Below are positions 1-58,470 of a DNA stretch of 58,470 nucleotides, in pieces. Made by a program: the position numbers and the translations under genes. The stretch lies in the IMG/VR virus record IMGVR_UViG_3300042397_002506, positions 1 through 58,470 of that record; one strand, written 5' to 3'. Position 1 is the stretch's first letter. Every line of letters begins with the position of its first letter. This DNA is from a virus. Lineage: Duplodnaviria > Caudoviricetes. The notes below the pieces were generated by a model. The model saw nothing but the letters and a program-made list of their open reading frames with translations. It was not told where the DNA came from and did no database searches.

Positions 1-435
1 GGTACTCCATCTACTCCGTGGGTGCTTACACGCGGAGAATATTTTAACGAATCATCTGAGATTCCTGGCGCTTTCCAATTTGTAACTGACGGTACTCTAA
101 ATAGAAGTACAGGTTGGGTTGCAACCGTAACAGACGCTGAAACTTTTGCTCTTGGTGTTAATCCTGTTGTTTGGTATCAATTCTCTGGTGCTGGTACGTA
201 TACGGCTGGAGAAGGATTAAATTTAACCGGAACACAATTTTCCATTTTAGATGGAGCTATTCAAAATATTAAATTAGCTAATCCTAGCATAAGTATCGCT
301 GGAGAAGCTGGTGCAAATACATCGATTGCTTTAGGTGCTACACTTATTATTGAAGGAACTGATGGCGTAAATACGACAATTTCCAACGGTAAAGTATCAA
401 TTGCAGTAGATGTATTAGACGGTGGAACATTCTAA
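1..435 (+). CDS. 3' part of a tail-fibre/virion structural protein (5' end outside window)
   Basis: Frame 1 is open from base 1 (GTPSTPWVLTRG...). Gly/Thr/Ala-rich, with a YTAGEGLNLTG fibre-type motif and a C-terminal LDGGTF. Lies directly upstream of other fibre genes. Confidence 0.65.
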   Translation, partial: GTPSTPWVLTRGEYFNESSEIPGAFQFVTDGTLNRSTGWVATVTDAETFALGVNPVVWYQFSGAGTYTAGEGLNLTGTQFSILDGAIQNIKLANPSISIAGEAGANTSIALGATLIIEGTDGVNTTISNGKVSIAVDVLDGGTF

Positions 436-476
436 TATTTAACCTACATAGGTTATTATAACAAAGGGACATAGAT

Positions 477-2753
477 ATGTCAACTATTAAGTTACGTAGG
501 AGTGCCGTACCTGGCAGAATACCTACAGTTGAACAGTTAGATCTTGGCGAATTAGCCATTAACACAGCTGACGGCAAAATTTACTTTAAAAAATATGATG
601 CGGGTGCAAATACTGAATCAATTATTGACGTATCAGCAAACTTAGATGCTAACGCGATCTTAGAGCTTTTAAAAGGTGTTGACGGAGCTAACTCAGGCCT
701 CGATGCTGACCTTTTAGATGGACAGTCAGGTGCATATTACCTAGACTATAATAACTTCACCAACGTCCCTCCAGCCACCTTAGATTTAACTTTAAGTGGC
801 AAAGTAACCGGTAATGCCTTCTCAAATACTGGCATTATGACACTGTTCACTGAGCTGGCAAATACAGGTGTTACTGCTGGTACATACGGTTCTGCTTCTC
901 TTGTTCCAATTATTACTATTGATGAAGATGGTAGAATTACTGTTGCAAATACAGTATCAGTTGCCGGTGTATCGAACACTTACTGGACATCTTCTAATAA
1001 CACATTTACAATTGAAACTGCTGATGGCGGCATTTATGATACCATCATTGAAGAATTTTCTGATATTACAGTAAACGATTTAACTGCAAATAATATCATT
1101 GTAAATGGTTTAGTTGATGGTCGTGATATTGCAGCTGATGGCGCTAAATTAGATTTATTAGAAGATGGTTTAGATCTTACACTAACTGGAAAAGTTACTG
1201 GTACCGCTTTTTCAAACAATGGGATAATGACTCTTGATACAGAGTTAGCAAATACCGGTGTTACTGCAGGAACTTATGGTTCTTCTACTCAAATTCCAGT
1301 TATTACCGTCGACGAAGATGGTCGTATTACTGTTGCGAACACTACATCGGTTGCAGGTGTAGACGATTTCACATACGCTGACGCAAATAATACTATTACA
1401 TTAGAAACCGGTGATGGTTCTGTATTTAATATTCAAACAAAAACAACAGTTGAATTAACTGGTAAAGTTACAGGAACTGCTAATTCATCTTCTGGAACTG
1501 TAAGTATTGATGTTGAACTTGCAAATACCGGTGTTACTGCAGGCACGTATGGTTCTTCTACTGCAATTCCTATTATTACTATCGATGAAGATGGTAGAAT
1601 TACTGTTGCAAATACTGCATCTGTCTCAGGTGTAGACGATTTTTATTGGACTTCTTCTAACAATACTTTAATATTGCAAACAGGAGATGGAACAGCATAC
1701 GTAGTTCCAATTGAAGACTTTAACAATATTACAGTAAACGATTTAACTGCCAACAACATTATAGTTTCAGGTACGGTTGATGGCCGCGACGTCTCTGTAG
1801 ACGGTGCTAAATTAGATGGTATTGAAGATGGTGCTACAGCAGACCAAACAGCCGCAGATATTCGTGGTCTTGGTTTCTTTGACGTAACAAACGATGGTGG
1901 TGGTTCTGGTCTTGACGCTGATCTTTTAGATGGCCAACATGCTTCTGATATTATTGCTGCAGCAGTTAGCCAATCTGGGGCGCAAATTGGTAACGGTAGA
2001 GTAACCATAACTGGTAACACAGGTCTCACTGGAACCGGTTCGTTTAATCTTAACGATTTTTCTAATACATCGATTACAATAACTCACGCTGATACTTCAT
2101 CAGTAGCAAATACTTCAAATGCAAACGGCAACGTAATTACTGGTATTACTTTTGATACCTTTGGGCATACTCAAGCTGTTACGTCAACGGATTTAGATGG
2201 TCGTTACTATACTGAAACAGAGTTAAACGCTGGCCAATTAGATAACAGATATTACACTGAAACAGAATTAAATGCTGGACAGTTAGATAATCGTTATTAT
2301 ACTGAGACAGAACTAAATGCGGGCCAACTAGATAATCGTTACTATACTGAAACTGAAGCAGATTCTAGATTTGTAAATACTACCGGCGATACAATGTCTG
2401 GCAGTTTAACTGTTAATGCAGATATAATTCAAAAAGAATCTAAGTTTATTTCTGAAACGCAGACAACAACGTCTACTTCACAAGCTGCAATATATGCTTT
2501 TGCTCATGCTACATTTAGTGCAGCAGAAGTTTTAATTACAGCAACAGAAACAACAAAAAAGCATATCACAAAACTACTAATAACGCATAACGGTTCCACT
2601 GCAATTGCAACCGAATATGGTGTTGTGTATACTAACACTGAATTAGCAGATTACGATGTATCAATTGTCGGTCCGACATTACAAATATTAGCAACTCCAG
2701 CTAGTTCAATTTCTACTACATTTAAAATTGTAGCAACTTTGATTGATGCATAA
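477..2753 (+). CDS. Tail fibre protein (758 aa) with internal repeats
   Basis: N-terminus IKLRRSAVPGRIP..L..GELAINTADGKIY resembles T4-like long-fibre N-termini. Contains SGLDADLLDG x2, ELANTGVTAGTYGS..IP.IT.DEDGRITVANT x3 and RYYTETELNAGQLDN tandem repeats. AAGGGA SD. Confidence 0.8.
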   Translation: MSTIKLRRSAVPGRIPTVEQLDLGELAINTADGKIYFKKYDAGANTESIIDVSANLDANAILELLKGVDGANSGLDADLLDGQSGAYYLDYNNFTNVPPATLDLTLSGKVTGNAFSNTGIMTLFTELANTGVTAGTYGSASLVPIITIDEDGRITVANTVSVAGVSNTYWTSSNNTFTIETADGGIYDTIIEEFSDITVNDLTANNIIVNGLVDGRDIAADGAKLDLLEDGLDLTLTGKVTGTAFSNNGIMTLDTELANTGVTAGTYGSSTQIPVITVDEDGRITVANTTSVAGVDDFTYADANNTITLETGDGSVFNIQTKTTVELTGKVTGTANSSSGTVSIDVELANTGVTAGTYGSSTAIPIITIDEDGRITVANTASVSGVDDFYWTSSNNTLILQTGDGTAYVVPIEDFNNITVNDLTANNIIVSGTVDGRDVSVDGAKLDGIEDGATADQTAADIRGLGFFDVTNDGGGSGLDADLLDGQHASDIIAAAVSQSGAQIGNGRVTITGNTGLTGTGSFNLNDFSNTSITITHADTSSVANTSNANGNVITGITFDTFGHTQAVTSTDLDGRYYTETELNAGQLDNRYYTETELNAGQLDNRYYTETELNAGQLDNRYYTETEADSRFVNTTGDTMSGSLTVNADIIQKESKFISETQTTTSTSQAAIYAFAHATFSAAEVLITATETTKKHITKLLITHNGSTAIATEYGVVYTNTELADYDVSIVGPTLQILATPASSISTTFKIVATLIDA
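2202..2357 (+). repeat. Coding tandem repeat, 45-bp unit x ~3.5 (RYYTETELNAGQLDN)
   Basis: Units start at 2202, 2247, 2292 and 2337; differences between full units are synonymous. Confidence 0.9.
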
Positions 2754-2756
2754 AGT

Positions 2757-2764
2757 TATAAATA
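2757..2764 (+). promoter_or_regulatory. T4-type late promoter
   Basis: Exact TATAAATA in the intergenic gap before the giant fibre gene. Confidence 0.8.
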
Positions 2765-2812
2765 TACCAATATCTAATTTCATAAAAAGCCTAACTGGGG
2801 AGAGTGAACCGA

Positions 2813-5800
2813 ATGGCGAATAATAAAAAATTCATAGTCAAGAACGGCTTAGAATCGCAAGAAAATGTCGTAATTGGCACAACAACGGACGACGGAGTAA
2901 ATAAACTCCAAGTCACTGGAAGCTCAAAGCTTACAGGCGCCGTTGAAGTCACTCAATCAACCGCGGCAACACCTACTGTAAAATTTACTAACAGCGCTGG
3001 CCCATCTGCGCTTATTGCAGAATTTGCTGGTACAAGTCAAAGTGTTAGAATAACTAATTTTTCTGCTGGCGATTATTCAATTCTTAATACCGGACAAAGC
3101 AACGGTATTCGTCTTTTTAATGATACTGCTGGTCTTGATATCCTTTATAATGGTAACACTGATTTAGTATTTAATTCTACTGGTATTGACTTTAAACGTG
3201 CTCCAACATATCTTGGCAATGTTTTCTGGAATGCAGGTAATGATGGTGCTAACTCTGGTCTTGACGCTGACTTAATTGATGGATTAGATTCTAGCCAATT
3301 CCTTCGCTCTGACGAAAGCGATACAATGAATGGTAGCCTGATAATTACAGGCAACCTAACCGTTCAAGGTACAACTACTACACTTAGTACTGAAACTATT
3401 CTTCTTGCTGATAATATTATTACTCTTAATAGTAATTACACTGGAAGTACACCTTCTGAAAACGCAGGTATTGAAGTTGAACGTGGCACACTAGCTAATT
3501 CAACATTTCAATGGTTAGAAGCTTCTGATAAGTGGGAACTTGGCGGACCATCACTAGGATTGATTCTGGGTGACACTTCTAACCGCCAAGGGGCAATCAC
3601 ATCTTACGCAAATTCGTTCATCATAGAGGCCGGAGGTGCATCTGGCGTATCAAGTGGTACAGTACTATTATCAGGTAGATTGTTCGGAACGGCTGCAAAT
3701 GCAGGTGTAGCAGCATTCCACAATCCAACAACTAATATTTCATATGGTGAACTGCTATATAATGGTAGTCCTCGTATTCGTTCTGAAAGCGTTGGTGTAA
3801 CTGCTCTCGGTAACTCTACAGTACAAGGTACTCTTACTGTTGGAACTGGCAGTGGTGGGGCGTATATTTACTTAGACGGTGCAGGTACAAACGGTACAAT
3901 TTATTCGTCTGCTGGTGAAATTGGTTTCTTAAACGCATCTTTAAATTATGCTTTAAAAGTTGATACAGCTGGTGACGTAAGAGTCACAGACAATATCTAC
4001 GCGCAAAAGTTTATTGATATTAATAACAACACATATCAAGTTGTGCCATCAGTAACTTCTGTTCTAAATAATATTGATTTAGAAGGTTCACTACGCCACA
4101 ACGGTGACACTGATACATTTATTACTTTCCCTACTACAGGCAGAATTGGATTTACATTAGACGGTACTCAATACGGTTTAATGACAAACACTGCTTTCCA
4201 GTATACTGGAGATGTGATTGCTGATAGATTCTTAGATCGTAGTGATAATGCTTATTATGTAGATCCTGCAAATTCTTCTGTTTTAAATACAGTTGGTATT
4301 GATTCCGATTTATTCCATAATGGCGACACTGATACTAAGCTTTCATTTGCTACAGACTCAATTACGCTATCAACTGCTAACGTAGTAAGATTAACAGCCA
4401 ACACAACTGCTCTTACATCGAGTCTTGATGTTTATGCGCCACGTTATTATGATTCAAATAACAACGCATTCTACTTAGATCCTGCTTCAACGTCAGAATT
4501 AAACTCTGCAAACTTCTATAGTGCTTCTGCAAACAACGCTATTAACGTTGGTATCAATGCTGCTCAAAGATTCAACATTGACGTTACAAGCAGCCAAGGA
4601 TATATTCGTTATATTCAAAACGAAATAGATGCTACAGATCATTCAGTAAACTTTGAAATTATATCCGGTAGCGGTGGCCTAAATCGTTTTAACTTCAATA
4701 AAAATATTGATGTTGGATCAAATACTATTACTGGCGGATTCGGTGTATTTACTTCTGGTGCGTATGCTTCTGTTTTCTATGATTACGATAACGAAGCTTT
4801 CTTCGCCGACTTAAACAATACCGGCAATTCTATTAACATTGCGGGTACGGTTCAAGCTGGCAACGGAACTCTTGCGCTTCCTTCATACACGTTTGGTTCT
4901 GATACTAACACTGGAATGTATAGAGCCGGTGTAGACACAATAGGTTTCTCTGCAGGTGGTAACGACGAATTTAGAATTCTTACAACATATACGTTGTCTC
5001 CAGGTTCATCTCGTGCTCCTATCTTCTATGATAGCGATAATACAGCATACTATGGAGATTTTGCTAGCACATCAGTAATGAATCGTGTTGGTATCGATGA
5101 TTACATTCAGCACAATGGAAACATCACTTCTTACTTCGGTTTCTCAGCAAACAACATCTTTAAGTTGTTTACTAACGGCGCTGAAAGATTAAACATCGAT
5201 GATAACTCAGCAGACTTCTCTGTTGATGTTTATGCACCTCGTTATTACGACTCAAACACAATTACTTATTACGGTGATTTTGCTGCAACGTCAGTAATGA
5301 ACCGCATTGATATTGACGACTATATTCGTCACAATGGAAATACGACTTCTTACTTTGGTTTCTCAGCAAATAACATTTATAAGTTATTTACAAATGGTGT
5401 TGAGAGATTAAACGTAGATGACGACTCTGCAGATTTCGCAGTTAACGTTTATGCTCCACAATATTACACTAATGATTATTTAATTCACAATGGTGATACA
5501 AATACTTATGTTGGTTTTGATGCTAATGACCAATTCGGTGTATGGACAAACGGTGTAAAACAAATTGCTGTTAATACAACAGCAGTAGCTATTAACCTTA
5601 ATACAAATATTACTGGCGCACTTGATGTTACTGGTAGAGCTACGATTGGCAACAGTTTAACACGCCCAGACAGTCTTGCTGTTTTAGCTAATTCTGCTGC
5701 GCGAATTGGTGGAGCAGATGTTCATCTTCACGTTGCTTCATTAGGTGCTGCTGCAAACTATGCTGTTGCATTGCAATCTGGTCGCCAATCAGATAATGTT

Positions 5801-8800
5801 AGCTTCCCGTTAGTAATGCAACCAAACGGCGGTAACGTTGGTGTTGGTACACTTACAGCCGGAGCAACTCTTACTGTTAATAAGAAAACTGCGCAAGGAA
5901 ATAACCCATTTGCGGCAGGTACTTCATTATTCAGTTTAGGTGACGTTGACGTAGTTGATTACAGTATTAGAACAGACTCGTTTGGTAATATCTTCCACGT
6001 TAATGATAACGGCGGAAATCAAATTTGGTACACTTCAAGTGCTGGCGGTTTATTTGCAATTTTAAATACCGGTGATGTTGTTGTTAATAACGATTCAACT
6101 ACATACGCAGTAACAGACGCAGCTACAAACTTTATTGCTACCGGAACTGCATCAAATAATAAATTGCACGTCACAGGCAGTATTTCGATGGGATCTATAA
6201 ATGATGTCATTAGTATTTACGGTGCAGACGGTGCTAATACAGCAATCACTTCAGCCACATTCCTTGGTGTTAATGAATTAGGATTTAGTGGCGGTGGCGG
6301 TTTCTACATGAACGATACTGCTACAGTTAGAGTTCGTGGTAATAAAGCCATCTCTACAACTGGTGATATTACTGGTGCCAGATTCATTGATGCAGGTAAC
6401 AACACTTACATCGTAGATCCAGCTGGTACTTCAGTAATGAACCGTATCGATATTGACGATTACATTCGTCATAACGGTGATACTGATAACTACTTTGGCT
6501 TTGCAGCTAACGATACTTTCAGAGTATTTACTGGTAACGCACAACGCCTAAACATTGATAACGATTCAGCAGATTTTACTGTTAACGTTTATGCACCAAT
6601 CTTCTATGATAGCGATAACAATGCTTATTATGGCGATTTCGGTGGAACATCAAACATGTCTCGTATTGATGTTGATGATTATATCCGTCATAGAGGCAAC
6701 ACTGATGCTTACTTCGGTTGGGCTGGAAATAACAACTTTAAGTTATTTACAAACGGCACTGAGCGCTTTAACATAGACGCAGACTCTGCTGATTTTGCAA
6801 TTAACGTTTACGCTCCAAGATATTACGATAGTAATGACTCTACTTATTATGTAGATCCAGCTTCAGTATCAATAATGAACAATGTTTCATTTGGTGTTCC
6901 TGGTAATGGTTCAAACGTAAAAGGTCGTTTCTTATCTATTGAAGGCGACACTGACGCTAGTGGCGAAGGTTCAAGTCGTATCTTCTTTGCAGAACATAAT
7001 TCAACAACTGCAGATCAAGATAAGTACGGTATGGCTCTTGCATATCGTGGCGGTAATGCAGCTATCAATAGTGTTACAGGCCAGCCAACTACATTAACTG
7101 GACTAGGCAACGGCGAATGGGGTCTCCTTGGTTATGATAATAGTATAAGCGGCAACTGGGCAATGAGAGGCCCACGTTCATCGGCTTATGTTGAAGCTCG
7201 TGGCGATTTCCGCGCACCTATCTTCTATGATAGCAACAACACCGCATATTACGGTGACTTTGCTTCTACTTCAATAATGAACATTGTTCGTGTTGGCCAA
7301 CTTCAGGTTGATGACGCAACAACATTTATCGATAGCAGAGCGGGTGATTACGGTACTATTCGTGTAGAAGGTACTACTGGTGCAGGTTCATGGGCAGGTT
7401 ACGCTATTCGTGATGACTGGGTCTTCATGTCAAACGGCGCAGCGTCTGCCGGTATTTACAATGACACTGACAATGAGTGGGCATTAGAAGCAGCTCAAAA
7501 CTCTTGGACAAGATTATACGCTAACGGTGTCCATCAGCTTAGTGCTGAAAACGGTTATGGCTTTGCGCCAACTAGTATGCGTTCACCTATCTTCTATGAT
7601 AGTGACGATATTAACTATTTTGCAAACTTTGCGGCTGGTAACGCAAACAACGCAATCAAAGTAAACGGTAGAATCTTTAGAGAAGGTTTTACTGCTGATA
7701 GTGGTTCAACAAACACATTCTTGCTAGCGCAAGATGAAAACCAATTTATTTGGAACACTGCTACAAACTGGGGTATTTTCTGGGCTACTAACACGTCAGC
7801 TGCTTATCGTTACACGCCGTTTGGCGATAACATGATTTCGTTTGTCGGTGCTGGAAATTTAAGAGCAGCTATTGACCTTGATAATGGTGCTGCGTATTTC
7901 CAAGGTGCTGTAACAGCAGCTGATTTTAAAATCAACGGTGGTAACGAAGATCTAGGTATCTTAAAAACATACGGATCCGGTCTTGGCGATACAATGATGT
8001 TTGACGGTACTGAGTACTGGGAAAAACGTGTTATTAAAGTAATGCAAGGCGCTGAAGCAAACGCGACAAATACTACTGCAGAATATGTTAAAAATAACAA
8101 CGGCCCATTTGCTTCTACATATGCATTAAGAACAAATCAATATCGTACTTTTGATTCTGATTATATTCCAGTTGAACCAGGAGAACAAATTTACGGTGAA
8201 ATTGCTGTAAGATATATTTCTGGATCTGGTGGTCTTGTTTATATGGGTGTTCGCCGCTATGATAAAGACAAACTTGCAATTGCTGGCAATGATGGTATTG
8301 AATATTTCGTTGTTGGTGGCAACAACGTAACAGATACTAACTGGCAAACATTCCGCGGTCATACTACAATTCCTAGTTCACATACTCCGTTTAGTGGATC
8401 TGACGGTGGTGCATGTAAGTATGTTCGTGTAATTGTTCTTATGAACTATCCGAACGCAGGTGGTCCTGCTCTTCGTGAATACGGTCCTCCAGTTTTAAAG
8501 CGCGTAAATCACTTAAGCAACCTTGTAACAGATTTTGACTTGAGCGTTGGTGGAAATGCAACTATCACTGGTGACTTAACTGTTGATGATATCACATCTG
8601 ATGTTATCGACGCTAACCTATTTAGAGATAGAAGCAACAACGCTTACTACGTAGATCCATACGGATTTACTAATCTGGGTCGTGACACTGGTACAGTAGT
8701 AGCAATTACAAAAACTGGCGCAAGTACTGACAATACATTAATTGTTACAAACACACGCGGTGATCATTCTTACGGTATTACTGGCGAGTTTAGAGTTGAA

Positions 8801-11800
8801 GGCACTGCTGGTACAGATAGACCATCTATTCTATTCTCATCTGGATATAACTCAAATACTTGGTCTGCAGGTTTTGGATTTACTGATAGTAATTTTAGAA
8901 TTAAATACGATCACGGCCATAGAAACGGTAGTTGGGGTACAACTTCTCTTGAAATAGACAGAAGCAGCAACGTTTGGGCTTATGGCTCTATGCGTTCACC
9001 TATCTTCTATGACAATGATAACACTGGATACTACGGTGACTTTGCATCAACATCTAACTTAAACGCTTTAAATGCTGAAGCTACTACAGTTCGTCATCTT
9101 AACTTTAAAGGTGAAGGCGGCGATAGTGGTGTAGGTACTCGTGCTTACTCTATCTATCAAGAAGCTGGAGCTTGGTCATTCCCATATCCAGATTTAAGAA
9201 TTGCATTCCACACTGGTATTAAGTTTGGAGCAAATTCAGGCTATCAAGGCATGCGTTTTTATGATGATTATACTATGGTCACGCAGGTCATGTCTATCAA
9301 CAATGCTAATGACGCGCTTGGTGCTAATAACGTTTACGTTAATAACAGTTTGCAAGCTGGTAGTTCATTAAGAGCTCCAATCTTCTATGATTCAAATGAC
9401 ACTAATTATTATGGTGACTTTGCATCAACATCTGTTGTTAACGTTCTAAGAGCTAACCAACTACAACTTGATGGTTCTACATATACTATCGATTCTGTGT
9501 CTGATGATTATGGTTCTATTGCAGTAAACGGATATAGAAACGGTTGGGCTGGTTACTCTATTAATAATCAGTGGGTGTTTATGTCAAGTGGTCCAGGTAA
9601 TGCTGGTATCTACAACGATGTTAACAATCAATGGGCTATTTTAGCTGCGCAAACTTCAGATGTTCAAATCTTCTTCAATGGAACATGGGAAGAGCGTTCA
9701 CGTTCTGGATTTATGGAAGCTCGCGGATCTTACCGTGCACCAATCTTCTATGATTCAGATAACACAGCGTATTTAATTGATGGTAACGGCACATCAAGAC
9801 TCTTAAACCTTAACGTTGATAACGTAATTGGTGGTAGCGTTAATGGATATTCTGAATTACTCTTAAGCAGAGATAACAGAACAATTGCGCCAAGTGAAGA
9901 TCCGGCTGCCAGAATGCGTTTTGGTTTTACATCTTGGGCTAACAACGATTCGGCACCATATGCCGATTACTTGCATTTAAGATCTTATACAGATGCGTCT
10001 GGTGGTTCAGATAATCTTATAACATTCCTAAAATCCGGTATTGGAATGCGTATTAGGCAACAAACTTGGGGTTCTGGAACTGCGTATTCTACTGTTAGAA
10101 ACGTTACAATTTATAACGAAAACCCAGGCGCTGGAAATGATTTGTATGCTTCTATCTATTATGATAGCAATGATACTTCATATCGTGTAGATCCTACCGA
10201 TACATCCATTATAAGATATCTAAAAGTTAATACAGCGGGTTCAAGCTCAGGAACTCGTGCGTTAACTATTAAATCTGACGGACAAGCAGAAATTAACTTC
10301 GGGGCTTATCCCGGAAATTGGACATCCGCGCTGCAAATTCAGAATAACAACAATACTGACTTTGTGTGGATTTCTCCTCTTGATGATGGACAAAATGCAA
10401 GATTTAGAACTGGTGGGTCTGGCTTAGATATCTATACAGATGGTGGTTCTGGTGATGCTGGTACTTATTCAGCATTTATTGGTTCTGGATCTGTTCGTTC
10501 ATCAATCTTCTACGATCTAGATAATACGGGGTATTACTTAAATCTAAACGGTTCTTCAAACCATGCTGGTGATTTTAGAACTGATCAGTTTTATGCTCGT
10601 GGTTGGTTCCGCAATGATAACAGCGGCACTGGTCTTTATAACCAAGCTACTGCGATGCATTGGTATTCTGATACAAGTTCACGTTTTAGATTATACAGTA
10701 CCACATCTACATCACAGATTTTGATGGCTACAGCAGGTGATGTTGCACGTGGTTATGTTTATGCTGAAAACGATAATAGCATTGGTTTCCTTAACAACGG
10801 CGGAAGCTGGCGCATGCGAATCGTTAGCGGCGATTGGATAGACGTTGGTGGTTCAAGCATTCGTGCGCCGATATTCTATGACAACCAAGATACAACTTAT
10901 TACGTAGATCCTAACAGCAGTGCTAGAATAGCAACAGTAGGCGTTGGTCTTGCTGCCAACAACGGCGGTAAACTAAGCGTAACTGGCGGACATGGCGATT
11001 CTAATATTAGAGTAACTGCTCAAGGTAACCAATTAGGTTCTGGTGTTACTTCATCTATGCATTGGTGGGTGTCTGAACCCGGCGTTACATGGAACGAAGG
11101 TGGTTTCGGATTTAACGTAACCAACGATGGTGGTACTCCATCTGGCTTTGGACGTCCTAATACGTCTTATGGCCAAGGCTACATGAGATATACTACTGGC
11201 GGCGATATTGTTGTTTATAACACAAACACGTCTGGTACAAGATTCCAAAATATGGAATTCCTTTCAAACGGAACTGTGTATGCAAACAACTATCTAACTG
11301 GCGGCAACAGTCTTCGTGCTCCTATCTTTTACGATAGTCAAGACACTGGGTATTATAGCGATCCAAATGGCGGCAGTAGATTAAACACTACGGAAAATAT
11401 TGGCAGAGTTGGATTTAGTAATTACCTTGTAAGCCGTAATGAAGGCGGCATGATGGGTAGCTACAACGCTACTGGTACTGCAGATAAGGTAATCTGGACT
11501 ATCGGTGAAAGCTGGCCTCTTGGTAACATGTATGGTCTTGCTTATTCTTACGGCGGTTTTGGACCATTTGGAACTCAACATAAGCTTGTACTGAGAGAAA
11601 ACGGCTCTACATCTACACAATTTGGTTTTGGCGGCAATATGTATGTTGCGGGTTCTGGCGCAGCCCAAAACGACTTCCGTGCTCCTATCTTCTATGACTC
11701 AAATGATACTGCGTATTATTTTGATGGTGCAAGCGTAAACTCTACACGATTCGAAGGTGTGAGTAATAGAACAAAAGCAATGATGGGTCTACCAGGTAGA

Positions 11801-13093
11801 ACCGGATTTAGTGCGGAATATTACTCAGCAAGACCTCGTATCACTGGTGATGTAAACTACTGGACCGGCTCAATGGGCTGGGGTACGATCGATATGAACG
11901 ATCTTGCTCACTGGGGTTCTGGTTTCATTGACTCTTGGAGCAACCCTGGTAACCAACCAAGTGGTACATCACATTGGGTAGGTACGCAAGCATGGCACTA
12001 TACTGATAACGGCAATGCTCGTTATGGTTGGCAGCTAGTTGGTGGTCCAATTGGTAACCTTCGTTTCCGTCAATCATGGTCTGGCTTTAATGCATGGCGC
12101 ACAGTTCCAATGCTTGGTGTTAACGACGGTAACGGCGCTGCAATGTATGCTAACATTTATTATGATAGTGATAACACTGGTTACTACTGCGATCCGTCCG
12201 GTTCTTCAAACTTAAACCTAGATTTAACAACTGACCAGTATTACGCTCGCGGTTGGTTTAGAAATAACAACGTAAATACAGGTCTGTACAATCAGGGTAC
12301 TGGCAGCCACTGGTATTCATCAAGCTCGCAATACTGGAATGCAACTGGTAATAATAACGGCGCGGATATGAACATCCGTGGTTTAGCAGCTTATCAGGGT
12401 ACAAGTCGTTTCTGGTTGCACGGTGCAACTGATGGTTACCAAGGATTCTTGAATTCAAACGGTTCTTGGTTGTTCAGAATGTCTCACAACGCTGGCCAAT
12501 CGCCAGGTATTTGGTTCTACGAAGCTGGCGAAAGCTGGACTGGTAACATTGGTGCTGACGTTGGTAAGATTGAATACCACGCAAACCGTTTCTACATCGT
12601 GTCTGGTTCTAACTCAGATCGTATTGTGCAGTTTAGACGTGACGGTAGTGATTTCTCTTATATTGCTAACGATGGTGTATTTGTTGGTACTGCAACTTCA
12701 GCTCGTTGGGCCGACTTAGCAGAACGTTATGAAGCAGACGCTATCTATGAAGCAGGTACAGTATTAGCTATTGGTGGAGATAAAGAAGTTACTCTTTATC
12801 AACCTGGTATGCCACTTGCTGGAGCAATATCAGTTAAGCCTGCTTATCGTATGAATGATGAGAATTACGGAAACGATAATTCTATCGAATCTAAGATGAA
12901 TCCGTTTGTCGCTCTTAAGGGTCGTATTCCAGTTCTAATTAATGGTTCTGCTAAAAAGGGACAGTGGATTATTGCTGATAAAGACGGAAGAGGTAGAGCT
13001 GTAGATTACGGTACATCCGGTATAAATACGTTTGACATTATTGGTATCGCTATTGGTGATAGTAACGGCGGTGAGGTAGAAGTTAAAATATAA
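2813..13093 (+). CDS. Giant modular tail fibre/adhesin (3,426 aa) with a C-terminal autocleaving-chaperone-like domain
   Basis: ATG at 2813 follows a GGGGAGAG SD. About 21 copies of (R/Y)APIFYDSxxxxYYxD and 7 of H(N/R)G(D/N)xxx.F. C-terminal ARWADLAERY...GTVL...VALKGRIPV resembles peptidase G2/intramolecular-chaperone domains. Confidence 0.85.
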   Translation: MANNKKFIVKNGLESQENVVIGTTTDDGVNKLQVTGSSKLTGAVEVTQSTAATPTVKFTNSAGPSALIAEFAGTSQSVRITNFSAGDYSILNTGQSNGIRLFNDTAGLDILYNGNTDLVFNSTGIDFKRAPTYLGNVFWNAGNDGANSGLDADLIDGLDSSQFLRSDESDTMNGSLIITGNLTVQGTTTTLSTETILLADNIITLNSNYTGSTPSENAGIEVERGTLANSTFQWLEASDKWELGGPSLGLILGDTSNRQGAITSYANSFIIEAGGASGVSSGTVLLSGRLFGTAANAGVAAFHNPTTNISYGELLYNGSPRIRSESVGVTALGNSTVQGTLTVGTGSGGAYIYLDGAGTNGTIYSSAGEIGFLNASLNYALKVDTAGDVRVTDNIYAQKFIDINNNTYQVVPSVTSVLNNIDLEGSLRHNGDTDTFITFPTTGRIGFTLDGTQYGLMTNTAFQYTGDVIADRFLDRSDNAYYVDPANSSVLNTVGIDSDLFHNGDTDTKLSFATDSITLSTANVVRLTANTTALTSSLDVYAPRYYDSNNNAFYLDPASTSELNSANFYSASANNAINVGINAAQRFNIDVTSSQGYIRYIQNEIDATDHSVNFEIISGSGGLNRFNFNKNIDVGSNTITGGFGVFTSGAYASVFYDYDNEAFFADLNNTGNSINIAGTVQAGNGTLALPSYTFGSDTNTGMYRAGVDTIGFSAGGNDEFRILTTYTLSPGSSRAPIFYDSDNTAYYGDFASTSVMNRVGIDDYIQHNGNITSYFGFSANNIFKLFTNGAERLNIDDNSADFSVDVYAPRYYDSNTITYYGDFAATSVMNRIDIDDYIRHNGNTTSYFGFSANNIYKLFTNGVERLNVDDDSADFAVNVYAPQYYTNDYLIHNGDTNTYVGFDANDQFGVWTNGVKQIAVNTTAVAINLNTNITGALDVTGRATIGNSLTRPDSLAVLANSAARIGGADVHLHVASLGAAANYAVALQSGRQSDNVSFPLVMQPNGGNVGVGTLTAGATLTVNKKTAQGNNPFAAGTSLFSLGDVDVVDYSIRTDSFGNIFHVNDNGGNQIWYTSSAGGLFAILNTGDVVVNNDSTTYAVTDAATNFIATGTASNNKLHVTGSISMGSINDVISIYGADGANTAITSATFLGVNELGFSGGGGFYMNDTATVRVRGNKAISTTGDITGARFIDAGNNTYIVDPAGTSVMNRIDIDDYIRHNGDTDNYFGFAANDTFRVFTGNAQRLNIDNDSADFTVNVYAPIFYDSDNNAYYGDFGGTSNMSRIDVDDYIRHRGNTDAYFGWAGNNNFKLFTNGTERFNIDADSADFAINVYAPRYYDSNDSTYYVDPASVSIMNNVSFGVPGNGSNVKGRFLSIEGDTDASGEGSSRIFFAEHNSTTADQDKYGMALAYRGGNAAINSVTGQPTTLTGLGNGEWGLLGYDNSISGNWAMRGPRSSAYVEARGDFRAPIFYDSNNTAYYGDFASTSIMNIVRVGQLQVDDATTFIDSRAGDYGTIRVEGTTGAGSWAGYAIRDDWVFMSNGAASAGIYNDTDNEWALEAAQNSWTRLYANGVHQLSAENGYGFAPTSMRSPIFYDSDDINYFANFAAGNANNAIKVNGRIFREGFTADSGSTNTFLLAQDENQFIWNTATNWGIFWATNTSAAYRYTPFGDNMISFVGAGNLRAAIDLDNGAAYFQGAVTAADFKINGGNEDLGILKTYGSGLGDTMMFDGTEYWEKRVIKVMQGAEANATNTTAEYVKNNNGPFASTYALRTNQYRTFDSDYIPVEPGEQIYGEIAVRYISGSGGLVYMGVRRYDKDKLAIAGNDGIEYFVVGGNNVTDTNWQTFRGHTTIPSSHTPFSGSDGGACKYVRVIVLMNYPNAGGPALREYGPPVLKRVNHLSNLVTDFDLSVGGNATITGDLTVDDITSDVIDANLFRDRSNNAYYVDPYGFTNLGRDTGTVVAITKTGASTDNTLIVTNTRGDHSYGITGEFRVEGTAGTDRPSILFSSGYNSNTWSAGFGFTDSNFRIKYDHGHRNGSWGTTSLEIDRSSNVWAYGSMRSPIFYDNDNTGYYGDFASTSNLNALNAEATTVRHLNFKGEGGDSGVGTRAYSIYQEAGAWSFPYPDLRIAFHTGIKFGANSGYQGMRFYDDYTMVTQVMSINNANDALGANNVYVNNSLQAGSSLRAPIFYDSNDTNYYGDFASTSVVNVLRANQLQLDGSTYTIDSVSDDYGSIAVNGYRNGWAGYSINNQWVFMSSGPGNAGIYNDVNNQWAILAAQTSDVQIFFNGTWEERSRSGFMEARGSYRAPIFYDSDNTAYLIDGNGTSRLLNLNVDNVIGGSVNGYSELLLSRDNRTIAPSEDPAARMRFGFTSWANNDSAPYADYLHLRSYTDASGGSDNLITFLKSGIGMRIRQQTWGSGTAYSTVRNVTIYNENPGAGNDLYASIYYDSNDTSYRVDPTDTSIIRYLKVNTAGSSSGTRALTIKSDGQAEINFGAYPGNWTSALQIQNNNNTDFVWISPLDDGQNARFRTGGSGLDIYTDGGSGDAGTYSAFIGSGSVRSSIFYDLDNTGYYLNLNGSSNHAGDFRTDQFYARGWFRNDNSGTGLYNQATAMHWYSDTSSRFRLYSTTSTSQILMATAGDVARGYVYAENDNSIGFLNNGGSWRMRIVSGDWIDVGGSSIRAPIFYDNQDTTYYVDPNSSARIATVGVGLAANNGGKLSVTGGHGDSNIRVTAQGNQLGSGVTSSMHWWVSEPGVTWNEGGFGFNVTNDGGTPSGFGRPNTSYGQGYMRYTTGGDIVVYNTNTSGTRFQNMEFLSNGTVYANNYLTGGNSLRAPIFYDSQDTGYYSDPNGGSRLNTTENIGRVGFSNYLVSRNEGGMMGSYNATGTADKVIWTIGESWPLGNMYGLAYSYGGFGPFGTQHKLVLRENGSTSTQFGFGGNMYVAGSGAAQNDFRAPIFYDSNDTAYYFDGASVNSTRFEGVSNRTKAMMGLPGRTGFSAEYYSARPRITGDVNYWTGSMGWGTIDMNDLAHWGSGFIDSWSNPGNQPSGTSHWVGTQAWHYTDNGNARYGWQLVGGPIGNLRFRQSWSGFNAWRTVPMLGVNDGNGAAMYANIYYDSDNTGYYCDPSGSSNLNLDLTTDQYYARGWFRNNNVNTGLYNQGTGSHWYSSSSQYWNATGNNNGADMNIRGLAAYQGTSRFWLHGATDGYQGFLNSNGSWLFRMSHNAGQSPGIWFYEAGESWTGNIGADVGKIEYHANRFYIVSGSNSDRIVQFRRDGSDFSYIANDGVFVGTATSARWADLAERYEADAIYEAGTVLAIGGDKEVTLYQPGMPLAGAISVKPAYRMNDENYGNDNSIESKMNPFVALKGRIPVLINGSAKKGQWIIADKDGRGRAVDYGTSGINTFDIIGIAIGDSNGGEVEVKI
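13021..13028 (+). promoter_or_regulatory. Candidate late promoter inside the 3' end of the fibre gene, upstream of the enzyme island
   Basis: Exact TATAAATA about 80 nt upstream of the 13108 start. Confidence 0.55.
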
Positions 13094-13107
13094 TACAGGA
13101 TGTAAAA

Positions 13108-13545
13108 TTGATTAGATTATGCAAGTTACTACCATTGCTTAAGCAAGAAATTATTAGCTATGACAGATATGAGTCCGGGGAACTAAAAGTAATAGGATAC
13201 CCCGGACTTCTTAATTCTGATATATCAGTTAGAGATAAGATGAGTTATTCGCAATGGCTAGAATCGTATCAAACATATCCAATAATTAAAGTAGAAGGAC
13301 TTGAAAGAGTTATCACTAGCTTTAAATCTGTACATCTATTTTACAATCAAAAGTCTCGTTATAGTTTTAAATGGCACACAGACCCAGTAGACGTTCAACT
13401 GTACGTTCTTAAGGGTACAAAGTTTCTGCAAGTAAGAGACAAGAATTACAAATTAGTAGCAGGACAATCTGCTAGAATTCCTAAGAATTATCTCCATAAA
13501 GCATACAGTATTGCTGATACTTGGGCATTGAGTACAGTATCTTGA
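13108..13545 (+). CDS. JmjC/cupin-type 2OG-Fe(II) oxygenase
   Basis: WHTD (HxD)...GTK...IPKNYLH iron triad and cupin layout. TTG start with AGGA SD. Confidence 0.75.
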   Translation: MIRLCKLLPLLKQEIISYDRYESGELKVIGYPGLLNSDISVRDKMSYSQWLESYQTYPIIKVEGLERVITSFKSVHLFYNQKSRYSFKWHTDPVDVQLYVLKGTKFLQVRDKNYKLVAGQSARIPKNYLHKAYSIADTWALSTVS

Positions 13546-14300
13546 TGCAGCATATTTTTAATCCACCTGCTATAATTGCGAATGCTCCTGCTTTTAAAGA
13601 AGCACCGGCAATTCAAAAAGAACGTATTGAATTTGAAGATAAACTAAAAAGACAAATGTTTTTTGGTTCTATATCTAAAAGAGAAGCAGACGGAAGAACA
13701 TATAATTATATTGATAAAAACGGCGAGTATGTTTCTAGCTTTTTAAGTCCGTATAATGCAAACATTCTTGATAATGTAGAGCCAGAAATAAAAAATTTAA
13801 TATCGGCTTTAATAAGCAAAGGTTATTTAACAGCCGGATCTTGTCAAGGACATACCGTTGGTAAAGAAAAAAGTTTAACACGATGGGTAATGATTTCTTT
13901 TATTAGTTTGGAAGAACAAAATCGATTTATTAGTCAAATTAATAGCTTTAAATTGCCGGTGTTTTGGTATTTTAATTTTTTAAACACTGTTGAGAATCCT
14001 AAAACAGAAGAAACTAGAGACGGTAAGTCGCTATCTATAAATTTTAAAGATGTCCAGCATAAATCAACAGATGAAGCAAAACACAATAAATACACTAATA
14101 AAGACCTAGCAGATTATTGGAACATTATGTTTGCTAGGAAGTACGCAGAATATTATCCTGTAATGATGTGTATTTGCTCTTGTCCTGGCGATATATCAGT
14201 TTTAGAAAAAATTAAAACATTTATGTTTTGGCCTTTTCGAAATTACTACACTACCAAACTGACAGCTAAAATAAAGAGTATTAATAATTATGAATGGTGA
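13545..14300 (+). CDS. Hypothetical protein (L..KGY.T.GSCQGH motif)
   Basis: ATG at 13545 overlaps the upstream stop (TGATG); 251 aa; family not assignable. Confidence 0.7.
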   Translation: MQHIFNPPAIIANAPAFKEAPAIQKERIEFEDKLKRQMFFGSISKREADGRTYNYIDKNGEYVSSFLSPYNANILDNVEPEIKNLISALISKGYLTAGSCQGHTVGKEKSLTRWVMISFISLEEQNRFISQINSFKLPVFWYFNFLNTVENPKTEETRDGKSLSINFKDVQHKSTDEAKHNKYTNKDLADYWNIMFARKYAEYYPVMMCICSCPGDISVLEKIKTFMFWPFRNYYTTKLTAKIKSINNYEW

Positions 14301-14303
14301 AAT

Positions 14304-15362
14304 GTGAAAGATATTTTAATATATTTAAAAACAACCGAAACTTGTAATCTTAATTGCATGCATTGCTTTACTAGTGGAAGTAAAGGTGCAAAAATTTATT
14401 GGGATTATAAAAAGGTAGCAGATTGGTTGCATCGATTATCAGTCGAGATTCCGCAAACAAGTCATACTCATTTAGAGTTTCATGGCGGCGAACCGTTCTT
14501 AGCTGACCTTGAAACTATGCAATACGTATACGATGATTGCAAAGACTTGTGGACAAGCCAAAGTTGGGGTATTACAACTAACTTAACATTTAAATTAACA
14601 CAAGATAAAATAGATTTTATTCAAGGGCCGTTAGGCGGACACATTGGTACAAGCTGGGATCCTGATATTAGATTTTCCAGTCCTAAACAATATGATCTCT
14701 GGCGTAAAAACGTAGAAACATTAATTGACTTAGGCGTAACTATAAAATTGTTTGTTAGTGTAACAAAAGGCACAATAGCTATAGAGCCTATTGATTTACT
14801 AGAATGGGTTCGAGACTTAGGAGTCAAAGAATTAGCACTAGAGCGTTTAACAATGAATGGTAGTGCTAGAAATAATTTGCATATATTCCCTACTAACACA
14901 GAACAAGACAGTTGGTTCTTAAAAATGCATGAACAAAGCAAAAAAGCAGGCGCTCGAGATTGGTTTGATAATGAATTTTTCGAAAACGTATATGCTAAAT
15001 TTGAATCTGGAATGACAAAAGGTGGCACATTTTGTAGAGACTGTGAAGAGAAACTATTTACAGTTAATGCAGATGGATCTATTTCTGGATGTCCAAATAG
15101 TGCGCCAGAACATTCTTTTGGACATATTAATGATGATATACCACAATTATTGTACAGTCCAAAGCGAATAGAAAACATTGCTTGCGAAAGAAGCAGAGAT
15201 CCGAGATGTTATGAATGCCCAGTTTTTCAATATTGCGGCGGTGATTGTCATCAATTAGAATGGCAAGATGATGTTTGCGGAGCTCCAAAGAGTTTGATGC
15301 GCGAGTTAGCTGGAATAAATAGAATAAATACTAATAAAGTATTCTTAATAAAGGAATTATAA
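14304..15362 (+). CDS. Radical SAM/SPASM protein 1 (peptide/protein maturase-like)
   Basis: CNLNCMHC (CX3CX2C), FHGGEP, SPASM-type CRDC...GCPN...CYECPVFQYCGGDC...C. Confidence 0.92.
   Translation: MKDILIYLKTTETCNLNCMHCFTSGSKGAKIYWDYKKVADWLHRLSVEIPQTSHTHLEFHGGEPFLADLETMQYVYDDCKDLWTSQSWGITTNLTFKLTQDKIDFIQGPLGGHIGTSWDPDIRFSSPKQYDLWRKNVETLIDLGVTIKLFVSVTKGTIAIEPIDLLEWVRDLGVKELALERLTMNGSARNNLHIFPTNTEQDSWFLKMHEQSKKAGARDWFDNEFFENVYAKFESGMTKGGTFCRDCEEKLFTVNADGSISGCPNSAPEHSFGHINDDIPQLLYSPKRIENIACERSRDPRCYECPVFQYCGGDCHQLEWQDDVCGAPKSLMRELAGINRINTNKVFLIKEL
15314..15330 (+). promoter_or_regulatory. Tandem late-promoter variants (AATAAATA x2) upstream of the Cys-His-tailed gene
   Basis: AATAAATA at 15314 and 15323. 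The same variant precedes gp19 (39367) and the 28415 gene (28385). AAGGA SD follows. Confidence 0.45.
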
Positions 15363-15363
15363 A

Positions 15364-15936
15364 ATGGCAGGCGGTTTAACCGATAATATTAATGCGCAGA
15401 ACGTTGTAAATAGATTTGCTGATTACGTTCGCGGAGCAGCAAATCAAGGTATTTCATGGGGAACTAACTCCTATCCTTTTGGAGAGTTTAGTGCTATTGC
15501 GTTTGTATTTGGTGGAGACACTAATGGCAAACCCATCGAAATTAGTGGTGGAAACATTAATAGCAACCCTATTACTGCTCAAACAGTATATCAAGTATTA
15601 ATTGACGAAACCACAAGATATACACGTGTTAGATTAATGCGAGCATTGCTGTTTGTCGATGGCGCCGGCGGAAATACTGGAACCCGACCAAATCCTGGAT
15701 ACGTATATGACGGCACCGCAGTAGCACATCTTAACAGTAATTACCAAGTTGGAGTTAGTGCTGGTAGAAATAACGTGTTTGCCGGAAACGTTATGACTAG
15801 AGGCGGTACCGCCGATATGTTTAACAATATGCGTGCAGCTTATAACAACATTCGTGGGCAGGCTGTAACATTTCAAGTCAACGTTTGCCATGCTAGTTGC
15901 CATAGCAATTGCCACAACTCTAGATCGAGAAGATAA
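15364..15936 (+). CDS. Gly/Asn-rich protein with C-terminal CHASCHSNCHNSRSRR; putative modification substrate/virion protein
   Basis: All 3 Cys lie in a period-4 CHxx repeat at the C-terminus. Composition resembles the fibre genes. Directly follows rSAM/SPASM 1. The function is inferred. Confidence 0.6.
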   Translation: MAGGLTDNINAQNVVNRFADYVRGAANQGISWGTNSYPFGEFSAIAFVFGGDTNGKPIEISGGNINSNPITAQTVYQVLIDETTRYTRVRLMRALLFVDGAGGNTGTRPNPGYVYDGTAVAHLNSNYQVGVSAGRNNVFAGNVMTRGGTADMFNNMRAAYNNIRGQAVTFQVNVCHASCHSNCHNSRSRR

Positions 15937-16655
15937 TGAACTTTATTAAAACAACCGCACCTATTTCAATCGACAATTTAAAAAAATATTTTGTTGATAA
16001 AGACACATTTTTTCTTATTGACTACAAAAATTCTGCTTTAAATGGTAGCAAACTATTAACATATCTCAGCAATCTAGATGTGCCAGCAGACATAGATTTT
16101 ACTGGATGTTCTGATGATGAATTTTTTGAAATGACAAAAGAATATTTAAATTCGCAAACTATTTGTAACATTGCATTTTTAGAAAAAGCTGTAATAACTA
16201 TTTTAAAAGAAAAAAACGGATTATCAAATACTGAATTCTTTAAAGATTTCATATCTAAAAATTCAGTAATATTAGATGAATGGTTATCTAAAATTTATAG
16301 CTTGTCGTTATTTAATATGTATGCGATAGATGCGCCAGAGTACAAAAAATTTGTAACTGATCATCCATTAGATACTACTGATTCATTAGTTGGCATTAAT
16401 TTTGTTAGCTTATTAAAGCATGAAGAATTATATGACTTGTATCAGACAGTCGAAACAAGCAAAATGAAATATTACAAAACATATTTTGACGAATACATGT
16501 TTAAAGGTAAAAACTTGTATTCGTATTGGGCTAACGAAAACAATCCAATGTTTTTATTAACTTTTAATATAGCAGAGGGAACTATTACAGGTGATGAGTA
16601 TTTTGCGAATATAAAAGAAACAATTAAGGAGATAGAAAATGCTACACCTGTTTAA
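15936..16655 (+). CDS. Hypothetical protein of the radical SAM island
   Basis: 239-aa ORF coupled to the upstream stop (TAATG). Confidence 0.75.
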   Translation: MNFIKTTAPISIDNLKKYFVDKDTFFLIDYKNSALNGSKLLTYLSNLDVPADIDFTGCSDDEFFEMTKEYLNSQTICNIAFLEKAVITILKEKNGLSNTEFFKDFISKNSVILDEWLSKIYSLSLFNMYAIDAPEYKKFVTDHPLDTTDSLVGINFVSLLKHEELYDLYQTVETSKMKYYKTYFDEYMFKGKNLYSYWANENNPMFLLTFNIAEGTITGDEYFANIKETIKEIENATPV

Positions 16656-17682
16656 CAAAGTTTATATTGTTAGTGATTCATTAGTAAATATAAACTTTGA
16701 TAGAGTAGTTATTTCTCAGCAATATGGTAAGCAAATGCTTGAGACATTAGATAAGATTGCGTACGGAGATCTTATAGCCTACGGTGCTAATATTAATGAA
16801 GTGTTAGCAGATTCTAGCTTTCCTGAGTTTATTCAATTAATTAAAAACAAAGCTGCAGTATCCGACAAAAAGATTATAATATACGCAGATGACGCAAGCT
16901 TTTCTAAGTTTGTAGCAATGTGGTTTAAATCTATTTTTAAAAATATTTCATTAGAATCTGCTTGGCTAATATTGTCTTCGTATATTGAAAAAGAAAAGCT
17001 AATGAGAGGTTCTAGAACAAACTTATATACCGCTAATGTTGCAGATGTTTTTCCATTATTAACCGAAGAACAATTTACCAGCGATTTTACTGATGCAATA
17101 TCTCATGATTTAATTGACATTACTTCAAGTATTAGCTTTGAGATATTGCTAGCAAATTACATTAATAATAATACTTATAAAGAAGAATTAAAAAGTTCAA
17201 TAATTACTATTTTAAAAAGAGCTTTGGAAGAATTAGCTATTGAAGTAAAGTATTCGTATGTAAAGAATTTTAAAAATACTCAATATCCAATAATTGCTGA
17301 TGCCAAAAACTTCTTTACCAATTCCAGCATTTATACTGGATTGAATTTAGGCCGAGTTAGTAGCCAACATAACACAACAAATTTAACCAGTGCTACAACT
17401 GAAGATATTGCTAAGTTTAAAACTGTAGCTAATTTAATCATGTTAAACTGGGAACAATTCCAACAACAGTCAACAATTTTTTCTTTAATACAGTTTCTTG
17501 ATGTAATTAGACAAACAGAAATTACAGATGCAAACTTAGAATCGATTATCAATTTTGAAAAAAATGCTTTAGGTACAATGAGAATATATTCTTCAGCAGA
17601 CGAAGAAAAAATTAACATTTATTTTCTTAGACATGTGTTGTCTGCTGCGCCTAGTGATTTAGAAGAATATGAACTTAAATGA
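16639..17682 (+). CDS. Hypothetical protein of the radical SAM island
   Basis: 347-aa ORF with AAGGAG SD, overlapping both neighbours. Confidence 0.75.
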   Translation: MLHLFNKVYIVSDSLVNINFDRVVISQQYGKQMLETLDKIAYGDLIAYGANINEVLADSSFPEFIQLIKNKAAVSDKKIIIYADDASFSKFVAMWFKSIFKNISLESAWLILSSYIEKEKLMRGSRTNLYTANVADVFPLLTEEQFTSDFTDAISHDLIDITSSISFEILLANYINNNTYKEELKSSIITILKRALEELAIEVKYSYVKNFKNTQYPIIADAKNFFTNSSIYTGLNLGRVSSQHNTTNLTSATTEDIAKFKTVANLIMLNWEQFQQQSTIFSLIQFLDVIRQTEITDANLESIINFEKNALGTMRIYSSADEEKINIYFLRHVLSAAPSDLEEYELK

Positions 17683-18298
17683 TCAATATTATGATCGTGG
17701 TTTTTTTGCAGTAGAGTTAGACGGACTAACTAAAAGTCTTTTGTGGAATGAAATTACTACTACTAATTGGGTGCCAGATACAGTAGATGGTATTTACAAA
17801 CAAATACCAGATTGGTACAAAAGTAATGTTAACTTAAAGAATATTACTGGAGCAAATCGAGCCGATTGCGAGCGAATTATTGGTGATCATATTATGAAGC
17901 TTGCTCCAGAATCTCTATTAAATGTTGGTAATATTTTAGTAGATACTGAACCATTTCAGTTGTTTAAAAAATACTTTAAACGACATGAGTTAAAATTTGT
18001 AGATATGTGGAATGGTAGCGAAGAAATACCATATCATTTTGACACTATTAACGGGTGCGATACATTAGTACTAATATATTTAACAGATCAACACGTCTGG
18101 GATCCAAAATGGGGTGGTGCTATTTCTATGAAAAAAGAAGTAGATAATTTTGTTATATTTGAACAAGAAATATTACCTAACAATGGTACTATGCTAGTAA
18201 TTAATAATGCTAATCCGTTAGTTTATCACAAAGTTACAGCACTCAAAAATACTAACATAAATAGATATACATTTTCTTTTAATTATAATTGGTTTTAA
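17669..18298 (+). CDS. 2OG-Fe(II) oxygenase (prolyl-hydroxylase-like)
   Basis: YHFD...W...WGG...HKV...RYTF: HxD...H triad plus the 2OG-binding Arg. Confidence 0.85.
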   Translation: MNLNDQYYDRGFFAVELDGLTKSLLWNEITTTNWVPDTVDGIYKQIPDWYKSNVNLKNITGANRADCERIIGDHIMKLAPESLLNVGNILVDTEPFQLFKKYFKRHELKFVDMWNGSEEIPYHFDTINGCDTLVLIYLTDQHVWDPKWGGAISMKKEVDNFVIFEQEILPNNGTMLVINNANPLVYHKVTALKNTNINRYTFSFNYNWF

Positions 18299-18299
18299 T

Positions 18300-19313
18300 A
18301 TGATTGCTTCGCAGCTAATTGACATGCATAATAAGCGCCCTACGACTGGCGAAATAATTGTTACGCTGTTTGAACTCTGTAATTTGTCGTGTTTATTTTG
18401 CCCACAAGACCATGCTAGTATCGAAGGCATTGATACAATCGTAAGTAAGATAGATCAAATTAAAAGTGTAATTGATACTCTGCGCAAAAAAGGAAAAAAA
18501 GACTTTTCAATTCATCTTATGGGCGGAGAATTGTTTTCTGATGAGCTAGATGATTCTGTATTTAGAGATTACAAAACTCTTATAGACTCAATAAATACTT
18601 ATTGTATTGAACAAAACGTGCCAGTAAATATTTCAGTTGTAAGTAATTTAGTATGGCAAAAGAAAGATAGAGTTAAACGGTTTTTAGCTGATACTGATGT
18701 TAGCATTATGACTAGTTATGATCCTTCTGGCAGATTCGATAAACACTCTTTAGAAATATTTAAAGAAAATGTTGTAGAATTTAAAGATCATATTGTAACG
18801 GTAAACGTCATTATAACAAAACCTACAATAGATAAGTTTTTAAAAAATCAAATACCATTCTTTGATTATTTGTACGAAAATTTTAATGTTTATTTTGATC
18901 AATACGGACCTGAAAAAAATCAAAAGTTTTTAATGGCGACTGATTTGCAGGTCCGTGACTTTATGATTTACTTAGTAGATCACTGGCCAAACGTAATGCC
19001 AGTTACAGATTACTTTTCAAAAACAAAAAGTCAAATGACATGCATGGATACATATACAGTGATGCCTGCTGGTAAATGGGGTGGGTGTGGTCAATTCGAA
19101 GAAATAGATAAAGTAATACCAATTAAACTAGTCACTGAGCAATCGTGGCTAGATGGATATAACTGCTTAGAATGTGAGCATTTTAATAGATGCTCTCTTG
19201 GTTGTTTTATGAGCAACCATGTAAGAGATATGCGAACCCAAAAAGAATGTTGGCTAAAAGAAGTTTATGATTATGTTGACAATAAGATAACGACTGATGA
19301 GGATTCAAAATGA
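18300..19313 (+). CDS. Radical SAM protein 2 with C-terminal Cys-rich (SPASM-like) domain
   Basis: CNLSCLFC, MGGELF, C-terminal CLECEHFNRCSLGC...C. Confidence 0.88.
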   Translation: MIASQLIDMHNKRPTTGEIIVTLFELCNLSCLFCPQDHASIEGIDTIVSKIDQIKSVIDTLRKKGKKDFSIHLMGGELFSDELDDSVFRDYKTLIDSINTYCIEQNVPVNISVVSNLVWQKKDRVKRFLADTDVSIMTSYDPSGRFDKHSLEIFKENVVEFKDHIVTVNVIITKPTIDKFLKNQIPFFDYLYENFNVYFDQYGPEKNQKFLMATDLQVRDFMIYLVDHWPNVMPVTDYFSKTKSQMTCMDTYTVMPAGKWGGCGQFEEIDKVIPIKLVTEQSWLDGYNCLECEHFNRCSLGCFMSNHVRDMRTQKECWLKEVYDYVDNKITTDEDSK

Positions 19314-20410
19314 TTTTAACATTAATAGAACAAAACAAAGACTTTATTGCTGAGGAAGCAATCAGCTATATTAGAAAGAAATATCCCAGTTTTAAATACG
19401 ACTACGAACTTCTAAGAAGAGATATTCATATGATAGCTGATATTTTTATGGGTGAGCTTGAATTAGAAGGTGGTGTGTATTTTTTAGATACTAGAGACGG
19501 AGTTGATTTGTCTAATGCACAAATGAACAGATATAAAAGATCTTTTACAGTATTTCGAAATCACAATATTGAAACCATTGAATGTATTGAATATGTATCA
19601 ATGTTAATTGAAAAAATATATAACAATGAAGTTATTGAAAATACGTACAATACTAAATTTCCGCAAATAAAAAATTCTAGCATACCTCAACAAGAAAATA
19701 AAACAATAAACTTCCAAGAAATTACTGGTTTGATTGTTGCTAACTCTGCAGCAGGCGCAACAAGGAACTATCACATTGAATTTATAGAAGAATACTTTGA
19801 TAAAGGATTTGTAGTTACAAAAATTCCACCTCAAATTTATGAAAAGCTTTGGGAACAAGTTCGTACAACAAACTGGATAGATGCTAAAAAGTCAACTTAT
19901 AAAAAAGTGCCAGACTGGTATCACGAAAATGAAAAACATTATGTTGATCCAACTGGATATGACAGACCCAGTTATGAAAGAAAAATTGGAGCAGACATGT
20001 TTACTAATGCTCCGCAAAGTCTTATCGATATTTCAGATGAATTGATTAAAGATCCTTTGTTTGATCCTTTAAAGATGTACCGCCCGCCTAATCCGGTAAC
20101 TAAGTATTTGCACTTTTGGAATGGAAGTGAAAACTCTCCGCACCATGTCGATGCTATTGATGGATCTGATCTAATGATTTTCTGTTATTTAACAGATGAA
20201 ACGGATTGGAAAGAAGAATGGGGTGGATATATTAACATCATGAAAGAAGTTAATTCGGAAATAACTAATACAAAAACAGTGTTGCCAAACGATGGTGTTA
20301 TGGTCCTTGTCAATAATTCAGCTCCTATTTTTAAACATGGAATTAGAAACTTGGTAAAACGAGATGTAAACAGATACACATTCATTTTCCACTATACTTG
20401 GACCTTCTAA
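19310..20410 (+). CDS. 2OG-Fe(II) oxygenase with N-terminal helical extension (paralog of 17669)
   Basis: HHVD...WKEEWGG...HGI...RYTF; the C-terminal ~210 aa align by eye with the 17669 product. Confidence 0.85.
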   Translation: MILTLIEQNKDFIAEEAISYIRKKYPSFKYDYELLRRDIHMIADIFMGELELEGGVYFLDTRDGVDLSNAQMNRYKRSFTVFRNHNIETIECIEYVSMLIEKIYNNEVIENTYNTKFPQIKNSSIPQQENKTINFQEITGLIVANSAAGATRNYHIEFIEEYFDKGFVVTKIPPQIYEKLWEQVRTTNWIDAKKSTYKKVPDWYHENEKHYVDPTGYDRPSYERKIGADMFTNAPQSLIDISDELIKDPLFDPLKMYRPPNPVTKYLHFWNGSENSPHHVDAIDGSDLMIFCYLTDETDWKEEWGGYINIMKEVNSEITNTKTVLPNDGVMVLVNNSAPIFKHGIRNLVKRDVNRYTFIFHYTWTF

Positions 20411-20428
20411 TTCAACCATAAATATACT

Positions 20429-21499
20429 ATGGAATTGATAATTAAACCAACTGAACGATGCAATTTTAAATGTACATTTTGCTCTTCAACTCGTATTACA
20501 GAAGATAAAACTGACGAGTTGTCGCATGATACTATATTTGAATTTTTAGAACGTTTTCCAGAAACAAACACTATAATTGTTAACGGTGGCGATCCGTTAA
20601 TGATGTGTCCTGGATACTACTGGAAAATTATCGAGTATCTTGATGAAAAAGAAATGCCTACTACTATCAGTTTTACTAGTAACTTGTGGCCGTTCTATAA
20701 AAATCCTAACAAATGGAAAGAATTATTTAATCATCCGAGATTAGGTATTACCACAAGTTTCCAATACGGCGGTGGTAGACTCAAAGGCGATTTGTCGGAG
20801 TTTAGTGAAGAAGATTTTTGGGCAGTTAGTGACGCTATGTTAGAGCATGTTGGATATAGACCAGACTTTATTAGCGTAATTACTAAAGAAAATGAACATT
20901 TGGCTATTAAGAATGTTGAATTAGCAAAGCGAATGGGAGTTGAATGCAAACTAAACTATGCATTTAGTAGTGGTCCACCTGTAAAATTTAAAAACATTAC
21001 TATGGGGCAAGAAGGTCAACCTTATATGCTAGCTGACATATATGAAATTTATGTTAAAGTTTGGCAGTTAGGTTTGACTGAATGGGAATATAATACAAAG
21101 CAAATGGTAAAACGTTTAAAGGGACATAGCACCACTTGCCCACAAAGTAGAAATTGTGATTCTAATATTAGAACTTTACAGCCAAGCGGAGACTACTACA
21201 GTTGTGGTTCGTTTGGAGATGATAGACAATATGCTATAGACTTTAAAAAAGAAATGGCTGGAGAAAAAATATATCCACTCAGATTTCAGCTAGAATTGCA
21301 AAATTTAAAAGAAAGTTGCTACACGTGTCCAATGTTTCAAATTTGTAATGGTTGCAAAAAGACTATCAAAGATTTAAAGGTTCACGGATTAGTAGAAAAA
21401 CATTGTGCTAAAATGAAAACGCTAGCTCCGTTAATAATCGAATCAAACAATATGACTGGTATGATGGAAATAACACCGTATTTAAACGAAAATGTCTAA
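20429..21499 (+). CDS. Radical SAM/SPASM protein 3
   Basis: CNFKCTFC, NGGDP, CPQSRNC...YSCG...CYTCPMFQICNGC...HC. Confidence 0.9.
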   Translation: MELIIKPTERCNFKCTFCSSTRITEDKTDELSHDTIFEFLERFPETNTIIVNGGDPLMMCPGYYWKIIEYLDEKEMPTTISFTSNLWPFYKNPNKWKELFNHPRLGITTSFQYGGGRLKGDLSEFSEEDFWAVSDAMLEHVGYRPDFISVITKENEHLAIKNVELAKRMGVECKLNYAFSSGPPVKFKNITMGQEGQPYMLADIYEIYVKVWQLGLTEWEYNTKQMVKRLKGHSTTCPQSRNCDSNIRTLQPSGDYYSCGSFGDDRQYAIDFKKEMAGEKIYPLRFQLELQNLKESCYTCPMFQICNGCKKTIKDLKVHGLVEKHCAKMKTLAPLIIESNNMTGMMEITPYLNENV

Positions 21500-21505
21500 T
21501 ATATT

Positions 21506-22414
21506 ATGAACATTAGCGTTAACCCTACATACTACTGCAATTTTAGATGCGATTTTTGTTATTTAACACCAGAACAATTATCCGATCGAGCTCTATTATC
21601 ACTTGATTCACTATCAGAAAAATTAGCAGAAATTATATCTCACACTAATATAGATATGGTAGACATATATGGTGGAGAAATTGGACTGCTGTCAGAATCT
21701 TATTGGAATAACTTAATTTCAATACTTTATTCTTATGGTATAGATGATATAAATTTAATAACAAACTTATCAATGTTAAATGTCGTAACAGAAGATGATA
21801 GAGTACACACTTCTGTCAGTTATGATTTTGAGGCAAGAGAATCATCCGATAAAGTATGGAGAAATATGGCATTGTTAAACAAACCATTTTCTGTTTTGAT
21901 GCTAGCGTCGCCATCACTTATTAAGCAAGACGTTGACTATATGGTTAACATGTTTAATACATTAGGTAATTTAATATCGGTGGAAATTAAACCGTACAGC
22001 GCAAATCAAGCCAATCAATTACAAGTTTCTTATACAGAGTATGAAGAGTTTGTTAAAAAATGGATTGAAAATAAAAATAAAAAGTTTCAACTAAACAATA
22101 TACACCTGTTAAATTCAGTAGTAGATGCAAGTCGCAATAGTTTTTCAGATGATCACGTATATATAACACCATCTGGCAACTACGGTGTACTAGAGTTTGA
22201 TCTAAACGAAAATGAATTTTTTAAAGAATACAAAACATTTAAAGAATATCTCCAATGGTGTAATTTAGAAAAGGTTAGAGTATCAAATAATAAATTTTGT
22301 TCAAAATGTGACTACTATGGCAAATGTCTTTCAGAGCATTTACGTGATGTAAAGAATGTAAAAAACAGCTGTAATGGATTTGTAAACCTTATTAAATGGT
22401 ATGAAGATAAATAA
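21506..22414 (+). CDS. Radical SAM protein 4 with reduced auxiliary Cys motif
   Basis: CNFRCDFC, YGGEI, C-terminal CSKCDYYGKCLSEH...SC. Confidence 0.85.
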   Translation: MNISVNPTYYCNFRCDFCYLTPEQLSDRALLSLDSLSEKLAEIISHTNIDMVDIYGGEIGLLSESYWNNLISILYSYGIDDINLITNLSMLNVVTEDDRVHTSVSYDFEARESSDKVWRNMALLNKPFSVLMLASPSLIKQDVDYMVNMFNTLGNLISVEIKPYSANQANQLQVSYTEYEEFVKKWIENKNKKFQLNNIHLLNSVVDASRNSFSDDHVYITPSGNYGVLEFDLNENEFFKEYKTFKEYLQWCNLEKVRVSNNKFCSKCDYYGKCLSEHLRDVKNVKNSCNGFVNLIKWYEDK

Positions 22415-22826
22415 TATGGAAGAATGGAAAATTAGACAAGAAATTTATCATCGAATAAACACTGAGTATTCTGATGATCTCAAAAAATTTAATATTGAAC
22501 TAACTAATGATATTGTAGGCGATGCTATAAGATACTTCTATGACAGAAATATTGGGTGGGTTTATCCATCTAAGTCATATATGGTTGCTATATGTTATGC
22601 TCGATGGCTAGAACACTATTTTGGTGGCGATGTATATGACTATCTTAATGATCCGGAATTACTGCATGGAAACGACCCTTATTTTGTAGAATATAGTAAA
22701 GACCCTAAAACATATCACAAAATATTAGCAGTTGTTACATGGGAATTTAATGAAAATTCAGGATTAGTACCTGATGTGAAAGAATACTTTTTGAAGGAAT
22801 TTTTAATTGATGAACCCGGGATTTAA
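22401..22826 (+). CDS. Hypothetical protein of the radical SAM island
   Basis: 141-aa aromatic-rich ORF overlapping both neighbours. Confidence 0.7.
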   Translation: MKINNMEEWKIRQEIYHRINTEYSDDLKKFNIELTNDIVGDAIRYFYDRNIGWVYPSKSYMVAICYARWLEHYFGGDVYDYLNDPELLHGNDPYFVEYSKDPKTYHKILAVVTWEFNENSGLVPDVKEYFLKEFLIDEPGI

Positions 22827-23379
22827 CGAACTGTGGCCTACGACAGTATACTTAGGTAAAATTGAAGATGAAACTTTGCTTTCCAGAGTATGCGATGCAA
22901 TTTTTACTGAAGTTGATTTAACAAATCCGCCTAACGATTTTCACGAATATGATATACTTCGTGATGGATCTGAAGTATTCCAAGAATTTCGTGATAAGGT
23001 TGTATGGCCAGCATTTGAAAAATACTTGTTAAACTGGAACATTGATATAAATGATTTTGAAGAAAGACGAGTAAGAGCTTGGCTTACCGGCAGTTATACC
23101 GGATATGCCATGCCAGTTCATAATCATAGCGGATCTCCAATTAGCTCAGTATTTTACCTCATGAATGAAGAACAACAAGCTGGCGGAGAACTAGTATTAA
23201 TGGATCCTCGTCATAATGCAAATAGAGGCTACCAAGAAGAATTTAAGTCCATGTTTGAAAATCAATGCTATACACCTAAATCTGGCGAATTTACCATGTT
23301 TCCTGGGTTCGTTTATCACCATACTTTGCCTTTTAAGGGAAAAATCCGATTGGCAATGCCCGTTGATCTATTTCTATAA
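22810..23379 (+). CDS. Putative 2OG-Fe(II) oxygenase (TIGR02466/2OG-FeII_Oxy_5-like)
   Basis: HNH...SSVFY...L.L.DPR...P..G...MFP.FVYH...R pattern typical of this phage oxygenase family. Confidence 0.8.
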   Translation: MNPGFNELWPTTVYLGKIEDETLLSRVCDAIFTEVDLTNPPNDFHEYDILRDGSEVFQEFRDKVVWPAFEKYLLNWNIDINDFEERRVRAWLTGSYTGYAMPVHNHSGSPISSVFYLMNEEQQAGGELVLMDPRHNANRGYQEEFKSMFENQCYTPKSGEFTMFPGFVYHHTLPFKGKIRLAMPVDLFL

Positions 23380-23396
23380 ATAGAATCATATAAATA
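23375..23396 (+). promoter_or_regulatory. Two tandem late promoters
   Basis: TATAAATA at 23375 and 23389. Confidence 0.8.
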
Positions 23397-23429
23397 ACTT
23401 AACAATCCCTAACTTACGGAGAAATAAAA

Positions 23430-23816
23430 ATGGCTCTTACATTATCATATTCAATTACAAGTCTTAAAGTAAAAGACGAAGTAAACAGCGAAGGCGTTAC
23501 GCTTACAAACGCAGTATGCCAAACATATTGGAAAGTAGTTGGAACAGACTCTACTGGCGCAACTGGCGAATTTTCTGGCGCAACACCATTCAGTGCAGCA
23601 AGCGTTAACTTAGAATCTTTCGTAGATTTTGCAGATCTGCAAGAAGAAGATGTTATTTCTTGGGTCCAAGCTGTTGTTAATGGCGATCCAGGATATAAAG
23701 CACACATTGAAGGCAAAATCCAAGGTCAAATTGATGCAGATAAAGTACGCGAAACAGCAATGCCTTGGGCAACTGATGTAACACCAGTACCTCCAGTACC
23801 AACTCCTGGCGTTTAA
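23430..23816 (+). CDS. Small tail-fibre-associated phage protein
   Basis: W...GTD.TG...F.G.TPF...FVDF.DL.EE.V..WV pattern common next to fibre genes; GGAG SD. Confidence 0.65.
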   Translation: MALTLSYSITSLKVKDEVNSEGVTLTNAVCQTYWKVVGTDSTGATGEFSGATPFSAASVNLESFVDFADLQEEDVISWVQAVVNGDPGYKAHIEGKIQGQIDADKVRETAMPWATDVTPVPPVPTPGV

Positions 23817-23834
23817 TAACAAAAGGAATCTGTC

Positions 23835-24164
23835 GTGAATTATAATTGGCGTATCGTAAAATTGGGTCTAAACGATCAGTTGAATCAAGATGGTGTACTT
23901 CTTGAGAATGCTGTCGTTCAGGTTCAATGGAAATTAATAGCTGAAGACACAGACGGAGTAAAAGCAAGTTATCTCGGTAACACTACTTTAGATGCAAGTT
24001 CTATTCCTGCAAATCAATTTGTACCGTTAAACGATGTAACTTCAGCTCAAGTTATTACTTGGTTGCAGGATGTCTTAGCCGGTGCTGAGCAAGACCGCAT
24101 AAATAAACAGTTAGATGCAAAAATTGAAAGAAGCAAACTACGTACAATAAAACCTAATTGGTAA
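23835..24164 (+). CDS. Paralog of the 23430 protein
   Basis: Shared GV.L.NAV.Q..WK....D..G, F..L.D.....VI.W and terminal (P/N)W features. Confidence 0.65.
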   Translation: MNYNWRIVKLGLNDQLNQDGVLLENAVVQVQWKLIAEDTDGVKASYLGNTTLDASSIPANQFVPLNDVTSAQVITWLQDVLAGAEQDRINKQLDAKIERSKLRTIKPNW

Positions 24165-24199
24165 TGTAGGCGATTTCTTTATTATATAATGGAGGTGAC

Positions 24200-25237
24200 A
24201 TGCACGATTTGCATATGGGTGGTTTAGCAACTTATGCTCTGAAAAGAGGTGGTTCAATACACCCAATTTTAGTACCAAAAGCAGTTTTGGGAAATGAAAC
24301 TGGTATTATGAATCCGTCTATTTTTCTTAAAGACGGAAAGCTTCTTGTTAACGTTAGACACGTTAACTACATTCTTTATCATAGCGAGGGGAAAAAGTTT
24401 CCACACCAGTGGGGACCTCTCGTATACATACATCCCGAAAATGACGTAGCGTTAAAAACTCATAACGTGATGTGCGAGCTAGATAGTAATCTTAATTTAG
24501 CCTCAGCACAACGTGTTAATATGAAGTTAGACGTAGCACCAACTTGGAACTTTGTTGGTTTGGAAGATGCTCGTCTGTTTGAATGGGATAAAAAACTATA
24601 TCTTTGCGGTGTTCGTCGTGATTGCTATGATGAAAAAGGCAAGGGTCGTATGGAACTTTGTCATATAGATTTTAAAGATGGTGAATGGCAAGAAATTTCA
24701 AGACATCCAATTCCGGCTCCGGGTGAAGACGCTAGTTATTGTGAAAAGAATTGGATGCCAGTTCTTGATATGCCTTATCACTTTGTTAAATGGTGTAACC
24801 CTACTCAATTAGTTAAATTTAACATTGAAGAAGGTACAACCATAGAAGTATTTGTTGAACAAAACGAAAGAAAACCGTTTAAGCGCGACTTCAGAGGTGG
24901 TTCACAAGTAATTCGTCTTAACGACAAACAAAGAATGGCTTTTGTTCATGAAACAAATCTTTTAAGAGATCCATTCGGTAGAAAAGATGGAGACTATTCT
25001 CATAGAGTTCTTGTATGGGATAACGATTGGAATTTGATTCATGTTTCACGCAACTTCCATTTTATGGGAACGTATTATGATCACGTAACAAATACAGATT
25101 ACAACATTGAATTTGTAACTGGTATGACCATTCATAATAACAACGTTTTGATTTCGTTTGGTTTTCAAGATAACGCTTCGTTTATTCTTAAGATGCCAAT
25201 ACAAGTATTTTTAGAATTTTTAGCTGATAACGGATAA
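24200..25237 (+). CDS. Five-bladed beta-propeller glycosidase/phosphorylase-like protein (GH43/GH130-like)
   Basis: NPSI, GLEDARLF, EKNWMP, RGGSQ, IEF..G...ISFG.QD motifs. Confidence 0.65.
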   Translation: MHDLHMGGLATYALKRGGSIHPILVPKAVLGNETGIMNPSIFLKDGKLLVNVRHVNYILYHSEGKKFPHQWGPLVYIHPENDVALKTHNVMCELDSNLNLASAQRVNMKLDVAPTWNFVGLEDARLFEWDKKLYLCGVRRDCYDEKGKGRMELCHIDFKDGEWQEISRHPIPAPGEDASYCEKNWMPVLDMPYHFVKWCNPTQLVKFNIEEGTTIEVFVEQNERKPFKRDFRGGSQVIRLNDKQRMAFVHETNLLRDPFGRKDGDYSHRVLVWDNDWNLIHVSRNFHFMGTYYDHVTNTDYNIEFVTGMTIHNNNVLISFGFQDNASFILKMPIQVFLEFLADNG

Positions 25238-25242
25238 TACGT

Positions 25243-26478
25243 ATGAAATTTACAAATATGAAACTATTGAATGACGTTATTTTAGATTATTCTAACCCAG
25301 ATAAAATCTATAAATTAGCTCGCGAATACGATAAATTAGAACAAGGTTCTGCTGCTTTCAGTTATTATCTTCGTGCAGCTGATATGTCGCCGGGTAAAAC
25401 TATAAAAGAAAAATGGCTTCAATATAAGTGCATGATTCTTGGTTCTTTTATCTATGAACGTAATGGCGATAGAGATCATAGTGTAGAAGGCTTACTTAAA
25501 ATTGCCATTGATACATTTCCAGATCGACCAGAAGCTTATTACTTTCTTTCTAAATTTAAACAAAAAAAGAATGATTGGCGAGAATCAATGATGTATGCTG
25601 CAATCGGTCTTAAATTTGAGCAGTGGCATGACAGATTTGATGATGATCTCGGCTATCCAGGTATTAACGCTTTACGTTTACTATATGCACGTGCTAAATG
25701 GAAAACTGACGGCAGAGACGAATCTAAAAACCTTGCTTTTGATTTAAAATATAAAAATTCTATTAGCGAAGAAGTAGACAAAGGAGCTACTGCTTTATTA
25801 GCAGAACATGGTTATCCAAGTACACTTACATTTACTGAAGACGAACTTGACATATACAAGTTTAAGTTTAAAGGTATTGATAGCATAGAAAAGAACTATT
25901 CACGTCACTTCCAAGACATGTTTGTATTGTCTGTTTTAGATGGACAAAGAAATGGCACATTTGTAGAAATTGGATCTGGACATCCTGAACTGTTTAATAA
26001 TACTCTACTACTTGAAAAACAATTCGGTTGGAAAGGTATTTCATTAGATAACTCAGAAAGAATGTGTCATATCTTTTCGAGAAGTAGAAATACTACTTCA
26101 GTACTTGCAGATGCTGCCAATACGGATTATAAAGTGTTATTTAAACAACATTGTTTAGAGCAAAGGATTGAATATTTGAGAATCAATGCTGAGGGAGCTT
26201 CTCTTACAGCTCTTAAAGCAATTCCTTTTGATAAGTATGAATTTTCTGTTTTGCAGTTTCAGCATAATGCAGTCTGGTGGGGCAATGATATCAGAGATGA
26301 ATCTAGAAAAGTACTTAGCAAACTTGGATATATATTAATGGTAAGCGATGTCGCGGTTGATGAAAAATCTAGCTATGAAGACTGGTGGGTTCATCCAGAC
26401 TATGCTAAAACTAAACCTGAAATGCGATCTTCTACAAAAGTTAATTTTGCATGGAACTATATAATGGAGAAACTATAA
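25243..26478 (+). CDS. TPR domain + FkbM-like methyltransferase fusion
   Basis: N-terminal TPR-like P.RPEAYY.L; C-terminal S..FQDMFV...GTFVEIGS.....NNT.LLE...GWKG...EDWWVHP. Confidence 0.7.
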   Translation: MKFTNMKLLNDVILDYSNPDKIYKLAREYDKLEQGSAAFSYYLRAADMSPGKTIKEKWLQYKCMILGSFIYERNGDRDHSVEGLLKIAIDTFPDRPEAYYFLSKFKQKKNDWRESMMYAAIGLKFEQWHDRFDDDLGYPGINALRLLYARAKWKTDGRDESKNLAFDLKYKNSISEEVDKGATALLAEHGYPSTLTFTEDELDIYKFKFKGIDSIEKNYSRHFQDMFVLSVLDGQRNGTFVEIGSGHPELFNNTLLLEKQFGWKGISLDNSERMCHIFSRSRNTTSVLADAANTDYKVLFKQHCLEQRIEYLRINAEGASLTALKAIPFDKYEFSVLQFQHNAVWWGNDIRDESRKVLSKLGYILMVSDVAVDEKSSYEDWWVHPDYAKTKPEMRSSTKVNFAWNYIMEKL

Positions 26479-27239
26479 TGGGAATGAAAGTTGTTATTGT
26501 AACCGGTGGCTTTGATCCACTACATTCTGGTCACATTGAATATTTTAAAGCAGCAAAAGAGCTTGGCGATATTTTATGTGTTGGTGTAAATAGCGATGCT
26601 TGGCTAACTCGTAAAAAAGGCCAACCATTTATGTCCTTTGAAGAACGATCAAATATAGTTAGTAACATTAAATGTGTTGGACACGCATTTGGTTTTAATG
26701 ATGACGATGGTTCTGCAATTGGCGCAATTGAACACATTAAAAATAGCTTTCCAAAAAATTCACAAATCATTTTTGCAAATGGTGGTGATCGTACAAAAGA
26801 TAACATTCCTGAAATGATCTTTGATGATGTTGACTTTGTATTTGGTGTTGGCGGTACAGACAAATTAAATTCTTCTAGTTGGATTTTAAATAATTGGGGC
26901 AAGCCATCAACTGAAAGAGTCTGGGGAAAATACAGAGATCTTGATCAGAATGGTCATTGGAAAGTAAAAGAACTATCTATTGATATTGGTAAGTCTTTAT
27001 CTGATCAGCGACACTTCGGTAGATCAGAACATTGGCACATTGTAGATGGTGCTCTTGAAATGAATCTTGAATATGCAAATGATTATAGAACTTCTAGAAT
27101 CTATAAATCTGGCGACAGCATTGATATACCAAGAAACTGCTGGCATAAAGCTACAAATGTTGGTAAAACACCAGTTAAGGTAATTGAAGTCTGGATGGGT
27201 GATATTCTGTCAGAAGATGATATTGAAAGAAGAACATAA
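26478..27239 (+). CDS. Cytidylyltransferase (RfaE-II/TagD-like) fused to a mannose-6-phosphate-isomerase-type cupin
   Basis: TGGFDPLHSGH (HIGH), GVNSD.WL.RKKG, FANGGDR; C-terminal R.WG.Y...LS.QRH..RSEHW...H...EDDIER. ATG 26478 overlaps the upstream stop, GGAGA SD. Confidence 0.85.
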   Translation: MGMKVVIVTGGFDPLHSGHIEYFKAAKELGDILCVGVNSDAWLTRKKGQPFMSFEERSNIVSNIKCVGHAFGFNDDDGSAIGAIEHIKNSFPKNSQIIFANGGDRTKDNIPEMIFDDVDFVFGVGGTDKLNSSSWILNNWGKPSTERVWGKYRDLDQNGHWKVKELSIDIGKSLSDQRHFGRSEHWHIVDGALEMNLEYANDYRTSRIYKSGDSIDIPRNCWHKATNVGKTPVKVIEVWMGDILSEDDIERRT

Positions 27240-27265
27240 TACTATATTGATGGAGCCATAAGGCT

Positions 27266-27293
27266 ATTATAATTGGTTCTGAAAAACTGTCAA
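27266..27293 (-). promoter_or_regulatory. Sigma70-type promoter, antisense to the late cluster
   Basis: Minus strand reads AAAACAG-TTGACA-N16-TATAAT, the same upstream context as the early promoters at 50.7-52.2 kb. Confidence 0.55.
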
Positions 27294-27302
27294 CTGTTTT
27301 TA

Positions 27303-27310
27303 TATAAATA
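27303..27310 (+). promoter_or_regulatory. T4-type late promoter
   Basis: Exact TATAAATA upstream of 27350. Confidence 0.8.
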
Positions 27311-27349
27311 TGTAAAATATATTAAACAATTTCATTTAAGGAGATACAG

Positions 27350-27757
27350 ATGGCTTTTCAGTTATCGGTTAATGCAAGAAATGCTACTTTGGCAGCAATT
27401 GAGACAGAAGTTGGCGAAAATCCAATTATGACTGTTTCTACTGGTTCGCCACCAGCTAACTGTGGTACGGCAAATACGGGTACGGTTGTTGCAACTATGG
27501 TTCTTCCTACAGACTGGTTATCAAACCCAACATTAGGTTCTGTTACATTATCAGGAACTTGGCAAGATTTGTCAGCTGACGCTTCTGGTACAGCTGGTTA
27601 CTTTAGACTACACAACAATGATGGTACTGTATGTCATATGCAAGGTTCTATTTCTGCCACAGGCGGTGGTGGCGATATGCAATTAGATAACACTAACATT
27701 GCAACTGGCCAACAAATTAATATTACAGCATTTACTATTACAGCTGGTGGGGCGTAA
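27350..27757 (+). CDS. Putative virion structural protein
   Basis: Late promoter and AAGGAG SD; Thr/Gly/Ala-rich, with A.ASGTAGYFR and GGGD..LDNT.I..GQ motifs. Confidence 0.65.
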   Translation: MAFQLSVNARNATLAAIETEVGENPIMTVSTGSPPANCGTANTGTVVATMVLPTDWLSNPTLGSVTLSGTWQDLSADASGTAGYFRLHNNDGTVCHMQGSISATGGGGDMQLDNTNIATGQQINITAFTITAGGA

Positions 27758-27778
27758 CTTTAACAAAAGGTAAGCCTC

Positions 27779-28372
27779 ATGTCTGCTAATGGAGCGTTTT
27801 CAACAACATTAGATTTTGAATTTTTTGCAGGTGGATATACCACACTTACAGGGGAAGCTTCAGTATCAATTGAACCTTCCCTTGTTTCTTATGCAAGGGT
27901 ACCAATTACCGGCACATTAAACGATTTTAATTTAAATTTTTCGTTTACCGGTAGGATTACTCCACCAATTATTCAAGCTTCGGCTGAAGATCTAAGTTTT
28001 GGTTTTACATCAAGTTCTTTCATAGAATTTGGTGTGCAGCGCTATGCGAAAGCAGAATATGGTTCGCTTGTAATACCATTCACACAATCAGCCCAAGGTT
28101 ATAACCTTACTCACGCTTATTTAAATAAGACTCTTAGTTTTACTCTTAACACCAAGATTTACGTATTCTCATTAGGTGAATCTGCTGGCACATATGGTTT
28201 TAATCTTGAAAGTACTGCACTAAATGTATCTACTAGAGCTTACTCTGGGGATGGAGCAAATTATTGTACATTTAACGGTGTAAACTTCAACGGAGTTACA
28301 ATTAACAAACAATCTAATAGTGTTAGAATCATCGATAATGGCATTAGACAGGCCGAAGTGCTACAAAAATAA
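27779..28372 (+). CDS. Hypothetical late protein, probably structural
   Basis: 197-aa beta-strand-rich ORF in the late operon. Confidence 0.6.
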   Translation: MSANGAFSTTLDFEFFAGGYTTLTGEASVSIEPSLVSYARVPITGTLNDFNLNFSFTGRITPPIIQASAEDLSFGFTSSSFIEFGVQRYAKAEYGSLVIPFTQSAQGYNLTHAYLNKTLSFTLNTKIYVFSLGESAGTYGFNLESTALNVSTRAYSGDGANYCTFNGVNFNGVTINKQSNSVRIIDNGIRQAEVLQK

Positions 28373-28414
28373 CTAATTGATTTTAATAAATAAAAGTAAA
28401 ATCCGGAGAAACAA

Positions 28415-28747
28415 ATGTCTGCTAGCTTCTATATAAAACAAAACGATACCGCACCATCTATTGAAGCTGCGCTTTCAGATTCTAACGGTAGAGTTAAATC
28501 TATGATTAACGCTCAAGCAATAAGATTTCATATGCAAGATGAAAATGGTAATTTGCTTGTAGAAGATGGTATTGGTACTATTATTAATGCTGCTAAAGGC
28601 ATCGTGGCTTACGAATGGCAAGCTGGAGATACTGCTAATACCGGCATTCATAGTGCAGAATTTGAAATTCAATACACTAATGGCCAAGTAGAAACCTTTC
28701 CAAATACCGGTTACATTAAAGTAATCATAAAAGACGAACTGGCTTAA
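28415..28747 (+). CDS. BppU-N-like small structural protein
   Basis: FYIKQNDT.P...G.V.Y.W..GDT...G...AEF...Y..G..ETFP motif; AATAAATA at 28385 upstream. Confidence 0.6.
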   Translation: MSASFYIKQNDTAPSIEAALSDSNGRVKSMINAQAIRFHMQDENGNLLVEDGIGTIINAAKGIVAYEWQAGDTANTGIHSAEFEIQYTNGQVETFPNTGYIKVIIKDELA

Positions 28748-28756
28748 GGAAAACAA

Positions 28757-29500
28757 ATGGCACAACCACAATCAAGAGAAGAATTTAAAGAGTATATCTT
28801 AAGAAAAATCGGTGCGCCGGTTATTCAAATCAACGTAGCTGAAGAGCAAGTAGAAGATCGTGTAGATGAAGCTGTTTCTTTTTGGAGAGATTATCACTAT
28901 AATGGTAGCCAATTAGTTTATTTAAAACATAAGCTTACAGCACAAGATGTAGAAAATGGTTATGTTACATTGCCACAAAACCTTCTTGGTATTTCCAAAA
29001 TTTTTGATCTTGATACTTCTATCTCTACTGGTACAGGTATCTTCAACGTACAATACCAATTTGTACTTAATAACATCTCAGACATCACAGGTTATTCAGT
29101 TACGAATTACTGGATGACTATGTCGCATATGGAGTTTTTACAAGAAATTCTTGTAGGAATGCCTCTTATTCGTTATAACAAACACGTAAATAAGCTTTAT
29201 ATAGATTCTGATAAAGCATCTTTGGTTGCTGACAGATATATCATTATAGAAGCTTACGACATTATTGATCCAGACGCGTACTCTGACGTATGGGGTGATC
29301 GTTGGTTGCAGAATTATGCTTCTGTTTTGGTTCGTGAACAATGGGGTTTAAACCTAACTAAGTTTACAGGCATGCAATTACTTGGCGGAGTACAATTTAA
29401 CGGCGAACAAATTTTAGCTGAAGCAAGAGCAGAGCGTCAAGCTATGGAAGAAGACGCAATAAGAAGTCTACAACCTCTTACATATAACTTTATTGGATAA
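28757..29500 (+). CDS. 13: Neck protein gp13
   Basis: P.SREEFKEYILRK.GAPVIQINV..EQ..DR.DEA...QWG.NL.KF.GMQL.GGV.FNG; synteny. Confidence 0.9.
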   Translation: MAQPQSREEFKEYILRKIGAPVIQINVAEEQVEDRVDEAVSFWRDYHYNGSQLVYLKHKLTAQDVENGYVTLPQNLLGISKIFDLDTSISTGTGIFNVQYQFVLNNISDITGYSVTNYWMTMSHMEFLQEILVGMPLIRYNKHVNKLYIDSDKASLVADRYIIIEAYDIIDPDAYSDVWGDRWLQNYASVLVREQWGLNLTKFTGMQLLGGVQFNGEQILAEARAERQAMEEDAIRSLQPLTYNFIG

Positions 29501-29506
29501 TTTGTA

Positions 29507-30187
29507 ATGGCAACGAGTGTATACTTCAATAATTATGGCAATTTTAATGAACAAAATTTAATTGATGATCTAGTAATAGAGTCAATTCAAATTTATGGCA
29601 TTGATATAAGCTATCTTAGTGGAGAGTTTAATAACATAGATACTATCCTCAATCAAGATGATACGCCGTTGTACGATGAAATGTATTCATTTGAAGTGTA
29701 TATTAAAAATGTTGATGGCTTTGAAGGTGAAGGCGACTTCTTATCTAAGTTTGGTTTGCAAATTAGAGACCAAGTTACATTTACTGTAGCTATTAGAACA
29801 TTCGAACAAAACGTAACTAGAAAAACACAAAGAAAAGTTCGCCCTCGTGAAAATGATGTCATTTGGCTTCCAATAAATCAGAATTTGTATAGAATTACAC
29901 ACGTAGAACATGAGAGTGTATTCTATCAGTCTGGAAGTCTTCAAGTCTATGACCTTAAATGTGAATTAATGGAATTTTCAAATGAAAGATTTGAAACGGG
30001 CAGATACGAAATCGATCATTATTTTGATAACGTTAATTCAACAACCGCTTTTGTAGAAACGCTCGAAGACTTGGCAAATACCGATGTAATTTCTCAAAAT
30101 CTTGATTTTGAAACAGAAGCAGACGGAATTTTAGATTTTTCGGAGATGGATCCGTTTAGCGAAAATATTAATATTCAGGATCGATAA
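29507..30187 (+). CDS. 14: Neck/head-closure protein gp14
   Basis: EQNL.DDLV.ESIQ.YG, GFEGEGDFLSKFGLQ.RD, RPRE.D, DFSE.DPF. Confidence 0.9.
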   Translation: MATSVYFNNYGNFNEQNLIDDLVIESIQIYGIDISYLSGEFNNIDTILNQDDTPLYDEMYSFEVYIKNVDGFEGEGDFLSKFGLQIRDQVTFTVAIRTFEQNVTRKTQRKVRPRENDVIWLPINQNLYRITHVEHESVFYQSGSLQVYDLKCELMEFSNERFETGRYEIDHYFDNVNSTTAFVETLEDLANTDVISQNLDFETEADGILDFSEMDPFSENINIQDR

Positions 30188-31111
30188 ATGGCTATAGCAA
30201 ACTATTTTTATAATGCAACTACTAAAAAATATGTAGCATTATTTGGCACTATTTTCAATCAAATTAAAATTGAAAGAAAAGACAACGCAGGCAACTTAGT
30301 GCAAACTATGATTGTGCCGTTATCTTATGCTCCGTTCCAAAAAGTACTTTCAAAATTAGTGCAAGAGCCAGATTTAATAAATGGTACAAGAGCTGCTGAT
30401 GCTATTTCGTTACCTCGCATGTCGTTTGAAATTACAAACATGCAATACGATTCTCAAAGAAAACTTGCTTCGTCTCTTAAGATGCGCAAAGAATCAAAAG
30501 CAGAAACAAACTCTGCAAGAAACTTTGTTTATGCTGCTACACCATATAACCTAGATTTTTCGTTATATATTATGACTAAGTATTCGGAAGATGCAACTAA
30601 GATATTAGAGCAAATTCTTCCATTCTTTACGCCAGATTGGACTGTTAGTGCGTTTCTTATACCTGATCTTGATTCTTTTGATCTTCCTATTATTTTAAAT
30701 AGTGTTACTACAGAAGATCTTTACGAAGGTGATTACATTGAAAGACAAACAATTTTATACACTTTAAATTTTACTTTAAAGGGTTACTTTTTTGGGCCTG
30801 AGAAAACTAAAAAGGTTATTAAATTTGTTGATGCAGGCTTTGCGGCAAGCACTTTAGCAAATGCACCGCTTGAAGAAGATGTTAACGTATATCCAGTTAT
30901 TCTTGCTAATAATTCAATTGGATGGTCTGATATTGAATTTGATGATAACTGGGTTGCAAATACAGATTACGTAAATCCAAATGGAGCAAATCAACCATTT
31001 GTGCTTGACATTGTATACAGCAATACAGATTTAAGTTCAACATCTAACAATGTTATCATTGATCTTGAAAGCGGATACGCTATAGATGATTTAAACTTAC
31101 CACAAACATAA
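30188..31111 (+). CDS. 15: Tail sheath stabiliser/tail terminator gp15
   Basis: YFY...KYVALFG.IFN.I, VPL.YAP..K, LPRMSFE, EQILP.F.P. Confidence 0.9.
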   Translation: MAIANYFYNATTKKYVALFGTIFNQIKIERKDNAGNLVQTMIVPLSYAPFQKVLSKLVQEPDLINGTRAADAISLPRMSFEITNMQYDSQRKLASSLKMRKESKAETNSARNFVYAATPYNLDFSLYIMTKYSEDATKILEQILPFFTPDWTVSAFLIPDLDSFDLPIILNSVTTEDLYEGDYIERQTILYTLNFTLKGYFFGPEKTKKVIKFVDAGFAASTLANAPLEEDVNVYPVILANNSIGWSDIEFDDNWVANTDYVNPNGANQPFVLDIVYSNTDLSSTSNNVIIDLESGYAIDDLNLPQT

Positions 31112-31141
31112 ATAAATTAAACGTTTATAGGAACAACTTAA

Positions 31142-34100
31142 ATGGCACAAATTCTACAACACAGAAGAAATACGACTACTGGTCTGCAAAACGAGCGCGG
31201 ATCTGTTGGTGAAATTTTAATTGACACAACCAAAAATACAGTAGTTGTAATGGATGGTGCTACTAATGGCGGTACTCCTTTAGCAAAAGAATCTGATATT
31301 CCAACTGATGTAAGTCAACTAACTGATACTGAAGGACTATTAGGCGGTGGAGGTGGCACTGCTAATTTAGAAGATATTGTAGTAACTAATAATACAGGGT
31401 CTACAAAGTTAGCTCTGTCTAATAAAGATTTTACTATTGAAACTACTAGAACAGGAAGTCAGGATGCTGACATAAATCTTACTGCAGCAGACGATATTTT
31501 CATTGAAGCACTTGGTGATGATATGGAACTTAGTGCTAACGATGAAATACGCATTTACACAAACGATTATAACAAAGAATGGACATTTAATTCTGGTGGA
31601 AATATAGTACTACCAGTAGGTGGTGACATCTTAAATAGCGATGGTATTAGCGTATTGGCTGGACCAGGAGATCCAAATGTTTGGGTGCAAACATTCGAGT
31701 CTGCAAACGGCGCACCTGATGATGTGCCGGCTTTAGCATCTAGCGTAGAATATGATTCTGACGGCAATATTATTGCTTTATTCAGTCATATAAGCGAGAT
31801 TAATTATTCAAGCTATTATTCAGTAGGTAAGTACACTAGCAGTGGTACTAAGATGTGGTCAGCAAGATTTCTGTCAGATTTTAACACAGACGGGTGGGGT
31901 CTTGCAGTAGATAATATCAGCAATTCAATATACATAGCAGGCAAAACAATTCCAGAAGCAAATGGATATAGTGTATCTACTTTAACTAAAATTGATAGTT
32001 TAGATGGCAGCTTGGAATGGAGCAAAGAATACGATTTTGGATATCAAAGTACTAGCTCAGTAGTTGATGTAGCTTCAGACGGTAACCCAGTTATGGTAGG
32101 TTATGCATCTAATAGTACTGATAGCTATGTTGCTACTACAAAAGTCAACGCGGCAAATGGCAGTATTGACTGGACAAGAAGTCTGAATGGACAGGGCGAT
32201 GAAGAAGCATATGGAATGGCTGTTGGACCTAATGGTGAAATAGTAGCAATTGGTTACATGGATCAATTAGGTGAAGCTAGTGATACAGAAAATCATATGC
32301 TTGTTGTTAAGTATAATAGTTCTGGCGCTATACAGTGGCAAAAAGCTATACTGTTTGATGCTGGGTTTGACTGCAGAGGCGCAGATGCAGACATTGACAG
32401 CACGGGCAATATCTATGTGACTGGTAGTTATCAATATAGTTTTGACGGAGGCACAACTAGCGCTATAAGCATACTAAAACTTAATAGTGAAGGTGTTAAA
32501 CAATGGAGCAGACGAGTTGCAGGCAATTGTGACTCATTTGGAGTTAGCATAGTGGTTGGTCCAGACGATAAATTGTATCTGTCTGGAGTCACAGCCAACC
32601 CAAATAATTTTCCAGACAGCTATGTGTGGGTTGCAGCAAAATACGGTTTTGACGGCACAGTAGAATGGCAAAGATTAATAGACAATGTTACTACTTGGTC
32701 ATTTGCAGGCGGCATGTTTTTTAGTGAAGGTTCTGGCAGCACTATAGCAGTTAAACAAGATTATGTCGCACTTAGTGGTGGCTTCGGAGATGCAGGCCAA
32801 ATGCCGCATGCTGCTGTTGTACAAATTTCTGCAACAGGAGACCAATTTGCAGCAGGCGATTGGGATATCAGATCAGCCACATTTAGCGGATTTCTAGATA
32901 ATGCAGCCAGCGATATTACAGTAGTTAATGCTAATAAAACTGACGCAAACAACGCAAACAACGTTAATACTAGTACAGTCTCGCCAATTACAGATGGTTC
33001 TAATTTCTTGCTTGGAACATTATATAATTCAGGAGATACTGGAAACAGCATTTATAATGGACAATATTCTGTTAGAATAGATACTGACGGCGTTGTTACA
33101 ATGTCAACAAGCCGCGGCAGTTTGGAGTTTGGCGCATTGCCAGAACCAGGTGGTCCATCACACTTCCATATTATGCGAGCTGCCGGTGATTCTCAAGACT
33201 TGTATTTTGGCGATGATTATAACTATGTGTTACAGCGTGGGCCAGATTATGGCCCTGTACCCGGATATGGATACGGTGTAGAGATTGGTACCAATGATAA
33301 CGATGAGGGCGATCAGCATGTGTGGAGGTTTGGTACAGATGGTGCTATGACATTCCCAACGCTAACAGTTCCTATTAATGATAATGCTAACCCAAGTGGC
33401 ACTGGACAAACATTAAAGTTTGGTGATTCAGCGCAACAAGCAATTATATTTGGACCAGAATCAACAGAAAGCGCTATTAACGCTGAACGCGTTATCATTC
33501 AAGGCGCTGCAGGTTATGCAAACACCGCTGGCGAAGGTGGTGACGTTTACTTGTGGGCAGGCCCTGGTGGAGATGCTAATGGTAACGGCGGAGATATTAA
33601 GATTCGTGCCGGTCGAGGCATTGGCTCGGGCACCGGCGGTTACCTAAACTTCCAAGCAGGTGATTCTGGTACTAGTGACGGCGGATGGATCAATATTGAA
33701 AGTGGCGAAACACAAACGTACGGTCTAGGCGGCTACGTATTAATACGAGCAATGAGTGGTGGCGAAATAACATTACGCACATTCCCAGAAACAGGTAATA
33801 GTAATGATTGGCAATTTACTAATGCTGGTGGTACGATATTCCCAAATAACACTTTAAAGACTATCGACGGCGGAGATGCTGCTGGCAATAGTGTTGGTGG
33901 TTCTGGTATTCCATTAACAATCACTACTGGAGTAGGCGGTGATGCTCGTACTGACGGCTTTACTGGTTGGAATGCTGGCAACGGAGGTAACTTAACAATT
34001 GCTGCCGGTAATGCTGGGTCTGATATAGGTAGTAGTACATGGGGAGCGATAGGTGGAGACATTGAGTTAATAGCTGGAAATTCTTCAAGGCCATATGTTG

Positions 34101-35149
34101 GCGGCAATGTTATAATAAGAAGTGGCGATGCGGTAAATGGGCCAGGTGCAATAACTTTGAACACTGGCACAAATCAGTGGAAGTTTGACGCAACTGGCAG
34201 ATTAGTTAATATAGATGGCTTAACGTTAACAACAGGCGGTCAATTTAATATTTGTACTATACAAAATGCTGGCAGTGGATACACTAGTGATGATCCACTA
34301 CCATCTACAACTACAGGTGGTACTGGCAGTGGAATGACTGTGAATTTTGGATACGGGTTAAGTGGGCAATTGGCCAGCGTTTCTGTATCTAATCCTGGTA
34401 CAGGCTACACTAATGGCGATGTTATAAGTGTAGGTGGTGGTACAGGCACATTTGTTATTACTCGATATAATGATCAAGCTAATCAAGGTAACAATAATTT
34501 TGTTGAACAAAACTGGGAATTTGGCACAGACGGCAATATAACATTCCCAGACGCGTCAGTTCAAAGAACTGCTTATACCGGTAATTATACTACTATTGCT
34601 AAAACTGGTGCTGATATTAATGGTAATGATGTATTGTTCGAAATTACGGCTGTTGACGGTTCTGATGTAGTAACTGAAGTGATAGTGACTAACAGCCCCA
34701 ATCCTGTTTGGGTTGCTAATACAAGCGGTTTAGCATTGGGTGACATAGACTTCACAGTTAATTTTGATGAATCTGGAAATGCTACAGTTATAGTAAACAG
34801 CGGTGGTACTGGACATTCTGTCGGTGAAACATTTTTACTGCCACCAACTGCAGTTGGTGCTACTGCGCCAACACCAACGGCGTTAGATATAACAAAAGTT
34901 GTTAATAAACTAACTAATGGTGTTTATACGTTAGCAGATGGTGTTGAAGGACAAATGATGTATCTAGTAAGACAAACAGGAACTACATATAATACAGTTG
35001 CTGTAATAATTGCAAATGCTCGCATTGACGGACTTGTATATACATCTATCGAACATTATCCTTTCAGTTATAATACTAGCGGTATTGATATAGATACTTT
35101 AATCTTCACAGACGGTGCTTGGCAAGCAAATGGCGGCACCTGGGATTAA
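31142..35149 (+). CDS. Large fibre/adhesin-like protein (Mtd_N-like N-terminus, beta-propeller, Gly-rich repeats)
   Basis: N-terminal LQHRR...G..GEI.IDT.K.TVVV.DG.T.GG.PLA; D..GNIY..G propeller repeats; W.F...G...(F/L)P repeats; CATAAATA at 31107. Confidence 0.7.
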   Translation: MAQILQHRRNTTTGLQNERGSVGEILIDTTKNTVVVMDGATNGGTPLAKESDIPTDVSQLTDTEGLLGGGGGTANLEDIVVTNNTGSTKLALSNKDFTIETTRTGSQDADINLTAADDIFIEALGDDMELSANDEIRIYTNDYNKEWTFNSGGNIVLPVGGDILNSDGISVLAGPGDPNVWVQTFESANGAPDDVPALASSVEYDSDGNIIALFSHISEINYSSYYSVGKYTSSGTKMWSARFLSDFNTDGWGLAVDNISNSIYIAGKTIPEANGYSVSTLTKIDSLDGSLEWSKEYDFGYQSTSSVVDVASDGNPVMVGYASNSTDSYVATTKVNAANGSIDWTRSLNGQGDEEAYGMAVGPNGEIVAIGYMDQLGEASDTENHMLVVKYNSSGAIQWQKAILFDAGFDCRGADADIDSTGNIYVTGSYQYSFDGGTTSAISILKLNSEGVKQWSRRVAGNCDSFGVSIVVGPDDKLYLSGVTANPNNFPDSYVWVAAKYGFDGTVEWQRLIDNVTTWSFAGGMFFSEGSGSTIAVKQDYVALSGGFGDAGQMPHAAVVQISATGDQFAAGDWDIRSATFSGFLDNAASDITVVNANKTDANNANNVNTSTVSPITDGSNFLLGTLYNSGDTGNSIYNGQYSVRIDTDGVVTMSTSRGSLEFGALPEPGGPSHFHIMRAAGDSQDLYFGDDYNYVLQRGPDYGPVPGYGYGVEIGTNDNDEGDQHVWRFGTDGAMTFPTLTVPINDNANPSGTGQTLKFGDSAQQAIIFGPESTESAINAERVIIQGAAGYANTAGEGGDVYLWAGPGGDANGNGGDIKIRAGRGIGSGTGGYLNFQAGDSGTSDGGWINIESGETQTYGLGGYVLIRAMSGGEITLRTFPETGNSNDWQFTNAGGTIFPNNTLKTIDGGDAAGNSVGGSGIPLTITTGVGGDARTDGFTGWNAGNGGNLTIAAGNAGSDIGSSTWGAIGGDIELIAGNSSRPYVGGNVIIRSGDAVNGPGAITLNTGTNQWKFDATGRLVNIDGLTLTTGGQFNICTIQNAGSGYTSDDPLPSTTTGGTGSGMTVNFGYGLSGQLASVSVSNPGTGYTNGDVISVGGGTGTFVITRYNDQANQGNNNFVEQNWEFGTDGNITFPDASVQRTAYTGNYTTIAKTGADINGNDVLFEITAVDGSDVVTEVIVTNSPNPVWVANTSGLALGDIDFTVNFDESGNATVIVNSGGTGHSVGETFLLPPTAVGATAPTPTALDITKVVNKLTNGVYTLADGVEGQMMYLVRQTGTTYNTVAVIIANARIDGLVYTSIEHYPFSYNTSGIDIDTLIFTDGAWQANGGTWD

Positions 35150-35180
35150 CACGTTAAATAATTTTGTGAGATAAAAAATA

Positions 35181-35765
35181 ATGAGTGATGATAAAATAGC
35201 AATGGCTCTTGGATTAAGACCTTTACAGATGGCACAAGATGACGCACAAGAGGGAAAAGCCAGTAATAATGTGGAACAGCAAATGGATGCTGACTGGGAA
35301 GATGACTGTGAAGAAAATAAAGGATCGAGGGATAATACATATCATAGAGATTCCGGAAGTGATATTAGTGAACTTGGACGAAATGGAACCTCAACAGAAC
35401 TCGCAACAAAACAAGAAATAAATCCTCCTGCTATTATTGTTGAAGATGATGAAAACTTAAAAGATATTGAAACAGTTCGCAATAATATTGCAAATGTTAT
35501 TGATATTGGTAAAGAAGCTATGGAAGAAATGCTTGAAATTGCAAAGCAATCTGAACAACCACGAGCATTTGAAGTTGTTTCTACTTTAATGAAAACATTG
35601 CTTGATGCTAACAAAGATTATGCTGACATATCTTCTAAAAAGAAATATGCCAAAGAAGAATTACTTGGGCCTAAGCAAGCAGCACAAACAAATGTTACAA
35701 ACAATAACTTAATCGTATCAACAGCAGATCTTTTAAAAATGCTAAAGGGTGATTCTAATGGGTGA
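35181..35765 (+). CDS. 16: Terminase small subunit gp16
   Basis: A..SE.PRAFEV...L.K and NVTNNNL...TADL.K.LK; directly upstream of gp17. Confidence 0.85.
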   Translation: MSDDKIAMALGLRPLQMAQDDAQEGKASNNVEQQMDADWEDDCEENKGSRDNTYHRDSGSDISELGRNGTSTELATKQEINPPAIIVEDDENLKDIETVRNNIANVIDIGKEAMEEMLEIAKQSEQPRAFEVVSTLMKTLLDANKDYADISSKKKYAKEELLGPKQAAQTNVTNNNLIVSTADLLKMLKGDSNG

Positions 35766-37344
35766 TGGTTACTTAGGCAATTCACACCTTAAAAAGGTAG
35801 ATCAAGAAATTGAGTGGACTCCTGAGCTCATAAAAGAGTATATTAAGTGCTCTAAAGATCCTGTTTATTTTGCCAAAACGTACATTAAAATTGTACACGT
35901 AGACCGAGGTCTTATTCCTTTTGATATGTATGACTATCAAAAAGAAATTGTTGAAAAAATATCAAATAATAGAAGAGCAGCTGTTTTAACTGCTCGACAA
36001 TCTGGTAAAACAACAACTGCCGTTGCTGTTATTCTTCATTATATTTTGTTTAATGAATTTGCAACTGTAGCTATTCTTGCTAATAAAGGAGATGCAGCTA
36101 GAGAAGTTTTAGCACGTATTAAATTAGCTTATGAAGCTTTACCTAAGTGGTTACAACAAGGTATTACAGAGTGGAACAAAGGTAACATAGAACTAGAAAA
36201 TGGCTGTAAAGTTCTTGCCGGTACTACTACATCATCTGCTATCCGTGGTAAGTCTATCAACTTCCTATATCTGGATGAGGTGGCGTTCATTGAGGGATAC
36301 GACGAGTTCTTTGCCTCTGTATACCCAACCATTTCGTCTGGTGAGTCTACAAAGCTTCTGATGACCTCTACACCCAACGGTTTAAACCACTTTTGGAAAA
36401 CATGTAAAGGCGCAGAAGAAGGTACAAACGGATATCAATTCGTTAAAGTTATGTGGTATGATGTACCTGGCAGAGGAGAAGCGTGGAAAAAAGAAACTAT
36501 TGAATCACTCGATCATGACGAAGATAAGTTCAATCAAGAATATTGTTGCGAATTCCTTGGATCGTCTGGTACACTTATCAGCGGTTCAAAGTTAAAAGAA
36601 CTTTATCCTGATAGACCTATAATGAAAAGCGAAGGTTTAATTCAATACGAAAGACCCGAAAAAAATCAACAATACGTAATTACTGCTGACGTTGCTAGAG
36701 GAAAAGGATTAGACTATTCAACGTTTACAGTTTTTAACATTACGGAAATGCCTTATCGACAAGTTGCTGTTTTTAGAGATAATTACATAGGACCTATTGA
36801 TTTTGCTTCTGTATTAAATAGAATTGGAATGGTTTACAATACCGCCGGATTGCTAGTTGAAATTAACGATATTGGTGGTCAAGTTGTAGACGTATTGCAT
36901 ATAGACTATGGTTATGAGAATTTACTTTATACGCAAAACTCAGGTCGAAGCGGAAAAGTACTTAGTGCCGGTTTTGGTAAAAACGTAGAAAATGGTATTA
37001 GAACAACAAAAACTGTAAAAGGTACTGGGTGTTCTATGCTTAAAATGCTGGTTGAGCAAAACCAATTACTCATAAGAGACTATGATACTATACAAGAATT
37101 GAGTAGGTTTTCTAAAAAAGCAAACTCATTTGAGGCAGAACCAGGTTTTCATGATGACCTAGTTATGAATCTAGTGTTATTTTCTTGGATGACAGAGCAA
37201 GCATACTTTAAGGACATGACAGACATAAACACATTAATCAAGTTAAGAGAAAAAACAGACGAGCAAATTGAAGAAGATATGTTACCATTTGGATTTATAG
37301 ATGACGGTGACGTTTTCTATGAGAACGACGGTCTTGTATTATGA
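35758..37344 (+). CDS. 17: Terminase large subunit gp17
   Basis: YLGN..LK; Walker A ARQSGKT; Walker B LYLDE; STPNG.NHF; RNase-H-like DVARG...DYS; HDDLVM. Confidence 0.95.
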   Translation: MGDGYLGNSHLKKVDQEIEWTPELIKEYIKCSKDPVYFAKTYIKIVHVDRGLIPFDMYDYQKEIVEKISNNRRAAVLTARQSGKTTTAVAVILHYILFNEFATVAILANKGDAAREVLARIKLAYEALPKWLQQGITEWNKGNIELENGCKVLAGTTTSSAIRGKSINFLYLDEVAFIEGYDEFFASVYPTISSGESTKLLMTSTPNGLNHFWKTCKGAEEGTNGYQFVKVMWYDVPGRGEAWKKETIESLDHDEDKFNQEYCCEFLGSSGTLISGSKLKELYPDRPIMKSEGLIQYERPEKNQQYVITADVARGKGLDYSTFTVFNITEMPYRQVAVFRDNYIGPIDFASVLNRIGMVYNTAGLLVEINDIGGQVVDVLHIDYGYENLLYTQNSGRSGKVLSAGFGKNVENGIRTTKTVKGTGCSMLKMLVEQNQLLIRDYDTIQELSRFSKKANSFEAEPGFHDDLVMNLVLFSWMTEQAYFKDMTDINTLIKLREKTDEQIEEDMLPFGFIDDGDVFYENDGLVL

Positions 37345-37371
37345 CGGCTCACTCAAGCAAATCGATAAATT

Positions 37372-37379
37372 TATAAATA
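37372..37379 (+). promoter_or_regulatory. T4-type late promoter
   Basis: Exact TATAAATA upstream of gp18. Confidence 0.85.
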
Positions 37380-37433
37380 GAAACAGTAATAATAAATTAA
37401 ACACGTGTTTCTAATTCAATAAAGGAGAAAAAC

Positions 37434-39368
37434 ATGGCTTTTTCCGTAAGTCCTTCCGTTATTGTTCGCGAAGTGGACGCAAGTCAGTCAGTTTCTGGCT
37501 TTGCAACTCCACCAGCAGCAATCGCGGGAATTTTTAAATGGGGTCCAACTAACGATCCTATTCTGATTACGTCAGAAAATGATCTAGTAGACCGCTTTGG
37601 TAAACCAACAGACACAAACTATGAGACATTTTTTACTGCGGCAGATTATCTTTCGTACTCAAACGCGGTTTATGTAGTTCGTGCTGACGACGGTTCTGAA
37701 ACTGCTTCAGGTACATCACTTGTTCTTAATGGTAATAATGAAGTTATTCCGGGAAGTAGTGTTTATGGTGCTTTTGATGCAAAATATCCAGGCGCATTAG
37801 GTAACTCTATTGAAGTTGCTTGGTCTACAAAAGACGCTTTTTCTAAAGAAATTGCTGCAGTCGGTACTATTCCACCTAACGCTATTGCAAACACATCAGT
37901 TACTCAAACTATAGCATTTAATGCTAATACGGTTTCTTTTGAAGTTGCAAACAACGTTAGTATTCCGACTATCACTGCCGGTGACGTTATGGTTGTTGGC
38001 AACTCAAGTGTTGGCTTCCAAGAATTGGTTGTTACAGCAGCGTCTGTTACTAACATTCAACAAACTTTTGGTACTGGTAATACTGCAATAACTGCTACGG
38101 TTGGTTTTACACAATCTATTTCGTTTAGCAGCAGATATACGTTAGCAGAATCTAATCTAAACAATTTATCTGTTGTTAAAAAATGGCAATATGGTTCAGT
38201 ATTTGGTAAAGCACCAAACACAAATTATGTACACGTAGCTGTTATCGATAAAGACGGTTTAATTAGTGGTACTCCAAACGCTGTGCTTGAAAGATTTGAA
38301 AACTTATCTACTGCTAATAATGCAACAACTCCGCAAGGCGCAACTAATTACTACGCAACAGTTATTGACAACATGTCTTCATGGATTAAAGTTGCTAATA
38401 CTACAGTAATTGGGGCAGCAACTTCGCAAGAAAACGTGTATGAAAGAATGGACGGCGGAACAGACACATCAACAGAAAGTAATGCAACTCTAAGCTCTTT
38501 AGCATTCGCTTGGGATACTTTAAAGAATACAAACGAAATTGATATTTCTTTTGTTCTTCAAGGTAAAGGCGATGATGCTGGTGTTAGAGCAAACTACATT
38601 GTTTCAAACGTTGTAGACTACAGAAGAGATTGCGTAGCTTTCTTATCACCTTCTAAAGAAGCTGTTGTTGACGAGCTTAAGACTAATACTAAGATGGATA
38701 ACGCTATTGCATATCGCAACAAGATCCAGAACTCATCATATGCATTTATGGATAGCGGTTATAAGTACCGTTATGACAAATACAATGATAAGTATCGTTG
38801 GACTCCTCTAAACGGCGATATGGCAGGTCTTTCTTCAAGAGTTGAAGCTTGGGAATCACCAGCTGGCTATAGAAAAGGTATCATCAAAAACATTGTTAAG
38901 CTAGCTTTTAATCCAAGCAAGCCACAAAGAGATGTACTATACAGCGCAGACGTTAACCCAGTTATGTCACAAACTGGCCGTGGTATTGTTCTATTTGGCG
39001 ATAAAACAATGCTTGGTCTTGCAAGCGCATTTGATCGCATTAATGTTCGTAGACTGTTTATTGCGGTTGAAAAATCAATTGCTACAGCAGCTGAAAGTTT
39101 CTTATTTGAATTTAATGATGAATTTTCTCAGACGCAATTCAAGAATATTGTAGATCCGTTCCTTCGCGATATTCAAGGTCGTCGTGGTATTATTGACTTT
39201 AGAGTCGTTTCTGACGCTTCTGTTAATACACCAGAAATCATCGACCAAAACAAGTTCCGCGCAAGCATCTTTATCAAACCTGCTCGTTCTATTAATGTTA
39301 TCGAACTTACATTCGTAGCAACTAGAACAGGTGTAGAATTTGATGAAATTGTTGGCCAACTTACTTAA
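37434..39368 (+). CDS. 18: Tail sheath protein gp18
   Basis: SP.V.VREVD, F.WGP, FGKP, KY.YDKYND..RW.PLNGD.AG, SAFDRINVRRLF. Confidence 0.95.
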   Translation: MAFSVSPSVIVREVDASQSVSGFATPPAAIAGIFKWGPTNDPILITSENDLVDRFGKPTDTNYETFFTAADYLSYSNAVYVVRADDGSETASGTSLVLNGNNEVIPGSSVYGAFDAKYPGALGNSIEVAWSTKDAFSKEIAAVGTIPPNAIANTSVTQTIAFNANTVSFEVANNVSIPTITAGDVMVVGNSSVGFQELVVTAASVTNIQQTFGTGNTAITATVGFTQSISFSSRYTLAESNLNNLSVVKKWQYGSVFGKAPNTNYVHVAVIDKDGLISGTPNAVLERFENLSTANNATTPQGATNYYATVIDNMSSWIKVANTTVIGAATSQENVYERMDGGTDTSTESNATLSSLAFAWDTLKNTNEIDISFVLQGKGDDAGVRANYIVSNVVDYRRDCVAFLSPSKEAVVDELKTNTKMDNAIAYRNKIQNSSYAFMDSGYKYRYDKYNDKYRWTPLNGDMAGLSSRVEAWESPAGYRKGIIKNIVKLAFNPSKPQRDVLYSADVNPVMSQTGRGIVLFGDKTMLGLASAFDRINVRRLFIAVEKSIATAAESFLFEFNDEFSQTQFKNIVDPFLRDIQGRRGIIDFRVVSDASVNTPEIIDQNKFRASIFIKPARSINVIELTFVATRTGVEFDEIVGQLT

Positions 39369-39396
39369 TAAATAGATTTAAATAGGAGATAGACAT

Positions 39397-39930
39397 ATGG
39401 CATTTAACATCAACCAGTTCAAGTCAGAACTTGTAGGTGGCGGTGCACGTCCTACACTCTTCCAATGTCAAATCACTAACCCTGTTAATCCAGCTGCTGA
39501 TATCAAAATTCCATTTATGATTAGAGCAGCTGGCATTCCAGAGTCAACACTTGGTCAATACGTGGTGCCTTATTTTGGGCGCCAGGTCAAGTATGCTGGT
39601 GATAGAACATTTGCAGATTGGACAGTAACCGTTATCAACGACGAAGATTTTGCTATTCGCAACTCTATGGAAGAGTGGATGAACTTCATCAACTCACATG
39701 ACTCTAACTCAAGAGGTTTACCTCAACAGTACAAGTCTACCGGACAAGTTACTCAATATAGTAAAGATGGTTCACCACTGCGTACATACGTTTTCGAAGG
39801 TATGTTCCCAATTTCTGTTGATGGTATTCAATTGGATTGGTCTCAAACAGACGCAATTGAAGAATTTAATATTACATTCCAGTACGATTTATGGAAAGTT
39901 GAAGGCGCTACCGGCATTCCAACTACGTAA
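39397..39930 (+). CDS. 19: Tail tube protein gp19
   Basis: GGARP.LF, F.GR..K.AGDRTF.DW.VTV.NDEDF.IR, IEEF..TF.Y. Confidence 0.95.
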   Translation: MAFNINQFKSELVGGGARPTLFQCQITNPVNPAADIKIPFMIRAAGIPESTLGQYVVPYFGRQVKYAGDRTFADWTVTVINDEDFAIRNSMEEWMNFINSHDSNSRGLPQQYKSTGQVTQYSKDGSPLRTYVFEGMFPISVDGIQLDWSQTDAIEEFNITFQYDLWKVEGATGIPTT

Positions 39931-39952
39931 TTATATAATATGAGGAAATAAA

Positions 39953-41581
39953 GTGAAGATATTTGGCTTTGAAATAAAAAGAGAAGACGACGAAGACACC
40001 GGCACAGCGCCGGTTTCTTTTGCCGAGCCCCAAAATGACGACGGTGCTATTACCGTTGGCACTGCTATGGGCGGGTTTTATAGTACCATTCTTGATATGG
40101 AAGGTACTGCTAAAACAGAATCTGAATTAGTAACCAAATATCGCGGTTTAGCGATGCAGCCTGAAATTAACCAAGCTGTAGACGAAATTGTAAACGAAGC
40201 AATTAGCGTAGACTTAGATGAAGACGTTGTTGAATTGGTTTTAGATGATGTAGATTTACCAGACAAAGTTAAAGATAAGCTTACCGAAGAATTTCAAGAA
40301 GTACTTTCTTTAATGGATTTTTCTAATGCAGCTTACGATATTTTTAGTAAATTTTATGTTGATGGTAGATTAAACTATCATGTTATTATTGATAATGACA
40401 ATATCAAAGATGGTATTCAAGAACTAAGATATGTAGATCCTCGTAAAATCAAACTTATTCGTGAAATGGATAAGAGAGAAAAAGATCCACATTCTGGCAT
40501 GCCAATTAAAAAAATCAAAAACGAATACTACATGTATTCAGAAAACGGTTTTGGCACAGATAATTCAACTAGCGTATCGCAAGGTGTTCAAGGATATAGG
40601 ATTGCAAAAGACTCTATTGCTCGTGTAACATCAGGTATTATGAGCGAAAACAACTCACTTGTTCTTTCTCATTTGCATCCAGCTATTAAGCCAATCAACC
40701 AGTTAAGGATGCTTGAAGATGCTACAATCATTTATACTCTTACACGAGCTCCTGAAAGAAGAATTTTCTATATTGACGTTGGTAATCTTCCTAAGTCGAA
40801 AGCTGAGCAGTATCTAAGAGACATGATGACTCGCCACAAGAATAAGTTGCAATATAATTCTGCAACTGGCGAAATATCTGATGCTCGTAAAATGATGACA
40901 ATGACAGAAGACTTTTGGTTCCCACGTAGAGGCGGGGAAAGAACTACAGAAGTTGATACTCTAGCAGGTGGTAGTGCAGCAGGTTTAACTGATGACAGTA
41001 ACATGCAATACTTCCAACGAAAACTTTACAAATCACTTAAAGTTCCTTTATCTCGTTTAGAACCAGAAACAATGTATTCGTTTGGTCGTGTTTCAGAAAT
41101 CACTCGAGACGAATTAAAATTCGGTAAGTTTATTAAGCGTTTAAGAACACGATTTGCATCTATTTTTAACCAACTATTAGAAAAGCAAGTTATTCTTAAA
41201 GGTATAATGACACCTGAAGAATTTGCTGAGATTAAAAATGATTTACGCTTTGACTTCATTAAAGATAACTATTTTGAAGAATTAAAAGAAGCAGAAATTA
41301 TGCGAGAGAGACTTTCTACTCTTCAGCAAGTTCAAGATCATATTGGCACATATTATTCTAAAGCATGGATTCGTAAAAATGTTCTTCGCATGTCAGATGA
41401 AGAAGTAAAAGATATGGATAAAGAGATGGCCAAAGAAGGCCCAATAGAAGATCCTGACGAAGAAGAAGCTGATGCTGCTCCACCACAAGCATCAGCCCCA
41501 GTTGCTGCACCATCAGCAATTCCGCCAGCGCAATTACAAAGTAGTACTACCCGAAAAAATACAAAGATTATAAATGGATAA
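39953..41581 (+). CDS. 20: Portal protein gp20
   Basis: YR.LA..PE...AVDEIVNE, RAPERRIFYIDVGNLPK.KAEQYL, EDFW.PRR.G...TEV.TL. Confidence 0.95.
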   Translation: MKIFGFEIKREDDEDTGTAPVSFAEPQNDDGAITVGTAMGGFYSTILDMEGTAKTESELVTKYRGLAMQPEINQAVDEIVNEAISVDLDEDVVELVLDDVDLPDKVKDKLTEEFQEVLSLMDFSNAAYDIFSKFYVDGRLNYHVIIDNDNIKDGIQELRYVDPRKIKLIREMDKREKDPHSGMPIKKIKNEYYMYSENGFGTDNSTSVSQGVQGYRIAKDSIARVTSGIMSENNSLVLSHLHPAIKPINQLRMLEDATIIYTLTRAPERRIFYIDVGNLPKSKAEQYLRDMMTRHKNKLQYNSATGEISDARKMMTMTEDFWFPRRGGERTTEVDTLAGGSAAGLTDDSNMQYFQRKLYKSLKVPLSRLEPETMYSFGRVSEITRDELKFGKFIKRLRTRFASIFNQLLEKQVILKGIMTPEEFAEIKNDLRFDFIKDNYFEELKEAEIMRERLSTLQQVQDHIGTYYSKAWIRKNVLRMSDEEVKDMDKEMAKEGPIEDPDEEEADAAPPQASAPVAAPSAIPPAQLQSSTTRKNTKIING

Positions 41582-41617
41582 ATATAATCAAATCAAATTA
41601 AACCCAGGAGATTCCCG

Positions 41618-43390
41618 ATGAAGTCCTTTAAAGCAATGATGGCAGAAGTTGCGCAACCAGAACCAGCAGAAGAAAAAGCTTTTAAAGCTCAGCACAAGGT
41701 TGAGGTGAAGAATCACCCAGTTGCTCCTGAGACACAGTTTAAAGGCACTAAGCCAAAAGCAAAGAATAAAGCAGACCAAGAAGGCGATGCTAATTACGAT
41801 CTTGCATATGAATCTGTTGATCTTGAAGAGATGAAGGTTAAAAACTCTGATGCTGCTTTTAAACTTGAAACAGAAATTTCAAATTTAGAAAAACGAATCG
41901 AAAAATTAAAACCTTTAGCACCAAAAGATGACGAAGCTAATATGAAATTAGCTATGGCTAAAAAATCTTTAAAGCAAAAGCAAGATGCGCATAGTGCATT
42001 AATGAGAGAATCTACAGATCTAACAGAACAGCCTCAAGAAGAAATTCCAATGATGATGAATCAACTAGCATTTATTTGCTATGCTGCTGAAGAAATTTCT
42101 GGTATGCTAAAGCTTAATAGCGACCCAGAAGAGTGGTTCCAAAATAAATTAGCTGCTACACATTCAGAAATGAAAACCTTGTATTCGTATATGCAAGGAC
42201 AAAATCAGATGGACTACATGAACATGGGTTACGCTGATGATATGGATGAAGCACTTTCTCCTAAGCAAAAGAAAATAGACCATAATAAGAATAATAAGAT
42301 TGATGGTGAAGACTTGGCTATGATTAGAGCTAAGAAGAATGAAGGTTTTGCTTCTGATGCACAACGCAAAGCAATCTGGGCATCTAAAAATGAAAAAGGT
42401 GTTAAAGAAGAACTTAAAGGCGATCAGCACAAGATTGATAAAAATAAGAACGGTAAAATCGATAAGCACGATTTTAAGTTATTAAACAAAGAAGCTGCTG
42501 AGCAAGTAGATGAAGGCCGTGGCGATGCTGTTATTAAAACAACAGCTAATAACATGGACGATAACGATAAGCATATCAGTAAATTGAAAAAAGCTGGTAT
42601 TTTTGCACAACAAGGTGCAGGCGCTGGACATCATATTATTGTTGGTCAAAGAGATCATGAAAAGGCTAAAAAGCTTTTAGCTGGTAGCTTAAAAGAAGAA
42701 GTAGAACAAGTAGATGAAGCTCAAAGTCATCAGGCTAAAACTACAATGAAGCACATTAACAATCCAACTGCCGGTGAAAAGAAAGCAGCAAAAGATATTA
42801 AACCTGGTATAGCAGGTGTTGCTGATCGTATTGCTATGTTAGCATCAGCTCAAGCACGAGGCGCTTTAAAGAAAGAAGCAGCAGAAAAACCAGTAAGCCC
42901 TTTTGATTTAAAGAATTATAAGAGCCAGATCCCAACAAAGGCTGGTGAAAAGGCTGGTTTTGATTCTAAGAAAGTTTCTACGGGTACTGTCTATTCTAGA
43001 AAGCCGGTAAAAGAAGCTGCTTACGAAAAAGACATGGATGACAAGAAAAAGGTTGTTGTTAAAGGTGTTAAGGGTATGAAGTCAACACCGTTCACTAAGA
43101 CATTTAGAAATATGGCTGCTTACGATAAGTGGTCTGATTCTGACGCGGCTGGTGATTACGAAGTTCAACACGTAATGCATGAAGAAGTTGAGTTAGACGA
43201 AGCATTCCAACAAGGTATTGTTAAGTTTAAAGATGGTTCATCATCGGTTCTTAAAAAAGAAGATGCCGACATTCTTAATAAACTTATGGGCGGTATGTCT
43301 TCTGGTAGCGTAAAGAAAATGACTGAAACTGCAATGAAAGATAAAACAGGATTTGCAGAAATTTTAGCATTTGCTAAAGAGGCAATGTAA
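41618..43390 (+). CDS. Prohead core/internal head protein (gp67/gp68 position), Lys/Glu-rich
   Basis: Lies between portal and protease. MKSFK start, many (V/L/M)xE motifs, two DxNxNxKID motifs. Confidence 0.6.
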   Translation: MKSFKAMMAEVAQPEPAEEKAFKAQHKVEVKNHPVAPETQFKGTKPKAKNKADQEGDANYDLAYESVDLEEMKVKNSDAAFKLETEISNLEKRIEKLKPLAPKDDEANMKLAMAKKSLKQKQDAHSALMRESTDLTEQPQEEIPMMMNQLAFICYAAEEISGMLKLNSDPEEWFQNKLAATHSEMKTLYSYMQGQNQMDYMNMGYADDMDEALSPKQKKIDHNKNNKIDGEDLAMIRAKKNEGFASDAQRKAIWASKNEKGVKEELKGDQHKIDKNKNGKIDKHDFKLLNKEAAEQVDEGRGDAVIKTTANNMDDNDKHISKLKKAGIFAQQGAGAGHHIIVGQRDHEKAKKLLAGSLKEEVEQVDEAQSHQAKTTMKHINNPTAGEKKAAKDIKPGIAGVADRIAMLASAQARGALKKEAAEKPVSPFDLKNYKSQIPTKAGEKAGFDSKKVSTGTVYSRKPVKEAAYEKDMDDKKKVVVKGVKGMKSTPFTKTFRNMAAYDKWSDSDAAGDYEVQHVMHEEVELDEAFQQGIVKFKDGSSSVLKKEDADILNKLMGGMSSGSVKKMTETAMKDKTGFAEILAFAKEAM

Positions 43391-43391
43391 T

Positions 43392-43616
43392 ATGGCTTGG
43401 GTAGTAGTTCCAGGATCTAACGGCATATGGGAATTTGATGATGCTGCAACTGCAGCTGACACATATGTAGATGCTAATGGAACTACTGCAGCTGGAATTA
43501 GAACGTTTACACCACCTGGTGGTAACCCACAATATACGTATGTTAAATGCAGAAAAGCTGGCGAAACATATGTTCGTGGTGAAATATCCAAGAATTATTA
43601 TGACGCTAGAGTCTAA
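43392..43616 (+). CDS. Small hypothetical late protein
   Basis: ATG 2 nt after the upstream stop, GAGG SD, 74 aa. Confidence 0.65.
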   Translation: MAWVVVPGSNGIWEFDDAATAADTYVDANGTTAAGIRTFTPPGGNPQYTYVKCRKAGETYVRGEISKNYYDARV

Positions 43617-43626
43617 TAAACGTAAT

Positions 43627-43634
43627 TATAAATA
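43627..43634 (+). promoter_or_regulatory. T4-type late promoter
   Basis: Exact TATAAATA upstream of gp21. Confidence 0.85.
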
Positions 43635-43661
43635 CAAATTAGAATAACAAAAGGTGCTTAA

Positions 43662-44354
43662 ATGAAACTAATAACCGAAGTTGTAGAAGAATGCAGCTTT
43701 AAAACAGAGCTAAATGAAGCAACAGGCGAAAAGTCTCACTTCATTGAAGGCATCTTCATGCAAGGTGATATCAAAAACCGTAATGGTAGAATGTATTCAT
43801 CTGAAATTCTTGAAAAAGAAATGAAAAGATATCAGAAAGACTTTATTAGCACTAAGAGAGCTCTTGGTGAACTAGGTCATCCTGACGGTCCAGCCATTAA
43901 TGGCGACAGAGTATCTCATCTTATTACAGAAATGAAGAGAGATGGATCTAACTTTGTTGGCAAAGCAAAAATTCTCGGCACTCCAATGGGTAATATCGTT
44001 AAGACATTAATGGACGAAGGTGTTATGTTTGGTGTATCAACTCGAGGCCTAGGCTCTGTAAAACAGACAGCAGAAGGTATTATGGAAGTCCAAAAAGATT
44101 TCCATTTAGCTACAGTTGATATTGTAACAGATCCTTCAGGTCCAAATTGCTTCGTAAATGGCATTATGGAAAACACCGAGTATTTTTACGATATTGCTCG
44201 TGGAAACTGGTTACCTACAAACGTATCAGTTGAACAAGCAATTGAAGAAATTCAAGAAGAAATTGAAAAAGAAGTTAAAAGAGTAGTTCGTCGAGTAGAC
44301 GAAAGCACAGCGGCTCGTTTGTTCGAGCGCTTTGTGAAATCGCTTAAAAATTAA
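43662..44354 (+). CDS. 21: Prohead protease gp21
   Basis: IEGIFMQ...KNRNGR.Y, ALGELGHP, GVSTRGLGS, DIV.DPS. Confidence 0.95.
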   Translation: MKLITEVVEECSFKTELNEATGEKSHFIEGIFMQGDIKNRNGRMYSSEILEKEMKRYQKDFISTKRALGELGHPDGPAINGDRVSHLITEMKRDGSNFVGKAKILGTPMGNIVKTLMDEGVMFGVSTRGLGSVKQTAEGIMEVQKDFHLATVDIVTDPSGPNCFVNGIMENTEYFYDIARGNWLPTNVSVEQAIEEIQEEIEKEVKRVVRRVDESTAARLFERFVKSLKN

Positions 44355-44359
44355 TTTAT

Positions 44360-44367
44360 TATAAATA
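44360..44367 (+). promoter_or_regulatory. T4-type late promoter
   Basis: Exact TATAAATA upstream of gp22. Confidence 0.85.
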
Positions 44368-44406
44368 GTTAAGCATATAGAATATAACCTAAAAGGAGTA
44401 AAACTT

Positions 44407-45375
44407 ATGACAAAAGAACTAGTTGAAAAACTTGCGTCTGATAACGGAGTCTCAACGATTGCAGACCCTGTAACCGGTGCAGGCGGAGCAATTGCTAAGA
44501 AAAAAGCGGATGTTAAAAAGTCTGTTGATCCAACACCTGGCAAAGTTCCTGGCGCACCAGGGGCTGTTAAAGAAGAAGCGGACGCTGACTCTGAAGTAGT
44601 TATCGAAGAAATTGAGATTGAGGAATCAATCGCAGCAATCTTCGAAGGTATGGATCTTTCAGAAGAATTCACATCTAAAGTAAAATTAGTATTTGAAGCA
44701 GCTGTTAATGAAGCAGCTACAGCAAAAGCTAACGAAATTATTGCAGAACAAACAGAAATTCTTGAAAAAGAAATGAAAGAATCTGTTGATTCAGCAGTAG
44801 AAAAAATTGTAGAAAATCTTGACTCATATCTCGACTACGTAGTAGAAGAGTGGATGAAAGAAAATGAACTTGCTATCGAAGCCGGAATTAAGGTTGAAAT
44901 GGCTGAGTCATTAATGACGGGTCTTAAGACTCTCTTTGAAGAGCACAACATCGACGTTACTGATGAAACAGTTGACGTAGTTGCTGGTCTTGAAGAAGAA
45001 GTTGAGCAACTTAAAACTACTGCTAATGAAGCAATCAACGAAAACGTTGAACTACAAAAGCAAGTAGCATCGCTCAAAGCCGGAAAAGTTTTTGACGAAA
45101 TGACTGAAGATCTTACTATCACTCAACGTGAAAGATTGAAAGTACTTTCTGAAAAGCTTGGTACTAATGATATCGAAGAATACAAATCGGATCTTACTAC
45201 TCTAAAAGAATCTTTCTTTAATACACCAAAGAAAGTTATTGCAGAAGATGTTTCCGATGTTGAGCAAGAAATCATTACAGAAGAAGCAGCAATTAAGAAA
45301 CCAGTCTCTGACTATTCTTCAATTAACGCTCTTGTTGCGTCGTTGAACTCAAGACAACAGTCAGCAAAACAGTAA
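44407..45375 (+). CDS. 22: Prohead scaffold protein gp22
   Basis: LSEEF..K...FEAAV, YLDYVVEEW..EN..A...GIK; acidic coiled-coil; synteny. Confidence 0.9.
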   Translation: MTKELVEKLASDNGVSTIADPVTGAGGAIAKKKADVKKSVDPTPGKVPGAPGAVKEEADADSEVVIEEIEIEESIAAIFEGMDLSEEFTSKVKLVFEAAVNEAATAKANEIIAEQTEILEKEMKESVDSAVEKIVENLDSYLDYVVEEWMKENELAIEAGIKVEMAESLMTGLKTLFEEHNIDVTDETVDVVAGLEEEVEQLKTTANEAINENVELQKQVASLKAGKVFDEMTEDLTITQRERLKVLSEKLGTNDIEEYKSDLTTLKESFFNTPKKVIAEDVSDVEQEIITEEAAIKKPVSDYSSINALVASLNSRQQSAKQ

Positions 45376-45379
45376 TTTT

Positions 45380-45387
45380 TATAAATA
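45380..45387 (+). promoter_or_regulatory. T4-type late promoter
   Basis: Exact TATAAATA upstream of gp23. Confidence 0.85.
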
Positions 45388-45423
45388 GATTCAGATAGAA
45401 CTTTAATTAAGGAGATAGACAAT

Positions 45424-46752
45424 ATGGCACAGTCAAACTATCAAGCACTTGTCGAAAAATGGGGCCCAATTCTTGAGCACTCTTCTTTCGCACCAATCGC
45501 TGATCAACACAAGCGTAGCGTAACTGCTACTATTCTAGAGAACACAGAGCGCGCTCTAATGGAATCAGGCGATATTTCTGCTTCCATGACAGGTTTGCTT
45601 TCTGAAACTCCAACTAACGCTGTCGGTACAGGCGGTTATAGTTCTGGTTCTACAGCTACTGGTCCAGTAGCCGGTTACGATCCAGTACTTATTTCCCTAG
45701 TACGTCGTGCAATGCCTAACCTAATGGCATATGATATTGCTGGCGTTCAACCAATGACAGGCCCAACAGGCTTGATCTTTGCAATGCGTTCTAAGTATAC
45801 AAACGCAACAAACGGTACAGAAGCTTTCTTCAATGAAACTAATACCGGTTTCTCTGGTGCAGGTACACACACTGGTACTATTCCAGGTACTGTTGCTAAC
45901 ACATCGTTGTTCTCAACTGGTACTGGTATGGCTACTGCAGCTGCTGAAGCCCTAGGCGACGGTAACGGCACTAACTTTGCAGAAATGGCTTTCTCTATCG
46001 AGAAAGTAACTGTTGCTGCTAAGTCAAGAGCTCTAAAAGCTGAGTACACTACTGAGCTTGCACAGGATCTTAAAGCCGTTCACGGTCTAGATGCTGAAAC
46101 AGAACTAGCGAACATTCTACAGTCTGAAATCTTAGTTGAAATCAACCGTGAATTAGTTCGTACAGTTTATTCTACAGCCGTAGCAGGCGCAGCAGGTACT
46201 GCAGTTGCAGGTACTTTCGATCTTGACGTTGACGCTAACGGTCGTTGGTCAGTTGAGAAATTCAAGGGTCTAATGTTCCAAATCGAACAAGAAGCCAACG
46301 CAATCGCTAAAGCTACTCGTCGTGGTAAAGGCAATATCGTTATTTGTTCTTCAGATGTTGCATCTGCTCTACAAATGGCCGGTATCCTTGACTACACTCC
46401 AGCTCTAAACGGCAACGCACTAGCCGTTGATGACACAGGCAATACATTTGCTGGTGTTCTAAACGGTCGCTACAGAGTGTACATCGATCCATATGCTGGC
46501 GCAAACTACCTAGTAGTTGGCTACAAAGGATCTTCTGCATTCGACGCAGGTCTCTTCTACTGCCCATACGTACCGCTACAAATGGTTCGCGCAGTTGGTG
46601 AGAACAGCTTCCAGCCAAAAATCGGATTCAAAACCCGTTACGGCATGGTTGCTAACCCATTCGCACGCGGCGGAGCTACTGCAAACGACGGTTCACTAGT
46701 TACAAGTACTAACGTGTACTACCGTAGAGTTGCAATCGCTAACTTGTTCTAA
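45424..46752 (+). CDS. 23: Major capsid protein gp23
   Basis: KW.PIL, LVRRAMPNL.AYDI.GVQPM.GPTGLIFAMR, AQDLKA.HGLDAE.EL, FQPKIGFKTRYG. Confidence 0.97.
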   Translation: MAQSNYQALVEKWGPILEHSSFAPIADQHKRSVTATILENTERALMESGDISASMTGLLSETPTNAVGTGGYSSGSTATGPVAGYDPVLISLVRRAMPNLMAYDIAGVQPMTGPTGLIFAMRSKYTNATNGTEAFFNETNTGFSGAGTHTGTIPGTVANTSLFSTGTGMATAAAEALGDGNGTNFAEMAFSIEKVTVAAKSRALKAEYTTELAQDLKAVHGLDAETELANILQSEILVEINRELVRTVYSTAVAGAAGTAVAGTFDLDVDANGRWSVEKFKGLMFQIEQEANAIAKATRRGKGNIVICSSDVASALQMAGILDYTPALNGNALAVDDTGNTFAGVLNGRYRVYIDPYAGANYLVVGYKGSSAFDAGLFYCPYVPLQMVRAVGENSFQPKIGFKTRYGMVANPFARGGATANDGSLVTSTNVYYRRVAIANLF

Positions 46753-46762
46753 GATAGCACAC

Positions 46763-46787
46763 AATAAGAAGGCCGGATTAACCGGCC
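46763..46787 (-). terminator. Probable minus-strand terminator at the convergent junction
   Basis: GGCCGG-N5-CCGGCC hairpin (46771-46787), followed on the minus strand by TTCTTATT. Confidence 0.5.
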
Positions 46788-46801
46788 CACTTAAAATAAT
46801 T

Positions 46802-46828
46802 GGGAAGCTTTCGAGCTTCCCTTTTTTT
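46802..46828 (+). terminator. Rho-independent terminator after gp23
   Basis: GGGAAGCT-TTCG-AGCTTCCC followed by T7. Confidence 0.9.
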
Positions 46829-46836
46829 CGTCAGTA

Positions 46837-47088
46837 TTAAGCTGCGAAATATCCGGCTGCGGCAGCAGCTGCAACGATTCCTTTAGTGAGGTTAGTACCA
46901 ACTTTGTACTTAGTCACTGTGGTGCCATTGCGTAGTTTTGTTGTATTTGCATAAATTGCAAAACCTTCTTTGCGCAACTCAGATACGGTTGCAGAAGGAT
47001 TAGCGATACCAAACATACTTGTGATTTGTTTAGGTGTAGCTGCAGAACCATTTTGCAAGAAAGAAAGCAAGCGTTCTTTTTTAGTCAT
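46837..47088 (-). CDS. Small winged-helix DNA-binding protein
   Basis: LL..L..G...T..QI...FGI.NP.A.VSELR..G..IY pattern; GGAG SD. Confidence 0.7.
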   Translation of the reverse strand: MTKKERLLSFLQNGSAATPKQITSMFGIANPSATVSELRKEGFAIYANTTKLRNGTTVTKYKVGTNLTKGIVAAAAAAGYFAA

Positions 47089-47109
47089 AAAAACTCCATT
47101 TTAAAAATT

Positions 47110-47160
47110 CCACCCTCATTTCAAAACAAGGCAACAGCGGGTGGGTATGCTGTTGCCTTG
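47110..47160 (-). promoter_or_regulatory. 12-bp hairpin (terminator-like) able to form an H-type pseudoknot
   Basis: CAAGGCAACAGC/GCTGTTGCCTTG stem followed by TTTT. Loop CCACCC is complementary to GGGTGG 11 nt downstream. Confidence 0.6.
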
Positions 47161-47169
47161 GGCATTTAA

Positions 47170-47472
47170 TTAGCTATTGCTAATACGTCGATCCATTGGA
47201 GCCAATACAGCTTCTGCAAACTGCATGAACTCTTCACTCTTAGCAGCTTCTTGTGCTAGTGTAGATGCGTGGTAAATCTTGGCAAGTCTAACAAAATCTT
47301 TCTTAGGTACCATACACTCAGTAAGAATCATCTCGGCAATACCTTTTTGATGATCTTTTTCTGCTTCAGCTCGTGTATAAGAAGCAGACATCTCAGACAA
47401 TGCTCCTTGGATTTTCTTTCGATGTTCCTCAGTAATTACTGTAGGCAACGTTTCAGTATCAATAACGCTCAT
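47170..47472 (-). CDS. DsbA-like double-stranded DNA-binding protein
   Basis: KI..AL.E.S....R.EAEKD..K.I.......KK.F..LAK.YH resembles T4-family DsbA. Confidence 0.55.
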   Translation of the reverse strand: MSVIDTETLPTVITEEHRKKIQGALSEMSASYTRAEAEKDHQKGIAEMILTECMVPKKDFVRLAKIYHASTLAQEAAKSEEFMQFAEAVLAPMDRRISNS

Positions 47473-47503
47473 AATTTTCTCCGTTTAGGTTGTTCATAGA
47501 TAT

Positions 47504-47532
47504 ATTATACACTGTTTTTCAGTGATTGTCAA
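47504..47532 (-). promoter_or_regulatory. Early sigma70 promoter
   Basis: TTGACA-N17-TATAAT, perfect consensus. Confidence 0.85.
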
Positions 47533-47535
47533 CAG

Positions 47536-48678
47536 TTAATCTTCACGTTTTCCTGTACCCCAGTCAATTACAACTGGAAACCGTGGGATACCATCTGGTG
47601 TTGGTGTGAAGTACCTCAGAGTGGCCCAGGAAGGCACTTCTTTACTCTCAAACATAGTAGCCATAGTCTCCTGTGTTCCGCGTACTCCAGCACCAAACTG
47701 GGTGCCTCCAGGAAGGGCCAGAATGAACCGTTTAATGTGTCCAGACCAGTTACCCTTACCTTCTTCTACAGCCACTACTGGGAACTCATCTGTAAGGAAT
47801 TCTTTACGTTTAATGAGTGATTTTGAGCGTTTATTTTGCTCGTAAACTGTATTCTTTCGTATCATTTGTCCTTCATATCCGTCTTGCAGATATTCACCAT
47901 AAATGGCATCAAGTTTTTCACGATGTGAAATAATGTCAGTGTTTACGACCTTAACAAAAGTATTAAATTTCTGGCTGCGAAGCCACTTCCATCGATCGAT
48001 AAAGAGTACATCTTCGACTTCTTCTGGCACTTCTACTACGTCATATGTGTGGTATTGCACCAATTGCTTTGCTTCTGCAATATCTTCTGCGGTTGGTTTA
48101 GTTTTACGAACCAAAGAAGTAATCTTATTGAAGTCATCTTTAAGATCGTGGTTGTATAGTTCACCATCGAGAATAGCATCTGGATACTTTTCAAAGAATC
48201 CTTTAAGTGCTTCTTCAATATGCGGAACTGCTACAATTTCTTTTCCAGCACGAGACCACAAACCATCGATACGAGCAATACAACGAATGCCGTCTAGTTT
48301 TGGCTGAGAATAATACACTTCTTTTTCGAAGTTGTAATCAACGTCCTCGTGCTTAATAGCAAGCATTGGTTTAATCTTTTCAAATGTATCAATATTTGAA
48401 AGCGATTCGAAGTAACCACGTTCTCTTTTCTTGCTAAACTCAGCTTGCATTTCTGCACGAGCTTGTTTTTGTAGAGAAGTTTCGTTAGCTTTACCAACGT
48501 TCTTTTGCTCTACAATCTTCCATCCTGATTGAACTTTCTTACCGTCATCAAGACCAGAGACTGTGCACCAATACCAGTTAGTGCCATCGGTGCCAGACAT
48601 AGCTTCCCATTCGCGAACTTTACCTTTAGAATCGCGTTTGAATAGTTGGCAAGTATGTTCTTGTACTTCGATTTTCAT
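47536..48678 (-). CDS. ATP-dependent DNA ligase
   Basis: PMLA, QPKLDGIRC (KxDGxR), LDGELY, EG.MIR, KRS..L.K.K, PRFPV. Confidence 0.92.
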   Translation of the reverse strand: MKIEVQEHTCQLFKRDSKGKVREWEAMSGTDGTNWYWCTVSGLDDGKKVQSGWKIVEQKNVGKANETSLQKQARAEMQAEFSKKRERGYFESLSNIDTFEKIKPMLAIKHEDVDYNFEKEVYYSQPKLDGIRCIARIDGLWSRAGKEIVAVPHIEEALKGFFEKYPDAILDGELYNHDLKDDFNKITSLVRKTKPTAEDIAEAKQLVQYHTYDVVEVPEEVEDVLFIDRWKWLRSQKFNTFVKVVNTDIISHREKLDAIYGEYLQDGYEGQMIRKNTVYEQNKRSKSLIKRKEFLTDEFPVVAVEEGKGNWSGHIKRFILALPGGTQFGAGVRGTQETMATMFESKEVPSWATLRYFTPTPDGIPRFPVVIDWGTGKRED

Positions 48679-49103
48679 TACAGTTTACCTTCTTCACGGA
48701 GTTGTGCCCGAATTTTAGTAGCAGAAATACTATGAATTGCTTCACCAAGATCATGTTGTGTAAATGTATATCCTACACCACGACCATAACTAATGTCAAC
48801 AATGTTTGGTACCACAAGGATAATATATTCGAAGCCATTATTAAAACCTTCTTTTGCAAGGCCGGCTTCAATGTTCTCGACTACTTGGATTTCATTAAAA
48901 GGATTATCATCTTGTTTTACTGTGCGGCCGGCACCAGCATCTTGTCCAACAATACCGCCAACATCTCGAATCATAATAGCTACTTGACCTGTTACAGCAA
49001 GAGCCTTTTTAAACAACTCAGTATGTCCATCATGCCAAGGTTGCCACCTGCCCAACATTTGTGTGGTAGGCTTTTTATAATCAAACATAGGTTTATCGTA
49101 CAT
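48678..49103 (-). CDS. HIGH-motif nucleotidyltransferase-like protein
   Basis: GRWQPWHDGH, NPF, YGRGVGY, ISATKIR. Confidence 0.75.
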   Translation of the reverse strand: MYDKPMFDYKKPTTQMLGRWQPWHDGHTELFKKALAVTGQVAIMIRDVGGIVGQDAGAGRTVKQDDNPFNEIQVVENIEAGLAKEGFNNGFEYIILVVPNIVDISYGRGVGYTFTQHDLGEAIHSISATKIRAQLREEGKL

Positions 49104-49320
49104 CTTCTTTACCTTTCAATCCAATTTTAATATAATTGTACCATACTCGTTCATGAATGTAATATAGTACTGTGTTAACAACAACTTGAGCAACACCGAT
49201 AGTACCAGCAATGCCAAAACTGCCTGTCATCAAATAAGCAATTAAGAATGTAGCTGATGAACCTGTAATTCGCCAAGTGATAGTTTTGACAATGTGCCGT
49301 GTTTTAGTTACTTCACTCAT
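49093..49320 (-). CDS. DUF2061-like small membrane protein
   Basis: R...KT.TWR......TF, YY.HERVW. Confidence 0.75.
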   Translation of the reverse strand: MSEVTKTRHIVKTITWRITGSSATFLIAYLMTGSFGIAGTIGVAQVVVNTVLYYIHERVWYNYIKIGLKGKEDVR

Positions 49321-49747
49321 TATCGTTTCGCTTCATAAATGATGAAAGAACTTTTAGCAATTGCACGTGGGTATCATCAAACCATGCAGATACTTCATAA
49401 TCAACGTCTGCTGGGTCTGGTTTAACAAACATTTTATTCGTATCTTCGAATCGACCTGCATCAATTGTATTCATCCAGATTGTGTAGTCAGCTCCAAACT
49501 CATCACGAGCTTGTTTAGTAGGAGCTACAAAATCCGTGACTACGATCTTTCCAGCTTTTACAACACCATCACTTAAGTATTTCATTCGCATTGCTTGACG
49601 CATACGACCTTCTGGTGTAAAGTCCCAATCATTATAATGTGTGCGTACTTCATCGGCATTGATATGAATCCCGCCGAGAAGTTCAGCCAATGGTTTTGCC
49701 AAAGTAGTTTTTCCACTACCTGGCAATCCAAAGATAAGAATCTTCAT
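49313..49747 (-). CDS. Adenylylsulfate-kinase-like P-loop kinase
   Basis: GLPGSGKTT Walker A, NADEVR...DWDF..EGR.RQA, DFVAP. Confidence 0.75.
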   Translation of the reverse strand: MKILIFGLPGSGKTTLAKPLAELLGGIHINADEVRTHYNDWDFTPEGRMRQAMRMKYLSDGVVKAGKIVVTDFVAPTKQARDEFGADYTIWMNTIDAGRFEDTNKMFVKPDPADVDYEVSAWFDDTHVQLLKVLSSFMKRNDNE

Positions 49748-49773
49748 GTTTTATTTTCCCTTAAAAAGACGGC

Positions 49774-50730
49774 TTACGCCGCCTCCGCCATTTCGATGGC
49801 CATATCCAACGCTTCAACTTTACGTTTTGCATTGGTACCAAACCAAGCAGAAGTCATACGCGTATCTGCACTACGACCCAACTTGTGATCAGCCATAAAG
49901 GTGACTGCATTGTAAGCATTCCACCATGTACCTGGGCGGAAGTTATCGCCTGGCTGATTTTCTACGTATTCCATAGCCTGTTCTGCAGTACGAGACAGTA
50001 CTTTGTTTTCGCGAGTAGATTCGCCGAACACTTTACCGAAGAAGCGCTCAAGCTGAGCACGGTCGTATCGCTTAGAGCCAAGGAATTCTGCAGCTTCTTT
50101 GAACTTCTCAACTTTGTTGTGTGACAAGCCAAGAATTTCTTTAACTTTATTTGCATCAAACTTTGAACGGTGGTTAACTCGCAAAGAAGGTTGACCTTTT
50201 TCGTTAAGAGCAACAGCCAATGTGTTATTGCAAACAACTCGTTCCATTACGAACTTAATGTCGATTGCTTTACCGTATTGATGTGGGTTAGAGAACAGCA
50301 AGTAACCTTTAACTTCGTCACCGCCAAACAGAGAGAAGCCATCACGAACGTCTGCAAGAGCCCAGACAATCTGTCCATCTTTCAAGGAGCCAGCTGTATC
50401 CATGATCATGTCGCCAGCGCTTACGAAGTCTGTAAAGAAGTCAAAAGCTTCTGCGTTTTGCACTGGATTCCAACCAGGTCCAACTTGCGTAAGAATTTTA
50501 CCATCATTAGAACGCACCAGAGCTTGCTGGCCGGTCTTAATAGTGTCACCCTTATAGCGAATAAAGGTATCAACTTTCTCAACATCCCAATCCAATCCAG
50601 CAGCTTTCATCATCTCTGGTGGAGTCATTTCATCGTTAACAGGAGTACCGAGACCGTGCCAAGGTTTACCTTTAGATTCGCGGTAAGCCATTTGAGCAAC
50701 GCCATTTACAAATTCAAGTTCGTGAGCCAT
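49774..50730 (-). CDS. DUF932 family protein
   Basis: PWHGLG, AGLDW.V, VQN.EAF.FF, TAGSL..G..VW.LA, RVVCNNTL, W.AYNAVT...DH. Confidence 0.85.
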   Translation of the reverse strand: MAHELEFVNGVAQMAYRESKGKPWHGLGTPVNDEMTPPEMMKAAGLDWDVEKVDTFIRYKGDTIKTGQQALVRSNDGKILTQVGPGWNPVQNAEAFDFFTDFVSAGDMIMDTAGSLKDGQIVWALADVRDGFSLFGGDEVKGYLLFSNPHQYGKAIDIKFVMERVVCNNTLAVALNEKGQPSLRVNHRSKFDANKVKEILGLSHNKVEKFKEAAEFLGSKRYDRAQLERFFGKVFGESTRENKVLSRTAEQAMEYVENQPGDNFRPGTWWNAYNAVTFMADHKLGRSADTRMTSAWFGTNAKRKVEALDMAIEMAEAA

Positions 50731-50757
50731 AATATAAGTCCTGTGGTTTAAAAATTA

Positions 50758-50786
50758 ATTATACATCGTTTGAGAACGAATGTCAA
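50758..50786 (-). promoter_or_regulatory. Early sigma70 promoter (repeat family)
   Basis: TTGACA-N17-TATAAT. Confidence 0.85.
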
Positions 50787-50791
50787 CTGTT

Positions 50792-51022
50792 TTAGACGTA
50801 AAAGTCTGTGTCAAATTCGAGAGCAGTGTAGACACATTCGCGAACTGCAGTGTCAGTAGCTTCGCCGAAGTCTTCTGGAAAGCGCTTAGCAAGATCGCTA
50901 AGTTCTTGCAGAACTTGTGGCCATGTTAGCTTAAGCGTTTTAGCACCGCGAACAATGGCATCTACAGCATCGTTACCGAAGTCTGTATACATAGCGTAAT
51001 CTGGAGTTTCACATTTAATCAT
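50792..51022 (-). CDS. Hypothetical early protein
   Basis: Has its own promoter and AAGGA SD; EATDTAVRE motif. Confidence 0.75.
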   Translation of the reverse strand: MIKCETPDYAMYTDFGNDAVDAIVRGAKTLKLTWPQVLQELSDLAKRFPEDFGEATDTAVRECVYTALEFDTDFYV

Positions 51023-51051
51023 TTCTGATCCTTTGTTTTGTTGTATGATTA

Positions 51052-51080
51052 ATTATACATCATTTAAGAACGAATGTCAA
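51052..51080 (-). promoter_or_regulatory. Early sigma70 promoter (repeat family)
   Basis: TTGACA-N17-TATAAT. Confidence 0.85.
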
Positions 51081-51087
51081 CTGTTTT

Positions 51088-51357
51088 TTAGTCTGCAGAA
51101 AATTCGTACATTTCTTTGGCAGCAACAGGGTCCAACCGAGCCAACTCTTTTGCTGCAGCAGTCAACGCTTTGTAGCGAGTTTGCACTTGGCTGCGGCTTA
51201 ATTCGCCATCACAAGTAAGATTTTCTGGACTGAGATCCGAATCGATGCTTCTTGCAATACTTTTGCGATCTTCAGAATTTTGCAAACTCAATTGCTTTCC
51301 TTTGAAGATTTTAGCCCAAGCGTTTTTGCGATCTACGTAAGTTGTCAATGCACTCAT
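51088..51357 (-). CDS. Hypothetical early protein
   Basis: Has its own promoter and SD; LSPENLTCDGE motif. Confidence 0.75.
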   Translation of the reverse strand: MSALTTYVDRKNAWAKIFKGKQLSLQNSEDRKSIARSIDSDLSPENLTCDGELSRSQVQTRYKALTAAAKELARLDPVAAKEMYEFSAD

Positions 51358-51386
51358 TTTATATCCTTTGTTTCGTTGTATGATTA

Positions 51387-51415
51387 ATTATACATCATTT
51401 CAGATCAAATGTCAA
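51387..51415 (-). promoter_or_regulatory. Early sigma70 promoter (repeat family)
   Basis: TTGACA-N17-TATAAT. Confidence 0.85.
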
Positions 51416-51797
51416 CTGTTTGTTGAACATTTTCTAAATTAATTGCAACTTCTTCGAATCCAACATTTTTGTTTTTGCAGAAGAACCAAGCTTCGCCATC
51501 GAAAAGGTAAAGATAGTCTACACCGTAATCATCAAATCCAGCTTTCATGTATTCGATAACGCTAGCGTAATTCACAGCTTCATCAGAATTAGCAGATTTT
51601 TGCTTCGATTCTTCGTAATCTGCACCGAGACATGAAATGTATCCACCAGTAGCTATGTTAGCTGCATTCCAAGTGTTATTGTGCGACTTAACTAAAGTAG
51701 CACCAACACCATCGAGATAACCATCATAATGGCAATAAGAAGCAGTAACTGAACCATCTTCTGCGTCGTAAATACCAATCAATGAACGAGTACCCAT
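51405..51797 (-). CDS. Hypothetical early protein (MGTRS.IG...YCHYDGY type)
   Basis: ATG at 51797 after an AAGGA SD; YCHYDGY..GVG..L and Y.YLFDG..W motifs. Confidence 0.75.
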   Translation of the reverse strand: MGTRSLIGIYDAEDGSVTASYCHYDGYLDGVGATLVKSHNNTWNAANIATGGYISCLGADYEESKQKSANSDEAVNYASVIEYMKAGFDDYGVDYLYLFDGEAWFFCKNKNVGFEEVAINLENVQQTVDI

Positions 51798-51825
51798 TTT
51801 AGTTCCTTTTTTCAATCTATGATTA

Positions 51826-51854
51826 ATTATACATCATTTCAGAACAAATGTCAA
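51826..51854 (-). promoter_or_regulatory. Early sigma70 promoter (repeat family)
   Basis: TTGACA-N17-TATAAT. Confidence 0.85.
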
Positions 51855-51861
51855 CTCTTTT

Positions 51862-52194
51862 TTAAAGAGAATTCAAAGCAGGTTTCATAGTTGCAATCAG
51901 TTCACGTTCTCTAGCATGAGCAGACGTTTTGCCACGTACAACTTCTAGCAAGTAAGGAGTAAACTTTTCACATCCATGTGTACGAAGTGCTTCGCACAAG
52001 TTCCATTTCCAAGTGTCTGTATTAGCACGGCTAACGTGAGAGTTAAACCGTTTACGTACAGAATTCAATGCAGAACCAGAACAAACAGTAACTCCAATGT
52101 AGCTTTCGCCAGTTGCTTCGCAAAACAATTCGTAAATTGCATGGTTGCGATCTGTTCTACGCTTACGTTTGGTAGTATTGTTTGTTCCGTTCAT
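51862..52194 (-). CDS. Stand-alone GIY-YIG domain protein
   Basis: AIY....TGESYIG.T...R...H...E..LI....P.LN. Confidence 0.75.
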   Translation of the reverse strand: MNGTNNTTKRKRRTDRNHAIYELFCEATGESYIGVTVCSGSALNSVRKRFNSHVSRANTDTWKWNLCEALRTHGCEKFTPYLLEVVRGKTSAHARERELIATMKPALNSL

Positions 52195-52200
52195 GTATTA

Positions 52201-52229
52201 ATTATACATCAATTCAGAACAAGTGTCAA
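52201..52229 (-). promoter_or_regulatory. Early sigma70 promoter (repeat family), probably leaderless transcript
   Basis: TTGACA-N17-TATAAT-N6-ATG with no SD. Confidence 0.8.
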
Positions 52230-52240
52230 CTGTTTTAGCT

Positions 52241-52335
52241 AAAGTGTGTCAAAAAAGATACACTTTTTGCAAAAATATGCTCATTTTTTAGTGTAAACGA
52301 TCGTTTACACCTAATCTGTAAACAATAATTTACAG
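52241..52335. promoter_or_regulatory. Palindrome cluster: three TGT-N12-ACA sites, two of them TGTAAA-N6-TTTACA
   Basis: Sites at 52245-52262, 52292-52309 (within the perfect 20-bp palindrome 52291-52310) and 52317-52334. Confidence 0.6.
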
Positions 52336-52336
52336 T

Positions 52337-52687
52337 TTAATGTATGGTATCACTTGGAGTTGGTAGAGCATCAATCATACCCCAAGCATATTCTCCATAG
52401 CCAGATTTAACAATATCAACAACATCTACGTATGGATCGTTATTGTTTTCATCTTGAACGCTAGCAACAAAAGATTCTGGAAACCTCTTTCCAATATACA
52501 ATTTTCTGTATTCTAGAGCGTCTTTCTCTGTAAAAAAGCCAACGGCTTTAACAATATCGAATATATTATTAGATGAAAAAAGCGCAAGTATTCTTGGACT
52601 TTGAATTTCGCCGTCAACGCTAAGTCCATGATTTTTTGTAGTACCAAGAAATATTCCTTCAGTAGGATGTATGATAATATATTTCAT
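52337..52687 (-). CDS. Hypothetical protein
   Basis: 116-aa ORF, co-oriented in the operon. Confidence 0.7.
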   Translation of the reverse strand: MKYIIIHPTEGIFLGTTKNHGLSVDGEIQSPRILALFSSNNIFDIVKAVGFFTEKDALEYRKLYIGKRFPESFVASVQDENNNDPYVDVVDIVKSGYGEYAWGMIDALPTPSDTIH

Positions 52688-52690
52688 ATA

Positions 52691-52885
52691 TCATTCTTCG
52701 TTATACTTCATTAACTCAAGTTGACCATTTTCGTCTTTACGAGTTTTAATATATCCATCGGCTATCAATCTATCGACAGTAGTTTCAATAATAGTAATTG
52801 CCATATCTTTCTGAGATGGTCTAAAAGACATGCCGACAAATGTATAAACAATTGCCGTAATAAGTAACCAAACTTCTGTAATCAC
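52691..52885 (-). CDS. Small membrane-anchored hypothetical protein
   Basis: GTG at 52885 overlaps the upstream TGA, AAGGA SD; hydrophobic N-terminal segment. Confidence 0.6.
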   Translation of the reverse strand: MITEVWLLITAIVYTFVGMSFRPSQKDMAITIIETTVDRLIADGYIKTRKDENGQLELMKYNEE

Positions 52886-53451
52886 GCAGCTATTCCTTTG
52901 TATCCTTCCCACCAGCTTGGAGCTTGCCTGCCTTTAGCCCATTTTGCAAAAGACTTAGCAACATGATAATAGTTACGATATGCTTGTACTGAATCGCCTT
53001 CTACCATGCATTCTGGATAATGCTTCATCGCTTGTGGAAACGCGGTTAATGTGGTATCAGGTATATTTATTGGAGGTGTTCTGAGGACTTCTGTGAGCTT
53101 CTGTGCAGTAAGGTGTTGTTTACCATATCTGAATTCAAACTCAGCACAGAGAGCTACGAAGTGCTTGTAGTGCCACTCGTAATTAGCTTTTGTCTCCATA
53201 GTCCAGACAGTACAAGGATGTGCGTGATGCACAGCATTATACAGCACGCTGTCTAGTGTTGGATTCAGATGCACGTATCCATTCACTGTTCGCTTGCTAG
53301 ATTTAGACGGCTTTCTTTCAAGACGGCCGTCTAGCATGCGATGAGCCGTAGAAAGCATTTGAGCAGCTTCTACAATCATTTTTGGAATGTGCTTGTCGCA
53401 CATCATTTGAGCTGCTTCTGTCGGACATTTAGAAAGAACAAATAAATTCAT
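52882..53451 (-). CDS. Pyrimidine-dimer DNA glycosylase (DenV-related family)
   Basis: MN.F.L..CP..AAQ..CDKH..KM.VE.AQMLSTAH, HPCT.W, EF..RYGK.H, AYR.YY. Confidence 0.7.
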   Translation of the reverse strand: MNLFVLSKCPTEAAQMMCDKHIPKMIVEAAQMLSTAHRMLDGRLERKPSKSSKRTVNGYVHLNPTLDSVLYNAVHHAHPCTVWTMETKANYEWHYKHFVALCAEFEFRYGKQHLTAQKLTEVLRTPPINIPDTTLTAFPQAMKHYPECMVEGDSVQAYRNYYHVAKSFAKWAKGRQAPSWWEGYKGIAA

Positions 53452-53666
53452 TATTTTACCCAGATATGATTATATTTAGTTGGTAGGTTTTCGCAACTGT
53501 AAACAGGATTTTCAAATAAGATTGCCATATAGTTTTGTACTCCAACACATTCTCCTGTTGAGTGACTAAACAGCACATCTGGAATTGCGCTAGAATAATC
53601 GACTATCAAAAGAAATGCTGCTAGAACAACTACAATTGAAACAATATACATTATAGCACTTTTCAT
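53451..53666 (-). CDS. Small membrane-anchored hypothetical protein
   Basis: N-terminal TM helix and two Cys; coupled to neighbours. Confidence 0.65.
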   Translation of the reverse strand: MKSAIMYIVSIVVVLAAFLLIVDYSSAIPDVLFSHSTGECVGVQNYMAILFENPVYSCENLPTKYNHIWVK

Positions 53667-53869
53667 GGTATATCTACTCGTGTTCCTAGTGCAGAAATAA
53701 AGTTATCAAAACTTCCTTCTACATTTATGCCATTGATAACAAGATAACAGTTTTGGCTTCCCCATTGGCTTTCGATAGTCTTGATTTCAGATTCTCTGAA
53801 TGCATAAAGTAAAGGACGCGTTGAGTCTGATACTTTTTGCTTAAATACAAACACTCGTTCGATATTCAT
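53663..53869 (-). CDS. Hypothetical protein
   Basis: 68 aa with ATGA overlaps. Confidence 0.65.
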   Translation of the reverse strand: MNIERVFVFKQKVSDSTRPLLYAFRESEIKTIESQWGSQNCYLVINGINVEGSFDNFISALGTRVDIP

Positions 53870-54093
53870 TTAAAACTCCGTTTAATTTCAATTGCTGCAT
53901 GCTTATAATAGTTATGATTTCCATTAACCTTTTGGTCCATATCTAATAGCTTGAGACAGCATTCGTCAATAACCAGCTCGGCGAACTTTTCTTTACTGAA
54001 GTGCTCAGTATATTGTGTAGTGTCGAACCCTCTACCCCATATCTCCTCAAAGGTAGTAGCCTGTTCGATCAGTTCTTTAATTCGTTCGTTCAT
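53866..54093 (-). CDS. MNERIKEL-family small protein (copy 1)
   Basis: MNERIKELIEQAT...EKFAELVIDEC. Confidence 0.7.
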   Translation of the reverse strand: MNERIKELIEQATTFEEIWGRGFDTTQYTEHFSKEKFAELVIDECCLKLLDMDQKVNGNHNYYKHAAIEIKRSFK

Positions 54094-54362
54094 TCTTGGA
54101 CTCCGAAATGTTTTTCAATCAAGGATATGTCATCAATACATTGATTTGAACGAATTTCATATTCCTCAGCCGAGTCCCAATTGTCTTCGTCCGAATACAA
54201 TCCAGACAATCTTTCCGATTCATCAAATAAAGCCGCGGTACATTCTGCCACAATCAACTCGGCGAACTTTTCCATATCTAATTCGCTACCAATCCAATAA
54301 CCATATTGATCTTTAATATCAATAGTAGCCTGTTCGGCAAGTTCTTTAATTCGTTCGTTCAT
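54090..54362 (-). CDS. MNERIKEL-family small protein (copy 2)
   Basis: Start at ATG 54362; MNERIKELAEQAT...EKFAELIVAEC...EKHFGV. Confidence 0.7.
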   Translation of the reverse strand: MNERIKELAEQATIDIKDQYGYWIGSELDMEKFAELIVAECTAALFDESERLSGLYSDEDNWDSAEEYEIRSNQCIDDISLIEKHFGVQE

Positions 54363-54363
54363 T

Positions 54364-54630
54364 TCACCACTCCACGATTGTGTACATGTCCACAAATTGT
54401 CGTTCTTCGTAAAAGAAACGAACAGTGTAACCTTCACCTTCAAGAATCATGCGGGCTTGTTTGTAGTCTTTGCTACCAGCATAACCTTGATGCGCCCACC
54501 AGTCGTGCAGTACGACTCGGCGTTGCTTTTTTTCTGCGGCTTCACGAATTAGTGGATACACTGCCACCACACGTTCTTCAACTGTGGGTCCTGCAAGTTC
54601 ACGGGCTTCATGTGCTGTGATTTTGGTCAT
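54364..54630 (-). CDS. Hypothetical protein
   Basis: 88 aa; L...GY.V.FFYEERQFVDMYT...W. Confidence 0.7.
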   Translation of the reverse strand: MTKITAHEARELAGPTVEERVVAVYPLIREAAEKKQRRVVLHDWWAHQGYAGSKDYKQARMILEGEGYTVRFFYEERQFVDMYTIVEW

Positions 54631-54839
54631 TCTTTAACTCCGAAATGTTCAAATAATATCTTGTAAACGACTGAACTACCATGAGAATAATTGTCGTTTA
54701 CAACATTAGCACATTCTCTAACAATCAACTCGGCGAATTCTTTATCATAATCTGATCGGCGACCAAAAGAAGAATTCGGATTCCTTGCCAAATGATTTTT
54801 ATAAGCAATGTCCGAAAGTTCTTGAATTTGTTCGTTCAT
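54627..54839 (-). CDS. MNERIKEL-family small protein (copy 3)
   Basis: MNEQIQEL...KEFAELIVREC...EHFGVKE. Confidence 0.7.
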   Translation of the reverse strand: MNEQIQELSDIAYKNHLARNPNSSFGRRSDYDKEFAELIVRECANVVNDNYSHGSSVVYKILFEHFGVKE

Positions 54840-54901
54840 ATTATTTTCCCAAATAATGTACAATTATTGTTGGTCCAACAAGACAAATTAATGCGAGCAA
54901 C

Positions 54902-55111
54902 TCAATCATCTACAGTGCCTCCAAAATAAGCAATCAGCAATTTCAGTGCAGGGATATACTTAACTGTATTGTTGTAATAATCCTCTGGATGCAACCATGC
55001 TCCATCTTCAACGTGTGCACGAGTTTCTTCGATTAAATATTTTAGTTGATCTTGCATGCAAGCTACTGCAATACCATCTGCAACTTCATGTGGAATAGTA
55101 AGGTTACTCAT
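54902..55111 (-). CDS. Hypothetical protein
   Basis: 69 aa; WLHPED...YFGG. Confidence 0.65.
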   Translation of the reverse strand: MSNLTIPHEVADGIAVACMQDQLKYLIEETRAHVEDGAWLHPEDYYNNTVKYIPALKLLIAYFGGTVDD

Positions 55112-55371
55112 TTGTCAACTCCAAAATGATCTTTGCTTTTATCAATCAATTTTTCAAAGTGATCGATCTTACCTTGATGCCAACTGAAATCAAAGTTATT
55201 GCAAGCTGTCGACTGATATCCTTTAACAAGATCTATTTCAGTTTGAAGAATATCGATGAATTCGAGAGTAATCGCTTCGAGAAGTTTCTCGACGTGATCA
55301 ACGCCCATCCATTTGCCGCTGGTATCTGTGCCAGCGTGCTTCATTAGTTCTTTGATTTTATCTTTGTTCAT
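55108..55371 (-). CDS. MNERIKEL-family small protein (divergent copy 4)
   Basis: MNKDKIKELM...EKLLE.I..E...KDHFGVDK. Confidence 0.65.
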   Translation of the reverse strand: MNKDKIKELMKHAGTDTSGKWMGVDHVEKLLEAITLEFIDILQTEIDLVKGYQSTACNNFDFSWHQGKIDHFEKLIDKSKDHFGVDK

Positions 55372-55463
55372 GGCTTCATTACGAAAAGAAAGTATGCAAA
55401 CATTGGACCACCGAAAAGCAATGCTGCGATGGCGGCTTGAAAGAGTTCTTTAACAAATTTCAT
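55368..55463 (-). CDS. 31-aa hydrophobic peptide (below the ORF-track cut-off)
   Basis: MKFVKELFQAAIAALLFGGPMFAYFLFVMKP; AAGGA SD; its TGA overlaps the next ATG. Confidence 0.65.
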   Translation of the reverse strand: MKFVKELFQAAIAALLFGGPMFAYFLFVMKP

Positions 55464-55490
55464 GATGTAATCCTTGTTGATATAGATATA

Positions 55491-55733
55491 TTATAACACA
55501 AATTCAGCGTTTTGTATCATTTCTTGTATAACAAATTTAGCTTCTGGAACAGATTTGCATCTGTCGCCGTTAACTTTTATATTACGATTGTTAACAATAT
55601 CGATTTCAAATTGTCCTGCTTGAAGGGACCATTTTTCAGGCGTTTTTGTCTTTGTTGGGCGAGTACCCGTAGCAAAAAATAGCGTATCTGTGAGTTCGTC
55701 AGAAGCTAGTTTGCGTAGAAACTGCATGTTCAT
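55491..55733 (-). CDS. Hypothetical early protein
   Basis: Has its own promoter and AGGA SD; 80 aa. Confidence 0.7.
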   Translation of the reverse strand: MNMQFLRKLASDELTDTLFFATGTRPTKTKTPEKWSLQAGQFEIDIVNNRNIKVNGDRCKSVPEAKFVIQEMIQNAEFVL

Positions 55734-55758
55734 AATGTATTCCTGTTGATATAGATAT

Positions 55759-55787
55759 ATTATACATCATTTCAGAACAAATGTCAA
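55759..55787 (-). promoter_or_regulatory. Early sigma70 promoter (repeat family)
   Basis: TTGACA-N17-TATAAT with a spacer identical to the 51826 copy. Confidence 0.85.
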
Positions 55788-55790
55788 CAG

Positions 55791-56465
55791 TTATTTTGCG
55801 ATTTCGTACATTTCTTTGTACTTTTTACGAACTGAAATGAAATGGTCTAAGTAATCAAAAGTATTAACTTTGAAGATCAGTGGTTCGTTGTCATCTACAG
55901 CCATTACTACCACGGCTTGCTTAATAGCTATACCAGTTCTTTCTAAGAAAGCTGCTGCATAGAAACACATTTGTATGAAGTAGTTTGTGATATCTTCTTC
56001 TTTTTTTACTCGCTTAGATGTTTTAAAATCGATGATAGAAAGAACACCATCCCATTCGCCAATACAGTCAACTTGACCTGCAGTTTTTAGTTTATCACTA
56101 TAAAGAAAAACTTCTTGCATCCAGACATTATTTAGTCTTGCATCTAAGACTGGTCTAAGAGTATTAAATGTAGCAATATTAGAAGGCATATGTTTGCCTT
56201 TCCAATCTGGTTTATTATCTACATAGTCTTCTGCAAGTTTGTGAACTGCTGTACCGCGAGTAGAAGCTTGGCGCGAAATTTTATTTGCTTCTTCTTCACC
56301 TACTCGTTTGCGCCATGCAATAATTTCTTCTTTGCCAAGAATAGAAAGAACTGTGGTGATAGACGGGTAAGCATTGCCGTCGGGTGTAAAGTATTTGCGG
56401 CCAGACTCGGTCGTCTGCCGTGTAAGAGTTGGGAGTACAATCCCGTGATCAACGTGTGTAAACAT
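55791..56465 (-). CDS. PD-(D/E)XK exonuclease
   Basis: YPSITTVL, RGT.VH, AG.VDC....G...IIDFKTS, Q...YA. Confidence 0.85.
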   Translation of the reverse strand: MFTHVDHGIVLPTLTRQTTESGRKYFTPDGNAYPSITTVLSILGKEEIIAWRKRVGEEEANKISRQASTRGTAVHKLAEDYVDNKPDWKGKHMPSNIATFNTLRPVLDARLNNVWMQEVFLYSDKLKTAGQVDCIGEWDGVLSIIDFKTSKRVKKEEDITNYFIQMCFYAAAFLERTGIAIKQAVVVMAVDDNEPLIFKVNTFDYLDHFISVRKKYKEMYEIAK

Positions 56466-56479
56466 AATATAATTTTAAT

Positions 56480-56782
56480 TTAACTACCAATAAAAACTTT
56501 AGGCGATCCTGTAATAATAACACCAAGGTCTGCTGGATCGCCAATTCTAGCTACATTCAGGACACCGATAAAAACTCTTGAGCTAGTAGCAGTTACTGTT
56601 GCTGGATGTATAACACATGCTTTACCAGCTTTTATAAAATGCGGTACTACTAAATCACCTGTAACTGCAGCTAACAAACCATCTATTGCAACTTTAGATT
56701 GCAAAGCGCCTAGAATAGGCGCTGTTGCATCACATAGATGACCGGTTGCAATTAAATCTGTTAATCTTGCTGCTGCTGGCAT
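56480..56782 (-). CDS. PAAR-repeat spike-tip protein (gp5.4-like)
   Basis: MPAAARLTD...GH.C, V.I.G...A..GD, AR.GD......GS..VF.G. Confidence 0.88.
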   Translation of the reverse strand: MPAAARLTDLIATGHLCDATAPILGALQSKVAIDGLLAAVTGDLVVPHFIKAGKACVIHPATVTATSSRVFIGVLNVARIGDPADLGVIITGSPKVFIGS

Positions 56783-56783
56783 T

Positions 56784-57329
56784 TTAGTACTCGCTATTTG
56801 CTACTTGTTGTTGTAATTTTGCTGCGCCTGATACAAAATCCCAAAAGAAATCTTGAGCTAATGTTACAGTTGCAGTTTGACCCAACAAAGATTGATTCGG
56901 TATACTATACATTATATCAAATGTGTAATTTGCTGTCAACCGTTTTATAGGTGGTGTATCCCATCCTACAATATTTAATCCTTCTGGAAGCTCTGATAAA
57001 TCTGTATAAGTTGTCTGTTCTGTAGAACCAAATGTTACGAATCTATAACCTTCACCTAGAAATATCAATTCATTTGGATTTTTTGACATCGAAATTACGT
57101 TATTCGCAACATTAGATTTTATTACGTAAGTTGGTGTAGTCGCAACAATACTAGTAACAGAGATTGGGTCTCCTTGAGTGCTATCAGTTCCTGAAAATGC
57201 TAACTCGAAAGACCAATCTCTATTACCGTAAATACCTTCTAGAGTAGTAAGCGGGTCCAGTGTGTCTAGACCCGCTTCTTCATATTCGCTATTAGTATTT
57301 TGAACTATATACGAAATTGCTATTGTCAT
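56784..57329 (-). CDS. Hypothetical protein, possibly baseplate-associated
   Basis: 181-aa acidic beta-rich ORF directly upstream of PAAR. Confidence 0.6.
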   Translation of the reverse strand: MTIAISYIVQNTNSEYEEAGLDTLDPLTTLEGIYGNRDWSFELAFSGTDSTQGDPISVTSIVATTPTYVIKSNVANNVISMSKNPNELIFLGEGYRFVTFGSTEQTTYTDLSELPEGLNIVGWDTPPIKRLTANYTFDIMYSIPNQSLLGQTATVTLAQDFFWDFVSGAAKLQQQVANSEY

Positions 57330-58081
57330 GCTAATTGCAAATATGCCTCTTTTGCTAAAATATATTCTTTTACTAAACCTGATCTTACGATATCTTCAGG
57401 CGTAAATTGAATAGTTTCAAAGGAATGAATATTCTTAAGTACCTTTAAAAATGAACCAAGTCCTGAAACATCTGCTCTATTTTTAGATTGCTGTAGATCG
57501 TCTTGTCTTGTATCTCCGCAGAAAATAATTTTTGAAGATTCGCCTACTCGAGTAATGATAGTATCTAGTTCGTGATACGTCATTGATTGGCATTCATCTA
57601 CAATAATAACTGAATTATCAAAAGTTAATCCTCTAACGAATGAGGATGTCATAAATTTGATCATGCCTTTTGACTGTAAAATTTGATACGCGTCGCCACG
57701 ACCAAATAAGTCATTTACAATATCAGAATAAGGAACACTATATAGAGCTTCTTTTTGCTCTTTACTTCCTGGCATAAATCCTTGTTCGCGAGTTTGAACT
57801 GCTGATCTAACAACAATTATTTGATCGTATCCTTTATTGTTTAGTACATCGTCTAGTGCTAAATATAGCGCACACATTGTTTTACCTGTACCAGCTGTTC
57901 CAATAGCTGCAATGTTATAACCCTGTTTATAAGAATCAAACATATCAGATTGCGTCGGAGTTAGCGGCTTAATAGCTCTCATTCCAAATTTAGAATTTAG
58001 AATGCTGACCATGTGATCAGTTTCTCTTTCGTTTCTTTGCTTTTCTTTACGAGACAATCTGCGTTGCTGCTTATATGGCAT
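57326..58081 (-). CDS. phoH: PhoH-family ATPase
   Basis: G.AGTGKT, RSAV..R..GF.PG, F.RG.TFDN...I.DE.Q, TR.G..SK...CGD..Q.DL, DIVRSGLV; ATG at 58081 with AAGGAG SD. Confidence 0.92.
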   Translation of the reverse strand: MPYKQQRRLSRKEKQRNERETDHMVSILNSKFGMRAIKPLTPTQSDMFDSYKQGYNIAAIGTAGTGKTMCALYLALDDVLNNKGYDQIIVVRSAVQTREQGFMPGSKEQKEALYSVPYSDIVNDLFGRGDAYQILQSKGMIKFMTSSFVRGLTFDNSVIIVDECQSMTYHELDTIITRVGESSKIIFCGDTRQDDLQQSKNRADVSGLGSFLKVLKNIHSFETIQFTPEDIVRSGLVKEYILAKEAYLQLA

Positions 58082-58124
58082 TAAACTCTCCTTGTTATCA
58101 GGATAATTTTTTATCAAAACAGTT

Positions 58125-58367
58125 TTACCATGTATTGATACTATCCTTTTTGTGGTGGTGTTGAATATTTTTAAGAACATCACGAAAACCGGCATCAGGT
58201 TTTTTACGCCCGAGACGGTGAGAATCACCAACATAAGCTGGTGCTCCTACAATTAGTTGAGTTAGGTGCGGGTTTTGAAGCTTGAATTCGTCAAGTTCTG
58301 AGATGCGCATGGATTTCTCCATGACCTGCTGATTGTTATTTTCGTCACGAAATGTATACGTAGGCAA
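58125..58367 (-). CDS. FmdB-like small protein lacking the Zn-ribbon cysteines
   Basis: MPTY.F.D......E..M.ISE...F...NP.L.Q...KPD.GF.DVL..I; TTG start with AGGAG SD. Confidence 0.65.
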   Translation of the reverse strand: MPTYTFRDENNNQQVMEKSMRISELDEFKLQNPHLTQLIVGAPAYVGDSHRLGRKKPDAGFRDVLKNIQHHHKKDSINTW

Positions 58368-58388
58368 TACATTCTCCTGTTATGATGT

Positions 58389-58422
58389 AAAAAAAGCTGA
58401 CCTATAATACGAGGTCAGCTTT
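58389..58422 (-). terminator. Rho-independent terminator
   Basis: AAAGCTGACCT-N8-AGGTCAGCTTT running into a T7 tract on the minus strand. Confidence 0.75.
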
Positions 58423-58455
58423 AATAAAGTTGTTATTAAGGCTTGCATTATGATT

Positions 58456-58463
58456 TATTTATA
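58456..58463 (-). promoter_or_regulatory. T4-type late promoter
   Basis: TATTTATA on + equals TATAAATA on the minus strand. Confidence 0.6.
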
Positions 58464-58470
58464 ATAAGCC

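Follow-up and report, generated by a model that had tools for sequence, protein, structure and literature searches.

A phage radical SAM gene island inferred to mature a small Cys-His-tailed protein

Why would a large phage carry four radical SAM enzymes and several oxygenases next to a giant tail-fiber-like gene? This question is raised by a viral sequence from the Caudoviricetes (IMGVR_UViG_3300042397_002506), which is 58,470 nucleotides long (hereafter called the window). The original prediction was that positions 13108-23379 encode a multi-step post-translational pathway centered on a small protein with a Cys-His tail, and that its product stays on the virion. The observation itself is confirmed by our analysis. 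The interpretation is partly supported: our data support the pathway, whereas the virion location rests only on gene position.

Gene organization of the island

Thirteen + strand ORFs run from 13108 to 23379, with gaps or overlaps of at most about 25 nucleotides. As originally described, they comprise four radical SAM (rSAM) enzymes, four oxygenases, four proteins of unknown function, and one 190-amino-acid protein. No protease, transporter, or immunity family was found by Pfam and NCBIfam searches. The genes lie in the structural block, on the same strand as the sheath and fiber genes.

The giant fiber-like gene. Immediately upstream (2804-13093, +) is an ORF of 3429 amino acids. Its last ~130 residues match phrog_19602, annotated as tail fiber protein (E 5.5e-10), although Pfam finds nothing in the protein. 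The last ~190-310 residues are the part most conserved across related loci, where coverage peaks at 58-61 blast hits. Downstream of the island (23430-24164, +) are two DUF7936 proteins of 128 and 109 amino acids (PF25590, 42.8 and 47.7 bits). The original label of these genes as fiber-associated could not be confirmed. They lie next to the island in other arrangements in eight viral loci, but are present in only 5 and 2 of 40 fully flanked loci, and thus are loosely linked to it.

The radical SAM enzymes

The rSAM1 gene (14304-15362, +) is located directly upstream of the gene for the tail protein. The enzyme carries the CX3CX2C cysteines C14/18/21 and eight further C-terminal cysteines that are conserved across orthologues. 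The SPASM model TIGR04085 scores 37.9 bits (cut-off 27), and full-length matches are obtained to PapB (56.1 bits), DynA (45.8), and anSME (40.9). The protein also matches phrog_1802 (2.9e-68).

The rSAM2 gene (18300-19313, +) codes for an enzyme with C27/31/34 and seven further conserved cysteines, and this protein likewise matches phrog_1802 (1.8e-44). The rSAM3 gene (20429-21499, +) codes for the best conserved enzyme of the island, with C11/15/18 and eight further cysteines. It matches DynA (45.6 bits), anSME (43.3), and the SPASM model (25.9, below the cut-off), and is the only one of the four to pass the Pfam Radical_SAM (PF04055) cut-off (35.8 versus 29.5 bits), with the others scoring 17.0, 18.4, and 26.3. 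Relatives of rSAM3 are encoded by 263 viral contigs.

The rSAM4 gene (21506-22414, +) codes for a smaller enzyme with C11/15/18 but only four additional conserved cysteines (C265/268/274/289), sufficient for one auxiliary cluster at most, whereas rSAM1-3 carry full SPASM cysteine sets. It matches phrog_1802 (9.6e-41) and gives weak viperin-like hits of 33-36 bits over 220 residues.

It had been set out beforehand that clustering with cofactor- or nucleotide-modifying families, or homologous islands without the Cys-His protein, would count against a maturation pathway, and the pathway is not refuted on these grounds. The best full-length matches of rSAM1 and rSAM3 are instead peptide or protein maturases, and the NCBIfam nucleotide or cofactor hits for these two proteins (MoaA, NrdG, viperin) cover only the N-terminal cluster region. 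The rSAM motif begins at residues 11-34, so there is no N-terminal RRE domain, as in anSME-like enzymes that act on proteins. However, no model of a characterized maturase comes near its curated cut-off, and the chemistry therefore remains a guess.

Oxygenases and proteins of unknown function

The original count of three HxD...H oxygenases and one HxH...H oxygenase is correct, and all four metal triads are intact. The first (13108-13545, +) is a cupin-type protein of 145 amino acids whose TTG start is uncertain. Its triad (H90/D92/H130) is conserved at 100% in 28 sequences, and it passes the Cupin_2 cut-off (27.6 versus 27.2 bits), whereas its JmjC_2 hit is weak (15.9 versus 22). The gene for 2OG-Fe(II) oxygenase a (17669-18298, +; 209 amino acids) codes for a conserved triad of H123/D125/H187 and scores 21.7 bits with PF13661, below the cut-off. 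The gene for 2OG-Fe(II) oxygenase b (19310-20410, +) codes for a protein with an N-terminal extension of ~250 amino acids and the triad H279/D281/H343, for which only four sequences were aligned, and scores 26.5 bits with PF13640 without passing. The gene for 2OG-Fe(II) oxygenase c (22807-23379, +) codes for a protein with H105/H107...H171 that passes 2OG-FeII_Oxy_5 (PF13759; 44.8 versus 27 bits) and matches phrog_81 (3.3e-18).

None of the four unknown ORFs has a Pfam hit above cut-off. The 259-amino-acid protein unk259 (13521-14300, +), which has no PHROG or NCBIfam hit either, is an accessory part of the island. The proteins unk239 (15936-16655, +; phrog_20767, 5.7e-63), unk347 (16639-17682, +; phrog_36207, 6.2e-5), and unk141 (22401-22826, +; phrog_20737, 1.9e-50) are core members, and searches found no PDB or NCBIfam relative for any of the three.

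The CHS protein and its tail

The presumed substrate, which we call the CHS protein (15364-15936, +), has 190 amino acids and ends CHASCHSNCHNSRSRR. No N-terminal hydrophobic signal is visible, and no Pfam, NCBIfam, PDB, or Atlas relative was found. The tail (residues 175-190; 15886-15933, +) is followed directly by the stop codon. In this copy, it consists of CHAS, CHSN, and CHNS followed by RSRR. Across the family, it is better read as three C-H-x-S units plus RGRR than as CHxxCH alone.

A DNA pattern for the tail identified at least 119 viral contigs. Although the pattern did not include a stop codon, the motif is the exact C-terminus of an ORF in 114 of the 119 loci, which is not expected by chance. 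A search for homologues returned 254 proteins, and 119 of 120 close homologues carry the tail. A profile search found 893 representatives of clusters formed at 50% identity, and 138 of the best 150 end with CHxxCHxxCHxxRxRR, where four of the 12 exceptions differ by a one-residue insertion. In the 138 representatives, Cys, His, and the three Arg are invariant, and Ser is found at positions -13, -9, and -5 in 128, 107, and 124 sequences. The invariance of Cys, His, and Arg in the DNA-pattern hits is partly circular, and even in the homologue and profile searches, where it is independent, the profile includes the tail.

In contrast, the body of the protein drifts. Five orthologues from isolated phages share almost only the tail, and the body, which ranges from 125 to 365 amino acids, is well conserved at its N-terminus but variable in the middle. 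One cluster representative fuses a Gly_rich_2 domain to the CHS body.

Poor conservation of the body relative to the tail is also common for the leaders of RiPP precursors. The protein could be a long-leader precursor whose modified tail of 12-16 residues is released by a host or unrecognized protease to act in the infected cell or the prey as a free small molecule, such as a metal chelator or a redox cofactor in the manner of PQQ or mycofactocin. SPASM maturases and a Cys-rich C-terminal core fit the RiPP pattern, the four unknown proteins could hide a protease or carrier, and several consecutive oxidizing enzymes are typical of cofactor pathways (PqqE with PqqB/C, MftC). However, no protease, transporter, or RRE domain is recognizable in any of the 13 genes, and the conserved N-terminus, the location in the structural block, and the gene arrangements described below all weigh against this possibility, which we consider unlikely.

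Linkage and distribution of the module

Among the 114 tail-bearing viral loci, the upstream neighbor of the tail gene is rSAM1 in 72 and the giant gene in 25, whereas the downstream neighbor is unk239 in 63. When rSAM3 is used as the starting point instead, the tail gene is found upstream in 61 of 80 loci, and 13 of the other 19 lack upstream sequence. Of 40 rSAM3-anchored loci with full flanks, rSAM1 is present in 40, rSAM2 in 39, rSAM4 in 39, unk239 in 38, the CHS gene in 37, oxygenase c in 36, the cupin in 35, unk141 in 34, unk347 in 32, the giant gene in 25, unk259 in 12, and oxygenases a and b in 11 each. Exactly four rSAM genes occur in 38 of the 40. A variant with two tails was observed in 23 loci. 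In this variant the tail genes remain directly after the giant gene while the enzymes lie kilobases away, as in three loci noted, which ties the tail protein to the fiber gene rather than only to its enzymes.

The module is not a peculiarity of this phage, but is spread over unrelated lineages that include T4-like, phiKZ-like, and Rak2-like phages. The capsid protein encoded in the window is nearest that of the T4-like Sinorhizobium phages phiM12/phiN3 at 69%, whereas phages RSF1 and FLC6, which also carry the module, are phiKZ-related. The same cluster lies on Mb-size contigs of the predatory Bdellovibrionota, and rSAM3 matches these copies with E-values of 2e-127 to 2e-155. In three of four 20-kb regions examined, the cluster is flanked by proteins with a Peptidase_S74 intramolecular-chaperone domain (E 9.4e-14), and five further 8-kb loci also hold an S74-like ORF. 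S74 fibers are prey-recognition adhesins in B. bacteriovorus (PMC10769870). However, only 6 of 201 sampled genomes of the phylum have the protein.

The linkage data also bear on the possibility that the tail is simply a metal site (Zn, Cu, or an Fe-S cluster held by three Cys and three His) of a structural or chaperone protein, while the rSAM and 2OG enzymes modify something else, such as the giant fiber, a glycan, or DNA. Cys-His pairs at four-residue spacing are good metal ligands, and trimeric phage fibers such as T4 gp37 hold metal ions on His repeats. In addition, sugar-nucleotide genes lie just downstream (26451-27239), and rSAM4 weakly resembles viperin-type enzymes. However, rSAM1 abuts the tail gene in most tail-bearing loci, and the enzymes follow the tail gene into Bdellovibrionota without any giant gene. 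The conserved Ser at the fourth position and the RGRR end are not explained by a pure metal site, and we regard this alternative as improbable.

Proposed function

We favor, with moderate confidence, a model where the island is a dedicated maturation pathway whose substrate is the C-terminal tail of the CHS protein. In this view, rSAM1-3 and the smaller rSAM4 would each abstract a hydrogen atom at a defined carbon of the tail to install intramolecular links or oxidations. Candidates include thioethers from Cys sulfur to carbon (sacti/ranthi type), three-residue cyclophanes from His to Ser (triceptide type), and possibly conversion of Ser to formylglycine at the S-R-G-R-R end (anSME type). The cupin and 2OG oxygenases would then hydroxylate remaining side chains. 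Because no protease or exporter belongs to the module and the body of roughly 170 residues has a conserved N-terminus, the product most likely remains a whole protein with a rigid, basic, possibly metal-binding C-terminal knob. The matured protein probably works with a trimeric fiber at the surface of the target cell, as a tip or adhesin or as an assembly partner.

The gene content, motif invariance, co-occurrence, and distribution are established by our analysis. In contrast, the relation between the enzymes and their substrate is a strong inference, the whole-protein product and its association with the fiber are moderate inferences, and the chemistry is a weak one. Some observations are not easily accommodated by the model. 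RSF1-type phages have no giant gene upstream of the module, only 25 of 40 fully flanked loci hold a giant homologue, and the lists of putative structural proteins of FLC6 and S13, whose method of compilation is not evident, do not include the orthologue, which by gene order would be gp72. Furthermore, four distinct rSAM enzymes is many for a 16-residue tail, and so some may act on another substrate. Placement of the protein on the virion is drawn from gene position alone, namely after the giant gene in phages and beside S74 fiber genes in Bdellovibrionota.

Comparison with known systems

The family has no name, the system appears not to have been described in print, and our literature searches agree with the original statement that no characterized example is known in phages. 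The module fails every curated membership cut-off. A bacterial analogue, the HXS defense system, was published in 2026 (PMC13128918), which raises the possibility that the island is a phage and predator version of the same principle. In this scenario, a basic His-x-Ser repeat peptide matured by rSAM enzymes would bind nucleic acid or the entry channel, and would serve superinfection exclusion or, in Bdellovibrionota, anti-phage defense. The tail holds three H-x-S units followed by a basic run, like the modified SHRSS repeat of HxsA, which needs two rSAM enzymes and a small protein. The patchy distribution in Bdellovibrionota is also typical of accessory defense genes, and rSAM1 and rSAM3 give weak hits to HxsB and HxsC (34.3 and 30.3 bits).

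However, these hits are far below the cut-offs (370 and 267.9) and cover the N-terminal part only. Moreover, the CHS protein has no signal peptide or peptidoglycan-binding domain, its invariant cysteines have no counterpart in HxsA as described, and there is no PADLOC hit beyond generic viperin-like rSAM similarity. The position inside a late structural block is also unusual for exclusion genes, and thus a defense or exclusion role seems doubtful.

The closest analogues are HXS (HxsA/B/C), ranthipeptide maturases, anSME/QhpD, and His-type triceptides. Among these, HxsA provides a precedent for the model we favor, as this His-x-Ser repeat protein is matured as a whole protein by two rSAM enzymes (PMC13128918).

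Gene content of the island

The 58,470-base IMG/VR virus record is estimated to be 27% complete and carries a myovirus structural block, including genes for the sheath (37434-39368) and the major head protein (45424-46752). The head protein is closest (69%) to those of the T4-like Sinorhizobium phages phiM12 and phiN3. Thirteen + strand ORFs lie between 13108 and 23379, almost without gaps, and follow a 3429-aa ORF (the giant gene) whose last ~130 residues match a PHROG of tail fibre proteins. Upstream of the giant gene, positions 477-2753 encode a 758-aa tail-fibre-like protein (phrog_32829, E 2.3e-24) with weak PAS-fold hits at threshold. A 185-aa antisense ORF (14621-15178, - strand) lies inside the first radical SAM gene, but it is most likely spurious since the + strand gene is conserved across hundreds of loci.

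Downstream of the island are two DUF7936 genes (23430-24164). In other contigs (loci L013, L016, L022, L049, L051, L080, L093 and L119) they appear next to the island in a different arrangement, either on the opposite strand upstream of the cupin gene or downstream of the last 2OG oxygenase gene, which suggests a loose functional link. Positions 24200-27239 carry three further genes, coding for a 345-aa protein without a family, a 411-aa protein with a weak TPR hit, and a 262-aa fusion of a cytidylyltransferase-like domain with a mannose-6-phosphate-isomerase-type cupin (PF01467 48.6 bits, PF01050 81.8 bits). This could be a sugar-nucleotide or glycan module in the structural block. The 345-aa gene travels with the DUF7936 pair in other loci.

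Radical SAM enzymes. All four radical SAM enzymes (rSAM1 to rSAM4, in gene order) have the CX3CX2C motif near the N-terminus, which binds the SAM-cleaving 4Fe-4S cluster in this superfamily. The motif is conserved in 77-100% of orthologues, and the lower values come from ATG-only ORF calls. PF04055 passes its cut-off only for rSAM3, at 35.8 bits. rSAM1, rSAM2 and rSAM3 have 8, 7 and 8 further cysteines conserved in their orthologues, which is the SPASM pattern of seven to eight Cys for two auxiliary clusters, whereas rSAM4 has only four and does not fit it. The SPASM model TIGR04085 (cut-off 27 bits) passes for rSAM1 at 37.9 bits and narrowly misses for rSAM3 at 25.9 bits. The best full-length alignments of rSAM1 and rSAM3 are to PapB, DynA and the anaerobic sulfatase maturase, but all are far below the curated equivalog cut-offs.

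We also considered a nucleotide- or cofactor-modifying role. However, the MoaA, NrdG and viperin models of NCBIfam match only the cluster-binding N-terminus, and we therefore rank this possibility low. The exception is rSAM4, for which a PADLOC search returned a weak, generic viperin-like (pVip) match covering residues 8-226; PADLOC gave no other hits. A PDB sequence search with rSAM1 matched only the N-terminal cluster region of a tetraether synthase, and the search with rSAM3 gave a spurious hit.

Oxygenases and unknown proteins. The cupin and the three 2OG oxygenases (2OG_a, 2OG_b and 2OG_c, in gene order) keep their metal triads at 91-100% in orthologues. Three are HxD...H and one is HxH...H, as stated in the original prediction. 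The Pfam cut-off is passed only by the cupin (27.6 bits) and 2OG_c (44.8 bits), and the double-stranded beta-helix fold is inferred from sequence alone. Four ORFs (unk259, unk239, unk347 and unk141, named for their lengths in residues) have no family beyond PHROGs of unknown function. NCBIfam searches with the unknown proteins found nothing, and profile searches of the PDB with unk239, unk347 and unk141 found nothing significant. No protease or transporter family was found in the Pfam and NCBIfam searches. The observation of a packed island of four radical SAM enzymes and four oxygenases around a Cys-His-tailed protein is confirmed.

The tail protein

The 190-aa presumed substrate (the tail protein) ends CHASCHSNCHNSRSRR. 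A megablast search of the whole island against isolate phages found no match. However, a tblastn search with rSAM1 found 15 isolate-phage records, including the phiKZ-related Ralstonia and Burkholderia phages RSL2, RSF1, FLC6, FLC8 and S13, Sinorhizobium phage Phosso, and Pseudomonas phage pPa_SNUABM_DT01. Isolates with the module were reached only through rSAM1 and the tail protein of this record; tblastn searches of isolate phages with a tandem-type tail protein and with one of the type found at viral locus L018 gave no match.

In the four isolate regions examined (RSF1, DT01, Atu_ph07 and Phosso), the order cupin, rSAM, small protein, unknowns, further rSAMs, 2OG oxygenases recurs. The upstream gene is annotated as a cupin in RSF1 and DT01 and only as hypothetical in Atu_ph07 and Phosso, and no 2OG oxygenase is annotated in those two stretches. 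DT01 carries six annotated radical SAM genes in the module (record 44619-69605), followed by two 2OG oxygenases and a transglycosylase, and the enzyme set can therefore expand. In all four regions, the gene after the first rSAM ends C-H-x-S-C-H-x-S-C-H-x-[SA]-R-[SG]-R-R-stop, while the rest of the protein has diverged almost beyond alignment.

A degenerate DNA pattern for the tail, without a stop codon, hit at least 119 viral contigs. In 114 of these the motif is followed at once by a stop and closes an ORF, whereas the other five (L014, L050, L057, L065, L068) are low-complexity or lack the stop. A word-indexed protein search found 254 homologues. Of the best 120, 119 carry the full tail and the one exception has a single His-to-Asn change. 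A profile search over 1.84 billion cluster representatives found 893 at E of 0.001 or better and 699 at 1e-10 or better. Of the best 150, 138 end CHxxCHxxCHxxRxRR. Among the other twelve, four have a one-residue insertion before the arginines, two have a different ending after four CH units, one has an altered second unit (H-A-N in place of C-H-x), one has only two CH units before a Gly-rich run, and four end early or differ after the third CH unit.

Serine holds the fourth place of the three units in 128, 107 and 124 of the 138, and the residue between the arginines is Gly in 101. Thus, the unit is C-H-x-S, three times, followed by R-G-R-R. The invariance of Cys, His and Arg in the DNA-pattern hits is circular, but in the two protein searches it is not forced, although the tail adds to the score. 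Variant tails also exist (L156:311 region, L240, and cluster representatives P0215 and P0231). A contig labelled Dysosmobacter segnis encodes at least six CH units interrupted by SNVV before ARGRR, and a small group has four CH units ending GDGPGNGGGV instead of RGRR.

The tail protein has no Pfam or NCBIfam model. A Pfam search of 65 tail proteins gave one spurious hit, and an initial DUF7592 hint (E 0.024) was not reproduced and is rejected. A profile search of the PDB found nothing significant, and a search of the ESM Atlas gave no usable hit. One cluster representative (P0154) has a Gly_rich_2 domain (PF21722, E 7e-11, residues 13-265) fused in front of the tail-protein body (residues 272-453), although this could be a natural fusion or a gene-calling artefact.

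Gene linkage in viruses

In the 114 viral loci, the gene just upstream of the tail gene is rSAM1 in 72, the giant gene in 25, rSAM2 in 1 and something else in 5. Nine loci have less than 1 kb of upstream sequence, and in 2 the ORF was cut. The downstream gene is unk239 in 63 and unk347 in 3, is other or unknown in 24, and 22 loci have too little sequence. Starting instead from rSAM3, the best-conserved enzyme, at least 263 viral contigs encode a relative. Of the best 80, 61 have the strict tail upstream on the same strand, 13 have less than about 5.3 kb of upstream sequence, one has a variant tail (L240), and five (L183, L187, L243-L245) show none in the stretch examined.

In the 40 loci with 10 kb on both sides, we found rSAM1 in 40, rSAM3 in 40, rSAM2 in 39, rSAM4 in 39, unk239 in 38, the tail protein in 37, 2OG_c in 36, the cupin in 35, unk141 in 34, unk347 in 32, the giant gene in 25, unk259 in 12, 2OG_a in 11 and 2OG_b in 11. 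Exactly four rSAMs are present in 38 of these loci. Neighbour assignments rest on blastp best hits against the proteins of this record at 1e-4 to 1e-5 with simple ORF calling, and divergent orthologues are therefore undercounted. The core is thus four rSAMs, the tail protein, three unknowns, a cupin and one 2OG oxygenase.

Twenty-three loci have two tail genes. In most of these, two proteins of about 128 aa follow the giant gene directly, and where the flanks reach far enough (L053, L080, L099) the enzymes lie several kilobases away. Here the tail gene keeps its place beside the fibre gene, not beside its enzymes. This short form, with two tail proteins of about 125-140 aa in tandem, occurs at loci L009, L034, L042, L043, L047, L053, L064, L071, L075, L078, L080, L085, L087, L089, L090, L098-L100, L102 and L110. 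Each protein has the full tail and a conserved RRTVDLIEGR segment. No isolate phage carries this form in the tblastn search. We also asked whether the C-terminus of the giant protein is related to the tail-protein body, but hhalign returned a probability of 0.06% and the idea is rejected.

Occurrence in Bdellovibrionota

The same pattern with a stop codon hit 47 stretches in one-genome-per-species bacterial and archaeal contigs. Eight are false, of which four are low complexity and four have no stop-adjacent motif, leaving 39. Of those, 27 carry Bdellovibrionota labels (Bdellovibrio, Bacteriovoracaceae, Halobacteriovoraceae, Pseudobdellovibrionaceae), and three of them sit on contigs of 1.3, 2.4 and 2.8 Mb. 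Several of the other twelve look like phage contigs binned into MAGs, because a giant gene is present (L137, L145, L155, L172). The cluster is sporadic, and was found in 6 of 201 genomes sampled evenly from the phylum, two of which were already known.

In three of the four 20-kb Bdellovibrionota regions examined (L176-L178), orthologues of all four rSAMs surround the tail gene (E down to 2e-155 for rSAM3), together with unk239, unk141, the cupin and 2OG oxygenases. The fourth (L175) shows only rSAM1, rSAM2 and unk239 by blastp, plus one unassigned CX3CX2C ORF. To examine a T4-like prophage origin, we searched five of these genomes with the capsid and sheath proteins of this record and found nothing, although these are weak, single-protein queries. 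A FastTree of 22 rSAM3 sequences puts most Bdellovibrionota copies outside the main viral group (88% local support). However, the tree is unrooted, many forks are open, and rows shorter than 300 aa and near-identical viral rows were left out, so we draw no donor from it.

In three of the four regions the cluster is flanked by 345-413-aa proteins with a pilin-like hydrophobic N-terminus and a C-terminal Peptidase_S74 intramolecular-chaperone domain (E 9.4e-14, with the SDxxxK motif visible), and by a conserved 200-aa protein without a family that ends RHWV[KQ]VK (these neighbours lie at L176:1760-3606, L177:6555-8224 and L178:15855-17563). The 200-aa protein is not related to the C-terminus of the giant protein by BLASTP (E 0.45), and this idea is also rejected. 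A B12-binding radical SAM protein (579 aa) abuts the cluster in L177. Five further 8-kb loci hold an S74-like ORF, and in the fourth region a 2355-aa RCC1/Big_2 protein follows unk239. S74-terminated fibres are prey-recognition adhesins of B. bacteriovorus (PMC10769870).

Predicted function

The relation between the enzymes and their putative substrate is our strongest inference and one we consider very likely, given a near-invariant 16-residue C-terminus next to SPASM maturases with which it travels. The gene content, the conservation of the motif, the co-occurrence of the genes and their distribution come directly from the sequence analysis, whereas this substrate relation, the chemistry, the intact-protein product and its association with a fibre or virion are all inferred. 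The accompanying interpretation of a multi-step post-translational pathway whose product stays on the virion is partly supported, with the virion location resting on gene position alone.

What the enzymes do is open. The C-H-x-S unit offers a thiol, an imidazole and a Cα/Cβ-H. SPASM chemistry on such residues includes Cys thioethers (PapB) and Ser/Cys-to-formylglycine conversion (anSME). It also includes His-to-Cβ cyclophanes (HtkB and HaaB; PMC11499958).

We favour a whole-protein product that works with a fibre. No protease or exporter was recognized, the body is 125-365 aa with a conserved N-terminus and a variable middle, the position of the gene is tied to fibre genes in both phages and predators, and one fusion to a glycine-rich domain exists (P0154). 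However, no proteomic evidence supports this view, the putative structural-protein lists of FLC6 and S13 omit the orthologue, and RSF1-type phages lack the giant gene. Furthermore, we cannot exclude a cleaved RiPP-like product, because four proteins are of unknown function.

A more speculative possibility, which we regard as tentative, is that large phages and predatory Bdellovibrionota share a machine that builds a covalently cross-linked, hydroxylated, cationic Cys-His-Ser knob on the C-terminus of a fibre-associated protein. This would be the first radical-SAM post-translational modification of a virion or predation-apparatus component, and the chemistry on the C-H-x-S unit would be a new cross-link type. 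The knob would serve attachment to, or penetration of, the Gram-negative envelope, and would mirror on the attacker's side the HxS-repeat effector that bacteria use to block DNA entry.

Radical SAM/SPASM maturation is known for secreted peptides and for a few cellular proteins, but it is not known for proteins encoded in the structural block of a virus. Genome papers on FLC6, S13 and RP12/RP31 merely list cupin, Fe-S oxidoreductase, radical SAM and 2OG genes among accessory genes. Literature searches on radical SAM enzymes of jumbo phages, on phage SPASM enzymes and tail fibres, on phage-encoded RiPPs with radical SAM enzymes, on radical SAM/SPASM enzymes of Bdellovibrio, and on the motif itself found no description of the module or motif. 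The maturation of a Cys-rich C-terminal core by such enzymes is already known, whereas the setting is new and the enzyme set is unusually rich. The family has at least 893 clusters at 50% identity and a sharply defined, testable 16-residue target, on which three SPASM rSAMs, one smaller rSAM and up to four oxygenases would act on one C-H-x-S repeat. If the product sits on the fibre, it adds enzymatic maturation as a new layer to host recognition by large phages, and it would connect phage adsorption, bacterial predation and the recently found HXS defence through one peptide motif.

Comparison with known systems

Classical RiPP gene clusters. These clusters have a short precursor with leader and core, an RRE-type recognition domain, and a leader protease and/or exporter. 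The island does not fit this description. The precursor-like protein is 125-365 aa, the rSAM motif starts at residues 11-34 and leaves no room for an N-terminal RRE, and no protease or transporter family was found, although the unknown proteins could hide such functions.

Ranthipeptide (SCIFF) maturation. PapB, a rSAM-SPASM enzyme like CteB, is the best full-length HMM match of rSAM1 (56.1 bits, residues 7-318 on model positions 6-319 of 330). Both systems have a Cys-rich C-terminal core with regularly spaced Cys, and SPASM auxiliary clusters. However, this score is far below the NF047865 cut-off of 340, and rSAM2 and rSAM3 score 19 bits. Ranthipeptide substrates carry Cys-X3-Asp/Glu units, whereas the tail is C-H-x-S and has no Asp or Glu in the last 16 residues of the 138 representatives, except rare D at the x positions. 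In addition, the 'leader' is a 170-aa conserved domain, there are four different rSAMs instead of one, oxygenases are added, and no protease or exporter was found.

Protein-maturing SPASM enzymes. The anaerobic sulfatase maturase (anSME) and QhpD are, like the enzymes of the island, short rSAM-SPASM enzymes without an RRE domain, and they modify a full-size protein that keeps working as a protein, as we infer here. anSME (TIGR03942) gives full-length matches to rSAM1 (40.9 bits) and rSAM3 (43.3 bits), and QhpD matches rSAM1 at 30 bits, far below the cut-offs of 349 and 453. There is no sulfatase or amine dehydrogenase partner. The sulfatase motif is C/S-x-P/A-x-R, and the tail end S-R-[G/S]-R-R is similar in form, with Ser in 124 of 138, Gly in 101 and Ser in 22 of 138 at the middle position, and an invariant Arg at +4, but Pro/Ala is replaced.

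Triceptides with His. In these three-residue cyclophane systems (HaaB, HtkB; PMC11499958), as in the tail, a three-residue unit beginning with an aromatic residue (here His-x-Ser) is repeated three times, and rSAM-SPASM cyclophane synthases link His C2 to a Cβ two residues on. However, the cyclophane-synthase models (YhhB, AmcB, XyeB, GrrM/OscB) score only 17.7-30.7 bits against cut-offs of 310-450, and triceptide precursors are short peptides.

Genes that follow fibre genes. Adhesins and assembly chaperones such as T4-type gp38 are encoded after phage fibre genes. The tail gene has the same position, directly after the fibre gene in 25 of 114 loci and within the fibre block here, and its product has a conserved N-terminus and a variable middle. 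In Bdellovibrionota the neighbours are S74-type fibre proteins, which are comparable to the MAT fibres of Bdellovibrio (PMC10769870). However, our searches found no sequence similarity to any known adhesin or chaperone family, and no adhesin is known to need radical SAM maturation.

The HXS anti-phage system. By the curated models, the island is not a member of HXS or of any characterised maturase family. The HxsB (TIGR03978) and HxsC (TIGR03977) models score 34.3 bits against rSAM1 and 30.3 bits against rSAM3, covering the N-terminal part only, with cut-offs of 370 and 267.9 bits. The HXS effector has a peptidoglycan-binding domain, is processed at the N-terminus and is exported, whereas no domain was found in 65 members of the tail-protein family and no N-terminal hydrophobic stretch or processing signal is visible in the sequences. 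Here each unit begins with an invariant Cys, which is not described for HxsA, and the units sit at the extreme C-terminus followed by RGRR. There are four rSAMs plus 2OG/cupin oxygenases, and the island is encoded by phages and predatory bacteria, not as a defence island of enterobacteria.

Nevertheless, HXS is the nearest published logic (Nat Commun 2026, PMC13128918). HxsA has five H-x-S repeats rich in basic residues, needs the rSAMs HxsB and HxsC plus HxsD, gains +8 Da on an SHRSS unit, and stays a protein. The tail likewise carries tandem His-x-Ser units next to basic residues on what we infer is a whole protein, matured by more than one radical SAM enzyme plus small accessory proteins, and in this view both products would be proteins rather than secreted peptides and would act at the phage-cell envelope interface.

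Follow-up and report, generated by a model that had tools for sequence, protein, structure and literature searches.

The window, the whole 58,470-nt stretch analysed, is the entire IMG/VR record IMGVR_UViG_3300042397_002506 (37% G+C) and is part of the genome of a T4-like myovirus. Structural genes recognised were those for the sheath stabiliser, large terminase, sheath, portal, prohead protease, scaffold and major capsid protein, the last being 69% identical to its counterpart in Sinorhizobium phage phiN3. A very large gene on the plus strand (2804..13093) encodes a repeat-rich protein of 3429 aa, for which no Pfam family was found. It is labelled here a putative fibre, a name suggested by its position and by the fibre-type PHROGs of the preceding gene. 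Immediately after it lies a run of tightly packed plus strand genes, the cassette, which is the subject of this analysis.

The cassette starts with a cupin gene (13108..13545) whose product carries a conserved H90-x-D92...H130 and is probably an Fe(II) oxygenase. Next comes a 259-aa protein with no family found (13521..14300), present at that position in the window only and elsewhere in a few other cassettes. This is succeeded by rSAM1 (14304..15362), a 352-aa radical SAM/SPASM enzyme recognised with family and PHROG profiles, and by the gene for the tail-bearing protein, CHtail (15364..15936). Further downstream, all on the plus strand, are p239 (15936..16655; phrog_20767), p347 (16639..17682; weak match to phrog_36207), a 2OG-Fe(II) oxygenase-like protein of 209 aa scoring below the Pfam cut-off (17669..18298), the radical SAM enzyme rSAM2 (18300..19313), a 366-aa protein with a C-terminal 2OG-Fe(II) oxygenase-like domain (19310..20410), the radical SAM/SPASM-like enzyme rSAM3 (20429..21499), the radical SAM enzyme rSAM4 (21506..22414), p141 (22401..22826; phrog_20737) and the final cassette gene, a 2OG-Fe(II) oxygenase of phrog_81 (22807..23379). 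All four radical SAM proteins match phrog_1802. Beyond the radical SAM triad, rSAM2 has seven conserved Cys in a SPASM pattern, rSAM3 has nine and rSAM4 has four in a twitch-like C-terminal arrangement. The model of p239 had no PDB match, its profile had zero matches among PDB sequences and its scores in the protein atlas were below 0.9 only; the p347 profile gave four matches to PDB sequences, with E values of 0.078-1. In cassettes of other loci there are further 2OG oxygenases and, in 28 ORFs, a B12-binding radical SAM enzyme.

A T4-type late-promoter-like site, TATAAATA, is found on the plus strand at 13021..13028, 87 nt before the cupin start; we take this octamer to be the T4 late-promoter consensus. 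The window contains 10 copies, nine of them on the plus strand, a number that is not above chance (shuffle mean 7.66, with 23 of 100 shuffles reaching 10). Copies precede the giant gene, the cupin gene, the post-cassette gene (23375 and 23389, the former overlapping the stop of the final cassette gene) and the sheath, protease, scaffold and capsid genes, and a further copy is at 27303. None falls inside 13108-23374, and from this placement the cassette looks like one late transcription unit.

Eighteen runs of lake-water DNA each contain at least 99% of the sampled words of positions 13000-17700, and some of these runs may be the source of the record. Two freshwater metatranscriptome runs gave short contigs on parts of the cassette, one of them on the 5′ part of the tail gene, with DNA carry-over being possible; cover was zero in the bin 15803-16169, which includes the tail.

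The ORF at 15364..15936 (plus strand) starts 1 nt past the rSAM1 stop, and the start of p239 overlaps its stop by 1 nt. Its 190-aa product has the C-terminus VCHASCHSNCHNSRSRR, followed by the stop codon TAA (15934-15936). The tail motif comprises residues 175-190 in the ORF translation (15886..15933, plus strand) and reads C-H-A-S C-H-S-N C-H-N-S R-S-R-R, the codon for C175 beginning at 15886. The sequence-only reading had described a C-terminal CHAS-CHSN-CHNS-RSRR motif with all of the Cys and three of the four His of the protein at 15886-15936. Translation confirmed the motif, and those coordinates begin exactly at the first Cys codon and end with the stop codon. Cys residues are at 175, 179 and 183 with no others, and His residues are at 122, 176, 180 and 184. 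Given the composition of the protein, the probability of finding three Cys at i, i+4 and i+8 with three of four His directly after them by chance is ~6e-10. Moreover, the CH..CH pattern has a single occurrence in the six-frame translation of the whole window. The structural neighbours are Cys-poor, with two Cys in the 3429-aa protein.

The remainder of the protein appears to be a folded domain. An AlphaFold2 model gives an alpha/beta body with a mean pLDDT of 83, to which the 16-residue tail is attached. Residues 177-183 are drawn as a helix with low confidence, in which the three Cys would share one face. Family searches with the protein found no Pfam or NCBIfam family, with phrog_35144 a weak match; a PDB fold search with the model gave no match and the protein atlas no usable match.

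Homologues of the tail protein were collected in two ways. A word-index search returned 254 homologues, of which 120 were listed, and in 119 of these 120 the strict motif C-H-x-x-C-H-x-x-C-H-x-x-R-x-R-R forms the C-terminal end. In the single exception N replaces the first His. When 1.84 billion representatives (50% clusters) were searched with a profile, 521 matched at E <= 0.001. Among the best 150 of these, each no more than 50% identical to the others, 137 carry the strict motif at the exact C-terminus. A closer inspection of the other 13 revealed ten recognisable variants (an extra Gly before R-x-R-R, loss of the middle Cys, last His changed to Tyr, two or four units, or a C-terminal extension) and three fragments or tail-less sequences. 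Loss of the motif in homologues, which the sequence-only reading had named as evidence against itself, was therefore not what was seen; the motif is nearly invariant.

Conservation in the tail extends beyond Cys and His. In the 137 strict-motif representatives, the fourth residue of units 1, 2 and 3 is Ser in 128, 110 and 122 cases respectively, with the remainder mostly Asn or Ala, and the second Arg-flanked position is mostly Gly. These fourth-position residues are small and have a C-beta-H, and none is a usual metal ligand. For the 117 representatives of 150-240 aa, identity is 80% in the tails and 28% in the bodies. The same tail is found on at least three body types, of about 190 aa, of ~127 aa in tandem and of 250-300 aa. 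The motif was also present in 61/61 tail-gene ORFs drawn from 57 IMG/VR loci, the window and two isolates.

This conservation acts on the peptide. The 51 distinct DNA versions of the tail encode the invariant Ser at -13 with both AGY and TCN codons and Arg with both AGR and CGN codons, while Cys is either TGT or TGC and His either CAT or CAC. The use of both codon families for Ser and Arg indicates selection on the peptide, not on the DNA. A DNA- or RNA-level element at the tail was rejected, as synonymous codons vary freely.

The enzyme encoded directly upstream has the features expected of a peptide or protein modifier. rSAM1 carries its CX3CX2C motif at residues 14-21, with C14, C18 and C21 invariant, and eight further Cys are invariant (244, 247, 263, 302, 305, 311, 315 and 325). 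A SPASM domain is detected at 37.9 bits with TIGR04085 (cut-off 27). Since the radical SAM motif begins at residue 14, there is no N-terminal recognition domain, and family searches of the cassette proteins found no RRE family. Such an architecture is in line with a protein as the substrate. The best NCBIfam matches of rSAM1 are PapB (56 bits), DynA (46), anSME (41) and TIGR04133 (41), all far under the cut-offs of 340-450, and the solved structures nearest to it in sequence are 8vpo, anSME and the radical SAM domain protein 5wgg, which is presumably CteB. All of these nearest families and structures are peptide- or protein-modifying. However, the named radical SAM families all score far below their curated cut-offs, so the reaction is not readable from homology. 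With PADLOC, the only matches were to pVip and of a generic kind, through the radical SAM core. When a complex of rSAM1 and the tail protein was predicted together with SAM and three 4Fe-4S clusters, the ipSAE was 0.00 in both runs, which is evidence neither way.

The sequence-only reading had also supposed that the body may be a structural carrier and not a cleaved leader. Both the well-modelled domain and the architecture of rSAM1, which has no N-terminal leader-recognition domain, fit a folded carrier.

The tail gene and rSAM1 were examined for co-occurrence in both directions. Fifty-seven IMG/VR loci were gathered with the tail-protein profile, and an rSAM1 orthologue lies upstream on the same strand in 56 of them, abutting the tail gene in 51. 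Also upstream are the cupin gene (50 loci) and the C-terminal part of a giant protein (~500 aa, directly before the cassette; 44 loci). Downstream, p239 is present in 54/57 loci (54 having at least 900 nt of flank) and p347 in 49/57, while rSAM2 was found in 52 of the 57 loci, rSAM3 in 45 and rSAM4 in 41 (43 having at least 9 kb of flank). The converse scan of IMG/VR with rSAM1 gave 342 stretches, of which the best 80 were examined. The tail ORF is next downstream in 74 of these 80 and 2.2 kb further in one; four are short of flank and one is uncallable, leaving the tail gene present in 75/75 assessable loci. Thus, no rSAM1 locus with enough flank was without a tail ORF among the best 80 of 342.

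Among isolated phages, the tail protein and rSAM1 were found in the same 15 records, which comprise Ralstonia and Burkholderia phiKZ-like phages (the RSF1/RSL2/FLC group), Agrobacterium phage Atu_ph07, Sinorhizobium phage Phosso and Pseudomonas phage pPa_SNUABM_DT01. All four of the isolate loci that were inspected show the order cupin, radical SAM gene, tail gene, with the tails ICHTSCHTSCHSARGRR, FCHSSCHASCHNSRSRR, VCHSSCHSSCHGSRGRR and YCHTSCHASCHSSRSRR. A megablast of positions 13000-22500 against isolated phages gave no match. In 185,579 prokaryote species genomes one locus was found, on a contig of a metagenome-assembled genome.

A scan of IMG/VR with the back-translated tail alone retrieved at least 119 stretches, and 80 loci were examined. 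A strict-motif ORF is held by 79 of the 80, the remaining one being cut by the locus end. The most common arrangement is a single tail gene with rSAM1 directly upstream (49 loci). A second arrangement, seen in 15 loci, is a tandem pair of short genes (124-140 aa) immediately past a fibre-type gene. Two further tandem pairs lie past rSAM1, five loci are short of flank and eight are otherwise arranged. The tandem proteins join the same tail to a different body, and both members of a pair are conserved and differ from one another. Their scores of 41-65 bits with the CHtail HMM rest largely on the tail, which that HMM includes.

Fifteen of the 80 loci have no radical SAM gene within the stored stretch, so adjacency is not universal. 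A search of the whole record for five of these 15 revealed an rSAM1 orthologue elsewhere in four (E <= 1e-137), the fifth being a 22%-complete fragment, and therefore co-occurrence holds at the level of the genome. The sequence-only reading had held that homologues common in genomes without radical SAM genes would speak against it; save for that one fragment, none was found that lacks rSAM1. The pairing of the tail gene with rSAM1 is obligate. Where the two are separated, it is with the fibre-type gene that the tail genes stay, the radical SAM genes being elsewhere. This tandem layout fits a substrate belonging to the fibre and not a helper of the enzymes.

Several known systems resemble this one in part. 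In the HXS anti-phage system, the radical SAM proteins HxsB and HxsC act with HxsD to mature a whole protein, HxsA, and a radical-SAM-dependent change of +8 Da on an SHRSS unit was reported in 2026 (PMC13128918). HxsA carries tandem His-x-Ser units with many basic residues (PMC13128918), and the tail here has H-x-S/N in each unit. The maturation by radical SAM enzymes of a whole protein with H-x-S units therefore has a precedent (PMC13128918). However, the system described here is phage-encoded, its motif is C-terminal with one Cys per unit, and four radical SAM enzymes are accompanied by oxygenases. H-x-S/N occurs three times in the tail, spaced by Cys with a period of 4 rather than 3. Membership of the HxsB and HxsC enzyme families was rejected, with 34.3 bits for rSAM1 against HxsB TIGR03978 (cut-off 370) and 30.3 bits for rSAM3 against HxsC TIGR03977 (cut-off 267.9).

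Substrates of three-residue cyclophane formation follow an aromatic-x-x pattern. The triceptide maturases XyeB, GrrM, YhhB and AmcB are also SPASM radical SAM enzymes, and the H-x-S/N/A triplets of the tail fit; here, however, a Cys stands before every triplet, which is not required there. The scores with the corresponding models, namely XyeB 17.7, YhhB 24.5, AmcB 22.2/30.7 and GrrM 17.8 bits, fall well short of cut-offs of 310-450, and membership was rejected. The triplets recall cyclophane and His-Xaa-Ser systems, as had been proposed from the sequence, but the family models all score far below their cut-offs.

PapB, the maturase of freyrasin, is a SPASM radical SAM enzyme that acts on Cys spaced with a period of 4 in CX3D motifs (PMC10739248). 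It is the best NCBIfam match of rSAM1 and the tail Cys also have a period of 4, but the putative substrate here is a folded protein of 190 aa with no leader peptide. A PapB-type ranthipeptide was rejected at 56.1 bits against the NF047865 cut-off of 340. So too was a Cys-X3-Asp/Glu acceptor, there being no D or E in the window tail and D in at most 4 of 137 representatives at any variable position. The tail offers no Asp/Glu acceptors for links of the PapB type.

Another SPASM enzyme that has no leader-recognition domain, anSME, oxidises Cys or Ser of a protein, with the caution from the same source that resemblance to anSME is no guide to which reaction is carried out (PMC10288494). It is among the best PDB sequence matches of rSAM1, and the last unit of the tail, C-H-x-S-R, has an Arg at +4. 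The sulfatase motif is C/S-x-P/A-x-R. Cys with Arg at +4 is found in the last unit only, where +2 is G in 62, S in 40, N in 17 and A in 2 of the 137 representatives and never P, and this motif was rejected. The family search of the tail protein found no sulfatase domain, and anSME membership was rejected with TIGR03942 scores of 40.9 bits for rSAM1 and 43.3 for rSAM3 (cut-off 349.45).

In quinohemoprotein amine dehydrogenase, the radical SAM/SPASM enzyme QhpD installs Cys thioethers in the retained small subunit QhpC, the acceptors being Asp/Glu, and the context there is not phage; membership was rejected at 30 bits against a cut-off of 453. The T4-type fibre iron site is made of HxH repeats in a trimeric fibre. 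This was rejected for the tail protein, which has no HxH among its His at 122, 176, 180 and 184. In the literature searched, no publication was found describing the tail or giving the cassette a role. Papers on jumbo phages, in the portions available, merely list cupin, radical SAM and 2OG genes (PMC8066314, PMC11898562, PMC5468394), and the term 'radical SAM' has no occurrence in PMC7824862.

The enzyme features and the gene co-conservation seen here are those of a general kind of system, in which a SPASM radical SAM enzyme is encoded together with a Cys-rich substrate; the modification itself we infer. The locus is probably a virus-encoded protein-maturation system with the tail as the target of rSAM1. 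On balance we favour the tail being a retained substrate of the cassette radical SAM enzymes, displayed on a folded carrier. This is suggested by an invariant 16-residue C-terminus sitting on variable carriers, and by the conservation of the non-ligand Ser/Asn/Ala and of the exact R-x-R-R end to the same degree as Cys and His. It is further suggested by the one-to-one relation of the tail gene with a peptide- or protein-modifying SPASM enzyme that has no leader-recognition domain, in a unit that appears to be late-expressed and translationally coupled.

In the mechanism we propose, the conserved target of the co-encoded rSAM1 would be the 16-residue tail, (Cys-His-x-Ser/Asn) x3 followed by Arg-x-Arg-Arg and a free C-terminus. 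The other three radical SAM paralogues of the late cassette, together with its Fe(II)/2OG oxygenases, would probably also act on it. The likeliest chemistry would be radical H-abstraction in the tail, leading to intrachain crosslinks and hydroxylations. The crosslinks could be thioethers from Cys sulfur to carbon, or links from His to C-beta inside each H-x-S/N triplet, and the outcome would be a compact and basic knot, possibly one that binds metal. The modified tail would stay on its folded carrier, working with the neighbouring fibre-type protein, and no small peptide would be released.

A serious rival, albeit one we regard as unlikely, takes the tail to be an unmodified site in which Cys and His bind a metal or an Fe-S cluster, possibly shared by the chains of an oligomer as in fibre proteins. 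The cassette enzymes would then act elsewhere, for example on the giant fibre-type protein. Metal sites are known in T4 fibres. Three Cys and three His within 10 residues are classic ligands, an unmodified site would explain their conservation, and the tail is predicted, if with low confidence, to be helical. Moreover, the cassette adjoins the Cys-poor giant protein, which is a possible real substrate, and the cassette enzymes could act on that protein instead. However, ligands alone do not explain the invariant Ser/Asn/Ala at the fourth position nor the exact C-terminal R-x-R-R, and the tail gene is one-to-one with rSAM1 in both directions. As well as the absence of HxH, no known metal-site family was found in the tail protein. 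An unmodified metal site is nevertheless compatible with the substrate reading.

It is improbable that the tail is instead the core of a released product, cut off by a protease after maturation to give a small modified peptide or cofactor. This is how the products of the PQQ and mycofactocin precursors are obtained, and an invariant core on a variable carrier is the pattern of a cofactor precursor; the many tailoring enzymes, including the B12-binding radical SAM enzyme of other loci, would also suit such a product. Against this, family searches of the cassette proteins gave neither a protease nor an exporter, although p239 or p347, to which no fold could be assigned, may yet be a protease. 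The body is, moreover, a conserved domain that folds well, and the tandem forms lie directly past the fibre gene. Least probable of all is that the tail protein is a radical SAM helper with an Fe-S cluster on its Cys/His tail, for example one that donates clusters or electrons or acts as a chaperone for the substrate. This might be suggested by the abutting of the tail gene and rSAM1 in 51/57 loci and by the Fe-S assembly genes that are also carried by phages rich in radical SAM genes (PMC5332604). In the tandem layout, however, the tail genes are found beside the fibre gene and apart from the radical SAM genes. In addition, the tail protein resembled none of the Fe-S carrier families searched, and bodies vary widely whereas the enzymes are ~50% identical across the same phages.

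Returning to the tail as a retained and modified substrate, a more specific proposal is possible, which we put forward tentatively. In phages of several unrelated lineages (T4-like, phiKZ-like and Atu_ph07-like), a dedicated group of enzymes, in which four radical SAM enzymes are joined by a cupin, by several 2OG oxygenases and in some cases by a B12 radical SAM enzyme, may build a protein-derived, crosslinked Cys/His knot or cofactor, possibly metal-binding, at the C-terminus of a fibre-associated virion protein. If true, a viral structural protein matured by radical SAM enzymes would be seen here for the first time, and the role of the knot would lie in adsorption or in passage through the cell envelope.

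In bacteria, small peptides and a few proteins are known to be matured by radical SAM enzymes. The same maturation logic would appear here as a large phage cassette with obligate gene pairing in a late structural region. Hundreds of phage lineages share it, as seen from 521 representative clusters at E <= 0.001 and from 342 radical SAM loci detected in IMG/VR. Should the tail be modified, its chemistry would be defined on an unusually clear and invariant substrate of 16 residues, and the many unexplained radical SAM and 2OG genes of jumbo phages and of marine and freshwater T4-like phages would be explained. Virions, in that case, can carry crosslinks or cofactors built by enzymes.

The cassette encoding the 190-aa protein with the C-terminal Cys/His tail (hereafter the tail protein) lies downstream of a giant fibre-type gene (window 2804-13093). 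Its 3429-aa product carries many copies of a unit resembling R-A-P-I-F-Y-D-S-x-D-x-x-Y-Y-G-D-F-A-S-T-S, and contains two Cys residues. It has no match to any Pfam family, and its PHROG match, to a group of unknown function, covers only the last ~100 residues. Two genes lie just 3′ of the cassette: the product of the first (24200-25237; 345 aa) contains 17 His and 6 Cys and matches no family, and that of the second (26451-27239; 262 aa) matches a heptose phosphate kinase/adenylyltransferase PHROG. Further downstream, with the sheath stabiliser on one side and the terminase on the other, lies the coding region of a 1335-aa protein (31142-35149). At its N-terminus this protein has an Mtd_N (major tropism determinant N-terminal) domain, scoring 27.3 bits against a cut-off of 26.3, and it is a possible second receptor-binding protein. 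T4 late promoter-like TATAAATA sites are found on the + strand at positions 2757, 13021, 23375, 23389, 27303, 37372, 43627, 44360 and 45380, 30-90 nt upstream of structural genes, though their total number in the window is no higher than chance.

Cassette content is variable. In many cassettes (e.g. locus L005, 13521-15251, with 27 similar ORFs in other loci), rSAM2 and rSAM3 are separated by a gene for a B12-binding radical SAM protein (497-599 aa); the window cassette lacks such a gene in this position. The same slot is also filled by extra 2OG oxygenases of 155-213 aa. In addition, the 151-kb phage record G003, from which locus L140 comes, encodes two full orthologues of the radical SAM/SPASM enzyme rSAM1 (29116-30126 and 58763-59764), and, as these are ~30 kb apart, this phage may carry two cassettes.

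Predicted structures of three BFVD entries, A0A8S5USJ7, A0A8S5USV2 and A0A8S5USJ8 (504-660 aa), resemble the body of the tail protein. All three come from a single myovirus (ctijX18) and, judged by these models, are larger paralogues with a tail-protein-like body. Within the body of the tail protein itself, residues 100-112 (window 15661-15699) form a poorly modelled Gly-rich loop (block pLDDT 55) with the invariant pattern G-x-G-G-N-x-G-x-R-P-x-x-G, in many cases with P-G at its end. P-G is the kind of site used by prolyl hydroxylases, and the loop could provide a second site, for modification or for binding. In some phages (e.g. loci L054-L058) the tail protein is coupled to a Gly_rich_2 (PF21722) domain. 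In L054, a 308-aa ORF (9043-9969) combining the N-terminal helix of the tail-protein family with Gly_rich_2 is followed by a 140-aa tail-bearing ORF (9989-10411), and in P0155 (453 aa) the two types of ORF are fused into one protein.

Short tail-bearing proteins (124-140 aa) are also found in tandem pairs directly 3′ of the fibre-type gene, in loci L064, L128 (8037-8794, - strand), L130, L135, L140 and others. These share the tail of the 190-aa protein, have a different body and lack the Gly-rich loop. The members of a pair differ from each other and each is conserved, which suggests that they form a hetero-oligomer.
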